Notes under the pieces: model-generated
The model's input: the letters and a program-made list of their open reading frames with translations, nothing else
Told to the model about the DNA's origin: nothing
Database searches by the model: none
Translations under genes and position numbers: made by a program
DNA from: a phage
Sequence record: NC_136442.1
Strand: one strand, 5' to 3'
Length of the DNA stretch: 50,809 nt
In this document: in pieces, positions 1 to 50,809 of the stretch
Layout of the letters: every line of letters starts with the position of its first letter
Position numbering within the stretch: position 1 is the first letter of the stretch

Positions 1-127
1 CGGCGGTATCACTATCGACTCTATCGCAGAGCTTGAGGATATTGACGGCAAAGGTACGAAAGGTTGCTTGGTTTACGAAAAAGATCCAATGAACATGAGC
101 ATTGAGATTCCAGAAGCGTTTAACATG
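1..127. repeat. terminal duplication, identical to 50683-50809 (circular closure or assembly overlap)
   Basis: Exact 127-nt identity between window start and end, read directly. Confidence 0.95.
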
Positions 128-247
128 CTTCCGGCGCAGCCAAAAGACCTGCATTTCAAGGTTCCTTGCACTTCCAAGTGTACTGGCCTTACGATTTATC
201 GTCCGTTTACGATGGTGCTCATTACCGGCTTGAAAAAAGCTGAGTAA
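1..247 (+). CDS. major capsid protein, C-terminal part (in-frame continuation of 49958..50809 across the junction; stop TAA 245-247)
   Basis: Frame continuity through the duplicated junction; position between head proteins and head-tail connector genes. Confidence 0.7.
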   Translation, partial: GGITIDSIAELEDIDGKGTKGCLVYEKDPMNMSIEIPEAFNMLPAQPKDLHFKVPCTSKCTGLTIYRPFTMVLITGLKKAE

Positions 248-258
248 TTAGATAACAT

Positions 259-287
259 GGGGAGCCTTAAGGGTTCCCCTTTTTTAT
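259..287 (+). terminator. intrinsic terminator after major capsid gene
   Basis: GGGGAGCC-TTAA-GGGTTCCCC hairpin followed by TTTTTTATTT. Confidence 0.7.
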
Positions 288-303
288 TTATGGAGTACAC
301 AAA

Positions 304-570
304 ATGAGCAAAAATTTAAAACTTAAAGTAACTGGCGTTTGCATGATTATTATGGACGGTAAGCGTTATCATCCTGGTGATGAAATTGAAATTGAATCTG
401 AACGCATTAATGATTCCGCAGTTGAATACCTGATCGCTCGCGGTGATGTGGAAGTTAAAGACAATTCCGAAATTAACGAGCAAATCAAGGCGAAAGCGGA
501 GAAGAAGCGCAAAAAAGATCCTACCGAGGGCAAGAGCCGCAAAGAGCTAGAGGACGGCGGCGAATATTAA
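304..570 (+). CDS. hypothetical protein (88 aa, lysine-rich C-terminus)
   Basis: ORF with GGAG RBS 8 nt upstream; located in head/neck module. Confidence 0.6.
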
Positions 571-616
571 TAATTGGGGCGCTTATGCGCCCTTTGTCAC
601 ATCTGGAGAAAACAAA

Positions 617-1036
617 ATGGTAGATGAATTTTACACAGACGCTGAAATCATGCAGCAAATCGTAAAGTTAGCGCCGCCAATGCAACAAGTTGATCCCGAT
701 TTAATTGTGGCATGGATTGAGCTTGCTAAAGAATTTGTTTGCAAAAAACGGTTTAAAAACTCATACCCGAAAGCGGTTGCGCTTTACACTCTTCACCTTA
801 TGACCTTAGACGGGGCAATGAAACAGGAAGGTGAAAGCGTAGAAAGCTATTCCCGCCGCGTTTCCTCGTTCACTCTGACTGGTGAGTTTAGTCAGACGTT
901 TGATCGAATTTCTTCCGATACAAGCGGAAAGCAGATCCGACAAACGCCGTGGGGCAAAATGTACGAAGTGTTAAACCGTAAGCACGGTGGCGGCTTTGGC
1001 CTTGTGACTGGATTGCGCCGGAGATGCTGCCGATGA
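617..1036 (+). CDS. head-tail connector protein (gp6-like adaptor)
   Basis: 139-aa ORF, GGAG RBS, size and position typical of siphovirus head-tail adaptor. Confidence 0.55.
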
Positions 1037-1404
1037 ACTACAATGAGATTGCAAGAATGGCTACTGCTGGGATTAAATTTTTCAGCGACGCTAACGGTAT
1101 GTTTAAGTGCATCACGCAGCAGGGAGGGGTTGAGATTATCGGCGGGGAGGAAGTTACCAAGCCGGAGATTTCAGTGATGATAAAGGGGCTTGTTAGATCT
1201 CCGAGGACTAGAGAGGTTGACGGTGAAACAATCCGAGTAACCGACAAGTTGGGGATATTCACCAATGAAACTGAGATCAAAAATGGTTATCAGATTGAAA
1301 TTGATGGCGAACGTTATGTTGTCGTTGAAGCAAGACCAGTCAGGCAGACTAACATCACGGCGGCTTATCGTCCGATATTAAGGAGGATTGCTGTGCATGG
1401 CTGA
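1033..1404 (+). CDS. putative head-tail joining / head closure protein
   Basis: ATGA start-stop overlap with upstream gene; neck module synteny. Confidence 0.5.
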
Positions 1405-1840
1405 TAATTATAAGATCAGGGAATTTCACGGTGATATAAGCAGGTGGATTGATTCAGTAAGCAGCGGCCTTGTTGATTGCGTTGAAATGTTCGCGACAAA
1501 CGTCCACGAGGATCTTGTAAATCGCTCGCCAGTTGATACGGGCCGATATAAAGCCAACTGGCAGATAACAGCAAACAAGCCGCCGCTATATGCGCTCAAC
1601 CAATACGATCGCGATGGTGGTAAAACCATTGCAGAAGGTAAGCGAGCAATATATGCAATCATGCGTGGCGGTGGCGCGGTGCGGTCAATCTATTTTTCAA
1701 ACATGCTCATTTACGCCAACGCGCTTGAATACGGGCATTCAAAACAAGCGCCGTCAGGCGTACTTGGAATCGTGGCGGTAAAGCTGCGATCTTATATGGC
1801 TAAGGCAATAAAGGATTCGAGGGCAAAAAATGCACTATGA
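1397..1840 (+). CDS. HK97 gp10-like neck/tail component
   Basis: C-terminal NMLIYANALEYGHS resembles the HK97 gp10 family signature; AGGAGG RBS upstream. Confidence 0.55.
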   Translation: MADNYKIREFHGDISRWIDSVSSGLVDCVEMFATNVHEDLVNRSPVDTGRYKANWQITANKPPLYALNQYDRDGGKTIAEGKRAIYAIMRGGGAVRSIYFSNMLIYANALEYGHSKQAPSGVLGIVAVKLRSYMAKAIKDSRAKNAL

Positions 1841-2231
1841 TTTAATGTTGGCGGCAAGAAAGGCGCTGGCGGCTGAATATGAATCACAATTTAAGATAGC
1901 CTATGAAAACGTTGATTTTGTGCCGCCTGGAGATGGTTCTATGTGGTTAAAATTTAACTACATGGAAGCAGACACGGATCGCATATCTCTTGATAGAAAA
2001 TGTGTTTCTTATATCGGTTTGGTTCAGGTTGGGATTGTTATTCCTCCTGGCGGTGGCACTGATAAAGCGCGTTTGCTGGCTAAAGAGATTGCGAGATTTT
2101 TCTATGATGGTAGAATGCTTGAAACTGGCTATATTAGCGAGGGGGCAAACGTCCACGCATTACTAAAAAGTGAAACAGGTTGGTTCTTGCCGATCCGTTT
2201 CAGTGTTAGGCTTGATACAAAGGAGGAATAA
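1830..2231 (+). CDS. putative tail terminator / tail completion protein
   Basis: 133-aa ORF immediately upstream of major tail gene; synteny. Confidence 0.5.
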   Translation: MHYDLMLAARKALAAEYESQFKIAYENVDFVPPGDGSMWLKFNYMEADTDRISLDRKCVSYIGLVQVGIVIPPGGGTDKARLLAKEIARFFYDGRMLETGYISEGANVHALLKSETGWFLPIRFSVRLDTKEE

Positions 2232-2233
2232 TC

Positions 2234-2896
2234 ATGCACTTGCCTAATGGTTCTCAAATTTTCATCGGCGTTAATATGGGTGATCCGATTCAGGCTACGG
2301 CTATTTCAAATGCTGATGATCCTGTTTTTACTACTGACAATACTCAAAATATTGAGAAGGGCGCTTATGTTCTTATTGAAACATCTTCCTGGGGAAAACT
2401 TGTTAGTCGAGTCCTTCGAGTAAAGGAAGTAACTAGCAATCAAAGTGTTACTCTTGAGGGTGTAAGCACGAAAGACACCAATGTGTTTCCTGCTGGTTCT
2501 AATACAGCAACCTTCCGAGAAGTAAAATCATGGGTAGAGATTCCTTGCGTACAGGATCTTGCGCAGGACGGCGGCGAGCAACAGTATTACACTTATCAGT
2601 GTTTGGCTGACGACCAGGAGCAGCAGTTACCGACCTATAAGAGCGCCGTTTCTCTTACCTACACTTTCGCGCATGAATATGATAATCCGATTTATCCGAT
2701 CTTACGCGAGGCTGAGGAATCCGGCGACGTAACCGCTTTGCGTATGTACGTTCCGAAAGCTAAAGAGATGCGTTGCTGGGCTGGCGTATTGTCTTTTAAT
2801 GACATTCCGCAAACCACTATGAACGAAATGGAAACTGTTTCCCTTTCCGTATCTCTGAAAGGTCGATTCACGTTCTTACCTTCTGACGTTAAGTAA
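2234..2896 (+). CDS. major tail protein
   Basis: Strong RBS AAGGAGGA, 220 aa, followed by strong terminator, immediately upstream of the G/GT chaperone and tape measure. Confidence 0.7.
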   Translation: MHLPNGSQIFIGVNMGDPIQATAISNADDPVFTTDNTQNIEKGAYVLIETSSWGKLVSRVLRVKEVTSNQSVTLEGVSTKDTNVFPAGSNTATFREVKSWVEIPCVQDLAQDGGEQQYYTYQCLADDQEQQLPTYKSAVSLTYTFAHEYDNPIYPILREAEESGDVTALRMYVPKAKEMRCWAGVLSFNDIPQTTMNEMETVSLSVSLKGRFTFLPSDVK

Positions 2897-2901
2897 AACA
2901 A

Positions 2902-2922
2902 GGGGCGTTGCGCCCCTTTTTT
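2902..2922. terminator. bidirectional intrinsic terminator after major tail gene
   Basis: GGGGCGTTGCGCCCC hairpin flanked by A-run upstream and T-run downstream. Confidence 0.8.
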
Positions 2923-2962
2923 CATTCCTGTAAAATCAATCTATCAAATAAATTAATTCCAC

Positions 2963-2981
2963 TTTTAACAAAAAGTGCTAT
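2963..2981 (-). promoter_or_regulatory. 20-nt family motif in reverse orientation (TTTTAACAAAAAGTGCTAT) abutting the RBS of the tail chaperone gene
   Basis: Motif read directly; followed immediately by AAGGAG and ATG 2996. Confidence 0.6.
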
Positions 2982-2995
2982 AAGGAGATCTTGAG

Positions 2996-3313
2996 ATGGC
3001 AAAGATGAAACTAACGTTAGGCCCACTGCCTGATTTTAAACTGCCTGTTTCTTTCGTGCTTCCAAATGGTGATGAGCAAGTTATTGTTTTCACTGTGCGC
3101 CACAAGAAGGCAAGCGAGATTCACGAACGATACACGGCAGAAAAGCCGATGAGCGACGTAGAAATGATCACCTTCCTTGCTTCCGGTTGGGATCTGGAAG
3201 ATGAATTTAACGAGGAAAACGTTGCTAAATTGCTGGATTATTACCCTTCTGCGTCATTATCGCTGACTGGTCATTATATGAAAGCACTTGCGGGGCAGCG
3301 GGTAAAAAACTAA
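2996..3313 (+). CDS. tail assembly chaperone G
   Basis: 105-aa ORF between major tail and tape measure genes, ending in a slippery heptamer. Confidence 0.75.
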   Translation: MAKMKLTLGPLPDFKLPVSFVLPNGDEQVIVFTVRHKKASEIHERYTAEKPMSDVEMITFLASGWDLEDEFNEENVAKLLDYYPSASLSLTGHYMKALAGQRVKN

Positions 3314-3630
3314 AGCGGGCGGTTTACCTGTTTTACCTCAAGCCGCCAACTGACGCACAATTAGAGGCCGTCGGCCTATCCCGTTCAGACTACGAAGGGG
3401 AGGAGCCGCCGGAGGTAATTTTTGATGAATCAATGTTTCAATCTTGGGATCTGTTTTGCGCTATGCAGACGCAATGGAGATCGACTAGCGGCAGCGTGTA
3501 TGGGTTCGACTATAACGTTTTGCCTATGCTTTTTGACATTTACAAGATTGATGATCGGGAGATGGCGCTAAATGATTTGCGCATCATGGAACAAAAGGCG
3601 CTAGAAATGATTCATTCAAACAAAACATAA
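2996..3630 (+). CDS. tail assembly chaperone G-T fusion produced by -1 frameshift at 3304-3310
   Basis: -1 frame (KKLKRAVYLF...MFQSWDLF...) contiguous with listed ORF 3433..3630; conserved G/GT arrangement upstream of tape measure. Confidence 0.65.
3304..3310 (+). other. programmed -1 ribosomal frameshift site (slippery heptamer A AAA AAC)
   Basis: X XXY YYZ heptamer at the end of G; the -1 frame is open from 3304 to 3630 with no stop. Confidence 0.7.
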
Positions 3631-3650
3631 GCGCCGCGAGGCGCTTTTTT
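3629..3650 (+). terminator. intrinsic terminator / attenuator after GT
   Basis: AAGCGCC-GCGA-GGCGCTT hairpin plus TTTTTT. Confidence 0.65.
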
Positions 3651-3669
3651 AATATCTGGAGGTTTTAAA

Positions 3670-6351
3670 ATGGCTGAAAAATACGCTGGCCTAACGCTAG
3701 GCGTTGACGTGTCGCAGGTCAACAATGCTGTTAAATCATTGCAGCAATTCAAGAAGGCAAACGACGACGCAAAAAAAAGCGTTAATGAATTTGTTGATTC
3801 TGAGGTTGTGGCCCGACAGCAAGCAAAACAGCTTGCAGAAGAACTGGCGCGCCAGAAAGCAGAATTTAAGAAAATCCAGGAGTCAATTGATCCCACCGCA
3901 TCAAAGATGGATAAGCTGAGAAAGGCAGCGACACAGCTTGATGCGCTATGGAAAAAGGGCGTTGTTCCTGATCAGACTTTTTTTGAGCTTGGGGCAATTC
4001 TTGAGACGCAGCAAAACAAGCTGATCGCAACCAAAAAAGCGATGACAGAGGAAGGCCGCGCGGCGCTTGAGGAATCAAAGAACAAGGCGCGTGCAGCGGA
4101 AGAGGCTAAAAAATTCGTCCAGGCTTTGCGTGAACAGGAAGAAGCAGCAGGAAAAAGCAAGTCTGAATTGCTGGAAATGAAAGCGGCACAGCTTGGAGTT
4201 AGCCAGGAGGCAGCACCTTACATCGCAAGGATGAAAGAGCAGGAAAAGCAGATCCAGAAACTTGGTATTTCTACAGGCCAATACAAACAAGCAATGCAGC
4301 AATTGCCAATGCAGATCACAGACGTGGTGACTTCACTTGCTTCTGGTATGCCCGTTTGGTTGGTCGCAGTCCAGCAGGGTGGACAGATCAAGGATTCTTT
4401 TGGTGGTGCATCCAATGCTTTAAAAGCGTTGCTATCTTTCCTGAATCCGGTAAACGTGGCGTTTGGTTTGCTTTCCGGCACGCTGGCAATTGCTGCATAT
4501 AATGCCCACAAAGCACAGACAGAGCTTGAGGCAATTAAAAAAACCGTTCAGGAAACAACTGGCTTGAGTGGTGAGTTTGCCGAAAAGATTGCTATAGGAA
4601 TCCAGGAGCTTTCCGACAAGACAGGCGAAAGCGCCGAAGATCTGGCAAAGGCTTACATAACAACGAAAGACGGCGCGAGCGAGGCGATTAAAAAACTGGT
4701 TGACGTTGGAATGACTTATGATGACGCAAAAAAGAAAGTCAACGAGTACAAGGGCGCGTCTAGCTTTGTCAGCTTGAATAACGAAATTGCAAACCACAAA
4801 AACAAAGTCCTTGAGCTGGGCGAGTCGTGGTATGAAGTTTTGAAAGCTAAGCGTGATTACGCTTCCCCGTCCGGCGGCCTGTTAGGTAAAGAGCTTGGAT
4901 ATGTTAATCCTATGCTTAAGTTTGCACTTAACACTTATGAAGACATTGGAAAGGTCGTAAAAGATGCGAATAAGGACATGGCGGAGCGAGCGGAGCGAAT
5001 CGACAAAGAAAACCTGTCATTAAACAGAGTGAGAGCGGCGCAAGAGGCTTTAAACAAAGCCATTGAGGATCAGAAGGGCGTGGCGCGTTCGGCTGATGAA
5101 GAACTGAAAAAGCGCGCGGCTGAAAACGTGGAGTTCAGACGCAAAGAGCTTGAGGAGATCAAGAAGCAGGAGCAGAAAAAGAAAGAGGCTAAAGGGGGAA
5201 TAGTTCGCGGCCCTACTGAGCAGCTTGATAAAGAGTTGTACGTTTTAAAAGCTCAACTGGAAACTCTTAAAGAGCATCGCACTGTTAACGATGTTATTTC
5301 TCGCCAGCGTAAATCTTTATGGAGCATCGAAAAGCAGATCGAGATCCTGGAGAATGCGCAGAGCAAGCGTAAATTGACCGGAGCGGAACAGGCGCTACTA
5401 AGCGAGCAAAAAGCCGTTCTTGAAATGGCAAGACAAAAAGCGGAGCTAGGGGATCAGATTGTTTTGCAGGAGCGCAAAAACAAACTGGAGCAAGATAGTC
5501 TTAAGTTTATCCGTGAAACGGAGGCGGCTATTGATGCGATTGGCCTTAAGCAACTTGGCTACACTGAAAAGCAGATCGAGCGTGAGCTAGAGTTACGCAA
5601 GCTGCGCACCGACTACGAGGCGCAAGGCGGAAGCGTTAGCGACGAAGTTTTTCAGCAAATGGAGACGAAACTTAAGCTGTATTACCAGGCACAAGACGAG
5701 GCGCAAGGCAACTGGTTAGCCGGAGCAAAGAACGCATGGGAGCTATTCGCGGAAGATGCAAACAATGCCTATGGCAATGTTCAGCAGATTGCAAGCGAGG
5801 CGTTAAACGGCCTTACAAACCAATTAGCGAATTTTATCGCTACTGGCAAGGCAAACTTTAAAGACTTCTCGACGGCTATCATCAAAATGATTATTCAGAT
5901 GATCACGAAAATGGTTGTCTTTAATGCGTTATCTGGCCTGATGGGTGGTCAAACCTGGACGATGGGGAGCTTGCTTAAGAATATTGGCGGATTTGCTGGC
6001 GGTGGATACACTGGCGACGGCGGGAAGTATGAGCCAGCCGGAATTGTTCATAAGGGTGAATTTGTCATGACGAAGGAGGCAACGCAGCGTATCGGAGTAG
6101 GCAACTTGTACCGCATGATGCGAGGCTATGCTAACGGCGGCGTTGTTGGTGGTTCCGGCTATACTGGCGGTGGCACTGTCACTGGTGGAGCACCTCAATT
6201 TAACATCGGTGGGATTGATGTTAGCATCAATAACGGCAATGATCCGAAGGGTATCGAAACTGGTGTTAAGATGATCTTTACTGATATGATTAGACGTTCC
6301 TGTATGCAGGGCGGGGAGGTTTACGAATTTGTTATGAGCAAGCGAGGTTGA
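3670..6351 (+). CDS. tail tape measure protein
   Basis: 893 aa, long coiled-coil-rich ORF with glycine-rich C-terminus, directly after G/GT. Confidence 0.85.
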   Translation: MAEKYAGLTLGVDVSQVNNAVKSLQQFKKANDDAKKSVNEFVDSEVVARQQAKQLAEELARQKAEFKKIQESIDPTASKMDKLRKAATQLDALWKKGVVPDQTFFELGAILETQQNKLIATKKAMTEEGRAALEESKNKARAAEEAKKFVQALREQEEAAGKSKSELLEMKAAQLGVSQEAAPYIARMKEQEKQIQKLGISTGQYKQAMQQLPMQITDVVTSLASGMPVWLVAVQQGGQIKDSFGGASNALKALLSFLNPVNVAFGLLSGTLAIAAYNAHKAQTELEAIKKTVQETTGLSGEFAEKIAIGIQELSDKTGESAEDLAKAYITTKDGASEAIKKLVDVGMTYDDAKKKVNEYKGASSFVSLNNEIANHKNKVLELGESWYEVLKAKRDYASPSGGLLGKELGYVNPMLKFALNTYEDIGKVVKDANKDMAERAERIDKENLSLNRVRAAQEALNKAIEDQKGVARSADEELKKRAAENVEFRRKELEEIKKQEQKKKEAKGGIVRGPTEQLDKELYVLKAQLETLKEHRTVNDVISRQRKSLWSIEKQIEILENAQSKRKLTGAEQALLSEQKAVLEMARQKAELGDQIVLQERKNKLEQDSLKFIRETEAAIDAIGLKQLGYTEKQIERELELRKLRTDYEAQGGSVSDEVFQQMETKLKLYYQAQDEAQGNWLAGAKNAWELFAEDANNAYGNVQQIASEALNGLTNQLANFIATGKANFKDFSTAIIKMIIQMITKMVVFNALSGLMGGQTWTMGSLLKNIGGFAGGGYTGDGGKYEPAGIVHKGEFVMTKEATQRIGVGNLYRMMRGYANGGVVGGSGYTGGGTVTGGAPQFNIGGIDVSINNGNDPKGIETGVKMIFTDMIRRSCMQGGEVYEFVMSKRG

Positions 6352-6704
6352 TAATGAGGCTGGATCAGTTTAAGTGGTGTACACAGGTTCAGAACGGCGG
6401 CGGGGCAATGACGTCATCGAATAACGATCGAGAGATTGCATTCGGTAACGGATACACACAGGTAGCATCTGGAGGTTTTAACACAATCCGGCGAGAGTTT
6501 AGCATTGTTTACGCTGGGCTTGATTACAGAGATGTTGTCAAGTTCCTGAATGAGCACAGGCTAAAGCCTTTCTTGTGGATCATGCCTGATGGAAGCCCTG
6601 GATTGTTCAGGGTGAAAAGCGGCAGCGTCGGCCTTACTCCACTGTCGCCAACCGTTCAGGAAGTAAAAGCCACTTTTACGGAGCAATTTACATCAATGCA
6701 ATAA
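6348..6704 (+). CDS. minor tail protein (lambda M-like)
   Basis: 118 aa, ATGA overlap with tape measure stop; M-L-K-I-J synteny. Confidence 0.6.
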   Translation: MIMRLDQFKWCTQVQNGGGAMTSSNNDREIAFGNGYTQVASGGFNTIRREFSIVYAGLDYRDVVKFLNEHRLKPFLWIMPDGSPGLFRVKSGSVGLTPLSPTVQEVKATFTEQFTSMQ

Positions 6705-6708
6705 TTTA

Positions 6709-6733
6709 AAGCCGCCTTTGTGCGGCTTTTTTC
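6709..6733 (+). terminator. intrinsic terminator
   Basis: AAGCCGC-CTTTGT-GCGGCTT hairpin plus TTTTTC. Confidence 0.6.
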
Positions 6734-6766
6734 TTGATGTTACAATGAGCAAAAAGGAGGTAGAAA

Positions 6767-7528
6767 ATGGCTAATAAAGAATCAGGTAGAGTTGAATTTG
6801 AGAACTGCCTACAAAGTTTGTACCCAGGAGAAATTATAACGCTTGTAGAGATTGACGGGACGAAGTTCGGGGCAAATATTTACCGATTTCACAATGAGAA
6901 CATTTCTTATACTGCCGAAGAATTAATGCAAGCGCAGCAAACCGGAATCTTGCCGCCGAAAGATATTATTTTTCAGGGTGAGGTTTACGGAGCGCGGCCT
7001 TTCGGTGTGAGCGGGATTAACTTCACAAGTAACGGCAGGGCAGATAAGCCTCAACTTATAGTGTCAAACCTTGACAGCAGGGTTAGCGCCATGATCAGAA
7101 ATTACAATGGCATGATGCAAGCAAAGGTGACTTTCTGGATTACGGCAAAGGAATTTATAGGAGAAGACGGAGCAATCAAAGATGGCGCTTACAGAAAATT
7201 GGTTTATTACATTGAGCGCCCAAGCCAGTATAATAGAGAGGTGGCGAAATTTGATCTGACGTCGCCTTACGATATGGATGGACTGATGATCCCGCCGCGC
7301 ATCACTCAAAGCGTTTGCTATTGGGCGCAAAGGGGGTGGTACAGGAGCGGAAAGGGTTGCTCTTATAACGGATCGGCAATGTTCGATAAAGACAATAAGC
7401 CAGTAACAGATCCATCGCAAGACTATTGCGCAGGAACTGTAACGGCTTGCAAATTGAGATTCGGTCAGCAAAACGAGTTGGATTTCGGCGGTTGCGCGGT
7501 GGCGTCACTGCTACGGAGGAATCAATAA
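6767..7528 (+). CDS. minor tail protein L-like
   Basis: 253 aa, strong RBS AAGGAGG, position after M-like gene. Confidence 0.65.
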   Translation: MANKESGRVEFENCLQSLYPGEIITLVEIDGTKFGANIYRFHNENISYTAEELMQAQQTGILPPKDIIFQGEVYGARPFGVSGINFTSNGRADKPQLIVSNLDSRVSAMIRNYNGMMQAKVTFWITAKEFIGEDGAIKDGAYRKLVYYIERPSQYNREVAKFDLTSPYDMDGLMIPPRITQSVCYWAQRGWYRSGKGCSYNGSAMFDKDNKPVTDPSQDYCAGTVTACKLRFGQQNELDFGGCAVASLLRRNQ

Positions 7529-8259
7529 TGATTAGTGCAAAAATTAAACTTGAAATAATGCAGCACGTTAAAGAGGAATACCCTAAAGAGGCTTGCGGCG
7601 TCATAACTCAAAAGTCACGGGTACAGAAATATCACCGCATAACCAACGTGCATGACGATCCAGAAAATCATTTTGAAATGGACGCCGTAGAATACGCTGA
7701 ATCGCTCGACAAAGGCGAATTAATCGCGGTGGTGCATTCCCATTGCGGGGATGGTGCTAGTACGATACCGAGCGCGCACGACTCATGTATGTGCGATGAA
7801 ATGGGTGTGTCGTGGATTATAGTTTCATGGCCCGAAGGTGATATGAGAATTGTCGAGCCGCAGGAAAGGCCGCTTATCGGTCGCCCGTGGTCGCTGGGGT
7901 CGTTCGATTGCTGGGGTCTTATCATGGCGTGGCATAAACAGCACGGAGTAGTATTGAATGACTTCCGAAAACCTTACGAGTGGTGGAAGTCAGAATATGG
8001 TGAAAATCTTTACCAGGATAATTATTTGAAAGAGGGATTTGTTGAAACTAACGAGCCTCCAAAACCTGGTGATATGGTGATTATGCAACTATCATCGCCA
8101 GTCTGGAATCATGCGGGGATTTATTTGGGTAACAACCAGCTATTACATCATGCGTTTGGAAAGCTATCTCGCATCGACTTGTATTCTGGATGGTATCAGG
8201 AGCACACTGTAAAAATTTGCCGACATAAGGATCTGAAATATGACATTGAAAGTAATTAA
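7528..8259 (+). CDS. tail assembly protein K-like (JAB/MPN plus NlpC/P60-like domains)
   Basis: HSHCGDG motif (JAMM-like) and Cys/His C-terminal domain; start chosen at MISAK with GGAGGA RBS and TAATG overlap. Confidence 0.7.
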   Translation: MISAKIKLEIMQHVKEEYPKEACGVITQKSRVQKYHRITNVHDDPENHFEMDAVEYAESLDKGELIAVVHSHCGDGASTIPSAHDSCMCDEMGVSWIIVSWPEGDMRIVEPQERPLIGRPWSLGSFDCWGLIMAWHKQHGVVLNDFRKPYEWWKSEYGENLYQDNYLKEGFVETNEPPKPGDMVIMQLSSPVWNHAGIYLGNNQLLHHAFGKLSRIDLYSGWYQEHTVKICRHKDLKYDIESN

Positions 8260-8836
8260 GCTATCTGGTTCCCTGGGTCGTAGATTTGGCGTCTTTCACA
8301 AAATGGCGGTTGACTCATACCCCGAAGCAATACGCGCGTTATCTTCCCAGGTTGAAGGGTTCAAGGACTACATGCAAAGCGAAGTAGGATCGCGAATGAA
8401 GTATGCTGTATTCGTTGATGGAAAAAACGTTGGTCAGCATGATGAAAAATCATGGAAGTGCGCGCGAGAGGTTCGAATAGTTCCTGTTCCAACTGGTTCT
8501 AAGTCCGGCGGCCTGTTCAATGTTGTTTTTGGTGCTGTAATTATGGCTACTGCGTTCATTACTGGCGGTGCAAGCCTGGCGGCTATGGGCGCTTTTGCAT
8601 CTTCCGCATTTATGATGGGTGGTGCTATCGCGCTTGGCGGTGTCATGCAAATGATCTCGCCGCAGCAGGGCGGAATGAAACTGCAAAGCCAATCAGCAGA
8701 AAATAAGCCTTCTTACGCTTTCGGAGGCGCAGTAAATACCACGGCGGCAGGTTATCCGGTTCCTTTGCCATATGGATATAGGACAGTAGGCGGCGCGATT
8801 TGGTCGGCTGGCAGCTACGCAGAAGATAAAGCATAA
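8240..8836 (+). CDS. tail assembly protein I-like
   Basis: 198 aa, glycine/alanine-rich hydrophobic C-terminal half, overlaps end of K. Confidence 0.65.
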   Translation: MTLKVIKLSGSLGRRFGVFHKMAVDSYPEAIRALSSQVEGFKDYMQSEVGSRMKYAVFVDGKNVGQHDEKSWKCAREVRIVPVPTGSKSGGLFNVVFGAVIMATAFITGGASLAAMGAFASSAFMMGGAIALGGVMQMISPQQGGMKLQSQSAENKPSYAFGGAVNTTAAGYPVPLPYGYRTVGGAIWSAGSYAEDKA

Positions 8837-8843
8837 AAAAATA

Positions 8844-8866
8844 CCCGCCTTGCGCGGGTTTTTTTG
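8844..8866 (+). terminator. intrinsic terminator after I
   Basis: ACCCGCC-TTGC-GCGGGT hairpin plus TTTTTTT. Confidence 0.8.
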
Positions 8867-8914
8867 TGCCTTTATAATGTGCAAACCAAGAAACAGCACA
8901 AAAGGTTAAAAGTC

Positions 8915-11900
8915 ATGGCTAAATATATGATAAGTGGCAGTAAAGGGGGCGGTCAAAAGCCCTACGTGCCAAAAGAGATGGAAGATAACCTGATCTCGAT
9001 AAACAAGATTAAAGTTTTGCTGGCTGTATCTGATGGCGAGTGCGATCCAGATTTTACGTTGCGTGATCTTTATCTTGATGATGTTCCGGTTATTGCCAGC
9101 GATGGCACTGTTAACTACGAGGGAGTTACGGCTGAATATAGGCCAGGTACGCAGACGCAAGATTACATCCAGGGTTTTACTGACACATCAAGTGAGGTTA
9201 CAGTTGCCAGAGATATTACCGGAGACAATCCTTATGTTATTTCTGTTACAAATAAAAACCTATCTGCGGTAAGAATAAAGATCCTGATGCCAGTAGGCAT
9301 TAAAACAGAGGATAATGGCGATCTTGTTGGCGTAAGGGTTGAGTATGCCGTAGATATGGCTGTTGATGGCGGTTCTTATAGCGAGGTTATGAGAGATGTA
9401 ATTGACGGCAAGACAAGATCAGGATACGACCGCAGCAGAAGGATTGATCTTCCTAAGTTTGATGAGCGCGTTTTAATCAGGGTTAAGCGACTTACCCCAG
9501 ACAGCACATCTTCAAAGGTGACTGATAAAATCAAACTGCAAAGTTACGCTGAGGTTGTGGATGCAAAATTCCGTTATCCTCTGACTGGCCTTGTATTTGT
9601 AGAATTTGACAGCGAATTGTTTCCTACACAAATCCCTAACATTTCTATAAAAAAGAAATGGAAGATTATTAATGTGCCAAGCAACTATGATCCAATATCA
9701 AGAGAATATCACGGGTCATGGGATGGGACTTTTAAGAAAGCGTGGTCAAATAATCCTGCATGGGTTCTTTATGATCTGGTGACGAATCAGCGTTATGGGC
9801 TTGACCAGCGAGAGTTAGGGATACAGATCGACAAGTGGAGCTTATACGAGGCAGGCGTTTACTGTGATCAGAAAGTTCCAGACGGTAAGGGCGGTACAGA
9901 GCCTCGCTACCTATGCGATGTGGTGATTCAGAATCAAGTTGAGGCTTATCAGCTAATCCGTGACATTTGCTCAATCTTTCGCGGAATGAGCTTTTGGAAT
10001 GGTGAGAGCTTATCAATCGTGATTGATAAGCCGCGCGATCCATCATACGTGTTTACTAATGAAAACGTCATCAACGGTGATTTTCAGTACACAACCGCAA
10101 GCGAAAAAAGCATGTACACGCAATGTAATGTGACGTTTGACGACGAACAAAACATGTATCAACAGGACGTCGAGGGGGTTTTTGATACTGAGGCGGCATT
10201 ACGATTTGGATACAATCCAACAAGCATTACAGCGATCGGGTGTACACGCAGGAGCGAAGCGAATCGTCGAGGTCGGTGGGTTTTGAAAACAAACCTTAGA
10301 AGCACTACTGTAAACTTTGCTACTGGACTGGAGGGGATGATTCCATCCATAGGTGATGTGATTGCTATCGCTGATAATTTTCAGAGCAGCAATCTAACGT
10401 TAAATCTTTCGGGCCGAGTAATGGAAGTTTCAGGCTTGCAAGTTTTCGTTCCGTTTAAAGTTGATGCGCGTCCTGGTGATTTTATTATCATCAATAAGCC
10501 GGACGGCAAGCCAGTTAAGCGAACGATCTCAAAGGTGAGCGCGGACGGAAAAACCATTGAGTTAAATATTGGCTTTGGTTTTGATGTTAAGCCAGACACT
10601 GTTTTTGCGATTGACCGTACTGACCTTGCGTTGCAGCAATACGTTGTGACCACTATCAGCAAGGGAGATGACGAAAACGAGTTTACCTATTCAATCACGG
10701 CTGTGGAGTACGATCCGAACAAATACGACGAGATTGATTATGGCGTAAACATTGATGACAGGCCTACTTCAATTGTTCAGCCTGACGTGATGGCAGCGCC
10801 GGAGAATGTTCAGATCTCATCTTATTCTCGCGTCGTGCAGGGTGTTAGCGTTGAAACTATGGTTGTTTCATGGGATAAGGTTCCTTACGCATCGCTTTAT
10901 GAAATGCAGTGGCGAAAAGGTGATGGTAACTGGCTGAATACGCCGCAGACCGCTAACAAAGAGATAGAGGTAGAAGGAATTTATTCAGGCAACTACCAAG
11001 TAAGGGTGAGATCCGTTTCTGCAAGCGGTAACACTTCCCCGTGGTCAAAGATTGCAACAGCTACCCTGACAGGTAAAGTTGGCGAGCCAGGAGCGCCGAT
11101 TAATCTTACAGCTTCTGATAATGAAGTTTTTGGCATTCGTGTCAAATGGGGCATGCCGGAAGGATCTGGCGATACGGCTTACATTGAGCTTCACCAATCG
11201 CCAGATGGAACGGTGGAAAACTCAAGTTTGCTTACGCTGATTCCATATCCTCAATATGAGTATTGGCATAGCACGTTACCAGCGGGTAAAGTTGTATGGT
11301 ATAGAATCCGTAGCGTTGACAGGATCGGCAACGTTTCAGGCTGGACTGACTTTGTTCGTGGCATGGCGTCAGATGATGTTGAATCTGTTTTAGGCGACAT
11401 TCTTGACAAGATTTTTGATACCGAAGCTGGTCAAGAAATCAAAGAGAACGCCATAGACAGTGCCAACAAAATCAAAGACCAGGCGCAATCAATCATCCAG
11501 AACGCATTGGCAAATGATTCTGATGTTAGAGTTATGAAAAAGGAGAATGGGAAACGGAAAGCTGAATTTAGGCAATCTATACAGATGATTGCTGATGAAA
11601 CAGAGGCAAGGGTAACAGCGTTAACGCAATTAAAAGCAGAATTTGATGAGGAGATAACTAGCGAAGTAACAAGACTTGATCAGGCGATCGCAACAGAATC
11701 AGAAACGCGAGCAACAGCTATAGAGGAATTAAAATCACAGATTGGTGATGATATTCAGGGGCAGTTAACGAGAGTTGAGGAAGCGATTGCAAGCGAAACA
11801 GAAGCGCGCGTTTCTGCCGATACTGCATTAACGGCAAAGTTTGGTGATCTTGAGTCAGCACTTACTGAAAAACTTGATTCATGGGCTGGCGTTGATTCCG

Positions 11901-12340
11901 TTGGTGCTCAATATTCAATGAAGCTGGGCCTAACCTATAACGGTCAGCAGTACAGCGCCGGAATGGTTATGCAGTTAACGCAATCACCGCAAGGATTAAT
12001 ATCACAGATTCTGTTTGACGCTAACAGATTCGCGATCATGACAAGTTCTAGCGGCGGGGTATATACGCTTCCTTTCGTGGTTGAGAATAACCAGGTTTTC
12101 ATCAATAGCTTACTTGTGAAAGATGGTTCAATAACTAATGCTATGATTGGAAACTTTATTCAGTCAAACAATTTTGTTCAAAATCAGCAAGGTTGGAGGC
12201 TTGATAAAAACGGAATATTTGAAAACTACGGATCAACTCCAGGAGAGGGAGCTACTAAATTCACCAACGAAGGATTGAAGGTAAAAGATGCAAACGGAGT
12301 ATTGAGGGTTGAAGTCGGAAGGATTACCGGAAGCTGGTAA
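8915..12340 (+). CDS. host specificity protein J-like (central tail fibre / tip)
   Basis: About 1140 aa, last gene of the lambda-like tail tip cluster; start chosen at MAKYMISGSK. Confidence 0.8.
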   Translation: MAKYMISGSKGGGQKPYVPKEMEDNLISINKIKVLLAVSDGECDPDFTLRDLYLDDVPVIASDGTVNYEGVTAEYRPGTQTQDYIQGFTDTSSEVTVARDITGDNPYVISVTNKNLSAVRIKILMPVGIKTEDNGDLVGVRVEYAVDMAVDGGSYSEVMRDVIDGKTRSGYDRSRRIDLPKFDERVLIRVKRLTPDSTSSKVTDKIKLQSYAEVVDAKFRYPLTGLVFVEFDSELFPTQIPNISIKKKWKIINVPSNYDPISREYHGSWDGTFKKAWSNNPAWVLYDLVTNQRYGLDQRELGIQIDKWSLYEAGVYCDQKVPDGKGGTEPRYLCDVVIQNQVEAYQLIRDICSIFRGMSFWNGESLSIVIDKPRDPSYVFTNENVINGDFQYTTASEKSMYTQCNVTFDDEQNMYQQDVEGVFDTEAALRFGYNPTSITAIGCTRRSEANRRGRWVLKTNLRSTTVNFATGLEGMIPSIGDVIAIADNFQSSNLTLNLSGRVMEVSGLQVFVPFKVDARPGDFIIINKPDGKPVKRTISKVSADGKTIELNIGFGFDVKPDTVFAIDRTDLALQQYVVTTISKGDDENEFTYSITAVEYDPNKYDEIDYGVNIDDRPTSIVQPDVMAAPENVQISSYSRVVQGVSVETMVVSWDKVPYASLYEMQWRKGDGNWLNTPQTANKEIEVEGIYSGNYQVRVRSVSASGNTSPWSKIATATLTGKVGEPGAPINLTASDNEVFGIRVKWGMPEGSGDTAYIELHQSPDGTVENSSLLTLIPYPQYEYWHSTLPAGKVVWYRIRSVDRIGNVSGWTDFVRGMASDDVESVLGDILDKIFDTEAGQEIKENAIDSANKIKDQAQSIIQNALANDSDVRVMKKENGKRKAEFRQSIQMIADETEARVTALTQLKAEFDEEITSEVTRLDQAIATESETRATAIEELKSQIGDDIQGQLTRVEEAIASETEARVSADTALTAKFGDLESALTEKLDSWAGVDSVGAQYSMKLGLTYNGQQYSAGMVMQLTQSPQGLISQILFDANRFAIMTSSSGGVYTLPFVVENNQVFINSLLVKDGSITNAMIGNFIQSNNFVQNQQGWRLDKNGIFENYGSTPGEGATKFTNEGLKVKDANGVLRVEVGRITGSW

Positions 12341-12345
12341 AAAAA

Positions 12346-12368
12346 GGGGGCATAGCCCCCTTTAATTT
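12346..12368. terminator. bidirectional terminator between J and the leftward locus
   Basis: GGGGGC-ATA-GCCCCC hairpin flanked by A-run and T-run. Confidence 0.8.
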
Positions 12369-12982
12369 TAATCATAGTGTGATGCATTTATAACCAAAAC
12401 AGATGAGGCGGTGTAAATACCAACAGGTCCAGGGGTTTGTGCAACCTGCCTGGAAAAAGAGTAGATCCCGTTACCATACGCGGCAGCTTGAGACTCAAAA
12501 ATCATAAATCCACCTAAAGCCGGATTAGGTACAGAGTTTAACGCTGTTAGTGATGGCATTATTGCGCAAGGGTAGCCCAGGTTAACATCAAACGCGATCC
12601 CGCTCACACCAACTTGCTTTGCATCAAGCGGCCTCATTTTTCCATGATAAACCATTTCACCATGAGCGTTATAAAACGCTATGCCGTGACTACCTGGAGG
12701 AGTCACCATGTTACTAAAAGCATAAACAATAACCTCCCCTTGATTATCAGATCTATCAATTCTTATTGCGTGCCTTCCGCCATTGTTAAATTGCGTAAAT
12801 GATATGTATGATTTAGCAGTCAATCTAACAAAGAAAAAACATACCCTATCAACAGGAATTGACGAAGTAAAAACGGTTCCGGTATTAGCAGATATTACGG
12901 CCCGATCAATTAGATTAACTGGAGTGAAATCTGGACTTAACCATAACGATCCGTCTGGTTTTTTTATACTCATCCCGTACAT
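12368..12982 (-). CDS. hypothetical protein, candidate receptor-binding protein (or C-terminal part of one)
   Basis: 204-aa ORF downstream of J on the opposite strand; ATG chosen after GGGGG RBS; a T5G5 run separates it from the upstream ORF in another frame. Confidence 0.5.
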   Translation of the reverse strand: MYGMSIKKPDGSLWLSPDFTPVNLIDRAVISANTGTVFTSSIPVDRVCFFFVRLTAKSYISFTQFNNGGRHAIRIDRSDNQGEVIVYAFSNMVTPPGSHGIAFYNAHGEMVYHGKMRPLDAKQVGVSGIAFDVNLGYPCAIMPSLTALNSVPNPALGGFMIFESQAAAYGNGIYSFSRQVAQTPGPVGIYTASSVLVINASHYD

Positions 12983-12984
12983 TA

Positions 12985-13263
12985 TCACCCCCAAAAAGTA
13001 TATATATATCTTGAATCAGATCCAGAAAGCCCACTCCATGTAACGGTGTCGCCACTTACCCCTAAGTTTGGCGCTCCAGGGTCGCCACCACGCCAGGAAT
13101 TCATGCCAACATATATTGCTTTCAATGATTTACCTGGTGGCCTGTTTTGGTAAGTCTTGCTACCTGATGGCTGAGTGAATTTATCAAGGAAGAAAACAGG
13201 CGTTAAAAGTCCTGTAACTTCCCTTCCTCGATCGTCATATATTGCATAACCATATTGCGCCAT
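12985..13263 (-). CDS. hypothetical protein (92 aa), possibly N-terminal part of a frameshifted receptor-binding gene
   Basis: GAGGTG RBS; ends in TGA inside a TTTTTGGGGG run just upstream of the next ORF. Confidence 0.5.
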   Translation of the reverse strand: MAQYGYAIYDDRGREVTGLLTPVFFLDKFTQPSGSKTYQNRPPGKSLKAIYVGMNSWRGGDPGAPNLGVSGDTVTWSGLSGSDSRYIYTFWG

Positions 13264-13532
13264 TAATTACACCTCAAATCAATAAATTTACTTTCATTTT
13301 GCCAACGGTTGATAAATTTAACTTCTTTATTGTCAACGCTCAACCTGTATTGCTTTTGGCTGAATCTGTTTTCGCGTACTGCATTAATTTTAACTTCATG
13401 GAATCCGTTAACAGGGAATGTTTTAACGTTAAATTTTGCCGTGCAGTCGATCTCATTGAAGTTGCCAGTAGGAGACGCTGCGCACCCGGTCAGAGCGGCT
13501 ACAGTGGCGATAACTGCGATTAATTTTTTCAT
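13263..13532 (-). CDS. lipoprotein, candidate superinfection-exclusion protein (Cor/Llp-like role)
   Basis: N-terminus MKKLIAVIATVAALTGC carries a lipobox; AAGGAG RBS 8 nt upstream of ATG at 13532. Confidence 0.6.
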   Translation of the reverse strand: MKKLIAVIATVAALTGCAASPTGNFNEIDCTAKFNVKTFPVNGFHEVKINAVRENRFSQKQYRLSVDNKEVKFINRWQNESKFIDLRCN

Positions 13533-13563
13533 CTTCAATACTCCTTAGTTGTCGTTGCCTGTA

Positions 13564-13606
13564 ACTATACACGATCCGACAAGCGGCGTTTAGCAAAAAG
13601 TGCTAC
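13564..13606 (-). promoter_or_regulatory. motif-type promoter cassette (variant GTAGCACTTTTTGCTAAAC, 18-nt spacer, TATAGT) for the lipoprotein gene
   Basis: Motif, spacing and -10-like hexamer read on the minus strand. Confidence 0.55.
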
Positions 13607-13975
13607 TTGTTATTTTTTGTTTTTCGGCGTTATCGAATTTAAGGCGGCGTAAATTTAGCGCAAATTTTAGCCAACATAAGGGCAATAAACAATCAATAAA
13701 ATAGATATATACATATAAAATCAATAGTTTATTTATTTATGTATGTATATTTGTTTTTTCTTGTTATCTGTGTTTCTTGTGGTTTTGGTTGTTTGTGGTG
13801 ATTTTTCTTTCTGAGTATCTGTATGTGCCATCATTCATGTGTATGTATATAATCCGGCGTATCTGAGAGAACAAGGGAACAAGAAAAATAACACATATTA
13901 ATCATTGACTTACGTTTCAAATTTGTTTTATTGCAATCTAAGAACGTTTAGAAAACAGAAAAAACAAAACAGCTA

Positions 13976-14003
13976 TTGACTAAATCAACCAAATGGCTAC
14001 AAT
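13976..14003 (+). promoter_or_regulatory. sigma70-type promoter TTGACT-16-TACAAT driving the exonuclease-Erf-SSB module
   Basis: Near-consensus -35 and -10 at correct spacing, 30 nt upstream of the RBS/ATG at 14034. Confidence 0.65.
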
Positions 14004-14033
14004 GCACACACAAAGCAACAAGGAGCATCAAAG

Positions 14034-15089
14034 ATGAGTGATTTTAACGCCTACACTAGCGAAGAAATGAGCAATGAGCTTTATCATGATCCTAACGCGT
14101 GGACGGCTGAATACGTCAGCGGTTCCAGCTTGGCGGAGATTTACAGCACTTGCCCGGCGTACTGGAAGTACAAGCCTCGCCAGGAAACTAAGGCACTTGT
14201 TTTCGGTACGCAGTCGCATACCAATTTTGAAAGCAAGGAGTTATTCGAAAAAACATATCGCCGCGCACCGTCGCAGGATGACTTTAAAGATCTGATCACA
14301 AGCCAAACTGCGTTAGCTGCAAAGCTGAAATCTTTTGGCCTGAAAGGTACAACGGGTAAGCAATATCCAGAATTGCTGGAAATGCTGTACAAGTGCGGTG
14401 AGGATCTCAATGTATGGTGGCTTATCGAAATGATGGCAGAATGCCAGGCCGCAGCGGACGGAGTGCAGTTAATCGACGCGAAAGATTATGATGCCTGTGT
14501 AGCGATGCGGCGCGTACTTGAGGCAATACCTGAGCATAATGCTTGCATGAATAGCCCAACCGCGCAGCGTGAAATGTCAATATTCGGGATCATCAATGGC
14601 GTAAAAGTTAAAGTGCGCCTTGATCACGTTGACGTAAACAAGGATGTAAAGGCCACAATCATTAACGGTTACGACGAAAAAGGCCGACCGATTTATGAAG
14701 AAGTCATCTATCCAGAAGCTGTGATTATCACTGACTATAAAACAACGGTTAGCGCAAATCCGGTTGACTTCCAGCGCCTGGCTTACAATCACGGCTATTA
14801 TCTCAAAATGGCTTTGCAGCATGATTTATTTAAAAAGGCGTATCCAGACGAGGAAAGGCCAGTAATTGTGAGATTGCTTGCTCAAGAGAAGAAAGAGCCT
14901 TACTTGCCGCTCGCATTCCGCATGAACATTGAGCAATTGAAGATCGGGCGTATCCAGTACATGAGCGTGATCAACAAGTTCAACGTTTGCCAACAGTTAG
15001 ATGAATGGCCTTCGTATGCAAACGGGCAGCCAGAAATTGATCTTGATACTCCTGATTGGGTGCGCGCTCAATTCAGGCAGTATCTATAA
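14034..15089 (+). CDS. PD-(D/E)XK family exonuclease (recombination exonuclease)
   Basis: RLDHVD ... ITDYKT motif pattern; adjacent to Erf and SSB. Confidence 0.65.
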   Translation: MSDFNAYTSEEMSNELYHDPNAWTAEYVSGSSLAEIYSTCPAYWKYKPRQETKALVFGTQSHTNFESKELFEKTYRRAPSQDDFKDLITSQTALAAKLKSFGLKGTTGKQYPELLEMLYKCGEDLNVWWLIEMMAECQAAADGVQLIDAKDYDACVAMRRVLEAIPEHNACMNSPTAQREMSIFGIINGVKVKVRLDHVDVNKDVKATIINGYDEKGRPIYEEVIYPEAVIITDYKTTVSANPVDFQRLAYNHGYYLKMALQHDLFKKAYPDEERPVIVRLLAQEKKEPYLPLAFRMNIEQLKIGRIQYMSVINKFNVCQQLDEWPSYANGQPEIDLDTPDWVRAQFRQYL

Positions 15090-15164
15090 CAAACTAAACA
15101 AATAGCTAAACTTTTATAATGGTTGGTGATATAATTCGCCAACCAGATAACAGGAGAATTAGAG

Positions 15165-15422
15165 ATGACAGATAAAGACAATGCCACATTATTGCATTTA
15201 GAACGATTCATTGATCGAGTAACCATTGCAATGAAAGAATTTATTAAGCCGATGAACATTAAAGAGTCGGAAGAAATGAAGACTTACATCAAGGACGTGG
15301 TTGCATCCATTGACAACGTTATCCTTGTTGCAACGATGAGCAAGGGAAACAAAGAGCGCGAGAGGTTGGTTGCTGAATCAACAGAAGAATTTATTAAAAT
15401 GCTTGAAAGCGAGAAGGAATAA
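15165..15422 (+). CDS. hypothetical acidic protein (85 aa)
   Basis: ORF with AGGAGA RBS between exonuclease and Erf genes. Confidence 0.55.
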   Translation: MTDKDNATLLHLERFIDRVTIAMKEFIKPMNIKESEEMKTYIKDVVASIDNVILVATMSKGNKERERLVAESTEEFIKMLESEKE

Positions 15423-16079
<657 letters not shown>

Positions 16080-16122
16080 TAAACGGGGCGCTTGCGCCCC
16101 TTTTGTCATAGGAGAAAACAAA

Positions 16123-16575
16123 ATGCACGTTATTACAGGTGAGATCCGAAAAGAGCCAAAAGTAAAGCAAATGCCTAACGGCAGCACGCTATATGTTGTT
16201 GAGCTTTCCGAACGATATAAAGACCGTGAAGGTAATTGGCAGTATACAAACTATGTGTTTTTCTTTAACGCGAAAACAGACGGCCTGAATGGTTGGTATG
16301 CTGAGGCGTTCCAGGTAGGCAAGGTTATTTCTGTTTCCTGCGATACATTGCGAGTTGAAACGCGAGAATACAACGGAAAGATTTACAGCACAGTGCAGCC
16401 TGGCGGATTTGCAAATCTGCTATTTAGCCAGCGCGGAGAAAGCCAGCAGCAATATCAGCAGCGAACGCAAGGAGGCTGGGGGCAACCACAACAGCAACAG
16501 CAACAAAACCATCAACAGCAACCACAGCAAAGCAATCAGCCGCCGATTGACTTTGATGATGACATCCCTTTCTGA
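16123..16575 (+). CDS. ssb: single-stranded DNA-binding protein
   Basis: OB-fold-like N-terminus, Q-rich linker, acidic C-terminal tail DFDDDIPF typical of SSB. Confidence 0.8.
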   Translation: MHVITGEIRKEPKVKQMPNGSTLYVVELSERYKDREGNWQYTNYVFFFNAKTDGLNGWYAEAFQVGKVISVSCDTLRVETREYNGKIYSTVQPGGFANLLFSQRGESQQQYQQRTQGGWGQPQQQQQQNHQQQPQQSNQPPIDFDDDIPF

Positions 16576-16584
16576 TAACAAAAA

Positions 16585-16610
16585 GCCCCGCATATGCGGG
16601 GCATATTTTA
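16585..16610. terminator. bidirectional terminator between ssb and the tail fibre gene
   Basis: GCCCCGC-ATAT-GCGGGGC hairpin flanked by A-run and T-rich tract. Confidence 0.75.
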
Positions 16611-18740
16611 TTTATCACTTAACTTTGAAATTAAATTTCTAATTTCGTTAATTTCTGATTTTAACATTTCTATTTCCTCTTGCTGTTTTTTTATTAATTC
16701 CTCTTGTCTATCTGAGTCATAGATCATCTCATTTATAGCATTTACAAGCAATGCAGTAACGCCGCTATAACTTACACCCAAGTAATCAGAGTCTGATATT
16801 TTGTAAACAGCCTCCGGTAAAACATTTTGCACATCTTGAGCTATTACCCCAGCCTCTTCTGAGTACAAAGAATGTTCATCTTCATCAATATTATTTCTCT
16901 TAAAATAAGTATAACCTTTTATTGATTTTACCTTATCTTTGGCTGATTTGATCTCTTTTAAATTTGCTTTAAGCCTGATGTCAGAAGTGCTAACCCATTG
17001 AACGCATGATGCGTAACCAGCATCGTTAAATGAGTAAATCGCCCCCCTTACATTAAATCGAGTATCACAAGATCCTGAACTATATCTAACAACATCAAGA
17101 CCAGCAACCCAATCTCCTCCCCATCTAACAGCCTTAAAAACGTTTGATGCTGCATCATCTCCTGGCAACTCAACAAGAAGGCCTGCCGCTCGATCCCTCC
17201 AGTCAACAAAGCCACCCCCAGATACTTGACCGCCAATTAGAGCATTGCCTCCGCCAATTCTAGATCCTGAAACTCTAATGCCATTTGCGTTATTATCAAT
17301 AGGCCATATGTTTAAAAGACCGTTAAGATGAAAGTTTTGAGGATCAAATGATGCAACGTTTCTACCATTACAAAAAACCTGCAATACTCCGTCGCCGCCT
17401 TGCTTAAACCCGGTGTCGCTATCACCTATAACTAACGAATTAGACCCAAGTGAATTTATAATGCCTCTACCAATTGTTATTGTATTGTAATTTATGGCGT
17501 TTCCGCTTTCGTCAAATTGATAATAGTTTGTATCTCCACCTTCTCTTGTTACCTGTATTGTTGCTTTAGCTGTACCACCTATAATTTCATTGTAGACCCT
17601 TGAGTATGAAAGCTGCACACCTTCTGCGTTCTTGTTTCTAAGGTAAAGAATGCCTGATGCTTCTCCGTTGTTGTTATCAAGATTTACCCCCAAGAATACA
17701 GGGATATGATTTGTCGCAAGCCCTAAATTGTGCCTTACTCCATCGGGAGTTGTTGCGCCTGTACCGCCAGCGCCAATAGAAAGCGCATATGTAGCGTTAT
17801 CACTATTACTTGCAACTCTCCATTCTCCATTGTTAGCAATCCTCAATTCATAGCTTGCTTGCGGATTAGTAAAGCTGTTGTAATCGCCAGGCGTTGAATG
17901 AGAAGCCGGATCATTGCTAATTACCGCTTGAACCTGCAACACTTTTCTTGCTTCAGCCTTATCAGTAAGATCATTAAGGTTTTGATCCTTATGGAGAATA
18001 TTTTCAGGATTTACTTGTTGCGCCCATTGCATAGCCTCATCTCTTGCAGATTCAGCGGCTGATTTTGCACTTTCAGCATAATTCTTGGCATTGTCAGCCT
18101 CATTTTTAGCATTAATTGCGCCATCTCTAGCCGATTCAGCCTCTGATTTAATGCTTGTAACCTCAACAACTGCAGAGTCCTTTATTTGCTGAGTCTGATC
18201 TTTAATTGATTGAGCCTCGTTTTTTATGGCGTTAGTTTCGCTTACTGCGTCATCTTTGATCTTCTGAGTTTCAGCTAGGGCAGAATCCTTTATCTGTTGA
18301 GTGTCATTTTTTAATTGCTCAGTGGCTGCGCGATCTGTTGCTACTTGTTGCGCAGACTCCTTAACTTGATTCACCAGATCCTTTAAGCCATCCAAATCAA
18401 AATCTTTAAAAAACTCTATTGCTTCTGCAATTTCTGTTTCCTTGCTCTGGTAATAACGCAAAGTTTCCGCTACATCCTGCGCAAGCCCGTCAATCGTTAA
18501 CGAGTCATGAAGCAAGATCAGGTAATTTGTTTGTTGAACTACTTCACCGCCAGTAGTAATGGCGCGAATGCTTGTATCGCTAATCACCTCTGTGATCACG
18601 GCAGCTTGCAAAGGTTGAGTAAGAAAGAAAATAGTTGCACCTGGGCGAATCAATGTTAATTGCTCGCGCCATTTTGTGTCGTAACCAGTAACATAACCTT
18701 GAGCGTCCATCGACGCTTGGCCTTGTCTGTAAATCGCCAT
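16608..18740 (-). CDS. tail fibre protein with C-terminal intramolecular chaperone (peptidase S74-like) domain
   Basis: 710 aa; central coiled-coil repeats and Gly-rich region; C-terminal chaperone-type segment ending ...[15 protein letters not shown]; start MAIYRQG after AGGAGGA RBS. Confidence 0.7.
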
Positions 18741-18757
18741 TTGTAAAATCCTCCTAA

Positions 18758-18778
18758 ATAGCACTTTTTGCTAATGAC
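18758..18778 (+). promoter_or_regulatory. 20-nt family motif (variant ATAGCACTTTTTGCTAATGAC) directly abutting the tail fibre RBS on the opposite strand
   Basis: Motif read directly; lies between the primase terminator and the tail fibre start. Confidence 0.55.
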
Positions 18779-18814
18779 AATGCAGATAATAGCATTTTCA
18801 AATGCAAAAAAAAA

Positions 18815-18840
18815 CCCCGCATAAGCGGGGCAATACTAGC
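18815..18840 (-). terminator. intrinsic terminator after primase gene
   Basis: CCCCGC-TTAT-GCGGGG hairpin followed by T9 on the minus strand. Confidence 0.8.
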
Positions 18841-18846
18841 GGAGTT

Positions 18847-19776
18847 TTATAGCAGTGATTCGGGCTTGTATAGTTTTCTTTCTACGCCCTGTTTAAAATT
18901 ATCGTTAACAGGCATCATTATGTCAAGACCTCTTTCCTCTGCTGCGATTATCACATCACGATCATCTTTCCGGCAGACTACGCGCATCCTTCTTTCTCCT
19001 TTATATCTATGCGCAACCATTTCAAGATTTGAAGGAGTAAAGCAAGCCCACACCTCTTGACCAGTTGATAAATGAACATGTTGGGAGTCAACCCAATCAA
19101 GGCACAAATAGATCGTCTTATCTGTGCTACCTGTTTTAACAACAGATCCGCGCGTGTAGTCGCGAGCTAAAAACCAATCCTTTCCATCCTCATCAATGAA
19201 AAGCACGTTACACATTTCATCATCAAGCCCGTCATCATGCACCAAGTGACAAGGTAGCGCGTGAATGTATCGACCATCCTTGACGCCGCAATCATAATGA
19301 CAACCTTCCGGCGGATATATCCCCTCATAAACGCTTAAAGGTGTGCGATCGAATTTTAATGTTTTTGCCATCACTTTTTCGCAGCATTCATGACTTGCCT
19401 GTTTCCCGAACGAGTAACCAGAAGAACGCGAAGCGCGCTTGTTTGCTCTGATCCTGTAATCCTGCGGCACTTTTCCGAGGAAGCGGCCCAAAATGTTGAT
19501 GGCCTCGCTGTAAGGTTCGCCAGTTAATTTCATTAACCAGCCGATCCCCGTGTCGTTACCGCACACGTTGCAGATCGCGCCGCCGTCGCCCTCTTCATTT
19601 AGCTTATCAGTCCATCTAAAACGATCCTTACCGCCGCAGTGTGGGCAAGGCTGATGCTTTTTGTTGAAAACATCGCTATGCAGTCCGCAAATGCTTTGTA
19701 GTGCTTCACGCCATAACCCCTTCATATATGGCAAAACGTCTTCTTTCTGATAGGTCATAAAGTTTTCAGTATTCAT
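18847..19776 (-). CDS. DNA primase (zinc-binding plus TOPRIM-like)
   Basis: CPHCGG...C zinc-finger motif and acidic DxD/E clusters; start MNTENF chosen over upstream in-frame codons. Confidence 0.55.
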   Translation of the reverse strand: MNTENFMTYQKEDVLPYMKGLWREALQSICGLHSDVFNKKHQPCPHCGGKDRFRWTDKLNEEGDGGAICNVCGNDTGIGWLMKLTGEPYSEAINILGRFLGKVPQDYRIRANKRASRSSGYSFGKQASHECCEKVMAKTLKFDRTPLSVYEGIYPPEGCHYDCGVKDGRYIHALPCHLVHDDGLDDEMCNVLFIDEDGKDWFLARDYTRGSVVKTGSTDKTIYLCLDWVDSQHVHLSTGQEVWACFTPSNLEMVAHRYKGERRMRVVCRKDDRDVIIAAEERGLDIMMPVNDNFKQGVERKLYKPESLL

Positions 19777-19788
19777 GGCAAACCCCAA

Positions 19789-19824
19789 TAAAAAAGCCCA
19801 GCAAATATTATCATTTCGCTGGGC
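19789..19824 (-). terminator. intrinsic terminator between HTH gene and primase gene
   Basis: GCCCAGC ... GCTGGGC hairpin followed by T6 on the minus strand. Confidence 0.6.
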
Positions 19825-19831
19825 CTTATCA

Positions 19832-20308
19832 TTAGCTATTCGTGCTGTTATCACCTTTGTAGAATCGTCCGCCTGGTTCGTAGTCTGAATTTTTGACTAC
19901 GCGCAACATTTCGTATTTGTCGCAACGGGTAGTAAGAGGCTTGCCGTTAGAATCAAACCGCAGATCTGGACGACAAAACGAGGCGCGGTATCCTTTGCAT
20001 CCATTATATTTGTAGTCGTTATGCACCTTTTGTGCTCCAGCGGCTGAAATCATACCACGCTTTCGCCACTGGTTAACGACTTGCTGAGATACGCGCAGAC
20101 GTCGAGCCATAGCAGGAACACCGCCGTAATACTCGATCAGAATGTCAAGGCGAGATTTTAGGCTTGCTTTTACCTCATCTCGCAGGATAAGAAATCCGGT
20201 TCGGTGTTTTCGTGGCTTTTTGTCTTTACCTCGTCGCGTTCCGTTGTTACCGTTAATAGTGCGCTTGTCGATCTCACCCGTAGACACTGCAATTCGTGCA
20301 TCTTTCAT
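19832..20308 (-). CDS. basic HTH DNA-binding protein (Cro/YdaS-like helix-turn-helix)
   Basis: GGVPAMARRLRVSQQVVNQWRKRG helix-turn-helix-like segment; arginine/lysine-rich N-terminus. Confidence 0.55.
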   Translation of the reverse strand: MKDARIAVSTGEIDKRTINGNNGTRRGKDKKPRKHRTGFLILRDEVKASLKSRLDILIEYYGGVPAMARRLRVSQQVVNQWRKRGMISAAGAQKVHNDYKYNGCKGYRASFCRPDLRFDSNGKPLTTRCDKYEMLRVVKNSDYEPGGRFYKGDNSTNS

Positions 20309-20319
20309 CTAGTCACCTC

Positions 20320-20363
20320 ATAGCATTTTTTGTTAAAACAGTTTATTGTAATGAGTCTATTAT
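20320..20363 (+). promoter_or_regulatory. motif-type promoter cassette (ATAGCATTTTTTGTTAAAAC, 18 nt, TATTAT) upstream of helicase
   Basis: Motif and spacing read directly; divergent to the HTH gene. Confidence 0.6.
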
Positions 20364-20395
20364 ATACTCCAAATGGCATTTTTTAAAGGTTTAAG

Positions 20396-22393
20396 ATGAT
20401 TCCAAATATCGAAAAACAAATATCAGCGTTAGGCGAGGCAGTAATAAAAAGCATCCAAGAGCGATTCACTGTTGGCAATATAGTGCCTTATCCTTATCAG
20501 TGCGTTGCGTATGCCGAGATCGCAAAGCGCATGAAAAACTATGAGCATCCTTTCTTTGTTAAGGCTTCTGTGTCGGCTGGCAAAACATTGATGTTTGCGA
20601 TGGTTGCGGCGCAATGCCGCAAAATGGGATTGAAAATGATGGTCCTTGCTCGCCAGGCTGAAATTGTTGATCAGGATTCGGAAGAGATCAGCAATCTTGG
20701 CGTGCCAAACTCAATCTATTGCGCCGGACTGAAAACAAAAAGCGCATACTTTCCGATCGTAGTCGGTTCTGAGGGCACTGTAGTAAACGGATTGTTTAAG
20801 TCGTTAGGTGATTATGTTCCGCACGTTATCGGTATTGATGAATGTCACCAGGTGGATTGGGAGGATCTCGCTGATGCGATAGAAAATAATGAATCTTACC
20901 AGCAGATGACCACTAAGAAGGATTTGCCTGTACTGATTGGAGAAGAACAGCAATTTGATTCCAATGGCGATCCAATGTTCGGAACAGGGCGCACACAGTA
21001 CACCGTAATAATCATGGAAATGATGCGCAGGTGTCGCGAGGCATACGGGCACGAATTGCGAATATTCGGTATGACTGGATCTGAGTTTCGCGGCGTGGTT
21101 CCAATACTGGTTGAAGATAAGAACAAAAAGGGATTCTGGCGTGAGCAGGTGACTAACATAGACACAAACTACTTAATCAAATTTGGTTCGGTAGTGCCAA
21201 CAAATTTCGGCGACGTAGGCGACCTGGGGTATGACCTTTCAGAGTTCGAAGCCAGTAGCGAGGATGGCGTTTCAGACTTTGACGCTAAAACATTGCGCAA
21301 GATGGAAGAAAAAATCCATCAAGACGCAACAATGACACAGAAAATCATGGCTAAAGTCCATGAGATATGCAAAGACAGGAACGGAGTTTTAGTTACATGC
21401 GCAGGGGAAAGGCACTGCAAGGAGGCCGCCGCCGCACTGCCTCCAGGCGTTGAATACAGGATCATAACTGGCAAGACTGGAGACAATCAGCGTAAAGAGT
21501 GGCTGAGGGAGGCATACGATGGAAAAGTAAAATACATCTTCCAGGTACAGGCGCTTACCACTGGCGTTAACGTTCCGTTTTGGGATACTTCGGTAATACT
21601 GAGAAAGATAGGATCTCTAACATTGCTTATCCAGCTTTTGGGGCGCGGTATGCGACTGCTTAAGCAATGGCACATTGAGCAGGGATTCAAGAAAAAAGAC
21701 CATCTTGTATTGGATTTTGCCGGTACTATGGATGAGTTAGGGGATTTGTATTTCGATCCAATCCTTGAGCAAGCGCAATTCCAAAAGAGATTTACAAACG
21801 GGAAAGAGCCTAAGACTTGTCCGATATGTGGAACGCTAAACAGCTTTTACGCTCGCCGATGTATGCACGTAGACGATAACGGGAAGAGATGCGAGCATTT
21901 TTGGACTTACAGAATTTGCGAGGACCAGGTAGATCCGAGAACGAAAAAGATAATCAAGCGCGGTTGCGGAACAAAAAACGACGTAGTGGCGAGAGTATGC
22001 CGTTGTTGCGATATTTCTCTTGTCGATCCTAACGAGAAGTTAAGCGGCAAGCACTACACCAAAAACGATTGGTGCAACGTTAAATCTTTCCGCGTTGATA
22101 TGACGAAAAACCAGAAAGGAATTGTTTTTTGCTATGAGCTTGAGGCCAACGGCGACACGTTCAAGGCATACGAAAGATTTTTCCCTGAGTCAGAAAGCAA
22201 CATTTGCCGGACGATATGGAGAAAAATAGCATTGCAGCACATACCGGATCGCAAGATTGCTGGTATGGTGGCGAGCTATAGAAATGCGCGTAAAATAATG
22301 TCATACGCTCATCACATCATGCCTCCTGTACGCGTAACGCATCGCAAAAACGGCAAAGGTGAGGATAACATTGCAAAACGGGAGTTTGTTTAA
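20396..22393 (+). CDS. superfamily 2 DNA helicase (DECH box) with C-terminal Cys-rich zinc-finger region
   Basis: Walker A-like SAGKT, motif II GIDECHQ, motif VI QLLGRGMR, CxxC pairs in C-terminus. Confidence 0.75.
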   Translation: MIPNIEKQISALGEAVIKSIQERFTVGNIVPYPYQCVAYAEIAKRMKNYEHPFFVKASVSAGKTLMFAMVAAQCRKMGLKMMVLARQAEIVDQDSEEISNLGVPNSIYCAGLKTKSAYFPIVVGSEGTVVNGLFKSLGDYVPHVIGIDECHQVDWEDLADAIENNESYQQMTTKKDLPVLIGEEQQFDSNGDPMFGTGRTQYTVIIMEMMRRCREAYGHELRIFGMTGSEFRGVVPILVEDKNKKGFWREQVTNIDTNYLIKFGSVVPTNFGDVGDLGYDLSEFEASSEDGVSDFDAKTLRKMEEKIHQDATMTQKIMAKVHEICKDRNGVLVTCAGERHCKEAAAALPPGVEYRIITGKTGDNQRKEWLREAYDGKVKYIFQVQALTTGVNVPFWDTSVILRKIGSLTLLIQLLGRGMRLLKQWHIEQGFKKKDHLVLDFAGTMDELGDLYFDPILEQAQFQKRFTNGKEPKTCPICGTLNSFYARRCMHVDDNGKRCEHFWTYRICEDQVDPRTKKIIKRGCGTKNDVVARVCRCCDISLVDPNEKLSGKHYTKNDWCNVKSFRVDMTKNQKGIVFCYELEANGDTFKAYERFFPESESNICRTIWRKIALQHIPDRKIAGMVASYRNARKIMSYAHHIMPPVRVTHRKNGKGEDNIAKREFV

Positions 22394-22812
22394 TGGCTAT
22401 AACTGATAAAGGCGATTATCTTGAGTTTTACGAAAGGGATCCAACCGACACGAGAAGGGAAGTTAATCACCAGATAGATAGTTTTCAGTGGTTGACTTAT
22501 GCTCATCCTTATTTGCTGGCGTGGCATACGGTAAACGAGAATGAGAAGTCTAAAGCAACGGCGATGATTGATCAGCAGTCCGGCTTGGTTAAGGGAGTAA
22601 GCGATTTCATCATCCTGATTGGTTTAAACGGAAAATACCCCTTTGCAGCGATTGAGATCAAACGAGTGAATAAATCAGGCAAGGGGAAAGCATCACCAGT
22701 CAGCGATGAACAAAAGGCTTTTTTGCGTCGCGTTCGCAGCTTAGGAGGATTCGCTGCGGTAGCCTACGGATTCAATCAGTTTAAGTTGGCTATTGAATAC
22801 ATGCTTAAATAG
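22393..22812 (+). CDS. VRR-NUC domain nuclease
   Basis: GVSDF...IEIK PD-(D/E)XK-type motif in a roughly 140-aa protein after the helicase. Confidence 0.55.
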   Translation: MAITDKGDYLEFYERDPTDTRREVNHQIDSFQWLTYAHPYLLAWHTVNENEKSKATAMIDQQSGLVKGVSDFIILIGLNGKYPFAAIEIKRVNKSGKGKASPVSDEQKAFLRRVRSLGGFAAVAYGFNQFKLAIEYMLK

Positions 22813-22852
22813 CACTTTTTGTTAAAACTGGCGCGATGGATTGCGCCATAAT
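22809..22852 (+). promoter_or_regulatory. motif-type promoter cassette (motif, hairpin spacer, CATAAT) upstream of dam
   Basis: Consensus motif 22809-22828; inverted repeat GGCGCGATGGATTGCGCC in spacer; hexamer 22847-22852. Confidence 0.6.
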
Positions 22853-22892
22853 TCAATAACACGAGATGGCTTTTAATAGCGGAGAAATGAAA

Positions 22893-23618
22893 ATGGCTAA
22901 AGATATTTTAGATAAAGACACCCATGACGCATTCGTTAGCTTTGAGCAGTTGGAGAGAGAAACGTTTATAGGGAATGCCCTTGCAACTGGAGGCCATTAC
23001 CAGGCAGTAAAGCAAAATCAATATTATAAGGTAAGCGGAAACCGATACGCTGGAAGCACTACGCCGGACGTTGTGCGAGATATGTGGAGCACGCCTCAAG
23101 AGATCGTGGAGTGGATGGAATCAGAATTTGGTGAATACGATCTCGACGCGGCAGCAAGCCAGGAAAACGCAGTTTGCGAGAAGTTCTATAGCAAGGAAAC
23201 AAACTGCTTAAAGCGTTGGTGGGGTAGCAACAAGCACGTATGGCTTAACCCGCCGTACAGCAACCCAACTCCATTTATCAAGAAAGCAATTGAGCAAATG
23301 GAGCACAACAACCAAATTGATGTTTTGTTGCCAGCAGAAAACTCTACAGCATGGTTTTATGAGGCGCAGAAAAACGCGGCTGAAATCATCTGGATCACTG
23401 GTGAGGTTTACGAAGAGGGTGGAGTAGAATACTCCCGCACCGGAAGAATTGCCTTTGTGTCTGGATTGACTGGTGAGCCTGTGCAGGGCAACAACAAGGG
23501 AAGCGTGATTTTTGTCATGCGCAAACTTAAAGAAGGCGAGGAGCAGAAAACGCGATACGTTAAGATCAGCGATATTTGCCCTTCTGTAACCGAACGTCGC
23601 GCACGCAAACGGAGCTAA
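22893..23618 (+). CDS. dam: DNA N6-adenine methyltransferase (phage Dam-like)
   Basis: DLDAAAS and NPPYS motifs; start chosen 8 nt after GGAG. Confidence 0.7.
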   Translation: MAKDILDKDTHDAFVSFEQLERETFIGNALATGGHYQAVKQNQYYKVSGNRYAGSTTPDVVRDMWSTPQEIVEWMESEFGEYDLDAAASQENAVCEKFYSKETNCLKRWWGSNKHVWLNPPYSNPTPFIKKAIEQMEHNNQIDVLLPAENSTAWFYEAQKNAAEIIWITGEVYEEGGVEYSRTGRIAFVSGLTGEPVQGNNKGSVIFVMRKLKEGEEQKTRYVKISDICPSVTERRARKRS

Positions 23619-23622
23619 CACG

Positions 23623-23880
23623 ATGAAAAAAGAGAGAAGCGTTTATTTAAATGAAACTGGCGAATGGTTGTTATTTCGCGCTATGGTGTGCGATGCACTT
23701 GATAAAAATCCTAACGTGAAAAAGATGATTGATTGCGATCCGTGGGAATTTTCAAGCGCATTAGATATGAGCTTTGAGGAGACAAAAAAACTCCCGCTTG
23801 AAAAATGGCACGAACAAATCAGAAATGACATGCAAGAGTTTGTCGATTCGTGGAATTTTCAGCACGGAATGATCCACTAA
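23623..23880 (+). CDS. hypothetical protein (85 aa)
   Basis: ORF with GGAG RBS; stop overlaps next motif. Confidence 0.55.
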   Translation: MKKERSVYLNETGEWLLFRAMVCDALDKNPNVKKMIDCDPWEFSSALDMSFEETKKLPLEKWHEQIRNDMQEFVDSWNFQHGMIH

Positions 23881-23923
23881 TAGCACTTTTTGTTAAAACG
23901 CCCGACCTAGTGTCGGGCATAAT
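23880..23923 (+). promoter_or_regulatory. motif-type promoter cassette (motif, hairpin GCCCGACCTAGTGTCGGGC, CATAAT)
   Basis: Read directly. Confidence 0.6.
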
Positions 23924-23955
23924 TATTTCAACGAAGCAAACATGAGGAAATAAAA

Positions 23956-24135
23956 ATGGTGGTATTCGATAAACGCGCTTTTAATCTTGCTCAAGAAGTA
24001 GCAAAAGGTTCAGTGGATGGCGGTTCAAAGGAAGGATTCCAGTTTGATTGGGAGATCGCAATGTTTTTACTGAAAGTTGCATACGGTCACGCACCAATTG
24101 AACAAGCGGAGGCATATTATAAGCATGAAGGTTGA
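23956..24135 (+). CDS. hypothetical protein (59 aa)
   Basis: ATG preceded by GAGGAAATAAAA; below the ORF-track size cutoff. Confidence 0.45.
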   Translation: MVVFDKRAFNLAQEVAKGSVDGGSKEGFQFDWEIAMFLLKVAYGHAPIEQAEAYYKHEG

Positions 24136-24367
24136 GCAAGGAAGAGATGCGGTATGGAATCACGCTAAAGAATGCGGTATTGCCGACGATATAAAGAAGA
24201 TCGCGCAATACTTTGATATTGCAGATGTGAGCATAATTAGCGGCGACAAGATGACTTTCCTCAAGGAAAGGCCGCGAAAAATGGTAAGAGTTCCAGCAGT
24301 TCCAACAAAAATTGATTTCAAAGAGGCAATGGCTAAAATCCGAGAGCCTCGCAAATATTATAAATGA
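24125..24367 (+). CDS. hypothetical protein (80 aa)
   Basis: ORF overlapping previous stop; start uncertain. Confidence 0.45.
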   Translation: MKVEQGRDAVWNHAKECGIADDIKKIAQYFDIADVSIISGDKMTFLKERPRKMVRVPAVPTKIDFKEAMAKIREPRKYYK

Positions 24368-24461
24368 GGATAGTTATCATGTGGCGCTTGTTTGTTCTAC
24401 CGTTACCAGTTATCATCGCTGTTACAGTTATGTACCATATAGTGATGAGATAGGTAGCAGA

Positions 24462-25577
24462 ATGAAAAATGTAAAAATTACAGATGAGAAATTCAAGATC
24501 GAACGGGCGGCAGGTAAGACATATAAACAGATCGCTCAAGAGTACGGAATGAATGTGAGAAGCGTCGAGCGTCGCGCGGCGCGTCTTGCAAAGCAAGGAC
24601 AGCTATCGACCATCGGAGCGCCTGGTTTTGGTGTTCATGGTGAGTCAGTAATGACTGACAAAGAAGGAAATATAATCCTCAAGTGGACCAAAACCAGCAA
24701 GGATAAAGAGCAATTAGAGGCATTGATGCGCGCAGCTATGGAGGCGTTTAGCGAGGAAGTGCCGCGATTAGATCCAGTTCCATTGCAGGAGCGTAATTAT
24801 AATGAAACGCTTTCATTGTATCCGATCTTTGACATGCACTTAGGCGCTATGGCCCATAAGCACGAATGCGGCGAAAATTGGGATACTGCGACGGCAGAGC
24901 GCGTTATGAATAACTTTATCGACTATGCTTTGATGTGCGCGCCGGACAGCGAAAAGGCTGTTATCCTGATTGGTGGCGATATGCTTCATAGCGATGGCCT
25001 GGAGGCTGTGACACCTGCAAGCGGTCACGTACTTGATCAAGATAGCCGATATGCAAAATTGGTTTACGTTGCAATCCGTGCAATGCGTCGCGCAATTAAT
25101 AAAATGCTGTTAAAGCATAAACATGTTGAGGTTCAGATCGTAGAGGGGAATCACGACCAATCAGGAATGATTTGGCTACGCGCAGCAATGGCGGCAGCAT
25201 ATGAGAACGAGCCGCGCGTTTACGTTGATGTTTCTCCTCGCGTTGTTCACCACACGCAATACGGAAAAACTTTCCTTGCGTACCATCACGGGCACACAGT
25301 GCGTAAACCGGAGACTTTGCTAATGATGTGCGCGTCAGATTGGCGGGAGGACTTCGGAAACTCAAAAACGATGTATGCGCACGTAGGGCACTGGCATCAC
25401 CAGACCGTGACGGAAACGTCGCTTGGGATCGTGGAGGTGCATAGCACCCTGGCGGCAAAAGACGCATACGCCGCGCGCGGTGGCTGGAGATCTCGACGCC
25501 GTGCAGCGGTTATCATTTACGACAAAGAGCATGGAGAAGTTGGGCGATTTGTTCACTATCCAGAAATGATGAATTGA
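24462..25577 (+). CDS. calcineurin-like metallophosphoesterase with N-terminal HTH-like segment
   Basis: FDMHLG, GGDMLHSD, EGNHDQ, YHHGH metallophosphatase motifs; N-terminal KTYKQIAQEYGMNVRSVERRAARL. Confidence 0.6.
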   Translation: MKNVKITDEKFKIERAAGKTYKQIAQEYGMNVRSVERRAARLAKQGQLSTIGAPGFGVHGESVMTDKEGNIILKWTKTSKDKEQLEALMRAAMEAFSEEVPRLDPVPLQERNYNETLSLYPIFDMHLGAMAHKHECGENWDTATAERVMNNFIDYALMCAPDSEKAVILIGGDMLHSDGLEAVTPASGHVLDQDSRYAKLVYVAIRAMRRAINKMLLKHKHVEVQIVEGNHDQSGMIWLRAAMAAAYENEPRVYVDVSPRVVHHTQYGKTFLAYHHGHTVRKPETLLMMCASDWREDFGNSKTMYAHVGHWHHQTVTETSLGIVEVHSTLAAKDAYAARGGWRSRRRAAVIIYDKEHGEVGRFVHYPEMMN

Positions 25578-25626
25578 TGAATTTTTATTTAAATCAATGA
25601 CAAATTAAATCAAAAACTTGCAAAGT

Positions 25627-25652
25627 GGCGGCGTTTGTCGCCTCTTTTTTTT
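25627..25652 (+). terminator. intrinsic terminator upstream of lysis cassette
   Basis: GGCGGCG-TTTG-TCGCC hairpin followed by T8. Confidence 0.65.
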
Positions 25653-25722
25653 GTTTAATTTTTTACCATGTGCGTTTATCATGCGGTCAATATATTGACT
25701 TTAATTAATATGGAGAATAAAA

Positions 25723-25938
25723 ATGAAAGATTTTATTAACGCAGCTACCGCCGGATCTGGCGGTTCATCTATCGCAAGCGCCGCTACAGGGCAGTTAACC
25801 ATTGCTATTGCCAGTTTTATTTTAATGGCTGCATTCGGTGCGTGGGGCGCTTACCTTCGCTGGCGTGATAGTAAAAAATTCCACGAGGCGATCGAAAAAG
25901 GTGATATTCAAAAAGCTATTGAGATCAGGGGCAAGTAA
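25723..25938 (+). CDS. holin (small, possibly pinholin-type)
   Basis: 71 aa, hydrophobic helix [21 protein letters not shown], charged C-terminus, directly upstream of endolysin. Confidence 0.7.
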
Positions 25939-26429
25939 TGAGCATAAAGAACAGGGTAGCGGCTGCGGCCTTTGGCGTTGCGGTTGCCTTGACTTCTCCA
26001 CTTCTTGAAGAGATCGAAGGGGTAAGATACAAGCCATACAAAGATATTGCGGGGGTATGGACGGTTTGCGCAGGAATCACCGGACCCGATGTTATCCTGG
26101 GGAAAACGTACACTAAAAAAGAGTGTGATGCTTTGTTGGCTAAGCATATCCAGGTTGCCAAAAAGGAAGTTGACAAGCAAGTTAAGGTTGACATTCCTGA
26201 TAGTATGCGTGCAGCAATGTACTCATTCACTTACAATGCAGGTGTGGGAGCTTTCAGAAATTCAACAATGCTGAAACTCATCAACCAGGGGAAATTAAAA
26301 GATGCTTGCGATCAGCTTTATCGTTGGACGTATTACCATAACCCCAAAACAGGAAGGCGCGAGAAGTCTAAAGGCTTACTTAACAGGCGCAATGTCGAAT
26401 ACAAATATTGCACAATGGATCTGAAATGA
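25938..26429 (+). CDS. endolysin, lysozyme-like with N-terminal signal-anchor-release (SAR) domain
   Basis: Catalytic-type E-x8-D-x5-T ([16 protein letters not shown]) after a weakly hydrophobic N-terminus [18 protein letters not shown]. Confidence 0.7.
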
Positions 26430-26821
26430 TGAAGAAATTTTTACTTACACCAATCGCAATGGCGGTGATCTTGTCTGGATGTTCAAGCGTTACGCCACTG
26501 ACCGGATTAATCGGCAGTAAGCCGGAAATCACAGCACAGGCTGGCGCGGAGAACGTGAAGCAGACAGTTGGCATTACAGCAAAGCAGGACGCCAGCACAA
26601 AACAGAAAACCACAATAAAGGAATCTGCGGTTGACAAGGTTGACACGTCCAGCAAGAAGGATTTCACAACATCAACCATTCAGGCCAATACCATCAAGGC
26701 AGACAAAATTCAGGTCGTGCAGGGTAATAACGGCAGATGGTACGATCCAATAATCATATGCGTGGTTGTGTTAATTGTGCTGATTTGTCTTTACTGGAGA
26801 GAAAAGAAAAAGGAGGCTTAA
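26426..26821 (+). CDS. unimolecular spanin (T1 gp11-like): lipoprotein signal plus C-terminal transmembrane helix
   Basis: Lipobox ILSGC at the N-terminus and C-terminal [15 protein letters not shown] helix in one polypeptide. Confidence 0.7.
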
Positions 26822-26840
26822 TGCCTCCTTTATTTTTATG
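26808..26840. terminator. bidirectional terminator between lysis cassette and leftward early genes
   Basis: AAGGAGGC-TTAA-TGCCTCCTT hairpin with flanking A/T runs. Confidence 0.7.
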
Positions 26841-27060
26841 CGTCGGGCCACATATGAGTTTCGTTTGTTGGCTTGTTCGATTCGTCGTACTGCCTTACTT
26901 CAATGCTGCAAGTGTCGCCATACATTCCTGCAATCTTGCGCTCATTTTCAACAGCCGATTGCTCACTCCATCCAAAATCCCTGTCATAAATTGTCGGGAT
27001 TTCAGCAGAAGATCCGTTGTCATGATTATATACGCGAACTACTAAAAACTTGCTGGACAT
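26836..27060 (-). CDS. hypothetical protein (74 aa)
   Basis: ORF downstream of a motif cassette with conserved leader and RBS. Confidence 0.55.
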   Translation of the reverse strand: MSSKFLVVRVYNHDNGSSAEIPTIYDRDFGWSEQSAVENERKIAGMYGDTCSIEVRQYDESNKPTNETHMWPDA

Positions 27061-27096
27061 AATTTTACCTTTTGGTTGTTTCGTTTCGATGAAACA

Positions 27097-27140
27097 AATA
27101 TACCCGACACTAGGCCGGGCGTTTTAACAAAAAATGCTAT
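27097..27140 (-). promoter_or_regulatory. motif-type promoter cassette (ATAGCATTTTTTGTTAAAAC, hairpin spacer, TATATT)
   Basis: Read on minus strand; hairpin GCCCGGCCTAGTGTCGGGT nearly identical to the one at 23900. Confidence 0.6.
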
Positions 27141-27331
27141 TCCATACGCTTTACCGTAACCAGTAATACACCATCATCATTGCATAAAACATGTTCAGTG
27201 GTGCTAAAAGCGCGCATATCTGAATAAAGTAGCGTAAGTAAAGCATGAATAAAATCCTCATGTGATATTGAATTTACGGCGCAGTGCTTCAAGATCTTGT
27301 CTATTAGCTTTTGCCTGGAACAATTCATCAT
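27137..27331 (-). CDS. hypothetical protein (64 aa)
   Basis: AGGGGAG RBS 7 nt upstream; stop TAG embedded in motif as for many early genes; overlaps 3' end of the upstream ORF. Confidence 0.45.
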   Translation of the reverse strand: MMNCSRQKLIDKILKHCAVNSISHEDFIHALLTLLYSDMRAFSTTEHVLCNDDGVLLVTVKRME

Positions 27332-27653
27332 CGCCCATCTCCCCTATTCTCGCCATATCCCTGATCCAGTCGTTGCGCATACCATCCAGGCTATACAATT
27401 CGAATCCGAAAGGCCGCTTTGACGATCCTTTGGACCAGTATTTTCCGCAGACCCCATCTATATAACCAGCCGTCATCATTCTTGCGCAAAATTCCTTAGA
27501 TGCAAGGCTGGCGAACATTCGCGGCGTAAGTCCGGCGGCCCTTGCGAGCCGCTCACATTCTCTATGCTGATAGATAAATTTGGCTATGTGCTGCCTGTTA
27601 AACCAGTCGTATGACTCACACCATTTATACAGATCAAGCAAAAACATAATCAT
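27258..27653 (-). CDS. hypothetical protein (131 aa)
   Basis: ATGA start-stop coupling with upstream ATPase gene. Confidence 0.55.
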   Translation of the reverse strand: MIMFLLDLYKWCESYDWFNRQHIAKFIYQHRECERLARAAGLTPRMFASLASKEFCARMMTAGYIDGVCGKYWSKGSSKRPFGFELYSLDGMRNDWIRDMARIGEMGDDELFQAKANRQDLEALRRKFNIT

Positions 27654-29230
27654 CCCAGCAGTATTGGATTGACAAAAATAACACCATTAATAACACAAAC
27701 ATAATTTCTTTCTTCCAGCATTGGCAGCAAGTGCCCTTCTATCCTCTTCATTACGCCAGCTTGACCAACGAAAGGTTTTACCTTTCTCGCTGATTCGTAC
27801 AGGGCGCGAATATTCAGAATCCCTTTATTAGCCTTGCCGTGTCTAGTGATCAATTCAATCAATTTGCCCATTTCAGCATCATCACCAGCATAACCAGAAG
27901 CATTGGCGGCGCTAATGTATGTTTTGCTCAATTCCTGAAACATGATCAGCGCCTCTTGCATTGTTTCCACGTCGATCTCTTTCGACTTCTGCGGGTATCC
28001 GGCAGGATTAAACCAGTTGCGGATAACATGCAGGACGGAAGCAAGCCTGATCACCTGTTTATCCATTTTACCCAGCGCACCGCGTAACATTGTATGAGAA
28101 TACTTTCCGCCGTCTGCAAGATGCGGTTCCATATCCTGGCGAGCAATGTTGAGCACTCGCATAGCTGAACGGCTTATTTTCAGCGATATATTTGATTCGC
28201 TCATGATGTTATGCACCAATTGATAATATTGGGCCTTCAATTCAGGATCCACCGCCTCATAGGTAGAATCACCATTTTCATCAATGAATGAGCGACGGCC
28301 TAAGAATGATTCCTCACGGACCAACAAAAAGCGCTCACTCACACCGATACCGCGCGATCCAGCGTCCATGATTCCGCTTATCGTTTCATCCTGGGCTATA
28401 ACGCTCATACATCCAAGCGCGCGAAAACTCATGTTATTGTCAGCATTAGCACGGGCAATTGATACGTGACCATTATCCCACGCCTTAAGCACTAGCTCGC
28501 TGTTAGTCTTCCTTTCGCTATTGGCATAGGTCAAGCCTAACAGGCTGTTAATACTTGTTGCTTCGTCAGATATTACGGCAAAGTTACCTTGCTTGTTGTT
28601 GATTTTCGCCAAGCCTTCTGGAGTGGTATCTGAAACAGGGAAAGTTATATCACACATCTTTTCCAGCTTCTCCTCCAGATCCTCTTTTTCCTGGTATAGA
28701 GATTCCATATCAGCGCCTGATCTTTCGCTTTTCATCTCCTTTGCAAGACCTGCCAACTTTGCCTGTATTTTCTTTCTTTCCTTGCGGCGTTGCTCGTTGA
28801 TCTTCTCAACTTCCGCAATCATCGGAGCAATAGCCATACTGTTGATCGCAGATTTACCAGTTGACGGCGGCTGGCTTGTAACGACGTAAAGCGCAGTCGG
28901 CTGATCGGTTCCGTGATAGTCAACTGTAAAGCGTCCAAGCATAGCGGCAGAAATGCAGCCGATAAAGTGCATGTAAGCCGATGATTCAGGGAATTGAACT
29001 GATCGCGCAATGCTGCGTGATAACTTGCCGACAACATCAATATCATTACCAAGAGAAATAACGGGGTAGCGATCGTGACCGCTATTTACATCCTTCACGT
29101 CGCCCCAAAAGCTGGACGACTGGCGATAGCCGTTAGCCTGAATTGATACGCGAACTGGTGAAAGGTTCTGGCTTTCAGCCATAGCGATTATTTGCTGTGG
29201 AGTTAATTTGTTCGTTTCTAATGAAAACAT
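27650..29230 (-). CDS. P-loop NTPase, putative replication helicase/primase-associated ATPase (DUF3987-like)
   Basis: Walker A-like SQPPSTGKS, 526 aa, AAGGAG RBS. Confidence 0.55.
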   Translation of the reverse strand: MFSLETNKLTPQQIIAMAESQNLSPVRVSIQANGYRQSSSFWGDVKDVNSGHDRYPVISLGNDIDVVGKLSRSIARSVQFPESSAYMHFIGCISAAMLGRFTVDYHGTDQPTALYVVTSQPPSTGKSAINSMAIAPMIAEVEKINEQRRKERKKIQAKLAGLAKEMKSERSGADMESLYQEKEDLEEKLEKMCDITFPVSDTTPEGLAKINNKQGNFAVISDEATSINSLLGLTYANSERKTNSELVLKAWDNGHVSIARANADNNMSFRALGCMSVIAQDETISGIMDAGSRGIGVSERFLLVREESFLGRRSFIDENGDSTYEAVDPELKAQYYQLVHNIMSESNISLKISRSAMRVLNIARQDMEPHLADGGKYSHTMLRGALGKMDKQVIRLASVLHVIRNWFNPAGYPQKSKEIDVETMQEALIMFQELSKTYISAANASGYAGDDAEMGKLIELITRHGKANKGILNIRALYESARKVKPFVGQAGVMKRIEGHLLPMLEERNYVCVINGVIFVNPILLG

Positions 29231-29258
29231 TCGTTAGCTTCTCCTTTGTGGGCCGTAA

Positions 29259-29302
29259 ATTTTAACGGCCCAATACTACCCCGTTTTGTCAAAAAGTGCT
29301 AT
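29259..29302 (-). promoter_or_regulatory. motif-type promoter cassette (variant ATAGCACTTTTTGACAAAAC, 18 nt, TAAAAT)
   Basis: Read on minus strand. Confidence 0.6.
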
Positions 29303-29520
29303 TTGATCCGCTCTATTGCAACCAGAAGTCGATCAGGCTGGCGGTCGCTGTAGCATTCTCCTGTAATCCCATCCTTAAACGTAAAGTAAAGCGCCTTATG
29401 ATATGAAAAACCAATCAGCCAACCTACCGCCGTTTTTTTGATGGGCCTGACTATATCGCCAGGCTTGAAAGTCTTTGTGGTAGAATGCGTTACTTTGTAA
29501 CGGTTTTCACTGTTTATCAC
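29299..29520 (-). CDS. hypothetical protein (73 aa, GTG start)
   Basis: GTGA overlap with upstream stop; GAGGGT RBS. Confidence 0.45.
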   Translation of the reverse strand: MINSENRYKVTHSTTKTFKPGDIVRPIKKTAVGWLIGFSYHKALYFTFKDGITGECYSDRQPDRLLVAIERIK

Positions 29521-29903
29521 AGATATTTACCCTCAAAAAGATAACAGCCGCCAGCAGAGAATCCGACCTCTTCACGGTACAGGTTCCAGCGATCGCCGCA
29601 CTCATCAAAAACATAACCCGCAACGCTTCCAAGCGGTCGCCCTTTCTCGATCTGGTATCGCTTGCCCTGCTTAAAGTGCTTTTTGCACGGCATGTTATGA
29701 TCTACAAACGTGCAAAGAACGGTTTTTGTGTTAATGGCGCGGTAATCATCTCGGTTTGCTGGAAGCCAGCGGCTACCCTTAACAAGCGTCTTAACCTGGA
29801 ACTCTTCCACCTCGATCACATCATCACTTCCTGCAATCTTCTGATAAACCGTTTTAAAACGGCCTTTCATCAATACGTTGGTTTCATTACAGACAACATT
29901 CAT
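29517..29903 (-). CDS. hypothetical protein (128 aa, Cys/His-containing)
   Basis: AAGGAG RBS; first gene after motif cassette. Confidence 0.6.
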   Translation of the reverse strand: MNVVCNETNVLMKGRFKTVYQKIAGSDDVIEVEEFQVKTLVKGSRWLPANRDDYRAINTKTVLCTFVDHNMPCKKHFKQGKRYQIEKGRPLGSVAGYVFDECGDRWNLYREEVGFSAGGCYLFEGKYL

Positions 29904-29932
29904 GATCAGATCTCCTTTGTTTGTTCGATGTG

Positions 29933-29976
29933 ATTATGCCAGGTTTTTACACCTGGCTTTTAACAAAAAGTGCTAT
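29933..29976 (-). promoter_or_regulatory. motif-type promoter cassette (motif, hairpin CCAGGTGTAAAAACCTGG, CATAAT)
   Basis: Read on minus strand. Confidence 0.6.
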
Positions 29977-30689
29977 TTTGAGTTTGACTCAAAGACGGCG
30001 CGAGCAAATCCGCGCGGAGTGAGGGAGCGGATCATCTTTGTGCGCGATGACTTACCGCCAGTTTTGGCCCAGCCTGGATTATCTTTGTCTTCCTCTTTCG
30101 GCAGGATTAAAGCGCGCGGAGGAATAACAAAGCCGTTGCCAGTCCAGAGGCACGTTTTCTTAAAATAGCGATCCCGTGCCGGAATAATATCAGGGAAGTC
30201 GGGATGTTTATCATCTTCCGGCAGATAGCCAGCGTAATCGCACGGATGGAACGTATAATCAGGCTTACGCCATAACGTTGACAACTTGCCAACCGGATTT
30301 TCGATCATGTAAGGAACACCGAAATAATCAGCTATATCAGCCGCAATTCTGCAAGTGTCGGCGGCCTCATCCTGGAATGATGGATTCTCAAGGCGTTTTT
30401 TGGCCCAATGGCGAGATCCGCTATTTGCAAGGTCGGTGCATGGTGGGAAGGCCATAATAAAATCAGGATTGCCCCACTCATTATTGATTGCCTTAACATA
30501 AAAAGCATCATCAATCCAGACGTTAACGTATTCGATATTCTCATGCTGTATGCGCACTGACTGGTAATCACCGTGATCGCCGCCGTCAGCATTAAAGCAA
30601 ATGCACTTATAGCCATTATCAGCCCAATCTTTAACGGCTTTACCAGATCCATCAAATAGGGAGAATATTAAACCTTTATACATCGTCAT
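29973..30689 (-). CDS. putative DNA (cytosine-5)-methyltransferase-like protein
   Basis: LFDGSG (motif I-like), PPC (motif IV-like), ENPVG (motif VI-like) in canonical order; alternative start at 30683. Confidence 0.45.
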   Translation of the reverse strand: MTMYKGLIFSLFDGSGKAVKDWADNGYKCICFNADGGDHGDYQSVRIQHENIEYVNVWIDDAFYVKAINNEWGNPDFIMAFPPCTDLANSGSRHWAKKRLENPSFQDEAADTCRIAADIADYFGVPYMIENPVGKLSTLWRKPDYTFHPCDYAGYLPEDDKHPDFPDIIPARDRYFKKTCLWTGNGFVIPPRALILPKEEDKDNPGWAKTGGKSSRTKMIRSLTPRGFARAVFESNSK

Positions 30690-30693
30690 TACC

Positions 30694-30918
30694 TCAAAAC
30701 GGAAAACAGCGCGCACAACCAGGATCGAAATCGCATCCACAATCATTAACAATCATAGTGGGATCTGCAAATATTGCGCTTGACTCAAGATCCATATCCA
30801 TATCACCTAAAGCCTCATCAAGAGTCTTAATTTTATATGCCACTTCAAGCGCCGCCTCTTTATTTAGTCCGGCATCTTCTGCCATTTGAAGGCGCTCAAA
30901 AAAACCATCTTGACTCAT
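30694..30918 (-). CDS. hypothetical acidic protein with C-terminal CGCDFDPGCARC motif
   Basis: 74-aa ORF, TGA/ATG coupling with upstream mini-gene. Confidence 0.5.
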   Translation of the reverse strand: MSQDGFFERLQMAEDAGLNKEAALEVAYKIKTLDEALGDMDMDLESSAIFADPTMIVNDCGCDFDPGCARCFPF

Positions 30919-31031
30919 CGCATAATCCCCTTAATAACAGCCAAGATAATAGCCAGGCCAGCAGCAGTAACCAAAAATCCAACCGCGCCAATAATCGAAT
31001 AAAAAAAGAAATCAATAGCTTTATCTATCAT
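30915..31031 (-). CDS. small hydrophobic membrane peptide (38 aa)
   Basis: MIDKAIDFFFYSIIGAVGFLVTAAGLAIILAVIKGIMR; GAGGTGG RBS; ATGA coupling to downstream gene; below ORF-track cutoff. Confidence 0.45.
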   Translation of the reverse strand: MIDKAIDFFFYSIIGAVGFLVTAAGLAIILAVIKGIMR

Positions 31032-31072
31032 TTTCCACCTCATTTAAAAGGCGGCAAACGCCGCCAGATTAA

Positions 31073-31300
31073 TTAAAGAGCGCGCCAACTTTGAATATAG
31101 AAAGCGTTTTCTTCCAGTAATTCTTTTACCTGATCTTTATTGTATTTGCGCACCTTGCCGCCTGGATGGATACCAATAAGATAGCCGCCTTTGCCCTCGG
31201 TAATAGTGATTTGGCTAATTCCGCAGGACTTATCAAGTTTTACAGCCACGCGGTGATGAGCGTCAATAGTTGCCATAATGTTTAAAACTTTTGCTTTCAT
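31073..31300 (-). CDS. hypothetical protein (75 aa)
   Basis: GAGGA RBS. Confidence 0.55.
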   Translation of the reverse strand: MKAKVLNIMATIDAHHRVAVKLDKSCGISQITITEGKGGYLIGIHPGGKVRKYNKDQVKELLEENAFYIQSWRAL

Positions 31301-31455
31301 TTAAATATCCTCAATTGAAATATGAATGACGTGGCGCTCTTTTTCCGTCGCCGCCGTAATGGTCATTTGCAACCGCCACCATCCAGGCATTTTTGAATAT
31401 AAAAAGCCTCATTTCTTATTTTTCAGCTTAAATTTATGAAATGGAATACCCGCCA

Positions 31456-31737
31456 TTATACGATCCCAGTTACGTTAAAACTTACAGCCTTTGTTGCGCT
31501 AAATACATAAGCATCAACAGCGCCGCCAAATACACGAATTTTACCCTGGCCGTACTGCGCATTCATATTTCGCCAAACCGTTCTATTAGAGCAGAATGCG
31601 CTACCAGTCTTAATAAGCGTATCCATCTCTTTTCTTAGATCGCGATAGTCCAGCCAGAATCTAAAGGCACGCTGTTTAATTCGCGCCGCCTTGATTTTTT
31701 CTCTTGCGCTATTGAAATCATTCTTTTCGTATGCCAT
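31456..31737 (-). CDS. hypothetical protein (93 aa)
   Basis: TAATG overlap with upstream gene. Confidence 0.5.
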   Translation of the reverse strand: MAYEKNDFNSAREKIKAARIKQRAFRFWLDYRDLRKEMDTLIKTGSAFCSNRTVWRNMNAQYGQGKIRVFGGAVDAYVFSATKAVSFNVTGIV

Positions 31738-31934
31738 TAAATGATCTCCATGTATGTTTCAAAGCCATTTAACTTGAACAGGCCGTTTTCACATTTGCGC
31801 ACGTTCCAAGTTAGCCCTGAGTGGTACGCCTCCATATCATCAAGGTCAATGGTGATTTCAGCACCTTTCTTAAACAAACCTTTTTCGTGAGACTTGTCGC
31901 GCTTAACAACTTTAACATCAACCTGATTTTCCAT
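31737..31934 (-). CDS. hypothetical protein (65 aa)
   Basis: Start MENQVDV follows cassette leader ...CATCGACAACAAGCGAGGATTTAAAG. Confidence 0.55.
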   Translation of the reverse strand: MENQVDVKVVKRDKSHEKGLFKKGAEITIDLDDMEAYHSGLTWNVRKCENGLFKLNGFETYMEII

Positions 31935-31965
31935 CTTTAAATCCTCGCTTGTTGTCGATGGGTGT

Positions 31966-32009
31966 AATATACCATTCAGGCGCACATCGTTTTTAACAAA
32001 AAGTGCTAT
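31966..32009 (-). promoter_or_regulatory. motif-type promoter cassette (motif with extra A, TATATT)
   Basis: Read on minus strand. Confidence 0.6.
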
Positions 32010-32296
32010 TCAACAACTTTTCCAGTTAAAGAGATAAGTTGCCTTGTGATCTTGTGGCGGCGATACTTACGCGCAACAACCGGAAGGTTTTCACCGCTTT
32101 GATGACCAAAGCAGATCGGCAATTCACCTTCAAGGGAGCGGAAGCCACCAAATTCAAGATCCCGCACTGGCTTAGCGCGCCAGGCTTCAATAAATCCGCG
32201 CTCGTCACGAGTGATATAGCGGTATATATTTGGGAGGGGCAATTGTATCCCCTCAAAATCAACTGTGTCGGTGTAGCTGTAAAACTTAGAACTCAT
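32006..32296 (-). CDS. hypothetical protein (96 aa from ATG 32296; frame open further upstream)
   Basis: GGAG RBS before ATG 32296; stop TAG embedded in motif. Confidence 0.5.
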   Translation of the reverse strand: MSSKFYSYTDTVDFEGIQLPLPNIYRYITRDERGFIEAWRAKPVRDLEFGGFRSLEGELPICFGHQSGENLPVVARKYRRHKITRQLISLTGKVVE

Positions 32297-32471
32297 AGTC
32301 AACAACTCCAAACTCGTTAACGATTTGCGCCTTGTAGAATCCGCCATTTTTCGCAAGGTTGTAGCAAGCGGCTACGGTTTCAAATTCGCGCGCTTCCGGC
32401 TGGCTGTTTTCGTGTTCCCAGGTAATCAGAGTAACCATTTTCAAATCCTCGCATTCGTTGTCGATGCGTGT

Positions 32472-32515
32472 AATGTACAGGAATACGAGGATTGAGTTTT
32501 AACAAAAAGTGCTAT
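32472..32515 (-). promoter_or_regulatory. motif-type promoter cassette (consensus motif, 18 nt, TACATT)
   Basis: Read on minus strand; leader ACACGCATCGACAACGAA. Confidence 0.6.
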
Positions 32516-32779
32516 TTAGTCCAGGAATTCGATTTCACGCTCTCCAGTTAACGGATCCACAAGCCAGAATCCGAGCGGTTCGCCGTGAACACCGCCATAG
32601 AATCCAAGCGCCGTCAGATCTTCACCTTTAACGAATACCAGATTCCCGCTACGGCTTACGTGAGACACGTTAACGATAACCGGAAATGTGCGATCCTTAA
32701 ATGCAGGCCGCAGGGCGTAACATCCGTTGTTGAGCAAACGTGCTTTGCGCTTAACTGGAATAGGTGCATTAATTTTCAT
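32516..32779 (-). CDS. hypothetical protein (87 aa)
   Basis: GGAG RBS; stop adjacent to motif. Confidence 0.55.
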   Translation of the reverse strand: MKINAPIPVKRKARLLNNGCYALRPAFKDRTFPVIVNVSHVSRSGNLVFVKGEDLTALGFYGGVHGEPLGFWLVDPLTGEREIEFLD

Positions 32780-32791
32780 GGTTATTACTCC

Positions 32792-33004
32792 TTATCGTAA
32801 AGATTTAAAGACGTATAGTTTACTGCGGTAACTATATATCCGCATTGTTATTTCTCGCAGTGCAATATATTCCTTCCTGTTTTCCGGCAGACTGGCGAGC
32901 AACAACAGGCAGTATTTATAAGCGCGGTCAAGATTCCTTTCCGTGCCCCTGCAATATCCCTTGTTGCGCCTGGAGCGGTACAGCCATAACAATTTCTTGA
33001 ACAT
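32792..33004 (-). CDS. hypothetical basic protein (70 aa); coding status uncertain
   Basis: ATG 2 nt after upstream stop; arginine-rich, weak RBS. Confidence 0.3.
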   Translation of the reverse strand: MFKKLLWLYRSRRNKGYCRGTERNLDRAYKYCLLLLASLPENRKEYIALREITMRIYSYRSKLYVFKSLR

Positions 33005-33005
33005 T

Positions 33006-33215
33006 TCAGATACGCCCATATAGATCACAGACTTCGTTGATAAAACAGCGTTGAGACTCTTTATCCTGCTTCTCAAACATCGCACGGCACTCATAGCGGT
33101 GATTATGTACGATGACAACAACCATATTTTCAGGTGCTGACGGGTTACGCGCGGAAGCGTCGCAGATTGAAACATCCATACCCATCTCATGTGCTTTCTT
33201 GATCACATCCAACAT
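33006..33215 (-). CDS. hypothetical protein (69 aa)
   Basis: AGGAG RBS 9 nt upstream of ATG 33215. Confidence 0.5.
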   Translation of the reverse strand: MLDVIKKAHEMGMDVSICDASARNPSAPENMVVVIVHNHRYECRAMFEKQDKESQRCFINEVCDLYGRI

Positions 33216-33469
33216 TTTTTCTTCTCCTGCAATAAGCAAACATCATTGATAAAATCAGCACGGCCCTTAATGTTGCTGATGTGGAACGTCTTTTCAGCGT
33301 ACAGGCCATCACCTTCAATCACGATCATTACGCGAGTCGGTTTATTTACGGGCGCACACGAAAAGAGTGGTCGCGCCGGAAGAAATTTAGTAGCCACATC
33401 CAGGTTAGCCCTGGCGGCCCTGCAAAACGCCTCCGCCAGATCCAAATCATTTTCGGTAATCACCGCCAT
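33203..33469 (-). CDS. hypothetical protein (88 aa)
   Basis: TAATG coupling with upstream gene. Confidence 0.5.
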   Translation of the reverse strand: MAVITENDLDLAEAFCRAARANLDVATKFLPARPLFSCAPVNKPTRVMIVIEGDGLYAEKTFHISNIKGRADFINDVCLLQEKKKCWM

Positions 33470-33741
33470 TACTTCTTGATCTCCTCACTGATAAATTTCA
33501 GCACCTGACGCAAGAAAACCTCGTTGTTGATAGTCGCTGGCAATTCTTCTTTCACTTCTTGCGGCAGATAGATATTGCCGTGCCAGGTCAAGCAATCGTA
33601 GTTGATACGATAAGAGCAAAGCCACTCGCAATCGTTATCTGCTTCCCAAATGCAGAGTTGCAGAACATCGCCAAAATCTTCAACAGTCAGATCCAGACCG
33701 TGACGCTTAGCGAAATTGAAAGTGGTTTTGCTGATGTTCAT
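33469..33741 (-). CDS. hypothetical protein (90 aa), first gene of the leftward early block
   Basis: Follows motif cassette; AGGAGA RBS. Confidence 0.6.
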   Translation of the reverse strand: MNISKTTFNFAKRHGLDLTVEDFGDVLQLCIWEADNDCEWLCSYRINYDCLTWHGNIYLPQEVKEELPATINNEVFLRQVLKFISEEIKK

Positions 33742-33775
33742 TGCTATCTCCTGAGCGGTTCGTTTCGATGTGTGT

Positions 33776-33819
33776 AATGTACCCGATCAGGTGGCCTGAG
33801 TTTTAACAAAAAGTGCTAT
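33776..33819 (-). promoter_or_regulatory. motif-type promoter cassette (consensus motif, 18 nt, TACATT)
   Basis: Read on minus strand; leader ACACACATCGAAACGAAC. Confidence 0.6.
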
Positions 33820-33850
33820 TTGACGGTTAGAGCCAGGATTGTGATCGAAA

Positions 33851-33938
33851 TAATCAGAAGTAATCATTCGTAATCAAATCACGTCAAAATGATGATTGCC
33901 TTTGCAAATTTGATGAGAAAAGTAATCACGTTTAATCA
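33851..33938. repeat. five TAATCA direct repeats phased at 10-bp intervals (33851, 33861, 33871, 33923, 33933)
   Basis: Read directly; helical phasing in a non-coding divergent region. Confidence 0.8.
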
Positions 33939-34358
33939 TTGGTTGCAGGGGAGATAGTGAAACATTCCCCTCTTGCCTCACTTTTCCGCCTGGCTGTCAG
34001 TGGTTGTTATGTTCCGTTCCCGCCTGTTCTTTTGTTGACCTTCCGCAAAATACGATAACAAAAAATAACAAACAATACCTATATAATACATTGAAAAATA
34101 AGGATTATTTATTTATATGTATCTATATATTCTCTTTTGTTATCTTGGTTATTGTGGTATTTGGTGGGGGTATATAGTTTTTGTGTATCTATATGTGTGT
34201 ATGGGTATGTAAGGGCATATATATCTATATGGCACTTTCCGCGAGAAAACTTCGATAACAATCAATGATAACATTGATTTATAAGGAAAAATAACGCCTA
34301 TATTGTTATTGTGCCACCATATAAAATTGATAAAACACGCGGGAACAAGAAAAAACAG

Positions 34359-34387
34359 TTGACACATTAAATAGCATTATTGATAAT
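34359..34387 (+). promoter_or_regulatory. consensus sigma70-type promoter TTGACA-17-GATAAT for the rightward early block
   Basis: Perfect -35, 17-nt spacer, -10 GATAAT, followed by AGGAGG RBS and ATG 34416. Confidence 0.7.
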
Positions 34388-34415
34388 GCCGACACCTAAC
34401 AACCAGGAGGCAGAA

Positions 34416-34880
34416 ATGAGCGAGCAATCATTCACTGACACGCTGCGCCGTGCAGCTATTATGCTGGCTAATGGCGAGGAAGAGACGATTAAGATTCCTG
34501 ACGCGTATTTGCAGGTCCACATGTTCGGCAAGAAGTCGGCAAGCAATCCGGCGGCCTACATTCGCCAGATCATGAGTCGAGTGCCAGAAGTCGCCGAGCG
34601 GGGGCGCGTATCCGTTACCCGTGGCGTTTACGGGCCGGAAGATGAAAACTTCGGTAGCACTTTCTACGAGGTGCGCATTGTTGAAGGCCGTCGCAAGGTT
34701 TACAACAAAGAGGCACTGGAAAGGGCAGTACGCCAGGCTAAGCGCAAAGTTGCAGAGGCGATCATTGATATGTCACCCAACCTGGCAAACTATGCGCCGG
34801 AAGAGTATGAAACATTATCAAAGGCCGTCGCTGACTTTCACGCGATGATCAAAAAAACTTTCCTGGAGGATGAGCAATGA
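34416..34880 (+). CDS. hypothetical protein (154 aa), first rightward early gene
   Basis: AGGAGG RBS 6 nt upstream; immediately downstream of the consensus promoter. Confidence 0.65.
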   Translation: MSEQSFTDTLRRAAIMLANGEEETIKIPDAYLQVHMFGKKSASNPAAYIRQIMSRVPEVAERGRVSVTRGVYGPEDENFGSTFYEVRIVEGRRKVYNKEALERAVRQAKRKVAEAIIDMSPNLANYAPEEYETLSKAVADFHAMIKKTFLEDEQ

Positions 34881-35137
34881 AAAAGGCGTTAATCGGTGTT
34901 TTGGTGGCAATGACACTCCTGACCGGATGCGAAAAGGCATCAGAATCAACGGTTGTCGTAGGCGTGGAGTCAGATTTCAAAGTCGGCCGCCTGTTCACTG
35001 TTGACGGATGCACAGCATACAGATTCTATGATAACGGTCGCGCGATCTATTACACCAATTGCAAAGGCGCAACGGATAGCACGTACAACAGCGGAAAGAA
35101 CGTAATGCACCAGCAAGTCACAACAGATATTAAATAG
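34877..35137 (+). CDS. lipoprotein (86 aa)
   Basis: Signal MKKALIGVLVAMTLLTGC with lipobox; ATGA overlap with upstream gene. Confidence 0.6.
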   Translation: MKKALIGVLVAMTLLTGCEKASESTVVVGVESDFKVGRLFTVDGCTAYRFYDNGRAIYYTNCKGATDSTYNSGKNVMHQQVTTDIK

Positions 35138-35177
35138 CACTTTTTGTTAAAACGCCAGGCGCAAAGCCTGGCATAAT
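35134..35177 (+). promoter_or_regulatory. motif-type promoter cassette (consensus motif, hairpin GCCAGGCGCAAAGCCTGGC, CATAAT)
   Basis: Read directly; leader AGCCTCATCGAAACGAGA then GAGGAA RBS. Confidence 0.65.
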
Positions 35178-35209
35178 AGCCTCATCGAAACGAGATTGAG
35201 GAAACAAAA

Positions 35210-35395
35210 ATGGCACGTCGCATCACCAAAGACCTTAAAGTTCTTAACAAAGAAAACGTAGTTAAAATCCTGGTTATCTGGGGCTACAACGAAGAAACAG
35301 CAAAGCAGAAGGTAGAGGCAGGTTATGACCTGGCTGTAAAAGCAATGCCAAACGACGACGCCAAAGGCATTGCAAACTATGTAGCTTTCTTTTAA
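35210..35395 (+). CDS. hypothetical protein (61 aa)
   Basis: ORF after cassette with RBS. Confidence 0.55.
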   Translation: MARRITKDLKVLNKENVVKILVIWGYNEETAKQKVEAGYDLAVKAMPNDDAKGIANYVAFF

Positions 35396-35410
35396 TTAGC
35401 AGGTGAATAA

Positions 35411-35596
35411 ATGAAAACGAAATTAGTCCATAAATCAGAAATCAAGATCGGCGATACTGTGATTCACAACGGAGAGCTTAGAACGGTTGGCAAAGAGTCA
35501 ATAAGCCACGATGAATTTATGGGGATTTTGTTGTTCGGTGACTCTTATCGTCTTGGTTACAAGATGGTTGAGCTTGTGGAAGAGGTAAAATTCTAA
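35411..35596 (+). CDS. hypothetical protein (61 aa)
   Basis: GGTGA RBS; stop adjacent to next motif. Confidence 0.5.
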   Translation: MKTKLVHKSEIKIGDTVIHNGELRTVGKESISHDEFMGILLFGDSYRLGYKMVELVEEVKF

Positions 35597-35640
35597 ATAG
35601 CACTTTTTGTTAAAACTCAAAAACGACAACCAGGCATAAT
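35597..35640 (+). promoter_or_regulatory. motif-type promoter cassette (consensus motif, 18 nt, CATAAT)
   Basis: Read directly; leader contains hairpin GGGGCGGCACGGCGTCGCCC. Confidence 0.6.
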
Positions 35641-35695
35641 AAATCACATGGGGCGGCACGGCGTCGCCCAGTAAAACCAATCAGGAGAAAGCATC

Positions 35696-36586
35696 ATGTT
35701 AAAACTTACTGACATTAAATTCCCGATCACCTTCGAATCTCGCGGCGTTGGTCATTTCATGTTTACCGACGAGAAGACATGCACTAAGTTTAACGAATAC
35801 GGAAGTCCAAACGCTTCAACAATGGAGATTGAACACTTCATTGAAGCGCACAATAAACACTACAACTCACTCAGAGACTACGGTTACGCAATGCCAGGCT
35901 ACACCTGTTTCCACTACAAGCCATATAAAGGCCAGGTGTTGCCAGTGCGCTCACCGGAACGCGCAGAGATTCCGATGGTCGAGATGAAAACCTGCGACTA
36001 TAAAAAATTGTGGTGCTTAAGTGTGGACAATATCAAGTATCCGATCACGTTCCGCTCCGCTGGTAATTCAACGATTCGCTACACATCGCGCGACAATGGC
36101 GTTTATAGCAGTGGTCAGAAATCAGAGCTTAAGGTGGATTTCTTTGTTAATGGTCATAATAAATACAATCCGCACAATGAAAAAGATAAGATTTACTATG
36201 TGGAAGACATTACAAAACACTTGTTTGGAGAAACTCCATTCGGCGGCGGAAAGACGTCAATTCAAAAAATAATTGGCGAGGAGATCCACAAAGCGGCTGC
36301 CGAAATGAAAGCGCCTGGAGGCTGGCGTATTGATAAGAGCGCCTTTGCAAATCAAGAAATCGTAACGCAGGGCGCGATTGAAGATATGCCAGTTGCAGCC
36401 ACGCTAAAAGGAGTCCGGCTTGATGATGGTGTGTGGTTTGAATTAACGGCTACACCAAAGACGATCGAGATTCATGATGATGTTGTTATCCTCCTGCTTC
36501 ACTACGGCGGCACTAAAAATCGGACTGTTGCAGGTGAGATCAGCATCAAGCGCGGAACGACGGTTAAGTGGAAGGTAAAGATTTGA
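35696..36586 (+). CDS. hypothetical protein (296 aa) with internal tandem duplication
   Basis: Segments DIKFPITFESRGVGH and NIKYPITFRSAGNST repeated within the protein; AGGAGA RBS. Confidence 0.65.
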   Translation: MLKLTDIKFPITFESRGVGHFMFTDEKTCTKFNEYGSPNASTMEIEHFIEAHNKHYNSLRDYGYAMPGYTCFHYKPYKGQVLPVRSPERAEIPMVEMKTCDYKKLWCLSVDNIKYPITFRSAGNSTIRYTSRDNGVYSSGQKSELKVDFFVNGHNKYNPHNEKDKIYYVEDITKHLFGETPFGGGKTSIQKIIGEEIHKAAAEMKAPGGWRIDKSAFANQEIVTQGAIEDMPVAATLKGVRLDDGVWFELTATPKTIEIHDDVVILLLHYGGTKNRTVAGEISIKRGTTVKWKVKI

Positions 36587-36662
36587 GTTTGTTCACTGCG
36601 GCGCACGTCGCCGCATGGATCGGATTGTTTGCCTACCTGTTTAGATTTTATTGAGGTGAGAG

Positions 36663-36815
36663 ATGGCTACCTGGATTTTGCTGATTCTTATGATTGATGG
36701 CGGCGTTGACCATATCGAAATGAATAGCCAGCAATCTTGCATTGAGGCACGAGAGCAGATCAAGAACAACAACAGGTTTTATGCGTACACTCACACGCTA
36801 TGTATTAAGAAATAG
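36663..36815 (+). CDS. hypothetical small hydrophobic protein (50 aa)
   Basis: GAGGTGAGAG RBS; stop TAG lies inside next motif; below ORF-track cutoff. Confidence 0.45.
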   Translation: MATWILLILMIDGGVDHIEMNSQQSCIEAREQIKNNNRFYAYTHTLCIKK

Positions 36816-36854
36816 CACTTTTTGTTAAAACTCAAATGTGGGGCCAGGTATAAT
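36812..36854 (+). promoter_or_regulatory. motif-type promoter cassette (consensus motif, TATAAT inside hairpin GGCCAGG...GGCC)
   Basis: Read directly. Confidence 0.6.
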
Positions 36855-36884
36855 GGCCTCACTTTCAACGAAGGAGATAAAACG

Positions 36885-37115
36885 ATGTACATTAAAAAGA
36901 AGATGAAATGCGTTTCCGTTAACTATGCTTGCTCTGGCATGTTCAAGCCTGGCGAAATCTATACGGCGCAAAAACTGAAATCATCAACCGGATCTTTTTA
37001 CGTGAGCAATAGTAAGGGGCATCGCATGTTCCTGAACGGCGGCGAAGGCACTAAGGTTATGGCACACGCTATGGTAATGGCTGAATTTGAGGAAGTGAAA
37101 GATGAAAACAAATAA
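36885..37115 (+). CDS. hypothetical protein (76 aa)
   Basis: AAGGAGA RBS before ATG 36885. Confidence 0.55.
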   Translation: MYIKKKMKCVSVNYACSGMFKPGEIYTAQKLKSSTGSFYVSNSKGHRMFLNGGEGTKVMAHAMVMAEFEEVKDENK

Positions 37116-37323
37116 GCGCGTCAAGCACAGGTTTACTGATAACCACGGCGACGCGATTGATGTATACAAGTTCGGAGATCGCGTGTTTATTGATGGCACG
37201 TTTGAAGGTGGGCGTAGGCCGGATTTTAGGTCGATACTTACCGTTGACCAAGTGCGCAAGCTGGCAGATAAGTTAAATGATCTGGCAGATGAAATAGAAT
37301 ACAAGCAAATCCATTTTAATTGA
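37102..37323 (+). CDS. hypothetical protein (73 aa)
   Basis: Overlaps previous gene end; GAGGAAG upstream. Confidence 0.5.
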   Translation: MKTNKRVKHRFTDNHGDAIDVYKFGDRVFIDGTFEGGRRPDFRSILTVDQVRKLADKLNDLADEIEYKQIHFN

Positions 37324-37334
37324 TAGGTTTGATA

Positions 37335-38045
37335 ATGAAAAAATACACTTTCGAACTGTGGGGCAAGAAGTACGAATTTACGACAAGCAAGCCGATTGTT
37401 ATCGTTGACCTAGACGGCACACTATCGGACGGATCGCATCGTTTGCATTTGCTGCCAACTGAAAACTTGCACCTTACGGAATCGTGGCGCGAGTTTAACA
37501 GGGCCGCCGCCGGAGATTCACCTATTAAAAGCACTATCGCGGTTATTAACGGTTTATGGGTGTCGGGATTTGCCATCGTCATCTTGACCGGACGCAGCGA
37601 CGAGGTTCGCTATGAAACCTGCAAATGGTTGAATGAGAACGGCGTGAAGTTTGACGAAATCATCATGCGCCGCCATGAGGACAACCGAAAGGATACGGTT
37701 ATTAAAGAAGAAGCCTTGCGCGCTATTGGCCTGGACAACATTGTTTGCGCCTTTGACGATTCGCCGAACGTGGTTAAGCACTTCCGCAGCTTGGGGATCA
37801 CAACCTATCAGGTCACGGAATACGACAAGCCACACGCTCACATACAATCTCACGGCGTGGAATCAATCAAGATAACGAAGCGCGCCCGATTCGTTGGCAG
37901 CAAAGATAGCCTTGTCAATGCCAGCTTTACCAGAGGAATAGCCTATGACGTTGTTTCTTATCATGACAAGAGTTTTATAGTTCATGATGATTCTGGATGC
38001 GCCTGGTCATTCAATCATAGTGACGGCGATTTTGTTAATGCGTAA
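37335..38045 (+). CDS. HAD-superfamily phosphatase (nucleotidase or polynucleotide 3-phosphatase-like)
   Basis: Motif I VIVDLDGTLSDG (DxDGT) near the N-terminus; ATG at 37335 chosen over TTG at 37320. Confidence 0.55.
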   Translation: MKKYTFELWGKKYEFTTSKPIVIVDLDGTLSDGSHRLHLLPTENLHLTESWREFNRAAAGDSPIKSTIAVINGLWVSGFAIVILTGRSDEVRYETCKWLNENGVKFDEIIMRRHEDNRKDTVIKEEALRAIGLDNIVCAFDDSPNVVKHFRSLGITTYQVTEYDKPHAHIQSHGVESIKITKRARFVGSKDSLVNASFTRGIAYDVVSYHDKSFIVHDDSGCAWSFNHSDGDFVNA

Positions 38046-38088
38046 TAGCACTTTTTGTTAAAACATCTCAACGGGCTTGCGGTATAGT
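38045..38088 (+). promoter_or_regulatory. motif-type promoter cassette (consensus motif, 18 nt, TATAGT within hairpin GGGCTT...AAGCCC)
   Basis: Read directly; leader CATCAACAACAAACGAGGA. Confidence 0.6.
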
Positions 38089-38119
38089 AAGCCCATCAAC
38101 AACAAACGAGGATTAAATC

Positions 38120-38383
38120 ATGGCTAACAAGATCGAATTTTTCAAAGCGGTAGACATTATTGATGGCGCGCCTAGCTTCTTTGCGAACCATTCTATTGAC
38201 GGCAAGGATATTGGGTACAACGTTATCCGTCGAGATGGAATATCAAAACTTAGTGACCTGGTAGGCCATATTGTGTCAATCGGGAAATGCGCATGGCCCG
38301 ATTCGCCACGAGAGCCGCGCCGCCGCGACATGATTAATCCTGAATTGCTTTACACGCTGGTAGTAGAGGGAGAAAATAAATGA
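38120..38383 (+). CDS. hypothetical protein (87 aa)
   Basis: GAGGA RBS. Confidence 0.55.
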   Translation: MANKIEFFKAVDIIDGAPSFFANHSIDGKDIGYNVIRRDGISKLSDLVGHIVSIGKCAWPDSPREPRRRDMINPELLYTLVVEGENK

Positions 38384-38565
38384 TTTGGTTACTTGCTTTT
38401 TTGGTTGTTTTTCTTTACATTTCAGGCTTGTTTACGTTCCGCGCGTTGGTGAAATATTCTGACGCGACAGACAAAGACGATAAAATCGTTCTCGCTTTCT
38501 GGTTTGTTTGGGTGTGGTTAGCAATTTACGAGATCATCAGAGACAAACAGAAATTTGAGTGGTGA
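38380..38565 (+). CDS. small membrane protein (61 aa, two hydrophobic segments)
   Basis: ATGA coupling; LLAFLVVFLYISGLF and LAFWFVWVWLAIY segments. Confidence 0.5.
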   Translation: MIWLLAFLVVFLYISGLFTFRALVKYSDATDKDDKIVLAFWFVWVWLAIYEIIRDKQKFEW

Positions 38566-38622
38566 TTCTTGCTATGGCGCATTCATGCAGTGCGCCATGT
38601 TGAGAAAACCTAAAGGGGGGAA

Positions 38623-38853
38623 ATGATGCGTAACTTTGAAAAAATCATTACCAAAAAGAAGCGTCGCGGGTACGATGAGCATGTGGAGCTTGTGAAAAGC
38701 AACGCAAGAAGCGCAACGAAGACAAGAAGCGCGGGAAAAAATTTAATGCGATTTTTCGCTATGGAGGAAACTAAATGCAATTGCCACCATTTAACGAAAA
38801 AAGCGAAGAGATTGCCAAAACTGCATGTCACCTTCGAGAGCTTGCCGACATGA
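38623..38853 (+). CDS. hypothetical basic protein (76 aa)
   Basis: Strong RBS AAAGGGGGG; overlaps start of next ORF. Confidence 0.45.
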   Translation: MMRNFEKIITKKKRRGYDEHVELVKSNARSATKTRSAGKNLMRFFAMEETKCNCHHLTKKAKRLPKLHVTFESLPT

Positions 38854-38966
38854 TAGAGCGCGGTCAGGTTATGATTGTCAATATGGCTATCAAAAGCGAG
38901 AATAGAAATTTCAAGGTTTTAAGCGAGACAACAGAAATTACTGTGTTGAAAGCAAGGGGAGAATAA
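38775..38966 (+). CDS. hypothetical protein (63 aa)
   Basis: Strong RBS GGAGGA 7 nt upstream; overlaps 3' end of the previous ORF in another frame. Confidence 0.45.
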   Translation: MQLPPFNEKSEEIAKTACHLRELADMIERGQVMIVNMAIKSENRNFKVLSETTEITVLKARGE

Positions 38967-38968
38967 TC

Positions 38969-39559
38969 ATGAAGCGAGACATTATTATCCTTAATGGGCC
39001 ACCTGGTTGTGGAAAGGACACTATTGCAGCTTACCTAACGGGCCATCGTTACCCAGCGGTTAAGGCGTCATTCAAACAGCCGATGTTCGATATTGCGTTT
39101 TCCATGCTGGGCGTGTACCGATACGATGAATTTATGGACCTGTACAACGACCGAGAACAAAAAGAAAAGCCTCAAGTTATCTTAGGCGGCAAGTCACCTC
39201 GACAATTCATGATCTGGATTAGCGAGGATGTAATGAAGCCAGTTTTTGGGGATCACTATTTCGGGCGTCGAATGGTTGAAGAGATTCACGAGATGTACCG
39301 AGATTTGGCGGTTGTGATCAGTGATGGCGGATTCCCCGAAGAAATCAAGCCGCTGGTTAAGGCGGGGCATGAGGTGCATATTTGCCGATTGCATCGCGAC
39401 GGCTTCACGTTTGCTGGCGATTCGAGAGACTACATTGACCTGAGCGGTTATCACTATCGAATCCATCACTATGATTTCCACTTGCAGGACGGTAAGCCGG
39501 AACTGGCTGTAAACGAGATCGTCAATGCTGTCAAATGGAAGCACACACAGATTAAATAG
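38969..39559 (+). CDS. P-loop nucleotide kinase (dNMP kinase-like)
   Basis: Walker A NGPPGCGKDT near the N-terminus; GGGGAGAATAATC RBS. Confidence 0.6.
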   Translation: MKRDIIILNGPPGCGKDTIAAYLTGHRYPAVKASFKQPMFDIAFSMLGVYRYDEFMDLYNDREQKEKPQVILGGKSPRQFMIWISEDVMKPVFGDHYFGRRMVEEIHEMYRDLAVVISDGGFPEEIKPLVKAGHEVHICRLHRDGFTFAGDSRDYIDLSGYHYRIHHYDFHLQDGKPELAVNEIVNAVKWKHTQIK

Positions 39560-39599
39560 CACGAATTGCTAAACGCGGGGTTATCGGCCCCGCTATAAT
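39556..39599 (+). promoter_or_regulatory. motif-type promoter cassette (variant ATAGCACGAATTGCTAAAC, hairpin CGGGGTTATCGGCCCCG, TATAAT)
   Basis: Read directly. Confidence 0.55.
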
Positions 39600-39629
39600 G
39601 CTCACATCAACAAGCAAGAGGAAATCACA

Positions 39630-40010
39630 ATGGTTAACATTCGAAAAATCCGCGTCGGCACTAAATTCTTAGTTACTTACGCAATTCCAGATAGCGGAAT
39701 GAAGAAGGGCCAGATTGTTAAGGTTGATAGCAAAAGGTTCGGAATCCCTGGTATCAATGGATATCTAATCAATAGAGATCTTGGATTCGACGGCTTCGCT
39801 ATCCGTGCGCTTGAGGGCATTGTTGCAACTCTTAAACGAATCACTAATCATCGCGGCTGCCCAATCAAGACGATTAAAGCGCCAGTAAATTACGGCAAAC
39901 TGGATAATCGTCGAATCCGCCGCCTGGCGCGTAACGCGTTAAAATTCCGTGGCGTAGGCGATGATTTCTACTATGGATACAAGAGGATTGCGCGCAATGC
40001 TGGGAAATAA
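39630..40010 (+). CDS. hypothetical protein (126 aa)
   Basis: AGAGGAAA RBS. Confidence 0.6.
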   Translation: MVNIRKIRVGTKFLVTYAIPDSGMKKGQIVKVDSKRFGIPGINGYLINRDLGFDGFAIRALEGIVATLKRITNHRGCPIKTIKAPVNYGKLDNRRIRRLARNALKFRGVGDDFYYGYKRIARNAGK

Positions 40011-40109
40011 CAATAACGCAACGAATCCTAAGCCACCTTTTGATTTTCATTCCGCAATGATTGCGGTATTATCAATGCTACTTTTTCTTTATAGCATGAG
40101 GGCGCTACT

Positions 40110-40358
40110 ATGGTTTTTAACGCATTGAAACGACTGTTTAAGCCGGAATACCGGATCGTATTTTGCCGCGACTGTTCTACTTATCATGTGCAGCGACGCA
40201 GCTTAGGCGGCAATTGGCACTATGTTACAGACGACTTTTTCGGCATCATTGCCACTGAATTTAAGTATTACAGTGATGCTTATATGTACGTCAAGAATCG
40301 CCACCGCTTACGCAAGTGTCGTTTTTCCGTGCTGATTCACGTTAATGATTGTTACTGA
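40110..40358 (+). CDS. hypothetical protein (82 aa, Cys-containing)
   Basis: GAGGG RBS; preceded by a hairpin-plus-TATTAT element without the motif. Confidence 0.5.
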   Translation: MVFNALKRLFKPEYRIVFCRDCSTYHVQRRSLGGNWHYVTDDFFGIIATEFKYYSDAYMYVKNRHRLRKCRFSVLIHVNDCY

Positions 40359-40365
40359 GGTGAAA

Positions 40366-40557
40366 ATGAAAACTGGCATTATTATTCTTTTTCTGATCCT
40401 TTTCGGCAGCTATTTAACCATTAACTATGAGGGCATTATGGCCTTTTGGGGCAACTTGATGATGTTTACCGCTGGTTCGATTGCTGGCTACTCTGACGGG
40501 AAAAAGGATGGCGTTCGCAAGATGCTGATGGGGCTTAAACAAAATAAGGGGATCTGA
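40366..40557 (+). CDS. small membrane protein (63 aa)
   Basis: GAGGTGAAA RBS; two hydrophobic segments. Confidence 0.5.
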   Translation: MKTGIIILFLILFGSYLTINYEGIMAFWGNLMMFTAGSIAGYSDGKKDGVRKMLMGLKQNKGI

Positions 40558-40558
40558 A

Positions 40559-40849
40559 ATGGCAAACAAAACTTACCGCAAACTACTGGTTAACGCTTTT
40601 GAAAATATCGCGCAGTGTAACAAGTGGAACGACTCTAAACACTCGCCAATCACAATGAAGCGCGCCGGATTCAAAAATGCTCGTTCATGGGCGCGAGCTT
40701 TCGCAGCTTGCTATATGCCGGATGGTGGACTAGGAGCGATGAACGAGTTTTTGATCAACATGATAGAGGAAGCTGCGCGAGATGATCGACCGCTGACACA
40801 GCGAGATTTTGATGATTTCGCGCGCGATGAGCTTTACTATCTGAGCTAA
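40559..40849 (+). CDS. hypothetical protein (96 aa)
   Basis: ORF ends at TAA adjacent to next motif. Confidence 0.55.
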   Translation: MANKTYRKLLVNAFENIAQCNKWNDSKHSPITMKRAGFKNARSWARAFAACYMPDGGLGAMNEFLINMIEEAARDDRPLTQRDFDDFARDELYYLS

Positions 40850-40892
40850 TAGCACTTTTTGTTAAAACTTCCGCAAGGGCATTTGGTAAAGT
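40849..40892 (+). promoter_or_regulatory. motif-type promoter cassette (consensus motif, 18 nt, TAAAGT within hairpin AGGGCA...TGCCCT)
   Basis: Read directly. Confidence 0.6.
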
Positions 40893-40924
40893 GCCCTTAT
40901 TGAAGCGAAACAGAGGAAAGCGCA

Positions 40925-41137
40925 ATGAAAATCAAAATCACCAAAATCGACACTATCAACGGCGACGGATCAATCACTCTTGAGCAATGCGGTTTGGTTG
41001 TTGGTGATGTGCTGGAAGTTGACGGACATTTCAGCGACGGATCTTATTGTGTTATTGCGCCGCGTAACAGCGAGTTTATCAAGGCTGGCGACAATATTAG
41101 TGTTAACCATGACGAATGCGAGGTAGTAGAAGAATGA
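40925..41137 (+). CDS. hypothetical protein (70 aa)
   Basis: AGAGGAAAG RBS. Confidence 0.55.
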   Translation: MKIKITKIDTINGDGSITLEQCGLVVGDVLEVDGHFSDGSYCVIAPRNSEFIKAGDNISVNHDECEVVEE

Positions 41138-41397
41138 TCACGATTAACCTGTCAGAGCAGCAAGCGCGCATTATGTTGTCTGCCTTCGGTTGGCGAGACA
41201 ATGACGGTTTACAGGCCACAGTTAAAATTTATGAGCCAGTGGCGCGTGAAGTTTTCAGCCAGCTAGAACACGCATTTGATCCTGCTGGGACTGAGCAAGC
41301 GGAAACTGCCGCATGGTTCGGAGAGAACGGATACAGAGATCAGCAAGTCGAAAACTGGAAGCGCATAAACGAGACTATGGAGGAATCAGGTTTATGA
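41134..41397 (+). CDS. hypothetical protein (87 aa)
   Basis: ATGA coupling; GAGGTAG RBS. Confidence 0.5.
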   Translation: MITINLSEQQARIMLSAFGWRDNDGLQATVKIYEPVAREVFSQLEHAFDPAGTEQAETAAWFGENGYRDQQVENWKRINETMEESGL

Positions 41398-41708
41398 TTT
41401 ACATTCACTACTACCAAATCGGAACTAACGAGAACAAAAAAGAGCATCGTTTCATCCACGATGATTTGGACAAGGCAAAGGCACAGCAACAGGTTTTAGG
41501 CGGCGTCATTCAGGCTTTTGAGCCTGTAGAAGATATTGAGTACCGCGAGCATTTAAAAGATGTTGTTATTGATGAGATCTCTTGCTTGATTGATGATATG
41601 ACAAATCACGGCCCTGGTTCCCCGTGGGAAGACGCAGGATCTGTAACGTGGGACAAGGCCAAAATTAAGACGCTAAACAACTTTCGAGAGATTCTCGACG
41701 GTTTTTAA
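41394..41708 (+). CDS. hypothetical protein (104 aa)
   Basis: GGAGGA RBS; ATGA coupling. Confidence 0.55.
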   Translation: MIYIHYYQIGTNENKKEHRFIHDDLDKAKAQQQVLGGVIQAFEPVEDIEYREHLKDVVIDEISCLIDDMTNHGPGSPWEDAGSVTWDKAKIKTLNNFREILDGF

Positions 41709-41778
41709 TTAAAAACGCATAGCCGTTAGAGCACCTCAATCGCATTCTAACGAGCTATTTTTCTGGTAAGGTGATTTA

Positions 41779-41907
41779 ATGGATGAGTACAAACAACCTT
41801 CGCAGTGGTGCAAAGAGAAGCAAGAAGAGGCACTGGAGCGCGGAGATGTGGAAGAAGCTATGAACTATTTCAAACTTGCGGAAGAATGGAAGGGGAGAGG
41901 GTACTGA
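41779..41907 (+). CDS. hypothetical small protein (42 aa)
   Basis: AAGGTGA RBS; TGATG coupling to next ORF; below ORF-track cutoff. Confidence 0.35.
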   Translation: MDEYKQPSQWCKEKQEEALERGDVEEAMNYFKLAEEWKGRGY

Positions 41908-42137
41908 TGTTCGGCATGAATGAGGCGCAATTCAACGCAGCTAAACGCCAGGCTAAAAAGTGCGGCGAGGCGATGAAAGCGGATGTGGAAAAGCGCGGGA
42001 AGTATGTTGATGAAGTAATGAAGGGCATCATTGCAGAACACTACCAGCCAATCGCGCCAATGTTGACGATCACTCAATTCATTTGGCTGTGTGGTTACTT
42101 GCGCGGACGTTGGGGGAACGCTTTCGACAGGGAATGA
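41907..42137 (+). CDS. hypothetical protein (76 aa)
   Basis: In-frame ATG inside listed ORF 41805..42137, coupled to the upstream mini-ORF. Confidence 0.5.
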   Translation: MFGMNEAQFNAAKRQAKKCGEAMKADVEKRGKYVDEVMKGIIAEHYQPIAPMLTITQFIWLCGYLRGRWGNAFDRE

Positions 42138-42286
42138 TTGACAACTCTTTCCTGATTGGTTAGCATGGCGTCGTTTACATAAGAGCGGCTTAGTCCGAAC
42201 GCGTGACGCGATAGTCACACAACAACGGCGATATGCAGGAGGTTTTTGCAATGCAAAATAATCCGTAAGACGTATCGCCTTTTTTA
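42138..42286 (+). promoter_or_regulatory. candidate structured leader or small RNA: TTGACA-17-TAGCAT promoter, nested hairpins, 5-codon mini-ORF with AGGAGG RBS, hairpin plus T6
   Basis: Elements read directly in a 150-nt non-coding gap. Confidence 0.35.
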
Positions 42287-42299
42287 ATGGAGATTCAAA

Positions 42300-42533
42300 A
42301 TGATCAAATACAAATTAACCGTTTCTTTCCGTGATACCGTTATTCATCCTTTCTACAATAGCTTTGTTAACAGCTTTACAGTAGAAGTTACAGAGGATCA
42401 GCTAGACGGTGACGAAACTTGCATTTCTATTGGAAATGTTGCTTACCCGATTCACAACATTACCAGCATTAAGCGTGAGGTTGTCGCTGATGAATTACAA
42501 AGTGAAGATGACGATCCGGCGAATGGGGCGTAA
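42300..42533 (+). CDS. hypothetical protein (77 aa)
   Basis: GGAG RBS. Confidence 0.55.
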   Translation: MIKYKLTVSFRDTVIHPFYNSFVNSFTVEVTEDQLDGDETCISIGNVAYPIHNITSIKREVVADELQSEDDDPANGA

Positions 42534-42675
42534 TTGCCAATCATGCAAACAGGAATATGAATGCGTAGTTGATGCTCTTGATGAACTGGAAGCGGTAGCA
42601 AAAGCAAAAGAGCAATCGGGCGCTAATCCTGAAACACATCAATTTTCAATTAACCTTGTGAGGACTTTACAATGA
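42523..42675 (+). CDS. hypothetical protein (50 aa, Cys-containing); start uncertain
   Basis: In-frame ATG within listed ORF 42409..42675; ATGA coupling to next gene. Confidence 0.35.
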   Translation: MGRNCQSCKQEYECVVDALDELEAVAKAKEQSGANPETHQFSINLVRTLQ

Positions 42676-42896
42676 TCGCATTATCTTTCTGCATTGGTTT
42701 TATCATGGCTATCATTATCTTTTCCGTTGTCATGCGCTTTGCTTATAAGTTCGTGATCAATAAAGGCTGGTACGCTTCTGCAATCTGGAGCGAAAAACAA
42801 AAGAAATGGCTTGTTCGTGGTCAATACCTGACAATCGGTAGCAAGATCCTTAATTCCATTCGAGCCAAAGATGGGAAAGTAAAATATACAGCTTAA
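42672..42896 (+). CDS. small membrane protein (74 aa)
   Basis: N-terminal hydrophobic helix; followed by terminator. Confidence 0.5.
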   Translation: MIALSFCIGFIMAIIIFSVVMRFAYKFVINKGWYASAIWSEKQKKWLVRGQYLTIGSKILNSIRAKDGKVKYTA

Positions 42897-42902
42897 AAAT
42901 CA

Positions 42903-42927
42903 CCCGCCGCACGGCGGGTTTTTTATT
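42903..42927 (+). terminator. intrinsic terminator closing the rightward early block
   Basis: CCCGCCG-CA-CGGCGGG hairpin plus TTTTTTATT. Confidence 0.8.
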
Positions 42928-42937
42928 GCCCGTTGTT

Positions 42938-42946
42938 TGGTATAAT
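42938..42946 (+). promoter_or_regulatory. extended -10 promoter (TGG TATAAT) upstream of terminase small subunit
   Basis: TGnTATAAT read directly, about 28 nt upstream of the RBS/ATG. Confidence 0.5.
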
Positions 42947-42974
42947 CAGGCATCTAACCAAAGGAGGATTAACA

Positions 42975-43502
42975 ATGGCTAAAAATGTTGAGCCTGCTGT
43001 AAAGGCATTAAATTTCAAAGAGTTATACAATAAAACTTATGGAGATATTGTTACGCTAAACAACCGCCACAAGTACACGCCGGAACAGGTTTTTGATATG
43101 GCGATCCGATATTTCACTTGGGCCGAAGAGAATCACATCCAGGCGGCTGAAACCGCTTCCTTTCAGGGTGACGTGTACGAGAGCAGAGTTTACAAGCCTC
43201 GCGTTTTCACGGTTAACGGATTCAGCTTGTATCTCGGCGTGACTGAGGCCGCCGTAAGCAAATGGCGTAAAGAGCCTGGATTCTGCGATGTGATGGAGTT
43301 TGTTGATAAAGTAATTTACGAGCAAAAATTCCAGCTTGCGGCAAATAACATGATTAATGCTGGGTTTATCGGTAAAGAGATCGGAGTAGAGAAGCCAGCA
43401 ACAGTGAGCGTCGAAGCGAGCGCGGCAGCTAATGCAAGCATTGACGCAGTAACTGCCGATGAGGTGAAAGAGGCTGTTATTGATATTCTGGAGCAACTTT
43501 AA
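42975..43502 (+). CDS. terS: terminase small subunit
   Basis: 175-aa ORF with AAGGAGG RBS directly upstream of the terminase large subunit, ATGA coupled. Confidence 0.65.
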   Translation: MAKNVEPAVKALNFKELYNKTYGDIVTLNNRHKYTPEQVFDMAIRYFTWAEENHIQAAETASFQGDVYESRVYKPRVFTVNGFSLYLGVTEAAVSKWRKEPGFCDVMEFVDKVIYEQKFQLAANNMINAGFIGKEIGVEKPATVSVEASAAANASIDAVTADEVKEAVIDILEQL

Positions 43503-45070
43503 TGATCATATGGGAAGATTTGACGGCGGCGCAAAAGCGAGCCATTAAAGAAATCAGCGAGCATTCATTCGAAAAGATGATCAGAATCTGGTTCCAATTG
43601 TTGCAGGGGCAAAAATTCCAGAGCAACTGGCATTTTAGCTTATTGTGCAGTGAGGTAGAGAAGATCATCAATGGAGAGTCGCAGAATGTGATTTTCAACA
43701 TTACGCCAGGTAGCGGTAAGACTGAGATTTTCTCGATCCACATGTCACCATACGCGTCATTGAAAAGCCGGAAGGTGAGAAACCTTAACCTTTCGTTTAG
43801 TGATGGCCTTGTCCAGCAAAACAGCAACCGGATAAAGGAGATTATTGGTTCTCCTGAGTGGCAAGAGCTATGGCCTGGAAAACTGGCAAAGGCGAGCGCT
43901 AAAGATCTGATAGTCACCGAAGGCGGCAAGGTTAAATTGCAAGTTAACTCACGTTCTATTGGCGGCCAGGTAACAGGTTTGCGTGGCGGCTATATGGACG
44001 ATGGTTTTACTGGTATGCTGGTTCTTGACGATCCAGACAAGCCGGATGATATGCTTTCTAAGGTAAAGCGCGAGGCTATTCACATGCGGTTAAAAAACAC
44101 AGTGCGATCGCGTCGAATGAAAGACACCACGCCAATTGTTATGGTGCAACAGCGACTACACGTTAATGATTCCACCTGGTTCATGCTTAATGGCGGGATG
44201 GGTGGTATTGAGTTTAAAGTCGTGAGCATTCCGGCGCTGGTTACGAAAGAATACCGCGAAACGCTTCCTGATTGGTTGAAGCCTGAATTTGATCGTGATG
44301 TGCTGTCAAGTAAGCCAGTGATGATAGATGGCGTCGCTCATTATTCATTTTGGCCTGCGAAGGAAAGCGCTGAGGAGTTGCTTGCATTGCGCAATGCAGA
44401 TCCTTACACGTTCTCCAGCCAATACCAACAGCAACCAATCGCGCTTGGCGGGAACGTGTTTAAAACAGAGTGGTTCCAGTATTACGGCAGCGGCGAAAAG
44501 TGCGCACTACCAAAACCGGATCGCTTTGAATACACATTTATTACTGGAGATACCGCGCAGAAGGCCGGAGAGCTTAACGACTATTCGGTTTTTTGTTATT
44601 GGGGGATGTATAAGAATCGCGTTTACTTCATTGATGGCATTCGCGGAAAGTGGGAAGCGCCGGATCTTGAATTAAATTTTATTGCCTTCGTTAACCAGTG
44701 CTGGAAGCGCAATAAGGAGTGTGGCAGCTTGCGACGTATCCACATTGAGGATAAGGCCAGCGGCACGGGTTTGATTCAGGGGGCCAAAAAGAAGATCCCG
44801 ATTGATATAAATCCCGTTCAGCGAAGCAATGACAAGGTGACGCGAGCAATGGACGCCGCGCCAGTAATGAGGGCCGGACGTGTGGCGCTGCCAGAAAATC
44901 ACCCAATGCTGCCTGAGATACTGGCAGAGGTTGCAGCATTCACTTTTGATGATTCTCATCCCCATGATGATATTGTCGATAATATAGTTGATGCTGTTAA
45001 CGTCGAAATGAACTTGGCAGATGATCCGGTGGCAAGGATGAAAAAGCTGGCTGGTCTACGCAATAAATAG
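43502..45070 (+). CDS. terL: terminase large subunit
   Basis: ATPase-type motifs (PGSGKT Walker A-like, VLDDPD Walker B-like) and C-terminal acidic nuclease-type region; 522 aa. Confidence 0.8.
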   Translation: MIIWEDLTAAQKRAIKEISEHSFEKMIRIWFQLLQGQKFQSNWHFSLLCSEVEKIINGESQNVIFNITPGSGKTEIFSIHMSPYASLKSRKVRNLNLSFSDGLVQQNSNRIKEIIGSPEWQELWPGKLAKASAKDLIVTEGGKVKLQVNSRSIGGQVTGLRGGYMDDGFTGMLVLDDPDKPDDMLSKVKREAIHMRLKNTVRSRRMKDTTPIVMVQQRLHVNDSTWFMLNGGMGGIEFKVVSIPALVTKEYRETLPDWLKPEFDRDVLSSKPVMIDGVAHYSFWPAKESAEELLALRNADPYTFSSQYQQQPIALGGNVFKTEWFQYYGSGEKCALPKPDRFEYTFITGDTAQKAGELNDYSVFCYWGMYKNRVYFIDGIRGKWEAPDLELNFIAFVNQCWKRNKECGSLRRIHIEDKASGTGLIQGAKKKIPIDINPVQRSNDKVTRAMDAAPVMRAGRVALPENHPMLPEILAEVAAFTFDDSHPHDDIVDNIVDAVNVEMNLADDPVARMKKLAGLRNK

Positions 45071-45096
45071 CACTAATTGCTAAAAAGTTATATAAT
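45067..45096 (+). promoter_or_regulatory. motif variant (ATAGCACTAATTGCTAAAAAG) with TATAAT upstream of portal
   Basis: Read directly; hexamer lies 3 nt upstream of a terminator hairpin. Confidence 0.5.
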
Positions 45097-45098
45097 CA

Positions 45099-45124
45099 AG
45101 GCTGGATTTTTCCAGCCTTTTTTA
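45099..45124 (+). terminator. intrinsic terminator between terL and portal
   Basis: AGGCTGGA-TTTT-TCCAGCCT hairpin plus TTTTTT. Confidence 0.75.
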
Positions 45125-45140
45125 TTATGGAGATTTGACG

Positions 45141-46433
45141 ATGAGTGAAAAAACAAGGCTAGTTAAGGCCGATGGGTACAACGAGATTTTCAAGGGCAGC
45201 AAGGGCAATGGGCGTGTGGAGTTGCCTTTCTTTATGCAAGGGTTCGAATACACCACGCACGCTGATTTTTACATTCGCGACGGCCTAGCAAAACGAATCA
45301 TCGACGTTGTTCCAGAAGAAATGGTGACGCCTGGATTTAATATTGACGGCGTGGAAGACGAGGAAAGTTTTAGATCTTTGTGGGATGAGAAGCGACTAAA
45401 CGATAAAATCATTGATGCGCTTTGCTGGTCGCGTCTTTTTGGTGGCGCTGCAATCGTGGCAATCGTTCAGGATGGAAGGGCATTAAAGTCACCTGTAGCG
45501 CCTGGTGCAATCCTTGAAGATGTTCGCGTTTACGATCGCTTTCAGGTTCGCGTAGAAAAGCGCGAAACTAATCCACGTAAGGTGCGATATGGTGAGCCAT
45601 TAATTTACACCATTTCACCTGGTGCGGACTTGCCAGAATATCAGGTTCACTATTCGCGAGTCTGTATTATCGACGGTGAGCGGCTACCAAATCAGCGACG
45701 TCAGTCAAATGATGGTTGGGGTGAGTCAATCCTGAATAAGCGATTGGTTGAGGCTATTTGTGATTACAACTACTGCGAAAACTTAGCAACTCAATTGTTG
45801 CGACGTAAGCAACAGGCAGTATGGAAAGCTAAAGGACTTGCCGATCTTTGTGATGATGATGATGGTGTTAACGCCGCACGTTTGCGCCTTGCTCAAGTTG
45901 ATGATGAGGGTGGCGTAGGCCGCGCGATCGGCATTGATGCGGAAGATGAGGAATATGATGTTTTAAATTCTGATATTTCCGGCGTCGATTCATTCCTGGA
46001 AAAGAAGATGGATCGCATTGTATCTCTTTCCGGCATCCATGAAATCATCCTCAAAAACAAGAACGTTGGCGGTGTTAGCGCGAGCCAAAACACGGCGCTT
46101 GAAACCTTCTACAAGCTGATCGATCGAAAGCGAAAGGAAGAATACAAACCAATCCTTGAATTTCTGATCCCGTTCCTGATTCAAGAGGAAGAATGGAGTA
46201 TTCACTTTGCGCCGTTAAGCGTTCCCAGCGAAAAGGACCAGGCCGAGATCTTGAACAAGAATATTGATTCTTTGAGCAAGGCTATTGACGGTCAATTCAT
46301 GGATACAGAGGAGGCGCGCGACACATTGCGAGCCATTGCGCCTAACGTTAAACTAAAGGACGGCAATAACATTAAATTACCTGAGCAGGACGTAGAGCCG
46401 GAGCCAGGAACAACCGAGGGTAGCAATCAATGA
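45141..46433 (+). CDS. portal protein
   Basis: 430 aa directly after terminase large; GGAG RBS 8 nt upstream; ATG chosen over TTG at 45135. Confidence 0.7.
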   Translation: MSEKTRLVKADGYNEIFKGSKGNGRVELPFFMQGFEYTTHADFYIRDGLAKRIIDVVPEEMVTPGFNIDGVEDEESFRSLWDEKRLNDKIIDALCWSRLFGGAAIVAIVQDGRALKSPVAPGAILEDVRVYDRFQVRVEKRETNPRKVRYGEPLIYTISPGADLPEYQVHYSRVCIIDGERLPNQRRQSNDGWGESILNKRLVEAICDYNYCENLATQLLRRKQQAVWKAKGLADLCDDDDGVNAARLRLAQVDDEGGVGRAIGIDAEDEEYDVLNSDISGVDSFLEKKMDRIVSLSGIHEIILKNKNVGGVSASQNTALETFYKLIDRKRKEEYKPILEFLIPFLIQEEEWSIHFAPLSVPSEKDQAEILNKNIDSLSKAIDGQFMDTEEARDTLRAIAPNVKLKDGNNIKLPEQDVEPEPGTTEGSNQ

Positions 46434-47185
46434 TAGTGAAAGGCGTCGTTAAACAATGGCGCTTTCCTGAAGCAAGCGAGCGGCAATTGCGCCGCTCAAT
46501 TCAGGAGGCGATAAGGGATCTTGTTGTGCTGATGCGCAGCAAAACAAAGGAAATGAAATTTGACGCGGACACCGAAGAAATCAACGCCGCAGAGGATGAG
46601 ATTAGTAGCTTCGCGTTAAAGCTAATAGCTGGCATCGCCGCATCACTTCCGGTTATCGGCCTTGCTGTTTATAAATTCAACGCAAAGCAATTTATTAACG
46701 TAGCGAAATCAACGGGAGGCAAGTCAAATTCCGCCGTTATCATCCTTATGGCTATTGGGGCCAATGCGAATGAGAGTTGGTATAGGACGCTATACGGTCA
46801 ATGGCATGACATGACGATCGCATCTCTTCAAAAACTATTTGGAAACATTGTGTCTGACTGGTCAACCAATATCAGATCGGCAAACTTTCGCGGAATGAGA
46901 GATAGTCAGGTTAATGAATTGGCTGGTAAGAGGTTCGCAGTTTATAGCTCTTGGGGTAAGACAAGGGCGGAAAACATCATAGGCGCTTGGAATAGTAGAC
47001 TCATGCGCCAGCGTCTGTATGATGCAAAAGTAACTCATTATTTTTGGCATGGTATGCTTGATGACAGAGAGCGATTGCAGCATGTACAATGGGAAGGTAA
47101 GCGCATTGCGCTAGATTCTGAACATGATTTTCCTGGTGAGCCTTTCGGTTGTCGTTGTTGGGCAATACCAGATTGGAACGGTTAA
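46430..47185 (+). CDS. head morphogenesis protein (SPP1 gp7-like minor head protein)
   Basis: 251 aa, ATGA coupled to portal, conserved position. Confidence 0.6.
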   Translation: MIVKGVVKQWRFPEASERQLRRSIQEAIRDLVVLMRSKTKEMKFDADTEEINAAEDEISSFALKLIAGIAASLPVIGLAVYKFNAKQFINVAKSTGGKSNSAVIILMAIGANANESWYRTLYGQWHDMTIASLQKLFGNIVSDWSTNIRSANFRGMRDSQVNELAGKRFAVYSSWGKTRAENIIGAWNSRLMRQRLYDAKVTHYFWHGMLDDRERLQHVQWEGKRIALDSEHDFPGEPFGCRCWAIPDWNG

Positions 47186-47195
47186 GAGGTATTAA

Positions 47196-48311
47196 ATGAA
47201 AGCAAAACAAAGATTTGATAGCGCCAAAGTAAAGGCGCACTTTGATGATAACGGGTTTTTAGTTGATCGCCCTATCGTGGCGCGAATTGGTTTACAAGTC
47301 TATCAGACTCCTTTCGGTGAGCGCAGAGAATTTCGTCCTGCGTCCGAAGTATTCAAGGCCGACTCGCTCGCCACCTTTGCAGGTAAGCCGGTCACGGTTG
47401 GTCACGTCACGGTAACGCCAGAAAACGCAGAAAAGGTTGTGGTTGGTTCTTGTGCTGGCGCTGGTGTGCCGAACGGGATCGGCGTAGAGGTTCCGTTAAG
47501 CATTTACTCAAAACGAGCAATCGAAAGCGCGAAGAAGCGAGACACGGCGGAAATTTCAGTTGGTTATACATCGGTTGATATTGATAAACCAGGCTGGGGC
47601 AATAATAAAACTGGTGAGTACGTTTTCGATGAGGATGTTAGCGAAGACTGGAAACCTGATTCTCCTGATTGGGTTAAGTTTGATGCAATCCAGACTGAAA
47701 TCAAGGTAAACCACATCGCGTTAGTTTTCCGAGGTCGAGCTGGCATTGCAAAATTAAACCTTGATAGCCAGCAAGATTTTCCGTATAGTGACGATGTTAT
47801 TAACAACAAAGAGGATCAAATCATGACTGTAAAAATTAAACTGGATGGCGCTGTAGAGTTTGACGTGCCAAAAGCAGTTGCGGATCACATTGAATCACTG
47901 AAAGCTGATGCCAAAGCACAGAAAGAAAAGGCGGACGGCCTGGAAGCTGAGCGAGATGCACTGCAAACCAAAGTAGATGGCATTCAGGATCAGATTGATG
48001 CCGCAGTCAAGAAAGCCAAAGAAGATGCCGCGCAACATGCTCAATTAGTAGCAGACGCTAAAGAGTTAGGCATCAAGTGCGACGGCCTGGATGCGAAAGC
48101 AATCAAGGTTGCATACATCAAAGAAGTTATGGGCAATGACGTTTCCGATAAAACTGATGCCTATATCGAAACAGCTTTCGACATCGCCAAAAACTCTGAT
48201 AAAATGGCGGCACAGCGTAAGAGTATTAAAGGTGACTCTTTCGCTAATGAAAAACAGGATGACGCAGGTTCTAAGCTGAATCCTAACGCTCGTTTTGAGA
48301 AACTGAAATAA
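47196..48311 (+). CDS. putative prohead scaffold/core protein (coiled-coil C-terminus)
   Basis: 371 aa; alanine/lysine/glutamate-rich coiled-coil segment after residue 210; position between morphogenesis and head proteins. Confidence 0.5.
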   Translation: MKAKQRFDSAKVKAHFDDNGFLVDRPIVARIGLQVYQTPFGERREFRPASEVFKADSLATFAGKPVTVGHVTVTPENAEKVVVGSCAGAGVPNGIGVEVPLSIYSKRAIESAKKRDTAEISVGYTSVDIDKPGWGNNKTGEYVFDEDVSEDWKPDSPDWVKFDAIQTEIKVNHIALVFRGRAGIAKLNLDSQQDFPYSDDVINNKEDQIMTVKIKLDGAVEFDVPKAVADHIESLKADAKAQKEKADGLEAERDALQTKVDGIQDQIDAAVKKAKEDAAQHAQLVADAKELGIKCDGLDAKAIKVAYIKEVMGNDVSDKTDAYIETAFDIAKNSDKMAAQRKSIKGDSFANEKQDDAGSKLNPNARFEKLK

Positions 48312-48323
48312 GGAGTAATTAAA

Positions 48324-48803
48324 ATGGCTAAAATTGGAGCAAGTTATTTTGACACTATGGCGATCGCACTACCTGGCATGGTTGCCGACACTTCTAAATA
48401 CAACATTGACGGCGCTTGCGTCGTTAGTGAAGGTGGGGAAATTCTTGTTGGTACTGCCGTGCAGGTTGTCGCAGTGCAAGCGGTTGAAGGTCATAAACTT
48501 ATTAAGCGCATGGAAACAGGAAAATATCCTTACGGTGTGGCAATTCGTTCTCACTGGCAAACTGTTAACTCTCAAGGACAGATGGTTTATGAAGAAGGAA
48601 GCGCAATCAACGTAATGACATCTGGCAGAGTTTGGATTCGTTCAAGGTCCAGCGCAGCACCAGTCTTCGGCACTGCCGTTAAACTTGATGTTGATGGTCA
48701 TGAAAAATCAGACGGTTCAATCACTACTAACTGGACATACGCTGGCGGATTTGTCAAATATAAAGATATTAATCTTGTAGAAGTTCAGTTGCAGCAACTG
48801 TAA
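48324..48803 (+). CDS. head structural protein (paralogue of 48863 gene N-terminal domain)
   Basis: Shares YNIDGACV, PYG(V/I)A(I/F)RS, GRVW, AGGFVK segments with the next ORF; AAGGAG RBS. Confidence 0.55.
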   Translation: MAKIGASYFDTMAIALPGMVADTSKYNIDGACVVSEGGEILVGTAVQVVAVQAVEGHKLIKRMETGKYPYGVAIRSHWQTVNSQGQMVYEEGSAINVMTSGRVWIRSRSSAAPVFGTAVKLDVDGHEKSDGSITTNWTYAGGFVKYKDINLVEVQLQQL

Positions 48804-48862
48804 TTAGAGTTTAATATTGGGACCATCCAAAAGGATGGTCCTTTTTTTATGGAGAAATTATT

Positions 48863-49876
48863 ATGGCTTATGAAAATTTAATGATGCACTATGCATGTCC
48901 TGGCAATCTCTCTGATACTTCAACCTATAACATTGATGGCGCTTGTGTTGCTCAAGGTGATATTGAGTTTGGATCAGCGGTTCGGGTTGTCGGAATAGTG
49001 GATGGAATGAGGGTTGTGACGGCGCTTTCTGATGGTGAAACTCCTTACGGCATCGCTTTTCGTTCCCAATATGAGCACCTGAGCGGTAAAATTCTCGACG
49101 GAGAGGTGTGTAACGTCGTTTCTCAAGGTCGGGTGTGGGCGCTTACTTCTCTTAGTGAAGCCCCGAAATCATTCTCAAAACTAAGAATCGGTGTTGGAGG
49201 AGTAGTAACTGGCGTAGATGATTATGTTGGTTGGACCTTTGCTGGTGGCTTTGTTAAGCATGAAGACGGTCACATTATTGAGGTTCAGGTGAAGCAAAAT
49301 GCTCTAATCGTTCCACCCCCTCCGCCTCCTGTGGTGCTGGTAGAGTCTGCAACAATTAACACTGACAAGGAGAGTCCGCAGCCAAACAATGCTCCTGTAA
49401 AATGCAGTATCACAGTAGAGCCTGGCAACGCCACAGATAAAACTGGTGTTTGGTCTGTTGATGCTGTAAACATTGCGACTATTGATGCCGATACAGGTAT
49501 TCTAACTCCTGTTGGTAGTGATGCATTCGGTAGTGTAAACGTAAATTGGACTGCTAACGATGGAAGCAAGACTAAGGCCACGATTGTTTATCAATTCGAA
49601 AAAGCTGTTGTTAGCGTCGCTAGTGCAACCGTAAGCCTTGAGAAAAATTCTGCAATTGTTGGTGAAGCCGTTCAGGCGAGCGTTGTCGTTGCTCCAGAGG
49701 GTGCTACAAATAAATCCGGTTCTTGGTCTTTGTCAAGTGGTGATTTTGCATCTGTAGATCCTGGTACTGGACTAGTAACTACTATCGCCGCTGGCGAGGT
49801 TGATGTTATCTGGACCGCTGCTGATGGTTCTGGCGTTAAAGGTCAGCAAAGACTAACCATCACCGATCCTGAATAA
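48863..49876 (+). CDS. head structural protein with proline linker and two C-terminal Ig-like (Big_2-like) repeats
   Basis: N-terminal domain paralogous to the previous ORF; PPPPPP linker; two similar roughly 80-aa beta-rich repeats. Confidence 0.55.
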   Translation: MAYENLMMHYACPGNLSDTSTYNIDGACVAQGDIEFGSAVRVVGIVDGMRVVTALSDGETPYGIAFRSQYEHLSGKILDGEVCNVVSQGRVWALTSLSEAPKSFSKLRIGVGGVVTGVDDYVGWTFAGGFVKHEDGHIIEVQVKQNALIVPPPPPPVVLVESATINTDKESPQPNNAPVKCSITVEPGNATDKTGVWSVDAVNIATIDADTGILTPVGSDAFGSVNVNWTANDGSKTKATIVYQFEKAVVSVASATVSLEKNSAIVGEAVQASVVVAPEGATNKSGSWSLSSGDFASVDPGTGLVTTIAAGEVDVIWTAADGSGVKGQQRLTITDPE

Positions 49877-49888
49877 CATAAAAACGCT

Positions 49889-49916
49889 TTGACGCTTTAA
49901 CAAAAAGTGCTATCAT
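49889..49916 (+). promoter_or_regulatory. sigma70-type promoter TTGACG-16-TATCAT upstream of major capsid gene
   Basis: Read directly; spacer is formed by the family motif in reverse orientation. Confidence 0.5.
49895..49913 (-). promoter_or_regulatory. 20-nt family motif, reverse orientation (CTTTAACAAAAAGTGCTAT)
   Basis: Read directly. Confidence 0.6.
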
Positions 49917-49919
49917 CTA

Positions 49920-49945
49920 GGCCGTTACATTTAACGGCCTTTTAT
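49920..49945 (+). terminator. terminator-like hairpin immediately upstream of the capsid RBS
   Basis: GGCCGTTACATTTAACGGCC plus TTTTAT. Confidence 0.55.
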
Positions 49946-49957
49946 GGAGGAAACAAA

Positions 49958-50809
49958 ATGGCTAAAAAATATGATGAATTAGATGCTACTATTGTAGCAA
50001 ATCATTTGCAGATTCAGGGTGTTAAGTCCGACGCTTCTGATATGGGTATTTGGACCGCTCAAGAGCTACACAAGATCCGCTCTAACGCATACGAGAAAGA
50101 GTATCCGGCAGGTTCCGCGCTTCGCGTATTCCCTGTAACAAACGAGCTTTCTGATACTGACAAGACTTTCGAATATCAGACTTTTGATAAGGTTGGCTAC
50201 GCGAAAATTATCGCCGACTACACCGATGATCTGCCGACTGTGGACGCGTTGATGACTTCTGAGTTTGGCAAAGTGTTCCGCCTGGGTAACGCTTATCTGA
50301 TCTCCATTGATGAGATTAAAGCAGGTCAGCGAACTGGCAAGAGCCTGTCAACTCGCAAGGCTAACGCTGCGCAAAATGCACATGATCAGTTGATTAACTT
50401 CCTGGTGTTCAAGGGTTCCAAGCCTCACAAGATCGTTTCCGTTTTCGATCATCCTAACCTTACGAAAATTGTTTCTAAAGGCTGGATGAGCAATGACGGC
50501 AATACCAAGTTCCCGCAGGTAGCAAGCGATGAACTGGAGGCTGCAATCGAAACGATCGAGGAAGTGACCAAAGGCCAGCACCGCGCGACCAACATCCTGA
50601 TCCCGCCGTCCATGCGTAAAGTCCTAACGGTTCGAATGGAAAATACCACTGAAAGTTATCTTGAATACTTTCAGAAGCAAAACGGCGGTATCACTATCGA
50701 CTCTATCGCAGAGCTTGAGGATATTGACGGCAAAGGTACGAAAGGTTGCTTGGTTTACGAAAAAGATCCAATGAACATGAGCATTGAGATTCCAGAAGCG
50801 TTTAACATG
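49958..50809 (+). CDS. major capsid protein, N-terminal 284 codons (continues at 1..247)
   Basis: GGAGG RBS; ORF runs to the window end and continues in frame through the duplicated junction. Confidence 0.7.
   Translation, partial: MAKKYDELDATIVANHLQIQGVKSDASDMGIWTAQELHKIRSNAYEKEYPAGSALRVFPVTNELSDTDKTFEYQTFDKVGYAKIIADYTDDLPTVDALMTSEFGKVFRLGNAYLISIDEIKAGQRTGKSLSTRKANAAQNAHDQLINFLVFKGSKPHKIVSVFDHPNLTKIVSKGWMSNDGNTKFPQVASDELEAAIETIEEVTKGQHRATNILIPPSMRKVLTVRMENTTESYLEYFQKQNGGITIDSIAELEDIDGKGTKGCLVYEKDPMNMSIEIPEAFNM
50683..50809. repeat. terminal duplication, identical to 1-127
   Basis: Exact identity read directly. Confidence 0.95.

What the first reader, a model, noticed from the sequence alone, without database searches (positions are those of the whole stretch)
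34040..34415. AT-rich structured element with consensus sigma70 promoter: copy B, paralogous to 13690-14005
Region 34060-34370 and region 13690-13960 share blocks in the same order: TTTATTTATTTAT(G/A)TAT, TTCTTGTT/TCTTGGTT, GGTTTTGGTTGTTTGTGGTG versus GGTTATTGTGGTATTTGGTGGGGG, GTGTATGTATATAAT versus GTGTGTATGGGTATGTAAGGG, and (C/A)GGGAACAAGAAAAA. Each ends in a near-consensus sigma70 promoter (TTGACA-17-GATAAT at 34359; TTGACT-16-TACAAT at 13976) driving a rightward gene block. Both contain alternating purine-pyrimidine TG/TA tracts. These look like duplicated immediate-early control regions that host RNAP can use unaided, in contrast to the motif cassettes. The AT-rich phased tracts could also be DNA unwinding elements of an origin.
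Basis: partly seen in the sequence, partly recalled or inferred. Interest (0 to 1): 0.65.

Follow-up and report, generated by a model that had tools for sequence, protein, structure and literature searches.

The report
Paired AT-rich control regions, T1-like phage
This T1-like coliphage carries two related ~350-base non-coding stretches, each the easiest-to-melt DNA in the genome and each ending in a conserved host-type promoter; the same pair occurs in T1, TLS and the other relatives examined, has not been described in the papers I could search, and is a candidate for the still-unknown replication origins of these phages.

Summary
Regions 13610-14003 (A) and 34001-34387 (B) are significantly alike, with local alignment z = 19 against dinucleotide shuffles and 6-7 against shuffles that keep local composition. 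The window is a Drexlerviridae (Tempevirinae) coliphage. Both regions lie between a leftward "21-nt direct repeat" promoter cassette and a rightward sigma70 promoter. These two promoters are the counterparts of P51 and P01, two of only three sigma70 promoters predicted in phage TLS.

The A/B pair is present in T1, TLS and every relative examined, with one shared module order. That order has inverted arrays of short AACA/TGTT-core repeats, two small GC islands, a TATA-rich core, IHF-consensus sites and a T/G-only block. The cores are the two least stable duplex segments of the 50.8 kb. No conserved ORF, Rfam family or covarying RNA structure was found. Helical phasing of A-tracts is not supported.

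Best reading (0.42): origin-like unwinding and repeat modules set between divergent promoters and coupled to early transcription. Main rival (0.35): upstream transcriptional control only. No experiment exists for either. The probable pac site is a separate array at 33851-33938.

The parts
34001..34358 (+). Element B, an AT-rich non-coding module. Order of parts: TGTT array (34005-34036); GC island CTTCCGC (34040-34046); GATAACA/ATAACA array (34054-34077); TATA core; TTTTGTTATC (34135-34144); T/G-only block (34145-34232); second GC island TTTCCGCG (34236-34243); direct repeats GATAACA-N6-GATAACA (34254-34273); A-rich AACA cluster next to -35 (34332-34358).
   Evidence: Sequence. Repeats. Module alignment with 18 relatives. 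Orientation map. AACAR motifs on both strands number 11, against 2.6 +/- 1.5 in dinucleotide shuffles.
34079..34138 (.). Least stable core of B (TATATAATACATTGAAAAATAAGGATTATTTATTTATATGTATCTATATAT). It contains a perfect TATAAT at 34082-34087 with no -35.
   Evidence: Nearest-neighbour stability z = 4.4, second least stable 60-mer of the 50.8 kb. TATAAT occurs at this module in 14 of 24 non-redundant elements.
34359..34387 (+). Sigma70 promoter B, TTGACA-17-GATAAT. It drives the DUF7174 gene (ATG at 34416) and the rightward block of small genes that leads to the terminase.
   Evidence: 11/12 matches. Conserved in 13 of 14 B-type regions of relatives. Counterpart of TLS P01.
13610..13975 (+). 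Element A, the paralogous module. Order of parts: TGTT motifs (13609-13634); GGCGGCGTAAAT (13643-13654); AACA motifs (13674-13693); TATA core; TTTTTTCTTGTTATCTGTGTTTC (13754-13776); T/G-only block (13777-13812); TGTATGTATATAAT; CCGGCG (13854-13859); GAGAACAAGGGAACAAGAAAAATAACA (13867-13893); AATCATTGACTTA (13900-13912); GAAAACAGAAAAAACAAAACAG (13951-13972).
   Evidence: AACAR motifs number 12, against 3.9 +/- 1.8 in shuffles. Present at 80% or more coverage in 83 phage records.
13691..13750 (.). Least stable core of A. It includes a perfect IHF consensus, AATCAATAGTTTA, at 13719-13731.
   Evidence: z = 4.7, the least stable 60-mer of the window. The IHF consensus sits at a position conserved among relatives: 16 perfect sites in 24 elements against 1.8 +/- 1.3 in shuffles.
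13976..14003 (+). Sigma70 promoter A, TTGACT-16-TACAAT. It drives exonuclease VIII, Erf and SSB (14034-16575).
   Evidence: Counterpart of TLS P51.
33801..33821 (-). Leftward 21-nt direct-repeat cassette that forms the left boundary of region B. Its -10 hexamer TACATT is at 33776-33781.
   Evidence: Matches the TLS consensus aaATAGCACnnnTTGnTAAAA.
13589..13609 (-). Leftward 21-nt direct-repeat cassette that forms the left boundary of region A. Its -10 hexamer is TATAGT.
33851..33938 (+). Neighbour of the element, not part of it. Five TAATCA copies at exact 10-bp phasing (33851, 33861, 33871; 33923, 33933). This is the probable pac (terminase-binding) array.
   Evidence: The T1 and TLS records start at their mapped pac ends, inside the matching TGATT/AATCA arrays of the orthologous intergenic region.
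34416..34880 (+). First gene after promoter B. It encodes a DUF7174 (PF23796) protein of 154 aa.

Best explanation
A and B are two ancient paralogous copies of a cis-acting nucleoprotein module that T1, TLS and every other relative examined also keep. Each copy sits between two promoters that fire away from it: a leftward direct-repeat cassette promoter and a rightward near-consensus sigma70 promoter. Its centre is a TATA-rich, strand-asymmetric stretch that is the easiest DNA in the genome to melt. That centre is bracketed by inverted arrays of short AACA/TGTT-core repeats spaced 8-13 bp apart, by two small GC islands about 200 bp apart, and in most relatives by two IHF-consensus sites.

Proposed mechanism (inferred):
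1. Host RNA polymerase uses the sigma70 promoters as soon as the DNA enters the cell.
2. Divergent transcription loads the region between the promoters with negative supercoils (twin-domain model).
3. The core then opens.
4. Proteins bound to the repeats, helped by IHF bending, recruit the phage primase and helicases.

On this reading the modules serve as replication-initiation zones, either two origins or an origin plus a helper region as in SPP1 oriL/oriR or P4 ori/crr. They are also the upstream regions of the two main early operons.

Shown here: the paralogy, conservation across the relatives examined, promoter conservation, lowest duplex stability, repeat enrichment and orientation pattern, and the absence of coding or RNA signal. 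Inferred: unwinding in vivo, protein binding and origin activity.
For: - Paralogy is significant in every genome tested: window z 6.0, TLS 6.9, T1 5.8, five others 4.4-13.
- One module order is shared by 19 non-redundant Tempevirinae A- and B-type elements.
- The two cores are the least stable segments of the window at 60, 100 and 200 bp.
- AACAR density is highest in the window at A and B: 11 and 10 per 350 bp against 2.8 +/- 1.8. It is 3-4 times the dinucleotide-shuffle expectation.
- Relatives have clearer short tandem repeats at the same module: T1 has GATTAACAC three times at a 9-bp period, and TLS has GTGAACACGTGAACAG.
- The IHF consensus is enriched at two fixed positions.
- The third sigma70 promoter region (20308-20396) works from an 88-bp spacer without any such element, so the element is not a generic promoter accessory (TLS P57).
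- Both promoters are near consensus and need no activator on sequence grounds.
- The phage encodes a primase, two helicases, SSB, Erf and exoVIII but no polymerase, and no origin is known. [quoted passage not shown]
- Precedents exist. SPP1 has two origins of similar organisation, direct repeats plus an AT-rich unwinding element (PMC6316719). P4 ori and crr carry TGTTCACC/GGTGAACAG repeats in both orientations (NC_001609 annotation). The T1 primase is annotated as similar to P4-family alpha primases.
Against: - There is no experimental evidence of any kind.
- The repeats are short (5-8 nt core) and degenerate, not 17-22 bp iterons.
- No DnaA boxes were found.
- B in this window has no perfect IHF site.
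- No initiator was identified. The P4 alpha origin-binding domain has no detectable homologue here, and the alpha-to-primase similarity is weak (E 0.06). The DUF7174 winged-helix call is weak.
- The AT-rich core lies upstream of the sigma70 promoter, unlike T7-type origins.
- GC skew switches coincide with changes in transcription direction, so they are uninformative.
- AT-rich, repeat-bearing upstream regions also occur at purely regulatory sites.
Confidence: 0.42

Rival explanations
1. Transcriptional control only. The modules are extended upstream regions of the two main early promoters. They would combine a UP-like A-tract, IHF-mediated bending or transfer of supercoil-induced destabilisation to the -10 region (as at ilvPG), and arrays of operator-like sites. 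A phage regulator, such as the Cro/YdaS-like HTH protein at 19832-20308 or DUF7174, would boost early transcription or shut it off in step with the switch to the direct-repeat cassette promoters. There would be no role in replication.
For: - The modules abut the conserved promoters with almost no indels between the last repeat cluster and -35. An IHF consensus is fixed at -77 from -35 in many relatives, and an A-rich AACA cluster occupies the UP-element position.
- The same architecture at both early operons suggests co-regulation.
- TLS has only three sigma70 promoters, so the early-to-middle switch must act on them.
- The phage encodes an HTH regulator.
Against: - Conserved modules extend to about -400, far beyond usual promoter-proximal control.
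- Both promoters are near consensus.
- The third sigma70 promoter lacks the element.
- No repeats overlap the -35/-10 core where repressors usually act.
- A strongly strand-asymmetric T/G block and the genome's two stability minima are not needed for regulation.
Confidence: 0.35
2. Packaging or recombination element. The AT-rich module is part of an extended pac or terminase-assembly region, or a recombination hot spot used for concatemer formation.
For: B lies about 100 bp to the right of the probable pac array, and T1 and TLS genome ends map in the same intergenic region. A lies directly upstream of the exoVIII/Erf recombination genes.
Against: - A has the same architecture but no TAATCA/TGATT array and lies 20 kb from pac.
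- The pac-like array is a distinct and better conserved segment. The 33900-34028 left flank, which spans only the right-hand part of the array (33923-33938), occurs in 60 records, whereas the B core occurs in 15.
- Chi is not enriched: one site in the window, none in the elements.
Confidence: 0.07
3. It encodes something: a small protein (as some GenBank records annotate) or a structured non-coding RNA.
For: An ORF of 72 aa lies on the minus strand at 34149-34367. The phage MikeNSara record annotates three small CDS across the region. An internal TATAAT is present in 14 of 24 elements.
Against: - ORFs of 40 aa or more differ in strand, frame and position among the 24 elements, and their translations are low-complexity.
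- Curated records such as the BASEL phage PeterMerian annotate none.
- There is no Rfam hit above chance.
- RNAalifold gives only -8.5 kcal/mol, and its pairs are the invariant TGTT/AACA cores, with few compensatory changes and many broken pairs.
- No conserved -35 exists for an internal promoter.
Confidence: 0.04
4. No specific function. The regions would be AT-rich spacers between divergent operons, alike only because of an old duplication and shared mutational bias.
For: Sequence identity between distant copies is low, near the roughly 60% baseline of the global alignments. B is hypervariable among close relatives.
Against: - Module order, motif orientation, GC islands and strand asymmetry persist from T1 to Tempevirinae despite sequence turnover.
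- About 350 bp occurs twice in a genome that is more than 90% coding.
- Copies within one genome stay as alike as, or more alike than, orthologous and cross-type pairs between distant genomes.
Confidence: 0.06

Closest known systems
Phage TLS predicted promoters P01 and P51 (PMC11447400, Supplementary Table S1)
   Same: They occupy orthologous positions, upstream of gp01 (DUF7174) and gp51 (exoVIII), with the same hexamers (TTGACG-17-GATAAT and TTGACT-16-TATAAT). TLS has both AT-rich modules upstream of them.
   Different: That paper lists only the promoter hexamers. [quoted passage not shown]
Bacillus phage SPP1 oriL / oriR
   Same: A pac-type siphovirus of similar size with two distant origins of similar organisation: direct repeats plus an AT-rich unwinding element. 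AT-rich islands mark both origins and transcriptional control regions (PMC6316719).
   Different: SPP1 repeats are bound by a known initiator (gp38), and oriL lies inside its gene. Here no initiator is known, the repeats are shorter and occur in inverted arrays, and both copies are intergenic. There is no sequence relationship.
Satellite phage P4 ori and crr (type 1 repeats TGTTCACC)
   Same: Two distant cis regions carry the same short repeat in both orientations at about one-turn spacing. The repeat core GTGAACA(G) also occurs in the arrays of TLS and several relatives. The phage primase belongs to the same broad Zn-ribbon primase class.
   Different: The window's own repeats read GATAACA/GGAACAAG, not GTGAACA. 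The P4 alpha C-terminal origin-binding domain and SF3 helicase have no detectable counterpart. P4 crr is a 120-bp tandem duplication.
Phage T7 origins (promoters 1.1A/1.1B, phiOL, phiOR followed by AT-rich DNA). From established knowledge, not tested here.
   Same: Several paralogous 'promoter plus AT-rich' units in a virulent coliphage with linear, terminally redundant DNA.
   Different: In T7 the promoter reads into the AT-rich region. Here the conserved promoters on both sides read away from it.
E. coli ilvPG upstream activating region with IHF, and rrnB P1 UP/Fis region. From established knowledge, not tested here.
   Same: An AT-rich, supercoil-destabilised region with an IHF site upstream of a sigma70 promoter, and an A-rich tract at -40 to -60.
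   Different: Those regions span about 150-200 bp and lack inverted repeat arrays, GC islands and a T/G-only block.

Membership tests
Sigma70 (host RNA polymerase) promoter | -35 TTGACA and -10 TATAAT hexamers 16-18 bp apart | tested here: met
   34359-34387 has 11/12 matches and 13976-14003 has 10/12.
Sigma70 (host RNA polymerase) promoter | Placed upstream of a gene with a ribosome-binding site and conserved among relatives | tested here: met
   All but two of the 43 exoVIII-upstream loci, and 13 of 14 B-type regions, keep the hexamers at a fixed distance from the start codon.
Sigma70 (host RNA polymerase) promoter | Transcription start mapped early in infection and sensitive to rifampicin | not testable with these tools
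   No transcript data for Drexlerviridae were found.
Iteron-type replication origin (lambda, SPP1, plasmid class) | AT-rich unwinding element of minimal duplex stability | tested here: met
   The two least stable segments of the window at three window sizes, z 4.0-4.7.
Iteron-type replication origin (lambda, SPP1, plasmid class) | Three or more direct repeats of about 17-22 bp at helical spacing | tested here: not met
   Only 5-8 nt AACA-core motifs 8-13 bp apart, in direct and inverted arrays. The clearest tandem case is T1 B, with three 9-bp units.
Iteron-type replication origin (lambda, SPP1, plasmid class) | Host-factor sites (DnaA boxes, IHF) | tested here: inconclusive
   No TTWTNCACA box in either window element and only one in 24 elements (B_L070). 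The IHF consensus is enriched and positionally conserved in relatives and in A, but absent from B of this window.
Iteron-type replication origin (lambda, SPP1, plasmid class) | Bound by a cognate initiator and supports replication | not testable with these tools
   The candidates (DUF7174, the Cro-like HTH protein, the helicases) are only conjectural.
P4 ori/crr system | Type 1 repeat TGTTCACC in two cis regions | tested here: inconclusive
   The P4 repeats were verified. The GTGAACA(G) core is present in TLS and in loci L055, L061 and L062, but the window has GATAACA/GGAACAAG.
P4 ori/crr system | Alpha-type primase-helicase with a C-terminal origin-binding domain | tested here: not met
   Only a weak match of the primase domain (23% identity, E 0.06) and no match to alpha residues 400-777. 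The helicases are SF2 and DUF3987.
T7-type origin | Promoter transcribing into an adjacent AT-rich region | tested here: not met
   Both conserved promoters point away from the core. An internal TATAAT without a -35 occurs in 14 of 24 elements.
Structured RNA gene | Match to a known family, or covariation that supports a fold | tested here: not met
   No Rfam hit above chance. The alifold result is weak and shows almost no compensatory change.
Protein-coding gene | ORF conserved in frame and position among relatives | tested here: not met
pac site | Position of the mapped genome end and phased terminase-type repeats | tested here: not met
   These features belong to the neighbouring array at 33851-33938, not to the AT-rich element. 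A has none.

The most novel reading that the evidence does not exclude
T1-like phages replicate from a pair of paralogous origins embedded in divergent promoter regions. In this reading, twin-domain supercoiling from host-polymerase early transcription opens the TATA core. A phage protein that recognises the AACA-core repeats then loads the primase and helicase. One candidate is the fast-evolving, winged-helix-like DUF7174 product encoded immediately downstream of B, which is exchanged together with the B variant. The second copy (A) would act as a second origin or a crr/oriR-like helper or fork barrier. This would identify the long-unknown T1 origin and give DUF7174 a function.
Probability: 0.25. 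Interest if true: 0.68.

Novelty: new variant of a known kind. Interest (0 to 1): 0.55.

Why it matters
T1 is one of the seven classic T phages, yet its replication origin and the control of its early transcription are still unknown. The 2024 TLS re-annotation found only three sigma70 promoters, found no lambda-type origin repeats, and named the function of the intergenic repeats as an open question. Two of those three promoters carry a conserved, duplicated, repeat-bearing unwinding module. That gives concrete ~350-bp targets for origin mapping, promoter dissection and protein-binding tests in a phage family widely used in phage therapy and defence-system studies. It also shows that the small 'hypothetical proteins' annotated across these regions in several GenBank records are probably spurious.

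Tried and rejected
- Rfam search of both regions: only chance hits.
- RNAalifold on 19 elements: -8.5 kcal/mol, and the pairs are the invariant TGTT/AACA cores with few compensatory changes and many broken pairs. A structured RNA or cruciform is rejected.
- ORF conservation: none.
- A-tract helical phasing: not above background.
- DnaA boxes: none in either window element and one in 24 elements.
- Chi sites: one in the window and none in the elements, so the idea that the T/G block is Chi-like was dropped.
- Search for the elements in 5,426 E. coli genomes and 72,556 plasmids, looking for satellites or plasmids borrowing an origin: no match.
- Lineage-specific repeat variant as evidence for a co-evolving protein: weakened. 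The variants GATAACA, GTTAACA, GTCAACA and GTGAACA differ among B elements of near-identical phages, while the A repeats stay GTGAACAA-like.
- P4 alpha origin-binding domain homologue: not found.
- Literature searches for Drexlerviridae transcriptomes, T1 early promoters or a T1 origin: nothing usable.
- GC skew: its switches coincide with gene orientation, so it cannot locate an origin.

Full report
IDENTITY OF THE WINDOW

Megablast of both regions hits only T1-like coliphages of the family Drexlerviridae, subfamily Tempevirinae, including Warwickvirus and Hanrivervirus members, at 94-99% identity. The gene content fits:
- tail genes up to 12340;
- leftward membrane-associated and Cor-like (superinfection-exclusion) genes at 12368-13538;
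- rightward exonuclease VIII, Erf and SSB at 14034-16575;
- leftward tail fibre, primase and a Cro-like regulator at 16608-20308;
- a rightward SF2 helicase;
- a leftward block at 27258-33741 that includes a DUF3987 helicase;
- a long rightward block of small genes from 34416 leading to the terminase near 43500.

Region A (13540-14034) and region B (33741-34416) are therefore the two large divergent intergenic regions of the genome.

THE OBSERVATION

The A/B similarity is real:
- blastn gives 63% identity over 370 bp, E 2e-17.
- The local alignment scores 53, against 13.8 +/- 2.0 for dinucleotide shuffles and 23.3 +/- 4.0 for 30-bp block shuffles that keep local composition.
- With the promoters removed, z is still 6.0.

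Alternating purine-pyrimidine runs are enriched in A, which holds 4 of the window's 17 runs of 11 or more. One such run lies in B. Helical phasing of A-tracts is not above background.

WHAT SURROUNDS THE ELEMENTS

Their form is AATAGCACTTTTTGTTAAAAC, about 18 nt of spacer, then a -10-like hexamer. This is the published 21-nt direct repeat of phage TLS, consensus aaATAGCACnnnTTGnTAAAA, whose function is unknown (PMC11447400). One leftward cassette bounds each region, at 13589-13609 and at 33801-33821.

The TLS paper found only three intergenic sigma70-like promoters: P01, P51 and P57 (Supplementary Table S1). P51 precedes exoVIII and P01 precedes the first gene of the genome. They are the counterparts of the A and B promoters.

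The T1 and TLS GenBank records both begin inside the intergenic region orthologous to B. TLS numbering starts at the experimentally mapped pac cut, and the T1 record annotates 1..2800 as the terminal repeat. In both, the start lies in an array of TGATT/AATCA repeats. The window has the equivalent: TAATCA at 33851, 33861, 33871, 33923 and 33933, all on one strand at exact 10-bp phasing. The probable pac site is therefore a separate segment about 100 bp left of the AT-rich element.

CONSERVATION

Forty-three exoVIII-upstream loci and thirteen B-type loci were collected from IMG/VR, together with the T1 and TLS records. Two of the thirteen B-type loci (L066, L071) carried extra leftward genes upstream and were left out. 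All of the remaining loci have an AT-rich element in front of a conserved promoter:
- TTGAC(T/A)-16-TAnAAT for the A type;
- TTGAC(A/G/T)-16/17 plus a -10 hexamer, nATAAT in most, for the B type.

The T1 B promoter is weaker (TTGACA-16-TAACAC).

A MAFFT alignment of 19 non-redundant Tempevirinae elements of both types shows one module order:
1. two or three TGTT motifs;
2. CCGGCG(T/C)AAAT;
3. two AACA motifs;
4. cTATAATA;
5. an IHF-consensus AATCAATAAGTTA;
6. TTATATATGTATCTAT;
7. TTTTGTTnnC..TGTT;
8. a variable block made almost only of T and G on the gene-sense strand;
9. TGTATATAT;
10. a second CCGGCG(T/C)AAAT, about 200 bp from the first;
11. two or three AACA-core direct repeats 8-13 bp apart (GTGAACAAGGGAACA...);
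12. a second IHF consensus, AAATCAAnnACTTA, at -77 from -35;
13. TTTTGTT;
14. GAACAGAAAAAACA, then -35.

Perfect IHF consensus sites number 16 in 24 elements, against 1.8 +/- 1.3 in shuffles, and fall at two fixed positions. A of this window has one, at 13719-13731. B has none.

AACAR density over the window peaks at A and B and is three to four times the shuffle expectation.

A and B are significantly alike within every genome tested: TLS z 6.9, T1 z 5.8, and five others z 4.4-13. T1-A and T1-B resemble each other more than either resembles the other-type element of the window (z 2.0 and 2.5). This points to shared constraints or to exchange between the copies.

B is hypervariable. The window's B core occurs in only 15 records, while its left flank occurs in 60. 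Otherwise near-identical phages carry different B variants together with different versions of the first downstream gene.

WHAT THE ELEMENT IS NOT

- ORFs of 40 aa or more are not conserved in strand, frame or position. The small CDS annotated in some records are therefore probably spurious.
- Rfam gives only chance hits.
- RNAalifold yields -8.5 kcal/mol. Its pairs are just the invariant TGTT/AACA cores, with few compensatory changes and many broken pairs. That pattern fits a repeated protein-binding motif rather than a fold.
- Only the main promoter is a conserved sigma70 match. An internal perfect TATAAT (B: 34082-34087) is present in 14 of 24 elements but has no -35.
- No DnaA boxes and no Chi enrichment.
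- No copies in E. coli genomes or plasmids.

PHYSICAL PROPERTY

With nearest-neighbour energies, 13691-13750 and 34079-34138 are the two least stable 60-mers of the 50.8 kb. The same two loci rank first and second at 100 and 200 bp (z 4.0-4.7).

MECHANISM

Two readings fit the data, and they are not exclusive.

(a) Origin-like module. The phage has a primase, two helicases, SSB and recombination proteins but no polymerase, and no origin is known. A ~350-bp conserved non-coding unit occurs twice in a compact genome, with the genome's melting minima flanked by short repeat arrays and IHF sites. It sits between promoters that fire away from it, so transcription would drive negative supercoils into it. 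All of this is what an initiation zone would look like.

Two-copy precedents exist. SPP1 oriL and oriR have similar organisation, direct repeats plus an AT-rich unwinding element (PMC6316719). P4 ori and crr carry repeats whose core, GGTGAACAG, is verified in the P4 record and also appears in the arrays of TLS and several relatives. The T1 primase is annotated as alpha-like.

The third sigma70 promoter does without the element. This argues that the element is not simply a promoter accessory.

(b) Transcription control only. The modules are colinear with the promoters. They have an A-rich UP-like tract and a fixed IHF site, and they could hold operators for the Cro/YdaS-like regulator or for DUF7174.

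I rate (a) 0.42 and (b) 0.35. Packaging or recombination, coding or RNA, and no function together make up the rest.

The weaknesses of (a) are plain:
- The repeats are short and degenerate.
- The window's own repeats (GATAACA, GGAACAAG) differ from P4's.
- No initiator is identified.
- The P4 alpha origin-binding domain has no counterpart.

COMPARISON WITH WHAT IS KNOWN, AND NOVELTY

The promoters themselves are already predicted for TLS. I found no description of the paralogous upstream modules, their conservation across the relatives examined, their internal architecture or their status as stability minima in the papers I could search. [quoted passage not shown]

I therefore class the finding as a new variant of a known kind: an AT-rich, repeat-bearing control or origin region. 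It is of moderate interest and is directly testable.

Noticed in passing
window 33851-33938: Five TAATCA copies on one strand at exact 10-bp phasing (33851, 33861, 33871; 33923, 33933). This is the probable pac or small-terminase binding array. The T1 and TLS genome records start inside the matching TGATT/AATCA arrays, and several GenBank and IMG records of relatives begin or end within a few hundred bp of this spot.
   Followed up: partly
window, 17 sites, e.g. 22806, 23877, 29292, 29966, 31999, 32505, 35131, 35594, 36809, 38042, 40846: These are the published TLS 21-nt direct repeat, here AATAGCACTTTTTGTTAAAAC. Each copy is followed about 18 nt later by a -10-like hexamer and has no -35. Several copies have a GC-rich inverted repeat in the spacer, for example GCCAGGCGCAAAGCCTGGC after 35131. 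This looks like an activator-dependent middle or late promoter class, comparable to T4 MotA-box promoters. Its function is still called unknown in the literature.
   Followed up: partly
window 34416-34880 (+): DUF7174 (PF23796) is the first gene after promoter B in the Tempevirinae relatives examined. It evolves fast and is exchanged together with the B-element variant between otherwise near-identical phages. The AlphaFold model (pLDDT 84) has a winged-helix-like N-terminal topology with invariant Y48, R50 and R55 in the putative recognition helix, two long C-terminal helices and an acidic tail. There are no significant structural relatives.
   Followed up: partly
window 20308-20396: The third divergent region is only 88 bp. 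It packs a rightward direct-repeat cassette (ATAGCATTTTTTGTTAAAAC at 20321-20340) for the SF2 helicase gene and a leftward sigma70-like promoter (TTTAAA-17-TATAAT by eye, the counterpart of TLS P57) for the Cro-like regulator and primase operon. It has no AT-rich module.
   Followed up: partly
window 19832-19854: The Cro/YdaS-like HTH regulator gene (19832-20308, minus strand) overlaps the listed GTG-start primase ORF (18847-19854) by 23 nt. This suggests translational coupling of a DNA-binding protein with the primase.
   Followed up: no
L001 (OR896827.1, phage MikeNSara) 1475-1968, equivalent to window 33874-34367: Three small 'hypothetical protein' CDS are annotated across the pac-like array and the AT-rich element in some GenBank records. 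ORFs within the AT-rich element are not conserved among relatives, so these are probably annotation artefacts.
   Followed up: yes
search hits MG065640, MG065641, MG065643, MG065649, MG065680, MG065681, MG065687: Records named 'Campylobacter phage' (47-50 kb, host C. jejuni) match both elements at about 70% identity over 69-94% of the query, like Tempevirinae coliphages. They look like T1-like phages deposited under a Campylobacter label.
   Followed up: no
window 33948-33970: An imperfect hairpin, GGGGA-N13-TCCCC, lies between the pac-like array and the AT-rich element. It is partly conserved in relatives (GGAGGGGATAGAGAAACGCGGTCCTC). Its role is unknown.
   Followed up: no

What the first reader, a model, noticed from the sequence alone, without database searches (positions are those of the whole stretch)
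34877..35137. Second lipoprotein, encoded as the second gene of the rightward early operon
The 86-aa product has a classical lipobox signal (LLTGC) and is expressed from the consensus sigma70 promoter at 34359 together with the 154-aa first early protein. An early-expressed outer-membrane or periplasmic lipoprotein, distinct from the one at the receptor locus, could mediate superinfection exclusion or block a receptor or envelope process.
Basis: partly seen in the sequence, partly recalled or inferred. Interest (0 to 1): 0.4.

Follow-up and report, generated by a model that had tools for sequence, protein, structure and literature searches.

The report
Phage DUF4884 lipoprotein, function unknown
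This is a real gene of a T1-like coliphage for a small, lipid-anchored, disulfide-bonded envelope protein of the widespread but uncharacterised DUF4884 family; it is not a relative of the known receptor-blocking exclusion lipoproteins, and what it does remains untested.

Summary
ORF 34877..35137 (+) encodes 86 aa with a textbook lipoprotein signal (MKK, hydrophobic core, L-T-G-C18). It overlaps the stop of the upstream DUF7174 gene (ATGA) and lies behind the best sigma70-like site in the region (TTGACA-17-GATAAT, 34359..34387). The window is a Warwickvirus (Drexlerviridae), 99% identical to phages tiwna and atuna.

The protein belongs to DUF4884 (PF16225). This is a large family (1247 clusters at 50% identity) of ~85-aa lipoproteins. 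It occurs in phages and prophages of Proteobacteria and in chromosomes of Bacteroidota. Cys45 and Cys62 are kept together or lost together (121 / 17 / 0), which implies a disulfide. The model is a six-stranded beta sheet (pLDDT 86) with no match in PDB or BFVD to Llp, Cor or anything of known function.

It is the third lipobox ORF in the window, not the second. A Cor-like gene (13263..13532) and a u-spanin-like gene (26429..26821) also exist.

The allele is uncoupled from the receptor module in both directions. That argues against a Cor/Llp-type receptor blocker. An envelope role such as receptor-independent exclusion is plausible but unproven. Early timing is inferred, not shown.

Ordinary accessory gene of unknown function; modest interest.

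The parts
34359..34387 (+). sigma70-type promoter-like site, TTGACA - 17 nt - GATAAT (11 of 12)
   Evidence: It is the best-scoring site in 33400..38200, and 100% identical in tiwna and JLBYU10. Function not tested.
34416..34880 (+). First gene of the rightward cluster: 154-aa DUF7174 protein (SD AGGAGG at 34405..34410)
   Evidence: ORF. PF23796, 99 bits, above its cut-off; phrog_4841, unknown function.
34865..34880 (+). Translational coupling element: SD GGAGG (34865..34869) and the ATGA start/stop overlap (34877..34880)
   Evidence: Read directly from the sequence.
34877..35137 (+). DUF4884-family lipoprotein gene, 86 aa precursor (stop codon included)
   Evidence: and 57 (107.7 bits to the family profile built here).
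34877..34930 (+). Type II (lipoprotein) signal peptide, residues 1-17, plus the lipid-modified Cys18. The lipobox LTGC is at 34919..34930.
   Evidence: pattern scan; the lipobox Cys is present in 137/138 family representatives. The mosaic junction with allele-B phages falls exactly at the Cys codon.
34931..35134 (+). Mature domain of 68 aa: six antiparallel beta strands. Conserved core L39 F40 .. D43 G44 C45 .. Y48 R49 F50 . D52 ... Y58 Y59 T60 N61 C62 . G64 ... G73 K74. Predicted disulfide C45 (35009..35011) to C62 (35060..35062).
   Evidence: AF2 pLDDT 85.9, pTM 0.68; conservation, and the Cys pair is C/C in 121, both lost in 17, and singly lost in 0.
35154..35172 (+). GC-rich hairpin GCCAGGC-gcaaa-GCCTGGC, 17 nt after the stop codon. 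There is no U tract on the + strand, so it is not a canonical terminator. It is part of a strongly structured intergenic RNA.
   Evidence: MFE -29.1 kcal/mol, z = -5.7 for 35125..35215; no terminator-like site on the + strand.

Best explanation
What it is. ORF 34877..35137 is a functional accessory gene of a T1-like virulent coliphage (genus Warwickvirus). It encodes a small lipoprotein of the DUF4884 family.

Expression (inferred). Host sigma70 RNA polymerase starts at the promoter-like site at 34359..34387. This site lies in the divergent, AT-rich region that corresponds to the junction of the T1 genome ends. The gene is translated by coupling to the upstream DUF7174 gene.

Maturation (inferred from the established lipoprotein pathway). 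The precursor is exported by Sec. It is diacylglyceryl-modified at Cys18 by Lgt, cleaved by signal peptidase II, and N-acylated by Lnt. Because residue +2 is Glu and not Asp, Lol carries it to the inner leaflet of the outer membrane. In the oxidising periplasm the 68-aa mature domain folds into a six-stranded antiparallel beta sheet held by one disulfide, C45-C62.

Function (inferred, weakest step). It acts alone, since no partner gene is conserved. It acts in the periplasm of the infected cell on a broadly conserved envelope component, not on the phage's own receptor. The most likely benefit is protection or take-over of the envelope, for example receptor-independent exclusion of superinfecting phages or of their DNA entry.

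My step-wise confidence: real lipoprotein gene 0.95; DUF4884 homologue 0.9; outer-membrane anchored and periplasmic 0.7; not a receptor-specific blocker 0.75; exclusion-type function 0.25.
For: Gene and signal:
- The ORF, SD sequence, ATGA overlap and lipobox are all present.
- There are only 3 lipobox ORFs in the window against 0.4 expected.

Family:
- Pfam DUF4884, E = 2e-5, and phrog_6360, E = 9e-12.
- All 37 close and 1114 profile-level homologues carry PF16225.
- An exhaustive profile search finds 1247 clusters at 50% identity.
- The lipobox Cys is present in 137/138 representatives, and Asp at +2 in only 8/138.

Disulfide, hence an extracytoplasmic location:
- C45/C62 are C/C in 121 representatives, both replaced in 17, and singly replaced in 0.
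- A Bacteroides member, BT_3183, was recovered as a fucosylated glycoprotein (PMC8931616). Bacteroides protein glycosylation is periplasmic (general knowledge), so this is consistent with export.

Fold:
- AF2 pLDDT 85.9, six strands.

Standalone and accessory:
- No conserved neighbour in 80 bacterial loci or in distant phages.
- Absent from T1.
- Present in about 118 phage records, against about 840 that carry a related large terminase.
- Absent from E. coli chromosomes and plasmids.

Not receptor-linked:
- At least 27 phages share the window's Cor-like allele at 94-100% identity. Six of these have a DUF4884 allele at >=97% identity and 21 have one at 43-50%.
- PeterMerian has a 98.8%-identical DUF4884 protein but a T1-type receptor/Cor locus.
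- The core motif is the same in phages of Escherichia, Serratia, Pantoea, Pseudomonas and Xanthomonas.
Against: - No functional data exist for any DUF4884 member (two papers mention the name, neither studies it).
- The protein scores 24.7 bits against Pfam's own model, below the gathering cut-off of 30.
- Timing and promoter use are unverified, and promoter-like sites are not enriched over shuffles.
- The +2 rule for Lol sorting is an E. coli rule with known exceptions.
- The N- and C-terminal parts of the mature domain are highly variable between alleles. This could reflect adaptation to a variable target, which would not fit a conserved one.
- The Bacteroidota members sit among housekeeping genes, so the ancestral role need not concern phage infection at all.
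Confidence: 0.45

Rival explanations
1. Receptor-blocking superinfection-exclusion lipoprotein of the Cor/Llp kind. It would bind the periplasmic face of the phage's outer-membrane receptor and allosterically close the phage-binding site.
For: It is a small lipoprotein with an intramolecular disulfide, probably made early, as Llp is (PMC9586334). The mature domain outside the core differs strongly between alleles, as expected for proteins in an arms race.
Against: - The window already has a Cor-like lipoprotein at the tail-tip locus. It has terminal cysteines and a weak full-length hit to the Cor model.
- The DUF4884 allele and the receptor module assort independently in both directions.
- There is no similarity to Cor beyond the signal peptide.
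- The core is conserved across phages whose hosts lack the same receptors.
Confidence: 0.1
2. Binder of a conserved envelope molecule (peptidoglycan, LPS or lipid, or a conserved periplasmic enzyme such as a lytic transglycosylase or lysozyme). It would tune envelope integrity, lysis timing or resistance to lysis-from-without, rather than excluding other phages.
For: - The invariant residues are aromatic and polar (Y48 R49 F50 D52 Y58 N61 K74), as in many glycan- or ligand-binding sheets.
- The family also exists as a chromosomal gene among housekeeping genes in Bacteroidota, which suggests a generic envelope role.
Against: - No significant structural or sequence match to any known binding domain or inhibitor.
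- It is not located in the lysis cassette, which lies about 8 kb away at 25723..26821.
Confidence: 0.2
3. Counter-defence factor: it would neutralise an envelope-located host or prophage barrier, such as a host exclusion protein or a surface modification system.
For: - It lies among small, rapidly exchanged genes next to the putative early promoter, where phages keep anti-defence genes.
- There is modular allele replacement with a junction exactly at the lipobox Cys codon.
- Presence in T1-like phages is patchy.
Against: No match in PADLOC, which covers defence systems and not anti-defence genes. No known envelope defence is targeted by a lipoprotein of this kind. The presence of chromosomal copies in Bacteroidota does not fit a dedicated anti-defence role.
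Confidence: 0.1
4. Spanin-like or other lysis-cassette component.
For: A weak PHROG hit to an Rz-like spanin (E = 0.095), covering the signal peptide only.
Against: - A complete holin / endolysin / u-spanin-like cassette exists elsewhere, at 25723..26821. PeterMerian annotates the equivalent gene as u-spanin.
- This protein has no C-terminal transmembrane segment, no proline-rich o-spanin character and no overlapping i-spanin gene.
Confidence: 0.03
5. Chance ORF or decaying gene without function.
For: A natural 27-codon in-frame deletion allele exists (P0027), and T1 lacks the gene. It is therefore dispensable for the basic lytic cycle.
Against: Deep conservation with invariant residues, the covarying Cys pair, the retained lipobox, and the SD sequence with translational coupling.
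Confidence: 0.02

Closest known systems
DUF4884 (Pfam PF16225) proteins, e.g. Bacteroides thetaiotaomicron BT_3183, phage Rtp gene rtp3, and the 'DUF4884 domain-containing protein' of phages JLBYU10 and Henu8
   Same: Same length, the same lipobox followed by a short linker, and the same core F.V..LF..DGC.VYRF.D.G...YFTNC.G...GK. They are linked by profile searches. Relatives in GenBank already carry this label.
   Different: The window protein itself scores just under Pfam's cut-off (24.7 against 30 bits). It lacks the second CGKNC cysteine pair that about a quarter of members have. No member has a known function.
T5 Llp and T1/phi80/N15 Cor superinfection-exclusion lipoproteins
   Same: A small phage-encoded lipoprotein with one disulfide, a predicted periplasmic location and a presumed early promoter. 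The signal peptides look alike: 10 of 16 residues match PeterMerian's Cor homologue, and 12 of 30 match T1 Cor.
   Different: - No sequence similarity past the signal peptide and no fold match.
- The disulfide is internal (C45-C62), not a clamp on the termini like Llp Cys11-Cys58.
- The gene is about 21 kb from the tail-tip locus.
- Its allele does not follow the receptor module.
- The window has a separate Cor-like gene at 13263..13532.
T1 gp11-type unimolecular spanin
   Same: An N-terminal lipoprotein signal in a T1-like phage.
   Different: The spanin has a C-terminal membrane anchor and lies in the lysis cassette. The window's candidate is 26429..26821. The DUF4884 protein has neither feature.
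Lambda Bor and plasmid entry-exclusion lipoproteins (TrbK, EexN)
   Same: Small lipoproteins of mobile elements that act in the envelope.
   Different: There was no Pfam hit to any family other than DUF4884 and the generic lipoprotein-attachment model. The NCBIfam hit to EexN (E = 0.26) covers residues 3-24 only, which is the signal peptide.

Membership tests
Bacterial lipoproteins (Lgt/LspA/Lnt substrates) | Positively charged n-region, a hydrophobic h-region of 7-20 residues, and the lipobox [LVI][ASTVI][GAS]C within the first ~35 residues | tested here: met
   MKK-ALIGVLVAMTL-LTGC18. The lipobox Cys is kept in 137/138 family representatives.
Bacterial lipoproteins (Lgt/LspA/Lnt substrates) | Actual lipid modification and signal peptidase II cleavage | not testable with these tools
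   Needs globomycin or palmitate labelling, or mass spectrometry.
Bacterial lipoproteins (Lgt/LspA/Lnt substrates) | Outer-membrane sorting: no Asp at +2 (E. coli Lol-avoidance rule, established knowledge) | tested here: met
   Residue +2 is Glu19 and +3 is Lys20. Asp at +2 occurs in only 8/138 relatives. Localisation itself was not tested.
DUF4884 (PF16225) | Score at or above Pfam's gathering cut-off (30 bits) | tested here: not met
   24.7 bits, E = 2e-5, residues 32-60 on profile positions 3-33 of 49. This is a curated cut-off, not a biological feature.
DUF4884 (PF16225) | Homology to members that do pass, and possession of the family's core motif (LF..DGC.VYRF.D ... YFTNC.G) | tested here: met
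   - 107.7 bits to a profile of 138 representatives.
- Every hit carries PF16225.
- A Parabacteroides locus found with the query's motif scores 68.8 bits against Pfam.
- The invariant residues are present.
Cor / Llp superinfection-exclusion lipoproteins | Sequence similarity to Cor or Llp beyond the signal peptide | tested here: not met
   No hit to NCBIfam lamb_exclu_cor, whereas the window's other lipoprotein hits it over its full length. Matches between the profile and Cor stop just past the lipobox, within its first ~9 mature residues.
Cor / Llp superinfection-exclusion lipoproteins | Gene placed next to the receptor-binding / tail-tip genes | tested here: not met
   The gene is at 34.9 kb. 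The J-like gene ends at 12340, and the Cor-like gene is at 13263..13532.
Cor / Llp superinfection-exclusion lipoproteins | Allele co-varies with the receptor module | tested here: not met
   The same Cor-like allele occurs with two DUF4884 alleles about 46% identical to each other. The same DUF4884 allele (98.8%) occurs with a T1-type receptor locus in PeterMerian.
Cor / Llp superinfection-exclusion lipoproteins | Disulfide that ties the N- and C-terminal ends of the mature protein (Llp Cys11-Cys58; PMC9586334) | tested here: not met
   The only mature-domain cysteines are C45 and C62, both central.
Cor / Llp superinfection-exclusion lipoproteins | Similar fold to Llp | tested here: not met
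Cor / Llp superinfection-exclusion lipoproteins | Blocks infection through a defined receptor when expressed alone | not testable with these tools
   Needs efficiency-of-plating assays.
Spanins (o-spanin or u-spanin) | Located in the lysis cassette, and either has a partner i-spanin (o-spanin) or a C-terminal transmembrane segment (u-spanin) | tested here: not met
   The lysis cassette is at 25723..26821 with its own lipobox protein. The DUF4884 protein ends in the polar sequence ...HQQVTTDIK.

The most novel reading that the evidence does not exclude
DUF4884 lipoproteins may be a previously unrecognised class of receptor-independent envelope effectors. On this reading the domain was captured from (or shared with) cellular Bacteroidota lipoproteins and spread among phages of many Gram-negative hosts. 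It would act on a conserved periplasmic target to exclude superinfecting phages, or to protect the infected envelope, by a mechanism unlike that of Cor/Llp, Imm/Sp or Sie proteins.
Probability: 0.2. Interest if true: 0.6.

Novelty: new member of a known kind. Interest (0 to 1): 0.3.

Why it matters
If DUF4884 lipoproteins prove to be envelope effectors, a family of more than a thousand sequence clusters found in many phage groups would gain a function. T1-like phages would then be seen to carry two different lipoprotein-based envelope devices: a receptor-linked Cor-like one and a receptor-independent one. As it stands, the result mainly cleans up annotation. The gene should be called a 'DUF4884 family lipoprotein', not a second Cor. 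It is a cheap target for a plasmid-expression screen against a phage panel.

Tried and rejected
- Cor/Llp homology. The NCBIfam Cor model gave no hit. My family profile hit T1 Cor and the window's Cor-like protein through the signal peptide, running only a few residues past the lipobox. BLASTP gave the same result. Rejected.
- Defence or anti-defence libraries. PADLOC found nothing.
- Partner gene by guilt-by-association. I clustered the neighbours of 80 bacterial loci. The best neighbour family occurs in 11 loci (a TonB-dependent receptor); the rest are housekeeping genes. DUF7174 precedes the gene only in Warwickvirus. No partner was found.
- E. coli prophage or plasmid copies. None.
- T1 orthologue. 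None.
- Expression timing from the literature. No transcriptome of a T1-like phage was found.
- Operator hypothesis for the perfect palindrome at 34261..34278. It is unique in the window, so it is not a repeated operator.
- Rfam families in the window. None.
- The first attempt at a genome scan with the 138-sequence alignment failed because no stretch was conserved enough. It was repeated with 20 sequences.

Full report
**Where we are**

The 50.8-kb window is essentially a whole genome of a T1-like siphovirus. The region 34300..35450 is 99.0% identical to Escherichia phage tiwna and 98.4% to atuna, both Drexlerviridae, Tempevirinae, Warwickvirus. Compared with T1, the 670-bp AT-rich gap at 33742..34415 corresponds to the junction of the T1 genome ends. 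Small genes run leftward and rightward from it, and the rightward arm leads to the terminase.

**The observation**

- ORF 34877..35137 (+) exists and encodes 86 aa: MKKALIGVLVAMTLLTGCEKASESTVVVGVESDFKVGRLFTVDGCTAYRFYDNGRAIYYTNCKGATDSTYNSGKNVMHQQVTTDIK.
- It has two lysines, a 12-residue hydrophobic core and the lipobox L-T-G-C18.
- A GGAGG lies 7 nt upstream of the start.
- The ATG overlaps the TGA of the 154-aa upstream gene (ATGA at 34877..34880), the classical arrangement for translational coupling.
- The upstream gene is a DUF7174 protein (99 bits).
- The promoter-like site TTGACA-17-GATAAT at 34359..34387 matches 11 of 12 positions and is the best in 4.8 kb. Promoter-like sites as a class are not enriched over shuffles (12 against 8.6 +/- 3.1), so the site is a good candidate and not proof.
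- No terminator-like site lies between it and the gene on the + strand.
- A lipoprotein-signal pattern is found in only three ORFs of the window, against 0.4 +/- 0.8 in shuffled sequence.
- The three are a Cor-like gene at 13263..13532 (-), a u-spanin-like gene at 26429..26821 (+) directly after a holin and a lysozyme, and the present one. It is therefore the third such ORF, not the second.

**What family it belongs to**

- Pfam gives DUF4884 (PF16225) at E = 2e-5 and 24.7 bits, just under the curated cut-off of 30.
- PHROGs gives phrog_6360, function unknown, at E = 9e-12.
- Every one of the 37 close homologues, and of the 1114 found with a family profile, carries PF16225 in the precomputed annotation.
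- An exhaustive HMM search of 1.84 billion representatives finds 1247 clusters at E <= 1e-3, and 246 at E <= 1e-10.
- A profile built from 138 representatives scores the window protein at 107.7 bits.
- A Parabacteroides locus retrieved with the query's own motif passes Pfam's cut-off at 68.8 bits.
- I therefore treat it as a DUF4884 homologue. Related phage proteins in GenBank are already labelled this way: JLBYU10, Henu8, Pantoea phage AAS23 ('similar to rtp3 of Rtp'), Pseudomonas phage Jeremy and Xanthomonas phage X1.

**Anatomy of the family**

- Members are about 80-95 aa: signal peptide, lipobox Cys (137/138), a variable linker of about 15 residues, then the core F.V..LF..DGC.VYRF.D.G...Y[FY]TNC.G....GK and a variable tail.
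- In the window protein the invariant or nearly invariant positions are L39, F40, D43, G44, C45, Y48, R49, F50, D52, Y58, C62, G64, G73 and K74.
- The two cysteines behave as a unit: C/C in 121 representatives, both replaced (I/V with R/A/T) in 17, and only one replaced in none. This is the signature of a disulfide, and hence of a protein that folds outside the cytoplasm.
- About a quarter of members have a second pair (CGKNC). The window protein does not.
- Asp at +2 is rare (8/138), and the window protein has Glu-Lys. By the E. coli Lol rule (established knowledge) it should therefore go to the outer membrane.
- The only experimental trace of any member is that B. thetaiotaomicron BT_3183 was recovered among fucosylated glycoproteins (PMC8931616), which is consistent with export. 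The only other paper naming the family merely lists it in a phage annotation table.

**Structure**

- With 29 sequences the AF2 model was mediocre (pLDDT 71).
- With 114 diverse sequences and the mature domain only, it reached pLDDT 85.9 and pTM 0.68: six antiparallel strands in a meander.
- Foldseek against BFVD returned only other DUF4884 or 'lipoprotein' entries, with no Cor and no Llp.
- A sequence search of PDB matched only signal peptides.

**Distribution and context**

- In the phage collection, 118 records carry a homologue. They are Warwickvirus and other Drexlerviridae (Rtp, Veterinaerplatzvirus, Sauletekiovirus), Serratia myoviruses, a Pseudomonas phage and a Xanthomonas jumbo phage.
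- About 840 records carry a related large terminase, and T1 itself has no copy. The gene is therefore accessory.
- It is absent from complete E. coli genomes and from plasmids.
- In metagenomic contigs it lies among runs of small unknown genes in a 351-kb and a 100-kb phage-like contig. One further contig carries T4SS- and Omp85-type genes.
- In species-representative bacterial genomes there are 184 loci. The Pseudomonas ones are closest. The one examined in detail (L017) lies between RecE-like exonuclease, HNH endonuclease and NinI-like phosphatase genes, and another (L023) has a phage-type integrase nearby. Both are prophage-like settings.
- The many Bacteroidota loci lie among housekeeping genes: RlmL, ABC-F, chorismate-binding and TonB-dependent receptors.
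- No neighbour is conserved. DUF7174 precedes the gene only in Warwickvirus. The protein thus appears to work on its own.

**Test of the receptor-blocker idea**

The window has, downstream of the J-like tail-tip gene (8864..12340), three minus-strand genes of 208, 92 and 89 aa. The last is a lipoprotein with cysteines near both ends and a weak but full-length match to the Cor model. It is the natural Cor/Llp analogue.

I then asked whether the DUF4884 allele follows this module. It does not.

- Phages sharing the Cor-like allele at 94-100% identity fall into two groups.
  - Allele A of DUF4884 (>=97% identity): tiwna, atuna, mar001J1, EcoS-95, FritzSarasin, JLBYU26.
  - Other alleles at 43-50% identity: JK16, JLBYU10, tonnikala, swan01, SECphi27, tonn, tunus, MatMar and about 15 more.
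- Conversely, PeterMerian has a DUF4884 protein differing by one residue from the window's, but a T1-type locus. Its Cor is 56% identical to T1 Cor, the locus has plus-strand ST32/ST31-like genes, and there is only signal-peptide similarity to the window's Cor-like protein.
- Records labelled Campylobacter phage A113 and A143 combine an 86% DUF4884 with a 51% Cor-like protein.
- The DNA comparison with JLBYU10 shows 97-100% identity from the promoter through the signal peptide. Identity then drops abruptly to 27-73% exactly after the Cys18 codon at 34928..34930. The mature domain is exchanged as a cassette, with the signal-peptide sequence serving as the left homology arm.

Together with the absence of sequence or fold similarity, the internal rather than terminal disulfide (Llp: Cys11-Cys58, PMC9586334), and conservation of the core in phages of hosts with different receptors, this makes a Cor/Llp-type mechanism unlikely. 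I put it at about 0.1.

**Most likely mechanism**

What the data show:
- a real gene;
- a lipoprotein signal;
- a disulfide-bonded extracytoplasmic beta domain;
- accessory, standalone, and independent of the receptor module.

Inferred from established pathways: Sec export, Lgt/LspA/Lnt maturation at Cys18, Lol transfer to the inner leaflet of the outer membrane, and DsbA oxidation.

Inferred from position: transcription by host RNA polymerase from 34359..34387 soon after injection, and coupled translation with DUF7174.

Speculative: the domain engages a broadly conserved envelope component, and the benefit is protection or take-over of the envelope. Receptor-independent exclusion is the single most likely reading (about 0.25). 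Binding of a conserved envelope molecule that affects integrity or lysis comes next (about 0.2), then counter-defence (about 0.1). The variability of the linker and tail between alleles is the main observation that none of these explains well.

**Novelty and verdict**

Identical or near-identical proteins are already in public records as 'hypothetical' or 'DUF4884 domain-containing'. The family is catalogued but has no function. This is a new member of a known, uncharacterised kind. Interest is modest at 0.3. It would rise if a plasmid-expression screen showed a receptor-independent exclusion phenotype.

Noticed in passing
window 35138..35209: The 72-nt spacer between the lipoprotein gene and the next gene (DUF7421, 35210..35395) folds unusually well: -29.1 kcal/mol, z = -5.7, with 0 of 200 shuffles as stable. 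It contains a GC hairpin at 35154..35172, and a second hairpin plus a long-range stem that pair the GAGG Shine-Dalgarno sequence and start region of the downstream gene. This could be a processing or stability element, or translational control. There is no Rfam match.
   Followed up: partly
window 33742..34415: A 670-bp AT-rich, repeat-rich gap lies between the leftward and rightward small-gene arms. It is equivalent to the junction of the T1 genome ends. It holds a perfect 18-bp palindrome, ATCAATGATAACATTGAT (34261..34278), which is unique in the window, and several GATAACAA / TTGTTATC repeats. It is a candidate pac or regulatory region.
   Followed up: partly
window 12368..13538 (- strand): The receptor locus differs from T1's. 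It has three minus-strand genes of 208, 92 and 89 aa. The 208-aa protein is 44% identical to proteins of Stx-converting phages (933W L0127). The 89-aa product is a Cor-like lipoprotein with cysteines near both ends (CAASP...IDCTA...LRCN). PeterMerian and T1 instead have two plus-strand genes and a 75-aa Cor.
   Followed up: partly
window 34924..34930 and 35005..35011: A 7-nt direct repeat, CGGATGC, covers the lipobox Cys codon and the Cys45 codon, 81 nt apart. A natural 59-aa allele (P0027, seen on 5 contigs of up to 51 kb) is exactly the in-frame deletion between these repeats (MSKSLIGVLIAIATLTGC-TAYRF...). It loses one partner of the disulfide and is probably a loss-of-function variant, consistent with a dispensable gene.
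   Followed up: partly
window 26429..26821 (+): A third lipobox ORF (130 aa, [18 protein letters not shown]) lies directly after a holin-like gene (25723..25938) and a lysozyme gene (25938..26429). It is the T1 gp11-type unimolecular spanin candidate. The equivalent gene is annotated u-spanin in PeterMerian.
   Followed up: partly
phage records MG065636, MG065649, MG065680, MG065685 and others: Seven records named 'Campylobacter phage' with host C. jejuni match this window's genes as T1-like coliphages do (DUF4884 86-91% identical; 21 such records in the terminase search). The host label looks doubtful, or the phages were carried over from another host.
   Followed up: no
P0046, P0061, P0064, P0113, P0155, P0163: Some DUF4884 representatives are 160-290 aa, with long N-terminal extensions before the lipobox. 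Two share a conserved cytoplasmic-looking N-terminal region followed by a hydrophobic segment. They may be mis-called starts or genuine fusions.
   Followed up: no
L003 (Shigella phage JK16) 2501..3203: JK16 has an extra segment of about 580 bp with a 68-aa ORF inserted between the conserved promoter region and the DUF7174 gene. This is another sign that the region is a hotspot for insertions.
   Followed up: no

What the first reader, a model, noticed from the sequence alone, without database searches (positions are those of the whole stretch)
35134..35209. Stereotyped promoter-like cassette repeated about 20 times: 20-nt motif, 18-nt spacer, -10-like hexamer, CATCGAAAC-like leader, RBS
The 20-mer ATAGCACTTTTTGTTAAAAC or a close variant occurs in gene-directed orientation at 20320, 22809, 23880, 35134, 35597, 36812, 38045, 39556, 40849 and 45067 on the + strand, and at 13606, 27140, 29302, 29976, 32009, 32515 and 33819 on the - strand. 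In nearly every copy the motif is followed, after 18 +/- 1 nt, by a -10-like hexamer (CATAAT, TATAGT, TAAAAT, TACATT, TATTAT), then a leader often containing CATCGAAAC / CATCGACAAC / CATCAACAAC, then a GAGGA-type RBS and ATG. The stop codon of the preceding gene is frequently embedded in the motif (TAA-ATAG or ATAG). The position where a -35 would sit reads TAAAAC or TTAAAA, a poor match to TTGACA. That suggests recognition of the upstream motif by something other than sigma70 region 4, for example a phage-encoded activator in the manner of T4 MotA-dependent middle promoters. The spacer usually contains an inverted repeat whose sequence differs between copies while pairing is kept, and in some copies the hairpin encloses the -10 instead. 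This points to selection on structure as well as sequence. Whether this element has been described for relatives cannot be judged without a literature or database check.
Basis: partly seen in the sequence, partly recalled or inferred. Interest (0 to 1): 0.85.

Follow-up and report, generated by a model that had tools for sequence, protein, structure and literature searches.

The report
Phage promoters built on host marboxes
The repeated 20-base motif in this T1-like phage is, base for base and in exact position, the binding site ("marbox") of the host's MarA/SoxS/Rob stress and antibiotic-resistance activators, so the phage probably drives its early and middle genes through those host proteins.

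Summary
The window is a T1-like (Drexlerviridae) phage genome with 20 copies of ATAGCAC-N3-TTG-Y-TAAAAC. Sixteen copies head a stereotyped cassette: motif, 18 nt, TAtaaT-type -10, C-1/A+1, AUCGAAAC leader, SD, ATG at about +76. The same cassette occurs 14-20 times in T1, TLS, a Braunvirinae phage, a Webervirus and a Pantoea phage.

The repeat itself is already published for TLS (2024; also noted there for T1, Rtp and Rogue1), with function left open.

My reading is new to the literature I could search. The motif is a consensus marbox. It matches GCAnnWWnTGnnAAA exactly. It scores like the best E. coli MarA ChIP-seq sites, and nine copies are identical to validated sites. It has the same orientation and the same 18-bp gap to the -10 as the E. 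coli class II micF promoter.

No MarA-like protein is encoded by the phage. The most likely mechanism is therefore class II activation of sigma70 RNA polymerase by host Rob, MarA or SoxS (RamA in Klebsiella). A MotA-like phage activator is less likely. No binding, transcript 5' end or activator dependence was tested.

About 60% of cassettes carry a selected hairpin upstream of the predicted start site. Its role is unresolved.

The parts
35134..35212 (+). Reference cassette. Marbox-like 20-mer 35134-35153. Spacer hairpin GCCAGGC-gcaaa-GCCTGGC 35154-35172. -10 CATAAT 35172-35177. Predicted start A at 35184. Leader AUCGAAACGAG.., SD GAGGA, ATG 35210 (61-aa gene). Upstream stop TAG = motif positions 2-4.
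13530..13606 (-). Cassette. Motif GTAGCACTTTTTGCTAAACG, 17-nt gap, TATAGT, ATG 13532 (89-aa gene; product begins MKKLIAVIATVA, my reading as a signal-peptide/lipoprotein-like N-terminus, not tested).
20320..20398 (+). Cassette. ATAGCATTTTTTGTTAAAAC, 18 nt, TATTAT, ATG 20396 (665-aa helicase). It lies in the divergent region shared with the Cro-like HTH gene 19832..20308(-).
22809..22889 (+). Cassette with spacer hairpin (type A). CATAAT, ATG 22887 (Dam-methylase homologue). Upstream stop TAG lies in the motif.
23880..23958 (+). Cassette with spacer hairpin gcccgac-ctagt-gtcgggc. CATAAT, ATG 23956.
27058..27140 (-). Cassette with spacer hairpin. TATATT, leader CATCGAAACGAAAC, ATG 27060.
29228..29302 (-). 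Cassette. Variant motif ATAGCACTTTTTGACAAAAC. The hairpin encloses TAAAAT. ATG 29230 (526-aa helicase).
29901..29976 (-). Cassette with spacer hairpin. CATAAT, ATG 29903 (128-aa protein conserved across the family, predicted all-beta).
31932..32009 (-). Cassette. TATATT, leader CATCGACAAC, ATG 31934.
32436..32515 (-). Cassette. TACATT, leader CATCGACAACGAA, ATG 32438.
33739..33819 (-). First leftward cassette at the divergent region. TACATT, CATCGAAACGAA, ATG 33741.
35597..35698 (+). Cassette with a longer leader. CATAAT at 18 nt, ATG 35696 (296 aa).
36812..36887 (+). Cassette with a 17-nt gap and TATAAT. The hairpin GGGGCC../..GGCCTC encloses the -10. ATG 36885.
38045..38122 (+). Cassette. 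The hairpin GGGCTT..AAGCCC encloses TATAGT. Leader CATCAACAACAAACGAGGA, ATG 38120.
39556..39632 (+). Cassette with the GAA variant ATAGCACGAATTGCTAAACG. TATAAT, ATG 39630.
40849..40927 (+). Cassette with a type B hairpin AAGGGCATTTGG-TAAAGTGCCCTT enclosing the -10. ATG 40925.
2895..2981 (-). Antisense copy in the tail-gene region. Motif 2962-2981, TAGATT at 18 nt, then a hairpin with a U-rich tail. It could give a short (~45 nt) antisense RNA. Conserved in T1 at 18850(-).
18758..18777 (+). Motif copy without a -10 at 18 nt. It lies between the primase terminator and the tail-fibre RBS, and is inverted relative to those genes. Conserved in T1 at 34902 and Braunvirinae at 34789.
45067..45086 (+). 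Motif copy between the large terminase and portal genes. Its 15-bp core is identical to the E. coli yneO MarA site. There is no -10 at 18 nt, and a terminator follows.
49894..49913 (-). Antisense motif copy between head genes with a weak -10 (TATTCA). Conserved in T1 at 15086(-) and TLS at 15042(-); Pantoea phage AAS23 has an antisense copy at 5969(-) in what looks like the equivalent gap between head genes.

Best explanation
Each cassette is a sigma70 promoter of the class II activator-dependent type. Its activator site is a consensus marbox, the 20-bp asymmetric site read by the monomeric AraC-family activators MarA, SoxS and Rob (RamA in Klebsiella).

Proposed mechanism:
1. A host activator binds GCAC (A site, -47..-44) and TAAA (B site, -36..-33) in the forward orientation, overlapping and replacing the -35 hexamer.
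2. As in the solved micF complexes, the activator contacts the alpha-CTD and sigma70 region 4 and so recruits RNA polymerase.
3. Sigma region 2 reads the TAtaaT -10, helped by G at -14.
4. Transcription starts at the conserved A seven nt downstream. The result is a short unstructured AUCGAAAC leader, an SD and the gene.

Sixteen such units drive the early, replication and recombination genes of this phage. Structural genes lack them.

Shown here: sequence identity to marboxes, orientation, register, enrichment, conservation across the family, and absence of a recognisable phage MarA homologue.

Inferred: actual binding, which activator acts (Rob is the constitutive candidate), the start site, and dependence in vivo.

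The hairpins lie upstream of the predicted start. They can act only on read-through RNA or on DNA. My best guess, with low confidence, is that they insulate modules by partial termination or by stabilising the 3' end of the upstream message.
For: 1. The published marbox search pattern GCAnnWWnTGnnAAA (PMC12052159) matches 21 times in the window against 1.43 expected. The phage's only degenerate positions are W or Y exactly where the marbox consensus is W or n.
2. A PWM built only from the 33 E. coli MarA ChIP-seq sites (PMC5684230 Table 1) scores all 93 phage copies above the median E. coli site (11.6 bits). Phage medians are 17.7-17.9 bits, which is the range of the top five E. coli sites. 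Nine copies have cores identical to the validated yneO, pheP, ybjC and ypeC sites.
3. The geometry matches micF. The micF promoter read from MG1655 is ACAGCACTGAATGTCAAAAC + 18 nt + TAGAAT. The phage has a 20-mer + 18 nt + -10 in 75 of 93 copies. In the Rob-RNAP-micF structure, Rob contacts -47G and -45A (PMC9178005). The phage logo has G-47, C-46, A-45, C-44. The micF soxbox is centred at -41.5, in forward orientation, overlapping a non-optimal -35 (PMC9638938; PMC12052159).
4. The cassette is conserved in Tunavirinae, Tempevirinae, Braunvirinae, Webervirus and Sauletekiovirus. By BLAST, multi-copy records (several matching places per genome) are from Enterobacterales hosts; the Vibrio ICP1 and Streptococcus rows shown were single short matches.
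5. There is no phage MarA-like protein.
6. Two complete cassettes sit in the unrelated T4-like Klebsiella phage BL02, next to genes with no Drexlerviridae homologue. The Cro-like regulator was seen only in ~45-51-kb genomes in the sample of hits listed.
7. Standard sigma70 scans miss these promoters. This fits the TLS authors' report of only three sigma70-like promoters.
Against: - No binding, start-site or genetic data were available.
- Rob is reported to be largely sequestered in unstressed cells, and MarA and SoxS are scarce without inducers (PMC2787020; PMC5684230). Heavy reliance on them is risky for a phage I understand to be fast-growing (own knowledge, not checked here).
- The near-consensus -10 with G-14 might give enough activity alone.
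- Positions 1-3 (ATA) and 11 (T) are more conserved than the marbox consensus requires. A second reader of the site is therefore possible.
- Two conserved phage proteins could bind DNA: the Cro-like protein 19832..20308 and the probable winged-helix protein 27258..27653.
- Four conserved copies lack a -10 and sit in front of late genes. That suggests an additional, non-promoter role.
- The BL02 cassettes may be recent transfers and prove nothing about function.
Confidence: 0.6

Rival explanations
1. A phage-encoded DNA-binding protein reads the motif and activates or times these promoters. Candidates are the family-wide Cro-like HTH protein (19832..20308) and the probable winged-helix protein (27258..27653). 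On this view the resemblance to the marbox is mimicry or coincidence.
For: - Both proteins are conserved in all six Drexlerviridae genomes compared.
- The Cro-like gene sits beside a cassette in a divergent control region.
- The motif contains a TAGCA-N5-TGYTA inverted repeat that would suit a dimer.
- ATA at positions 1-3 is conserved beyond marbox needs.
Against: - The GCA/TGC pseudo-symmetry is part of E. coli marboxes themselves.
- The flanks are direct (AAA on both sides), not symmetric.
- The motif is invariant, while the putative recognition helix of the Cro-like protein varies between genera.
- Full cassettes persist in a Slopekvirus, and no ~175-kb Slopekvirus genome appeared among the 25 of 849 hits listed for the Cro-like regulator, so its absence there is inferred from a sample and not shown.
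- A match of this quality in both sequence and register to a host site is very unlikely by chance.
- No MotA or AsiA domain was found in the 20 ORFs scanned.
Confidence: 0.2
2. The promoters need no activator. RNA polymerase alone uses the near-consensus -10 with G-14, and the A/T-rich conserved block acts as an unusual UP or -35 substitute (the TLS authors' 'UP element' idea).
For: - The -10 is strong and G-14 is frequent.
- TTGNTA at motif positions 11-16 resembles TTGACA, and one copy reads TTGACA.
- T and A tracts are present.
Against: - TTGNTA lies 22 bp from the -10, which is outside sigma70 tolerance as I know it (own knowledge).
- The hexamers at 17-19 bp are poor (TAAAAC, TTAAAA).
- The invariant G-47, C-46, C-44 and G-38 are not features of UP elements, and the block sits 8-9 bp downstream of the UP register (UP consensus from own knowledge).
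- The consensus scan does not call these promoters.
Confidence: 0.1
3. The element acts mainly as something other than a promoter. Options are a roadblock ('stoperator'-like), a decoy that titrates MarA/SoxS/Rob, or an RNA-level 3'-end or processing signal made of the motif plus the hairpin.
For: - Four conserved copies lack a -10 and precede late genes or lie antisense.
- Stop codons are embedded in the motif.
- Hairpins are under selection.
- The T1 record annotates three of these hairpins as rho-independent terminators.
Against: - The rigid 18-bp link to a -10, the conserved C-1/A+1 and the constant distance to the SD and ATG are promoter properties.
- About 40% of cassettes have no stable hairpin.
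- None of the hairpins in 33000-41500 meets simple terminator criteria. Type A tails carry only 2-6 T in 8 nt.
Confidence: 0.1

Closest known systems
E. coli class II MarA/SoxS/Rob promoters (archetype micF; also lpxC P2, lpxL P1, rfaY P1)
   Same: - A 20-bp asymmetric marbox with a GCAC A site and a (C/T)AAA B site.
- Forward orientation, overlapping a poor -35.
- An 18-bp gap to a sigma70 -10, with the box centred near -41.
   Different: - These are in a virulent phage genome, with 16-20 near-identical, near-optimal copies per 50 kb.
- They are coupled to a conserved AUCGAAAC leader, a frequent G-14 and, often, a hairpin nested between the box and the start site.
- Activator binding and dependence are untested.
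21-nt direct repeat of phage TLS (German, Kropinski, Misra et al., PHAGE 2024, PMC11447400)
   Same: It is the same element: aaATAGCACnnnTTGnTAAAA, co-directional with genes, about 76 nt upstream of start codons. The authors also note it in T1, Rtp and Rogue1.
   Different: That paper leaves the function open (stoperator, enhancer site or UP element). It does not link the repeat to a fixed -10, to a start site or to the marbox.
T4 MotA/AsiA-dependent middle promoters
   Same: A conserved box replaces the -35 hexamer upstream of a TAnnnT -10. Many copies serve one temporal class of phage genes.
   Different: - The MotA box (TGCTTtA) is centred at -30, 12 +/- 1 bp from the -10 (own knowledge). 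Here the site is 20 bp, centred near -40.5, and has a different sequence.
- No MotA or AsiA domain was found.
Host-regulator sites in phage genomes, for example CtrA boxes in Alphaproteobacteria phages (PMC9437464)
   Same: A phage places binding sites for a host global regulator in front of its own genes. This title surfaced.
   Different: A different regulator and host clade. I did not read that paper beyond its title and abstract.
Mycobacteriophage L5 stoperators
   Same: Many copies of an asymmetric site, in one orientation relative to transcription, in short intergenic gaps. The analogy was raised by the TLS authors.
   Different: Stoperators are bound by the phage repressor of a temperate phage and silence transcription (own knowledge). 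Here there is a fixed -10 partner, and no gene annotated as a repressor or integrase appeared in the T1, TLS, Skenny or AAS23 feature tables; that T1-like phages are virulent is from the literature.

Membership tests
Class II marbox (MarA/SoxS/Rob) promoter | Asymmetric ~20-bp site matching the marbox (GCAnnWWnTGnnAAA; A site GCAC, B site YAAA) | tested here: met
   There are 21 exact matches in the window against 1.43 expected. All 93 copies score above the median validated E. coli site with a ChIP-derived PWM, and nine have cores identical to validated sites.
Class II marbox (MarA/SoxS/Rob) promoter | Forward orientation (A site distal, B site proximal), overlapping the -35 position, box centre between -36 and -55 | tested here: met
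   GCAC is upstream and TAAA is next to the spacer in all cassettes. The box spans -50..-31 if the start is 7 nt after the -10. The definition comes from PMC12052159.
Class II marbox (MarA/SoxS/Rob) promoter | Same register to the -10 as a structurally characterised class II promoter | tested here: met
   micF has box + 18 nt + TAGAAT. The phage has 18 nt in 75 of 93 copies. Rob contacts -47G and -45A, which matches the phage G-47 and A-45. For fumC I could not place the -10 unambiguously.
Class II marbox (MarA/SoxS/Rob) promoter | Sigma70-type -10 with a non-optimal -35 hexamer | tested here: met
   The -10 logo is TAtaaT. Hexamers at 17-19 bp read TAAAAC or TTAAAA. The generic scan misses the promoters.
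Class II marbox (MarA/SoxS/Rob) promoter | Binding by MarA, SoxS or Rob, and activator-dependent transcription | not testable with these tools
   This needs EMSA or footprinting, in vitro transcription, and rob/marA/soxS mutants.
TLS/T1 direct repeat (PMC11447400) | aaATAGCACnnnTTGnTAAAA, co-directional with genes, about 76 nt upstream of start codons, ~20 copies | tested here: met
T4 MotA-dependent middle promoter | MotA box centred at -30, about 12 bp from the -10, with MotA and AsiA encoded by the phage | tested here: not met
   The site has a different sequence and is centred near -40.5. No such domains were found in 20 ORFs. The MotA box definition is from own knowledge.
UP element | A/T-only tracts at -59..-38 read by the alpha-CTD, upstream of a functional -35 | tested here: not met
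   G and C are invariant at -47, -46, -44 and -38. The block runs to -31, and no usable -35 follows. The UP consensus is from own knowledge.
Intrinsic (rho-independent) terminator, for the hairpins | G+C-rich stem-loop immediately followed by a U tract | tested here: not met
   None of the cassette hairpins in 33000-41500 is called. Type A tails carry 2-6 T in 8 nt, and type B hairpins are followed by AUCGAAAC. A few copies (27140; T1 41956) come close. T1 annotators called three of them terminators.
Structured element under selection, for the hairpins | Stability beyond composition, and compensatory changes | tested here: met
   Over 81 cassettes the mean z is -2.5, and 59% have z below -2. 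In 18 type B copies, 6 of 8 pairs change on both sides, and 0 of 500 shuffles reach the score. That set was chosen because it folds this way, so the percentage paired is biased.

The most novel reading that the evidence does not exclude
A whole family of virulent enterobacterial phages (Drexlerviridae) has no conventional early promoters. Instead it runs its early and middle programme from 15-20 optimal class II marboxes, borrowing the host's MarA/SoxS/Rob (RamA) antibiotic- and oxidative-stress activators. Phage gene expression, and hence susceptibility, would then be coupled to the mar/sox/rob state of the cell: bile salts, salicylate, redox stress, and clinical marR or ramR multidrug-resistance mutations. 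The amplifying phage DNA would also titrate those regulators. The marbox copies without a -10 in front of late genes could form part of a copy-number timer.
Probability: 0.4. Interest if true: 0.85.

Novelty: new member of a known kind. Interest (0 to 1): 0.68.

Why it matters
- It would explain a standing oddity: T1-like genomes appear to have almost no sigma70 promoters. The TLS re-annotation found three and left the 21-nt repeat unexplained.
- It gives a precise and cheap set of experiments.
- It predicts a direct link between the mar/sox/rob multidrug-resistance regulon and permissiveness to a very common group of E. coli, Klebsiella, Salmonella and Shigella phages, many of which are used or proposed for therapy. 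Constitutive MarA or RamA mutants might express these phages better. Loss of rob might blunt them. Inducers such as bile salts or salicylate might modulate infection.
- It provides about 90 natural variants of a compact, portable promoter cassette. These could be used to dissect class II marbox activation.

Tried and rejected
1. An IMG/VR scan with ATAGCACNNNNTTGNTAAAA used one N too many. It returned only 73 single chance hits and is uninformative.
2. Literature searches for the motif string, for Drexlerviridae promoters or transcriptomes, and for marbox/MarA/SoxS together with T1-like phages found only the TLS paper. The T1 (2004) and Rtp (2006) genome papers are not held, so earlier remarks there cannot be excluded.
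3. Resemblances I considered by eye and rejected on spacing or key bases: sigma54 (TGGCAC-N5-TTGC), sigma32, FliA, IHF, Fis and CRP.
4. TTGNTA as the -35 was rejected because the spacer would be 22 bp.
5. The dimeric-operator reading of TAGCA-N5-TGYTA was dropped. The same pseudo-symmetry is present in E. coli marboxes, and the flanks are not symmetric.
6. A phage MarA-like protein was looked for and not found:
   - Pfam on 20 ORFs.
   - tblastn with MarA, SoxS and the Rob N-terminal domain against five phage genomes, best E = 0.26.
   - AlphaFold of the two universal unknown proteins gave an all-beta fold and a winged-helix-like fold.
   - DUF7174 (34416..34880) is not universal.
7. The hairpins as canonical terminators are not supported by the simple scan.
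8. Co-transfer of the BL02 cassettes with Drexlerviridae genes is not supported. The flanking proteins have no hits.
9. The fumC, inaA and sodA promoter regions were fetched to widen the geometry test. Only fumC gave a clear marbox, and its -10 could not be placed with confidence.
Full report
**What the window is.** Region 33000-41000 is 95-98% identical to Escherichia phages NorthRox, MikeNSara, vB_EcoS-95, tonnikala and relatives. These are T1-like siphoviruses of the family Drexlerviridae. The window behaves as a complete ~50.8-kb genome of that type.

- The 20-mer ATAGCACTTTTTGTTAAAAC occurs 16 times with up to 3 mismatches, against 0.01 expected.
- With the family consensus ATAGCAC-N3-TTG-N-TAAAAC there are 20 copies, against ~0.85 in shuffles.
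Three more copies exist: 2981-, 18758+ and 49913-.
- I collected 93 copies from the window, T1, TLS, a Braunvirinae phage (vB_EcoS-2006V) and a Webervirus (Skenny). In 75 of them a TAnnnT-type hexamer lies exactly 18 nt after the motif. In 83 it lies at 17-19 nt, against 11.0 +/- 3.0 expected.
- The position-specific logo of 73 copies reads: aA-ATAGCAC-(T/G)WW-TTG-Y-TAAAAc at -52..-31, an uninformative spacer, G at -14 (58/73), TAtaaT at -12..-7, C at -1, A at +1 (62/73), then TCGAAAC.
- In the window, 16 copies are followed by an SD and an ATG at motif start +72 to +80 (one at +99). In 14 copies the stop codon of the preceding gene lies in or against the motif.

So the description of a stereotyped promoter-like cassette is accurate. 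The caveats are that four copies are not gene-directed cassettes and that 45067 lacks the -10.

**Is it already known?** Partly. The 2024 re-annotation of phage TLS (PMC11447400) reports a 21-nt direct repeat, aaATAGCACnnnTTGnTAAAA. It occurs at 21 sites, in the direction of transcription, about 76 bases upstream of start codons. The authors also saw it in T1, Rtp and Rogue1. They found only three sigma70-like promoters. They left the repeat's function open and suggested stoperator-like sites, enhancer-binding sites or UP elements. They did not connect it with a fixed -10. The T1 GenBank record annotates several of the spacer hairpins as rho-independent terminators.

**What the motif is.** The logo fits the binding site of the E. 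coli MarA/SoxS/Rob activators (the marbox) at every specified position.
- *Pattern match.* The search pattern used by the Grainger laboratory, GCAnnWWnTGnnAAA (PMC12052159), matches 21 times in the window against 1.43 expected. The phage motif varies only where that pattern has W or n. Positions 9-10 are T or A only, and position 14 is C or T only.
- *Known sub-sites.* The A site GCAC and the B site (C/T)AAA described in the Rob and SoxS cryo-EM papers (PMC9178005; PMC9638938) are the most conserved blocks of the phage motif.
- *Independent PWM.* A weight matrix built only from the 33 MarA ChIP-seq sites of Sharma et al. 2017 (PMC5684230 Table 1) scores all 93 phage copies above the median E. 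coli site (11.6 bits, leave-one-out). Phage medians are 17.7-17.9 bits, the range of the five best E. coli sites.
- *Identical cores.* Nine phage copies have 15-bp cores identical to the validated yneO, pheP, ybjC or ypeC sites. The window copy at 45067 equals yneO.
- *The mar operon's own marbox.* Read from MG1655, it is ATGCCACGTTTTGCTAAATC in forward orientation. It differs from the Webervirus copy ATAGCACGTTTTGCTAAAAC at three positions.
- *From memory, not verified here.* The motif also fits the 20-bp consensus of Martin et al. 1999 (AYnGCACnnWnnRYYAAAYn) at 19 of 20 positions, the same score as micF and mar themselves.

**Geometry.**
- Marbox promoters fall into classes. In class II the box is in forward orientation and overlaps the -35 hexamer. 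For micF, the soxbox is centred at -41.5.
- I read the micF promoter from MG1655: ACAGCACTGAATGTCAAAAC, 18 nt, TAGAAT. The phage cassette has the same 20-bp frame, the same orientation and the same 18-nt gap.
- In the Rob-RNA polymerase-micF structure, Rob hydrogen-bonds -47G and -45A of the A site and occludes sigma70 region 4 from the -35 element. In the phage logo the A site is G-47, C-46, A-45, C-44.
- This coincidence of sequence, orientation and register is the core of my interpretation.

**Host factor or phage factor?**
- Pfam scans of 20 early and middle ORFs found no AraC-type domain. The gene 19832..20308 is a weak Cro/YdaS-like HTH.
- tblastn with MarA, SoxS and the Rob N-terminal domain against five phage genomes gave nothing better than E = 0.26.
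- Few non-structural proteins are conserved in all six Drexlerviridae genomes compared. The small early genes, including DUF7174 at 34416..34880, are not.
- Two universal proteins of unknown function were modelled. 29517..29903 is all-beta (pLDDT 88). 27258..27653 is helical with a beta-hairpin and resembles winged-helix regulators only weakly. Neither looks like MarA.
- The motif is essentially invariant from Escherichia to Klebsiella to Pantoea phages. The putative recognition helix of the Cro-like protein varies.
- Two complete cassettes, with hairpin and CATCGAAAC leader, lie side by side in the T4-like Klebsiella phage BL02 (Slopekvirus). They sit in front of genes with no Drexlerviridae homologue. 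One has the 18-nt gap. The other has 28 nt with a true terminator inserted. The Cro-like regulator appeared only in ~45-51-kb genomes among the 25 of 849 hits that were listed.
- These points favour a host activator. They do not prove it. The BL02 cassettes could be recent imports.

**Which host activator?** This is inference. Rob is constitutive but reported as largely sequestered. MarA and SoxS need induction. That is the main biological objection to the hypothesis. Possible answers are that optimal sites capture the free pool, that the strong -10 with G-14 gives a basal level which the activators boost, or that infection itself mobilises them. None of these is tested.

**Hairpins.**
- I folded -30..+2 of 81 cassettes. 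The mean z-score against shuffles is -2.5, and 59% have z below -2.
- There are two recurrent forms. Type A (20 copies) fills the spacer from -30 to about -12. Type B (18 copies) pairs -24..-17 with -8..-1 and encloses the -10.
- Cassettes at the same position in different genera (for example upstream of dam) keep a hairpin with different stem sequences.
- In the type B set, 6 of 8 pairs show changes on both sides. That set was selected for folding this way, so the percentage paired is biased.
- All arms lie upstream of the predicted start. The hairpin is therefore absent from transcripts made by its own promoter.
- The hairpins are not canonical terminators. None is called in 33000-41500, and type A tails carry 2-6 T in 8 nt.
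- About 40% of cassettes lack a stable hairpin, so it is not needed for promoter function.
- My best guess, with low confidence, is that the hairpin insulates successive co-directional modules. It could act as a weak terminator or pause site, or as a 3'-end stabiliser for the upstream message. This is in line with the 'transcripton' idea cited for T1.

**Leader.** The conserved C-1/A+1 and AUCGAAAC(GA) follow the -10 in most cassettes and in the BL02 copies. I have no test of its role. It could favour initiation and escape, or give an unstructured translation leader. The T7 A1 transcript also begins AUCGA (own knowledge).

**Copies without a promoter partner.** Four positions are conserved between genera.
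- An antisense copy lies after the major tail gene (2981-). It has TAGATT at 18 nt and a hairpin with a U-rich tail ~30 nt later, and may give a short antisense RNA.
- An antisense copy lies between head genes (49913-).
- A copy lies between a terminator and the tail-fibre RBS, inverted relative to that gene (18758+).
- A copy lies in front of a packaging or portal gene (45067+; in T1 directly in front of terS).

These suggest a second use of the same site, such as repression, a roadblock or titration. I could not test this.

**Verdict.**
- The repeat is already in the literature, but without a mechanism.
- The best-supported mechanism is class II marbox activation by host MarA/SoxS/Rob-type proteins, not a MotA-like phage factor.
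- I found no paper that makes this link. The search covers open-access papers only.
- I file it as a new member of a known kind, with confidence about 0.6 in the host-activator mechanism and about 0.85 that the cassettes are promoters at all.

Noticed in passing
window 34359-34387 (+): A near-consensus sigma70 promoter, TTGACA-17-GATAAT (11 of 12), lies directly upstream of the DUF7174 gene (ATG 34416). It is the only strong canonical promoter in 33000-41500 and is a likely activator-independent immediate-early promoter.
   Followed up: partly
window 33820-34358: A ~540-bp AT-rich non-coding region lies between the divergent leftward and rightward cassette arrays. It carries repeated GATAACAA/TTGTTATC and TATCTATAT motifs and several inverted repeats. 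It may be an origin, a pac region or a control region.
   Followed up: partly
window 2895-2981 (-); T1 (L001) 18850 (-): A complete marbox plus -10 unit points antisense between the major tail gene and the tail chaperone gene. It is followed after ~30 nt by a hairpin with a U-rich tail, so it could make a ~45-nt antisense RNA. It is conserved in T1.
   Followed up: partly
window 18758-18777 (+), 45067-45086 (+), 49894-49913 (-): These marbox copies have no properly spaced -10. Their positions are conserved in front of or between late genes in T1, TLS, Braunvirinae and AAS23. They may be repressive, roadblock or titration sites.
   Followed up: partly
L084 (Klebsiella phage BL02, Slopekvirus) 10086 (-) and 10440 (-); L076: Two adjacent Drexlerviridae-type cassettes lie in a T4-like phage, upstream of small genes with no Drexlerviridae homologues. 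One has a bona fide terminator inserted between marbox and -10, giving a 28-nt gap. BLAST suggests 3-5 such places per Slopekvirus genome.
   Followed up: partly
window 27258-27653 (-): A 131-aa protein conserved in all six Drexlerviridae genomes, annotated 'YdbL' in some records. It is predicted (pLDDT 86.5) to have helices plus a beta-hairpin. It resembles winged-helix regulators only weakly. It lies just downstream of the helicase gene.
   Followed up: partly
window 29517-29903 (-): A 128-aa family-wide protein of unknown function, the first gene after the 29976 cassette. It is predicted with confidence (pLDDT 88) to be all-beta. No fold search was run.
   Followed up: partly
window 31737-31985 (-): This ORF matches Pfam PF25180, 'Phage antiviral trigger protein Gp54' (E = 3.6e-38).
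   Followed up: no
window 32436-32515 (-): In this cassette a 10-nt segment of the spacer (cctcgtattc) is complementary to the SD region of the downstream gene (gaatgcgagg). In read-through RNA, but not in promoter-initiated RNA, the SD could be sequestered.
   Followed up: no
phage collection hits: About 20 GenBank records named 'Campylobacter phage' (for example A120, E6), with host given as C. jejuni, are T1-like genomes that carry the cassette and the Cro-like regulator. The host assignment looks doubtful.
   Followed up: no

What the first reader, a model, noticed from the sequence alone, without database searches (positions are those of the whole stretch)
37335..39559. HAD-type phosphatase and P-loop nucleotide kinase encoded as separate genes six genes apart
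37335..38045 has a DxDGT HAD motif (VIVDLDGTLSDG) and 38969..39559 has a Walker A NGPPGCGKDT of the dNMP-kinase type. The two activities together resemble the halves of a polynucleotide kinase/phosphatase (RNA or DNA end healing, a known counter to anticodon nuclease defences) or a nucleotide salvage pair. They are separated by two small membrane proteins and other ORFs. Which role applies cannot be decided from sequence alone.
Basis: partly seen in the sequence, partly recalled or inferred. Interest (0 to 1): 0.45.

Follow-up and report, generated by a model that had tools for sequence, protein, structure and literature searches.

The report
T1-like phage phosphatase plus dNMP kinase
A T1-like coliphage carries a small phosphatase gene and, four genes downstream, a deoxynucleotide kinase gene; this is a conserved, already annotated nucleotide-recycling pair, not a split RNA/DNA end-repair enzyme, and only the phosphatase's exact substrate remains unknown.

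Summary
Both genes are real. 37335..38045 encodes a 236-aa HAD phosphatase of the PNKP-phosphatase family (Pfam PF25109, E 9e-21). 38969..39559 encodes a 196-aa P-loop kinase. Four ORFs lie between them, not six, and one of them is a membrane protein.

The window is a Warwickvirus-like T1-type phage, 97.7% identical to vB_EcoS-95.

The kinase is a dNMP kinase, not a polynucleotide kinase:
- It shares a PHROG with T4 gp1.
- It is 82% identical to KarlJaspers DNK and 46% to Rao1 DNK. Published work shows Rao1 DNK phosphorylates all four dNMPs.

The phosphatase keeps every catalytic residue of T4 Pnkp but has no kinase domain. The public label "polynucleotide kinase" is therefore a misnomer. Its PHROG also contains T5 Dmp, a 5'-dNMPase.

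The order phosphatase then kinase holds in 74 of 80 related contigs, and the two genes overlap or abut in 35. When either gene occurs alone, it sits beside nucleotide-metabolism genes.

The phage has no ligase and no tRNA.

Verdict: a known nucleotide-salvage pair. The end-healing reading is not supported. The phosphatase's substrate (3'-phosphate or 5'-nucleotide) is still open.

The parts
37335..38045 (+). Stand-alone HAD (DxDxT) phosphomonoesterase of the Pnkp-phosphatase / T5 Dmp family, 236 aa. There is no kinase domain. Core is residues ~19-180, and the C-terminal extension is residues ~177-236.
37398..37433 (+). HAD motif I, VIVDLDGTLSDG. D25 is the predicted nucleophile (T4 D165) and D27 the general acid/base (T4 D167).
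   Evidence: Profile alignment to 1ltq residues 160-173. D25, D27, G28 and T29 are invariant in A1. Residue roles in T4 are from PMC3592404.
37862..38045 (+). In-frame C-terminal extension of the phosphatase, ~58 aa, predicted beta-rich, function unknown.
   Evidence: DNA homology to FritzSarasin stops at ~37861 and resumes at ~38044, and that phage has two unrelated small ORFs here. The extension is present in only 26 phage records and is always fused to the HAD. Four predicted strands, pLDDT 50-70.
38120..38383 (+). Intervening small ORF, 87 aa, unknown function, not hydrophobic.
38380..38565 (+). Intervening small membrane protein, 61 aa, two hydrophobic segments (phrog_9755).
38623..38853 (+). 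Intervening small basic ORF. Its first 24 aa match the 47-aa CDS0081 of NorthRox, then the frames differ.
38775..38966 (+). Intervening small ORF, 63 aa (phrog_16293), ending 2 nt before the kinase start codon.
38969..39559 (+). Deoxynucleoside monophosphate kinase (phage DNK, T4 gp1 family), 196 aa.
38993..39022 (+). Walker A / P-loop, NGPPGCGKDT. K16 corresponds to Rao1 DNK K15, whose K15A mutant is inactive.
24462..25577 (+). Metallophosphoesterase 'DNA repair exonuclease' (phrog_704) with an N-terminal HTH. Its orthologue lies directly upstream of the phosphatase-kinase pair in Webervirus and Rao1. It is listed as a likely third member of the ancestral block and is unlinked here.
   Evidence: phrog_704 E 4.6e-148. 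57% identical to Rao1 gp56. Gene order in L003 and L091. The ORF listed from TTG 24312 probably starts at ATG 24462, by comparison with relatives.

Best explanation
The two genes form a conserved, co-expressed nucleotide-metabolism pair of T1-like phages. They are not two halves of an end-healing enzyme.

The kinase is a broad-specificity dNMP kinase. It converts 5'-dNMPs, released when the phage breaks down host DNA, into dNDPs. Host Ndk then makes dNTPs for phage DNA synthesis.

The phosphatase is an active Asp-nucleophile phosphomonoesterase of the Pnkp-phosphatase / T5 Dmp family that works in the same pathway. My best guess for its step (about 0.4) is removal of 3'-phosphates from deoxynucleotides or short breakdown fragments, so that they can be processed to 5'-dNMPs. 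Nearly as likely (about 0.3-0.35) is a selective 5'-nucleotidase.

Shown here or in the literature: the family, fold and catalytic residues of both proteins; dNMP kinase activity of orthologues; the conserved order and coupling.

Inferred: the substrate of the phosphatase, and the link to host-DNA recycling in this particular phage.
For: Kinase:
- It shares a PHROG with T4 gp1.
- hhalign against gp1 gives 88% probability over the N-terminal 74 columns.
- Rao1 DNK (46% identical) phosphorylates dAMP, dGMP, dCMP and dTMP in vitro, its deletion lowers dATP during infection, and K15A inactivates it. KarlJaspers DNK (82% identical) is active in vivo.

Phosphatase:
- Pfam HAD_PNKP.
- Fold matches to Pnkp1 and T4 Pnkp.
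- D25, D27, T85, R87, D120, K124, D141 and D142 align to T4 D165, D167, S211, R213, D254, K258, D277 and D278, and all are invariant in the family.
- T4 Pnkp itself hydrolyses the mononucleotide 3'-dTMP.

Linkage:
- 74 of 80 phosphatase-centred viral contigs carry the kinase downstream on the same strand within 2.1 kb, and the genes overlap or abut in 35.
- 67 of 78 kinase-centred contigs have the phosphatase upstream.
- The same order occurs in an Aeromonas Autographiviridae phage.

Context:
- The kinase alone sits next to dUTPase in Chaseviridae and near thymidylate synthase in Vequintavirus.
- A 47%-identical stand-alone phosphatase overlaps the end of nrdB in Krischvirus, which also has a complete pseT and rnlA elsewhere.
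- A Pbunavirus HAD fusion sits by thyX.

Genome and literature:
- There is no ligase, DNA polymerase or tRNA in this genome type.
- T1 and TLS degrade host DNA and reuse the nucleotides (PMC11447400).
- The KanT1 paper reads the two genes as a nucleotide-supply extension of the replication module (PMC13164509).
Against: - No member of the T1-type phosphatase clade has been assayed, so its substrate is inferred.
- None of the nucleases recognisable in the phage (RecE-like exonuclease, metallophosphoesterase, VRR-NUC) is of a kind known to leave 3'-phosphates. A 3'-phosphatase step in salvage therefore lacks an identified source of substrate (my knowledge of these families).
- Deleting dnk in Rao1 had no measurable fitness cost, so salvage through this kinase is dispensable in the laboratory.
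- In an Aeromonas podophage the pair is followed directly by an ATP-dependent DNA ligase, which also fits a DNA end-repair cassette.
- The HAD model is only moderately confident (pLDDT 70, with the cap region below 50).
Confidence: 0.62

Rival explanations
1. The phosphatase is a Dmp-like 5'-deoxynucleotidase, as in T5, co-expressed with the kinase. It either shapes or cleans the dNMP pool (for example by removing dIMP, dUMP or methylated dNMPs), or it keeps the phage's own dNMP kinase from triggering nucleotide-sensing immunity such as Kongming.
For: - T5 Dmp falls in the same PHROG as the window protein (phrog_415, E 3.6e-57 over its full length).
- Both share DLDGT followed by an HR dyad, a longer insert after motif I than T4 Pnkp, and the TxR, KD...K and DD motifs.
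- T5 Dmp is the only stand-alone member of this group with a measured activity, and it blocks Kongming.
- Dmp homologues frequently co-occur with DNKs.
- The nucleotide-metabolism contexts fit.
Against: - Pairwise similarity to Dmps is marginal (BLASTP E 0.13 to T5 and 6e-4 to VPG01; family HMM 6-10 bits). For a PseT phosphatase domain it is E 2e-13 and 51 bits.
- Rao1 carries a 57%-identical orthologue directly upstream of its DNK, yet it is Kongming-sensitive, accumulates dAMP, and is rescued by T5 Dmp supplied in trans. This is not decisive, because Bas26 has a working Dmp and is also sensitive.
- A broad 5'-dNMPase made in step with a dNMP kinase would create a futile cycle.
Confidence: 0.22
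2. The phosphatase alone is a DNA 3'-phosphatase that repairs nicks or ends in phage DNA, restoring 3'-OH ends that host ligase or polymerase can use. On this reading its linkage to the kinase only reflects shared membership of the DNA-metabolism module.
For: - Its closest characterised relatives are polynucleotide 3'-phosphatases.
- It follows a metallophosphoesterase 'DNA repair exonuclease' in Webervirus, Rao1 and phage Tola, and a DNA ligase closes the block in Tola.
Against: - Translational coupling to a nucleotide kinase in 35 of 80 contigs, and to nrdB in Krischvirus, points to nucleotide metabolism.
- E. coli already has DNA 3'-phosphatase activity in Xth and Nfo (my knowledge).
- The insert after motif I, invariant across the clade, is longer than in T4 Pnkp. 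In HAD enzymes a larger cap tends to go with small substrates (general knowledge, Burroughs et al. 2006).
Confidence: 0.1
3. The two proteins together act as a split polynucleotide kinase/phosphatase. They heal RNA or DNA ends (3'-phosphate and 5'-OH) to counter anticodon nucleases or similar defences.
For: - The phosphatase belongs to the Pnkp phosphatase family.
- The two genes are tightly linked.
- Public records call the first gene '3'-phosphatase, 5'-polynucleotide kinase'.
Against: - The kinase belongs to the gp1/DNK family. It has demonstrated dNMP kinase orthologues and no detectable similarity to Pnkp kinase domains.
- T4 carries gp1 and Pnkp as separate enzymes.
- There is no RNA or DNA ligase and no tRNA gene in the phage.
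- The host RNA ligase RtcB needs 3'-phosphate and 5'-OH ends, so healing would block it rather than help (established knowledge; RtcB reference in PMC3592404).
- Krischvirus keeps the stand-alone phosphatase in addition to a full pseT plus rnlA.
- The public label comes from a PHROG name that also covers T5 Dmp.
Confidence: 0.04

Closest known systems
Phage dNMP kinases (DNK): Rao1 gp58 (R1DNK), KarlJaspers/Bas06 DNK, T4 gp1, T5 Dnk
   Same: - Same PHROG as T4 gp1 (phrog_139), the same GxxxxGKDT P-loop and the same fold as T4 gp1 (1dek).
- 82% identical to KarlJaspers DNK and 46-48% to R1DNK.
- Residues hit by the Rao1 escape mutations (M45, R61, L136) and the catalytic K15 are conserved here as M46, R62, L141 and K16.
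   Different: - Only ~16% identical to T4 gp1 in the structural alignment, and shorter (196 vs 241 aa).
- The substrate range of this particular protein has not been measured.
- T4 gp1 does not use dAMP or dCMP, whereas R1DNK uses all four dNMPs.
Phosphatase domain of T4 polynucleotide kinase-phosphatase (PseT) and of bacterial Pnkp1 (PDB 1ltq, 5uj0, 4xrp)
   Same: - Same Pfam family (PF25109).
- 28-29% identity over ~115 structurally aligned residues.
- Every catalytic and metal-binding residue is conserved.
   Different: - It is a stand-alone protein with no N-terminal P-loop kinase domain.
- It has ~11 extra residues, invariant within its clade, directly after motif I.
- It has an N-terminal beta-hairpin and, in this phage, an added C-terminal domain.
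- The genome has no partner ligase.
T5 Dmp, deoxynucleoside-5'-monophosphatase (anti-Kongming factor)
   Same: - Same PHROG (phrog_415).
- It is also a stand-alone HAD.
- It shares the DLDGT-x4-HR signature and an insert of similar length after motif I.
- It occurs in phages that also encode a DNK.
   Different: - Pairwise similarity is marginal (E 0.13; 6e-4 to the Vibrio VPG01 Dmp).
- T5 Dmp is a pre-early gene far from dnk, while this gene is linked and often translationally coupled to dnk.
- The Rao1 orthologue does not protect Rao1 against Kongming.

Membership tests
Bifunctional polynucleotide 5'-kinase/3'-phosphatase (T4 Pnkp type) | A P-loop polynucleotide kinase domain (GxxGxGKS) and a DxDxT phosphatase domain in one polypeptide | tested here: not met
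   The 236-aa protein has only the HAD_PNKP domain (residues 21-162), and residues 1-17 form a beta-hairpin. It matches phrog_505 only over the phosphatase half, positions 153-292 of 295.
Bifunctional polynucleotide 5'-kinase/3'-phosphatase (T4 Pnkp type) | If split, the separate kinase should be homologous to the Pnkp kinase domain | tested here: not met
   - The kinase profile A2 does not detect the PseT kinase domain in L004 at E<=0.01.
- PseT hits phrog_505 and phrog_2071, not phrog_139.
Bifunctional polynucleotide 5'-kinase/3'-phosphatase (T4 Pnkp type) | A partner sealing enzyme (RNA ligase or DNA ligase) encoded by the same genome | tested here: not met
   No ligase is annotated in the co-generic FritzSarasin genome. 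The unannotated larger window ORFs that were scanned show no ligase domain. Small ORFs were not all scanned.
HAD / DxDxT acylphosphatase, Pnkp-phosphatase family (Pfam PF25109) | Motif I DxDxT; motif II S/T (with the Arg of the Pnkp family); motif III Lys; motif IV DD | tested here: met
   - Motif I: D25-L-D27-G-T29.
- Motif II: T85-G-R87.
- Motif III: K124, with D120.
- Motif IV: D141-D142.
- These align to T4 D165/D167, S211/R213, K258/D254 and D277/D278 and are invariant in 44 sequences. The Pfam score is 75 bits against a cutoff of 27.6.
HAD / DxDxT acylphosphatase, Pnkp-phosphatase family (Pfam PF25109) | Polynucleotide 3'-phosphatase activity | not testable with these tools
   This needs enzyme assays. 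No member of the T1-type clade was found to have been assayed.
Phage dNMP kinase (T4 gp1 / DNK, phrog_139) | Sequence membership in the same family as a biochemically defined dNMP kinase | tested here: met
   The window kinase hits phrog_139 at 4.2e-51 (profile positions 81-261), and T4 gp1 hits phrog_139 at 1.8e-65 (83-261). BLASTP to Rao1 DNK gives 45.8% identity, E 3.5e-58.
Phage dNMP kinase (T4 gp1 / DNK, phrog_139) | The gp1-type fold and the GK(D)T P-loop | tested here: met
Phage dNMP kinase (T4 gp1 / DNK, phrog_139) | ATP-dependent phosphorylation of dNMPs to dNDPs | not testable with these tools
   This is shown in the literature for the 46%-identical Rao1 DNK in vitro, and indirectly in vivo for the 82%-identical KarlJaspers DNK. 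This protein itself has not been assayed.
T5 Dmp-type 5'-deoxynucleotidase | Close sequence relationship to T5 Dmp | tested here: inconclusive
   Both fall in the same PHROG. Directly, however, hhalign gives only 31% probability and E 5e-4, BLASTP gives E 0.13, and the family HMM gives 6-10 bits for three Dmps against 51 bits for PseT.
T5 Dmp-type 5'-deoxynucleotidase | Depletes 5'-dNMPs in infected cells and blocks Kongming | not testable with these tools
   Indirect literature evidence points against this for the clade. Rao1, which carries an orthologue (57% identical), is Kongming-sensitive and accumulates dAMP.

The most novel reading that the evidence does not exclude
The T1-type stand-alone phosphatase is a selective nucleotidase that edits the salvage stream feeding the phage's broad dNMP kinase. 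It would remove non-canonical or signal-prone dNMPs released from host DNA, such as dIMP, dUMP, N6-methyl-dAMP or 5-methyl-dCMP. That would prevent their incorporation and also blunt immune systems that sense such nucleotides (Kongming through dITP, Metis through m6dAMP). If so, it would be a new class of counter-defence enzyme, so far hidden under the label 'polynucleotide kinase' in thousands of phage genomes.
Probability: 0.1. Interest if true: 0.7.

Novelty: already known. Interest (0 to 1): 0.28.

Why it matters
For annotation, the gene labelled "polynucleotide kinase" or "3'-phosphatase, 5'-polynucleotide kinase" in T1-like phage records has no kinase domain. The PHROG behind that label (phrog_415) also contains T5 Dmp, a 5'-deoxynucleotidase. 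T1-like phages should therefore not be credited with an RNA or DNA end-healing capacity, or an anti-anticodon-nuclease capacity, on this basis.

For biology, the kinase partner is now known to be both a salvage enzyme and the trigger of Kongming immunity. The phosphatase is usually encoded directly upstream and often translationally coupled, yet it has never been assayed. Finding its substrate would fill a gap in how T1-like phages recycle host DNA. It might also reveal a counter-defence role. That part is a modest but concrete open question. The rest of the finding is ordinary.

Tried and rejected
- **Split-Pnkp reading.** Rejected on the kinase family, the absence of a ligase and the Krischvirus redundancy.
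- **Hidden ligase or polymerase.** I scanned the larger unannotated ORFs of the window. Pfam and PHROG found a RecE-like PDDEXK nuclease, Erf, VRR-NUC, DUF7174 and a metallophosphoesterase, but no ligase.
- **tRNA genes**, as a hint of tRNA-targeting conflicts: none.
- **Sequence search of the kinase against PDB**, as a single sequence and as a profile: only P-loop noise. The link to T4 gp1 came from the fold search, the PHROG and hhalign.
- **NCBIfam**: no family reaches its cutoff for either protein, nor for T4 gp1 or T5 Dmp.
- **Is the C-terminal extension a fused copy of the small ORF that follows the gene in FritzSarasin?** No, they are unrelated. I found no homologue outside the fusion and no family assignment.
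- **A conserved homologous trio of nuclease, phosphatase and kinase.** The upstream metallophosphoesterases of Drexlerviridae (phrog_704) and of podophages (phrog_221) are different families, so only the general arrangement is shared.
- **Retron Eco2 paper**, which surfaced in the literature search: irrelevant, since it only uses T4 PNK as a reagent.
- **Foldseek against viral models**: mostly proteins carrying the same 'polynucleotide kinase' label, and it could not separate the Dmp-like and PseT-like readings.
- **Promoter and terminator scan**: counts are near shuffle expectation. It is merely compatible with one rightward transcription unit running from ~34.36 kb to the strong terminator at 42902..42919.
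- **Not run**: a search for natural phosphatase-kinase fusions in the 1.84-billion-protein library. No fusion was seen in 158 loci.
Full report
**What the window is.** The 3-kb stretch around the finding is 97.7% identical to Escherichia phage vB_EcoS-95 and 95-97% identical to tonnikala, NorthRox, FritzSarasin and SECphi27. These are Drexlerviridae of subfamily Tempevirinae, genus Warwickvirus, so this is a T1-like siphophage of E. coli. The co-generic, well-annotated FritzSarasin genome encodes:
- structural and lysis genes
- a RecE-like exonuclease, Erf and SSB
- a primase and two helicases
- Dam and Dcm methylases

It has no DNA polymerase and no ligase. The window has no tRNA genes.

**Observation.** Both ORFs exist as described.
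- 37335..38045 (236 aa) carries VIVDLDGTLSDG at residues 22-33.
- 38969..39559 (196 aa) carries NGPPGCGKDT at residues 9-18.
- Both are strongly supported families: Pfam HAD_PNKP E 8.8e-21, phrog_415 E 1.3e-67 and phrog_139 E 4.2e-51. They have 571 and 444 homologues respectively at E<=1e-5, almost all on ~50-kb contigs.
- Four ORFs lie between the two genes, not six. Only 38380..38565 is clearly a membrane protein. FritzSarasin does have six intervening genes.

**The kinase.**
- Pfam and PDB sequence searches see only a P-loop.
- T4 gp1 itself falls in the same PHROG over the same profile region (1.8e-65). A direct profile comparison gives 88% probability over the N-terminal half, aligning GKDT, the xPxxD motif, DRE and GKSP.
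- A genuine PseT falls in other PHROGs and is not detected by the kinase profile.

Published experiments settle the activity of this clade. In the Kongming study (bioRxiv 10.1101/2024.12.20.629578), the T1-like phage Rao1 escapes immunity through mutations in gp58, a dNMP kinase named R1DNK.
- Purified R1DNK phosphorylates dAMP, dGMP, dCMP and dTMP, and weakly dIMP.
- The K15A mutant is inactive.
- Deleting the gene lowers dATP during infection.
- The DNKs of KarlJaspers (Bas06) and of a Klebsiella Webervirus also trigger the system.
- The window kinase is 45.8% identical to R1DNK (E 3.5e-58) and 82% identical to the KarlJaspers DNK. K16 and the residues hit by the Rao1 escape mutations are conserved.

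**The phosphatase.**
- The only recognisable domain is the Pnkp-type HAD, and there is no kinase domain.
- From the profile alignment, the following residues correspond, and all are invariant in 44 family members:

| Window | T4 Pnkp |
|---|---|
| D25, D27 | D165, D167 |
| T85-G-R87 | S211-G-R213 |
| R112 | R246 |
| D116 | D250 |
| R118, K119, D120 | R252, K253, D254 |
| K124 | K258 |
| D141, D142 | D277, D278 |

- In T4, D165 is the nucleophile and D167 the general acid/base. S211 and K258 hold the phosphate, and D165 and D278 hold Mg2+. The T4 enzyme also hydrolyses the mononucleotide 3'-dTMP (PMC3592404). The window protein should therefore be an active phosphomonoesterase.

The public labels "polynucleotide kinase" and "3'-phosphatase, 5'-polynucleotide kinase" are misnomers that come from the PHROG name.

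**Unexpected link to T5 Dmp.** The same PHROG also contains T5 Dmp over its full length (E 3.6e-57). T5 Dmp is the classical deoxynucleoside-5'-monophosphatase and was recently shown to be an anti-Kongming factor.
- The window protein and the Dmps share DLDGT followed by an HR dyad, and a longer insert after motif I than PseT has.
- Directly, however, the window protein is much nearer to PseT. BLASTP gives 2e-13 and the family HMM 51 bits, against E 0.13 for T5 Dmp, 6e-4 for VPG01 Dmp and 6-10 bits for the Dmps.
- The residues that can be aligned are common to all three clades, so they do not tell 3' from 5' specificity.

**Linkage.**
- Among 80 IMG/VR loci retrieved with the phosphatase, 74 carry the kinase downstream on the same strand, never more than 2.1 kb away. 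In 35 the genes overlap or abut. In two of the other six the contig ends shortly after the phosphatase. Four 43-kb contigs lack the kinase.
- Among 78 kinase-centred loci, 67 have the phosphatase upstream in the same orientation.
- No fusion protein was seen.
- In Webervirus and in Rao1 the order is metallophosphoesterase "DNA repair exonuclease", then phosphatase, then kinase, then the lysis genes. The window's copy of that exonuclease is at 24462..25577, 57% identical to Rao1 gp56.
- An Aeromonas Autographiviridae phage has metallophosphoesterase, phosphatase, kinase and DNA ligase with overlapping stops and starts.
- Related podophage-like contigs have endonuclease VII, metallophosphoesterase and kinase without the phosphatase.

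**Context when either gene stands alone.**
- The kinase lies between DNA ligase and dUTPase in Chaseviridae and near thymidylate synthase in Vequintavirus.
- A 47%-identical stand-alone phosphatase overlaps the stop codon of nrdB in the td-nrdA-nrdB cluster of a Krischvirus. That phage also has a complete pseT and rnlA 4 kb away, so the stand-alone enzyme is not simply a replacement for PseT.
- A more distant HAD fusion in Pbunavirus sits next to thyX.

**Interpretation.** T1 and TLS degrade the host chromosome and reuse its nucleotides (PMC11447400). The KanT1 study reads these two genes as a nucleotide-supply extension of the replication module (PMC13164509). I conclude that the pair is a nucleotide-metabolism module. 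The kinase step is well supported.

The phosphatase step is inferred.
- I lean slightly towards a 3'-phosphomonoesterase acting on nucleotides or short fragments. It is nearer to PseT, and a broad 5'-dNMPase co-translated with a dNMP kinase would be a futile cycle. In addition, Rao1, with its orthologue, still accumulates dAMP and still triggers Kongming, while T5 Dmp supplied in trans rescues it.
- A selective 5'-nucleotidase is nearly as likely.

The end-healing reading fails on four counts:
- the family of the kinase
- the lack of any ligase
- host RtcB needs unhealed ends
- the coexistence of this phosphatase with a full PseT plus RnlA in Krischvirus

**The C-terminal extension.** The last ~58 residues of the window's phosphatase (nt 37862..38043) are absent from most relatives.
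- They replace two unrelated small ORFs of FritzSarasin.
- They occur in only 26 phage records, always fused to the HAD, in two sequence types.
- They are predicted to be beta-rich, at low confidence.
- Their role is unknown.

**Verdict.** The domain calls were right, and the salvage option is the supported one. The feature is already annotated and discussed for near-identical phages, and its kinase has been characterised in orthologues. What remains open is the substrate of the widespread, mislabelled stand-alone phosphatase.

Noticed in passing
Kinase homologues P0184, P0208, P0215, P0230, P0235 (alignment A2); not the window protein: Several dNMP kinase homologues end in an acidic tail such as ...DD-IPW or ...EDDIIPW. 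This resembles the C-terminal tip of bacterial SSB and could tether the kinase to replication proteins.
   Followed up: no
window 37862..38045: A ~58-aa beta-rich C-terminal extension is fused to the phosphatase. It occurs only in 26 Warwickvirus-like phage records, is always fused, and comes in two sequence types (>=92% and ~69% identical). It occupies the place of two unrelated small ORFs in FritzSarasin.
   Followed up: partly
window 38623..38853 versus 38775..38966: The small basic ORF starting at 38623 matches the 47-aa NorthRox CDS0081 for its first 24 residues. It then continues in another frame (an indel near 38692), so it overlaps the next ORF. This could be a frameshifted small gene or a variant allele.
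   Followed up: partly
window 24312..25577 (probable start ATG 24462): A metallophosphoesterase 'DNA repair exonuclease' (phrog_704) with an N-terminal helix-turn-helix. Its sequence carries the classic DxH, GDxxD, GNHD and GHxH motifs, although Pfam barely detects it. Its orthologue directly precedes the phosphatase-kinase pair in Webervirus and Rao1.
   Followed up: partly
PHROG phrog_415 (library-level observation); T5 dmp at L092:124-858 (-): The PHROG named 'polynucleotide kinase' contains T5 Dmp, a 5'-deoxynucleotidase, over its full length. The name is therefore misleading for every stand-alone member, and it has been propagated into many GenBank records.
   Followed up: yes
L004 (Escherichia phage Ec_Makalu_003, Krischvirus) 4998..5474: A T4-like phage carries a second, stand-alone Pnkp-type phosphatase, 47% identical to the T1-type protein. 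It overlaps the end of nrdB, and the phage also has a full pseT and rnlA nearby.
   Followed up: partly
L086 (Vibrio phage phi-A318) 3670..4005: In this podophage the slot between the metallophosphoesterase and the dNMP kinase holds a 111-aa fragment resembling nucleoside 2-deoxyribosyltransferase instead of the HAD phosphatase.
   Followed up: no
window 35696..36586: This 296-aa protein of unknown function (phrog_7116) matches the family profile in two stretches and shows an internal duplication (for example ...DIKFPITFESRG... and ...NIKYPITFRSAG...).
   Followed up: no
window 34359..34387 and 42902..42919: A near-consensus sigma-70-like promoter (TTGACA-17-GATAAT) and a strong bidirectional GC-rich terminator bracket the whole rightward block of small genes that contains both genes of the finding. 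No strong terminator-like site lies between them.
   Followed up: no
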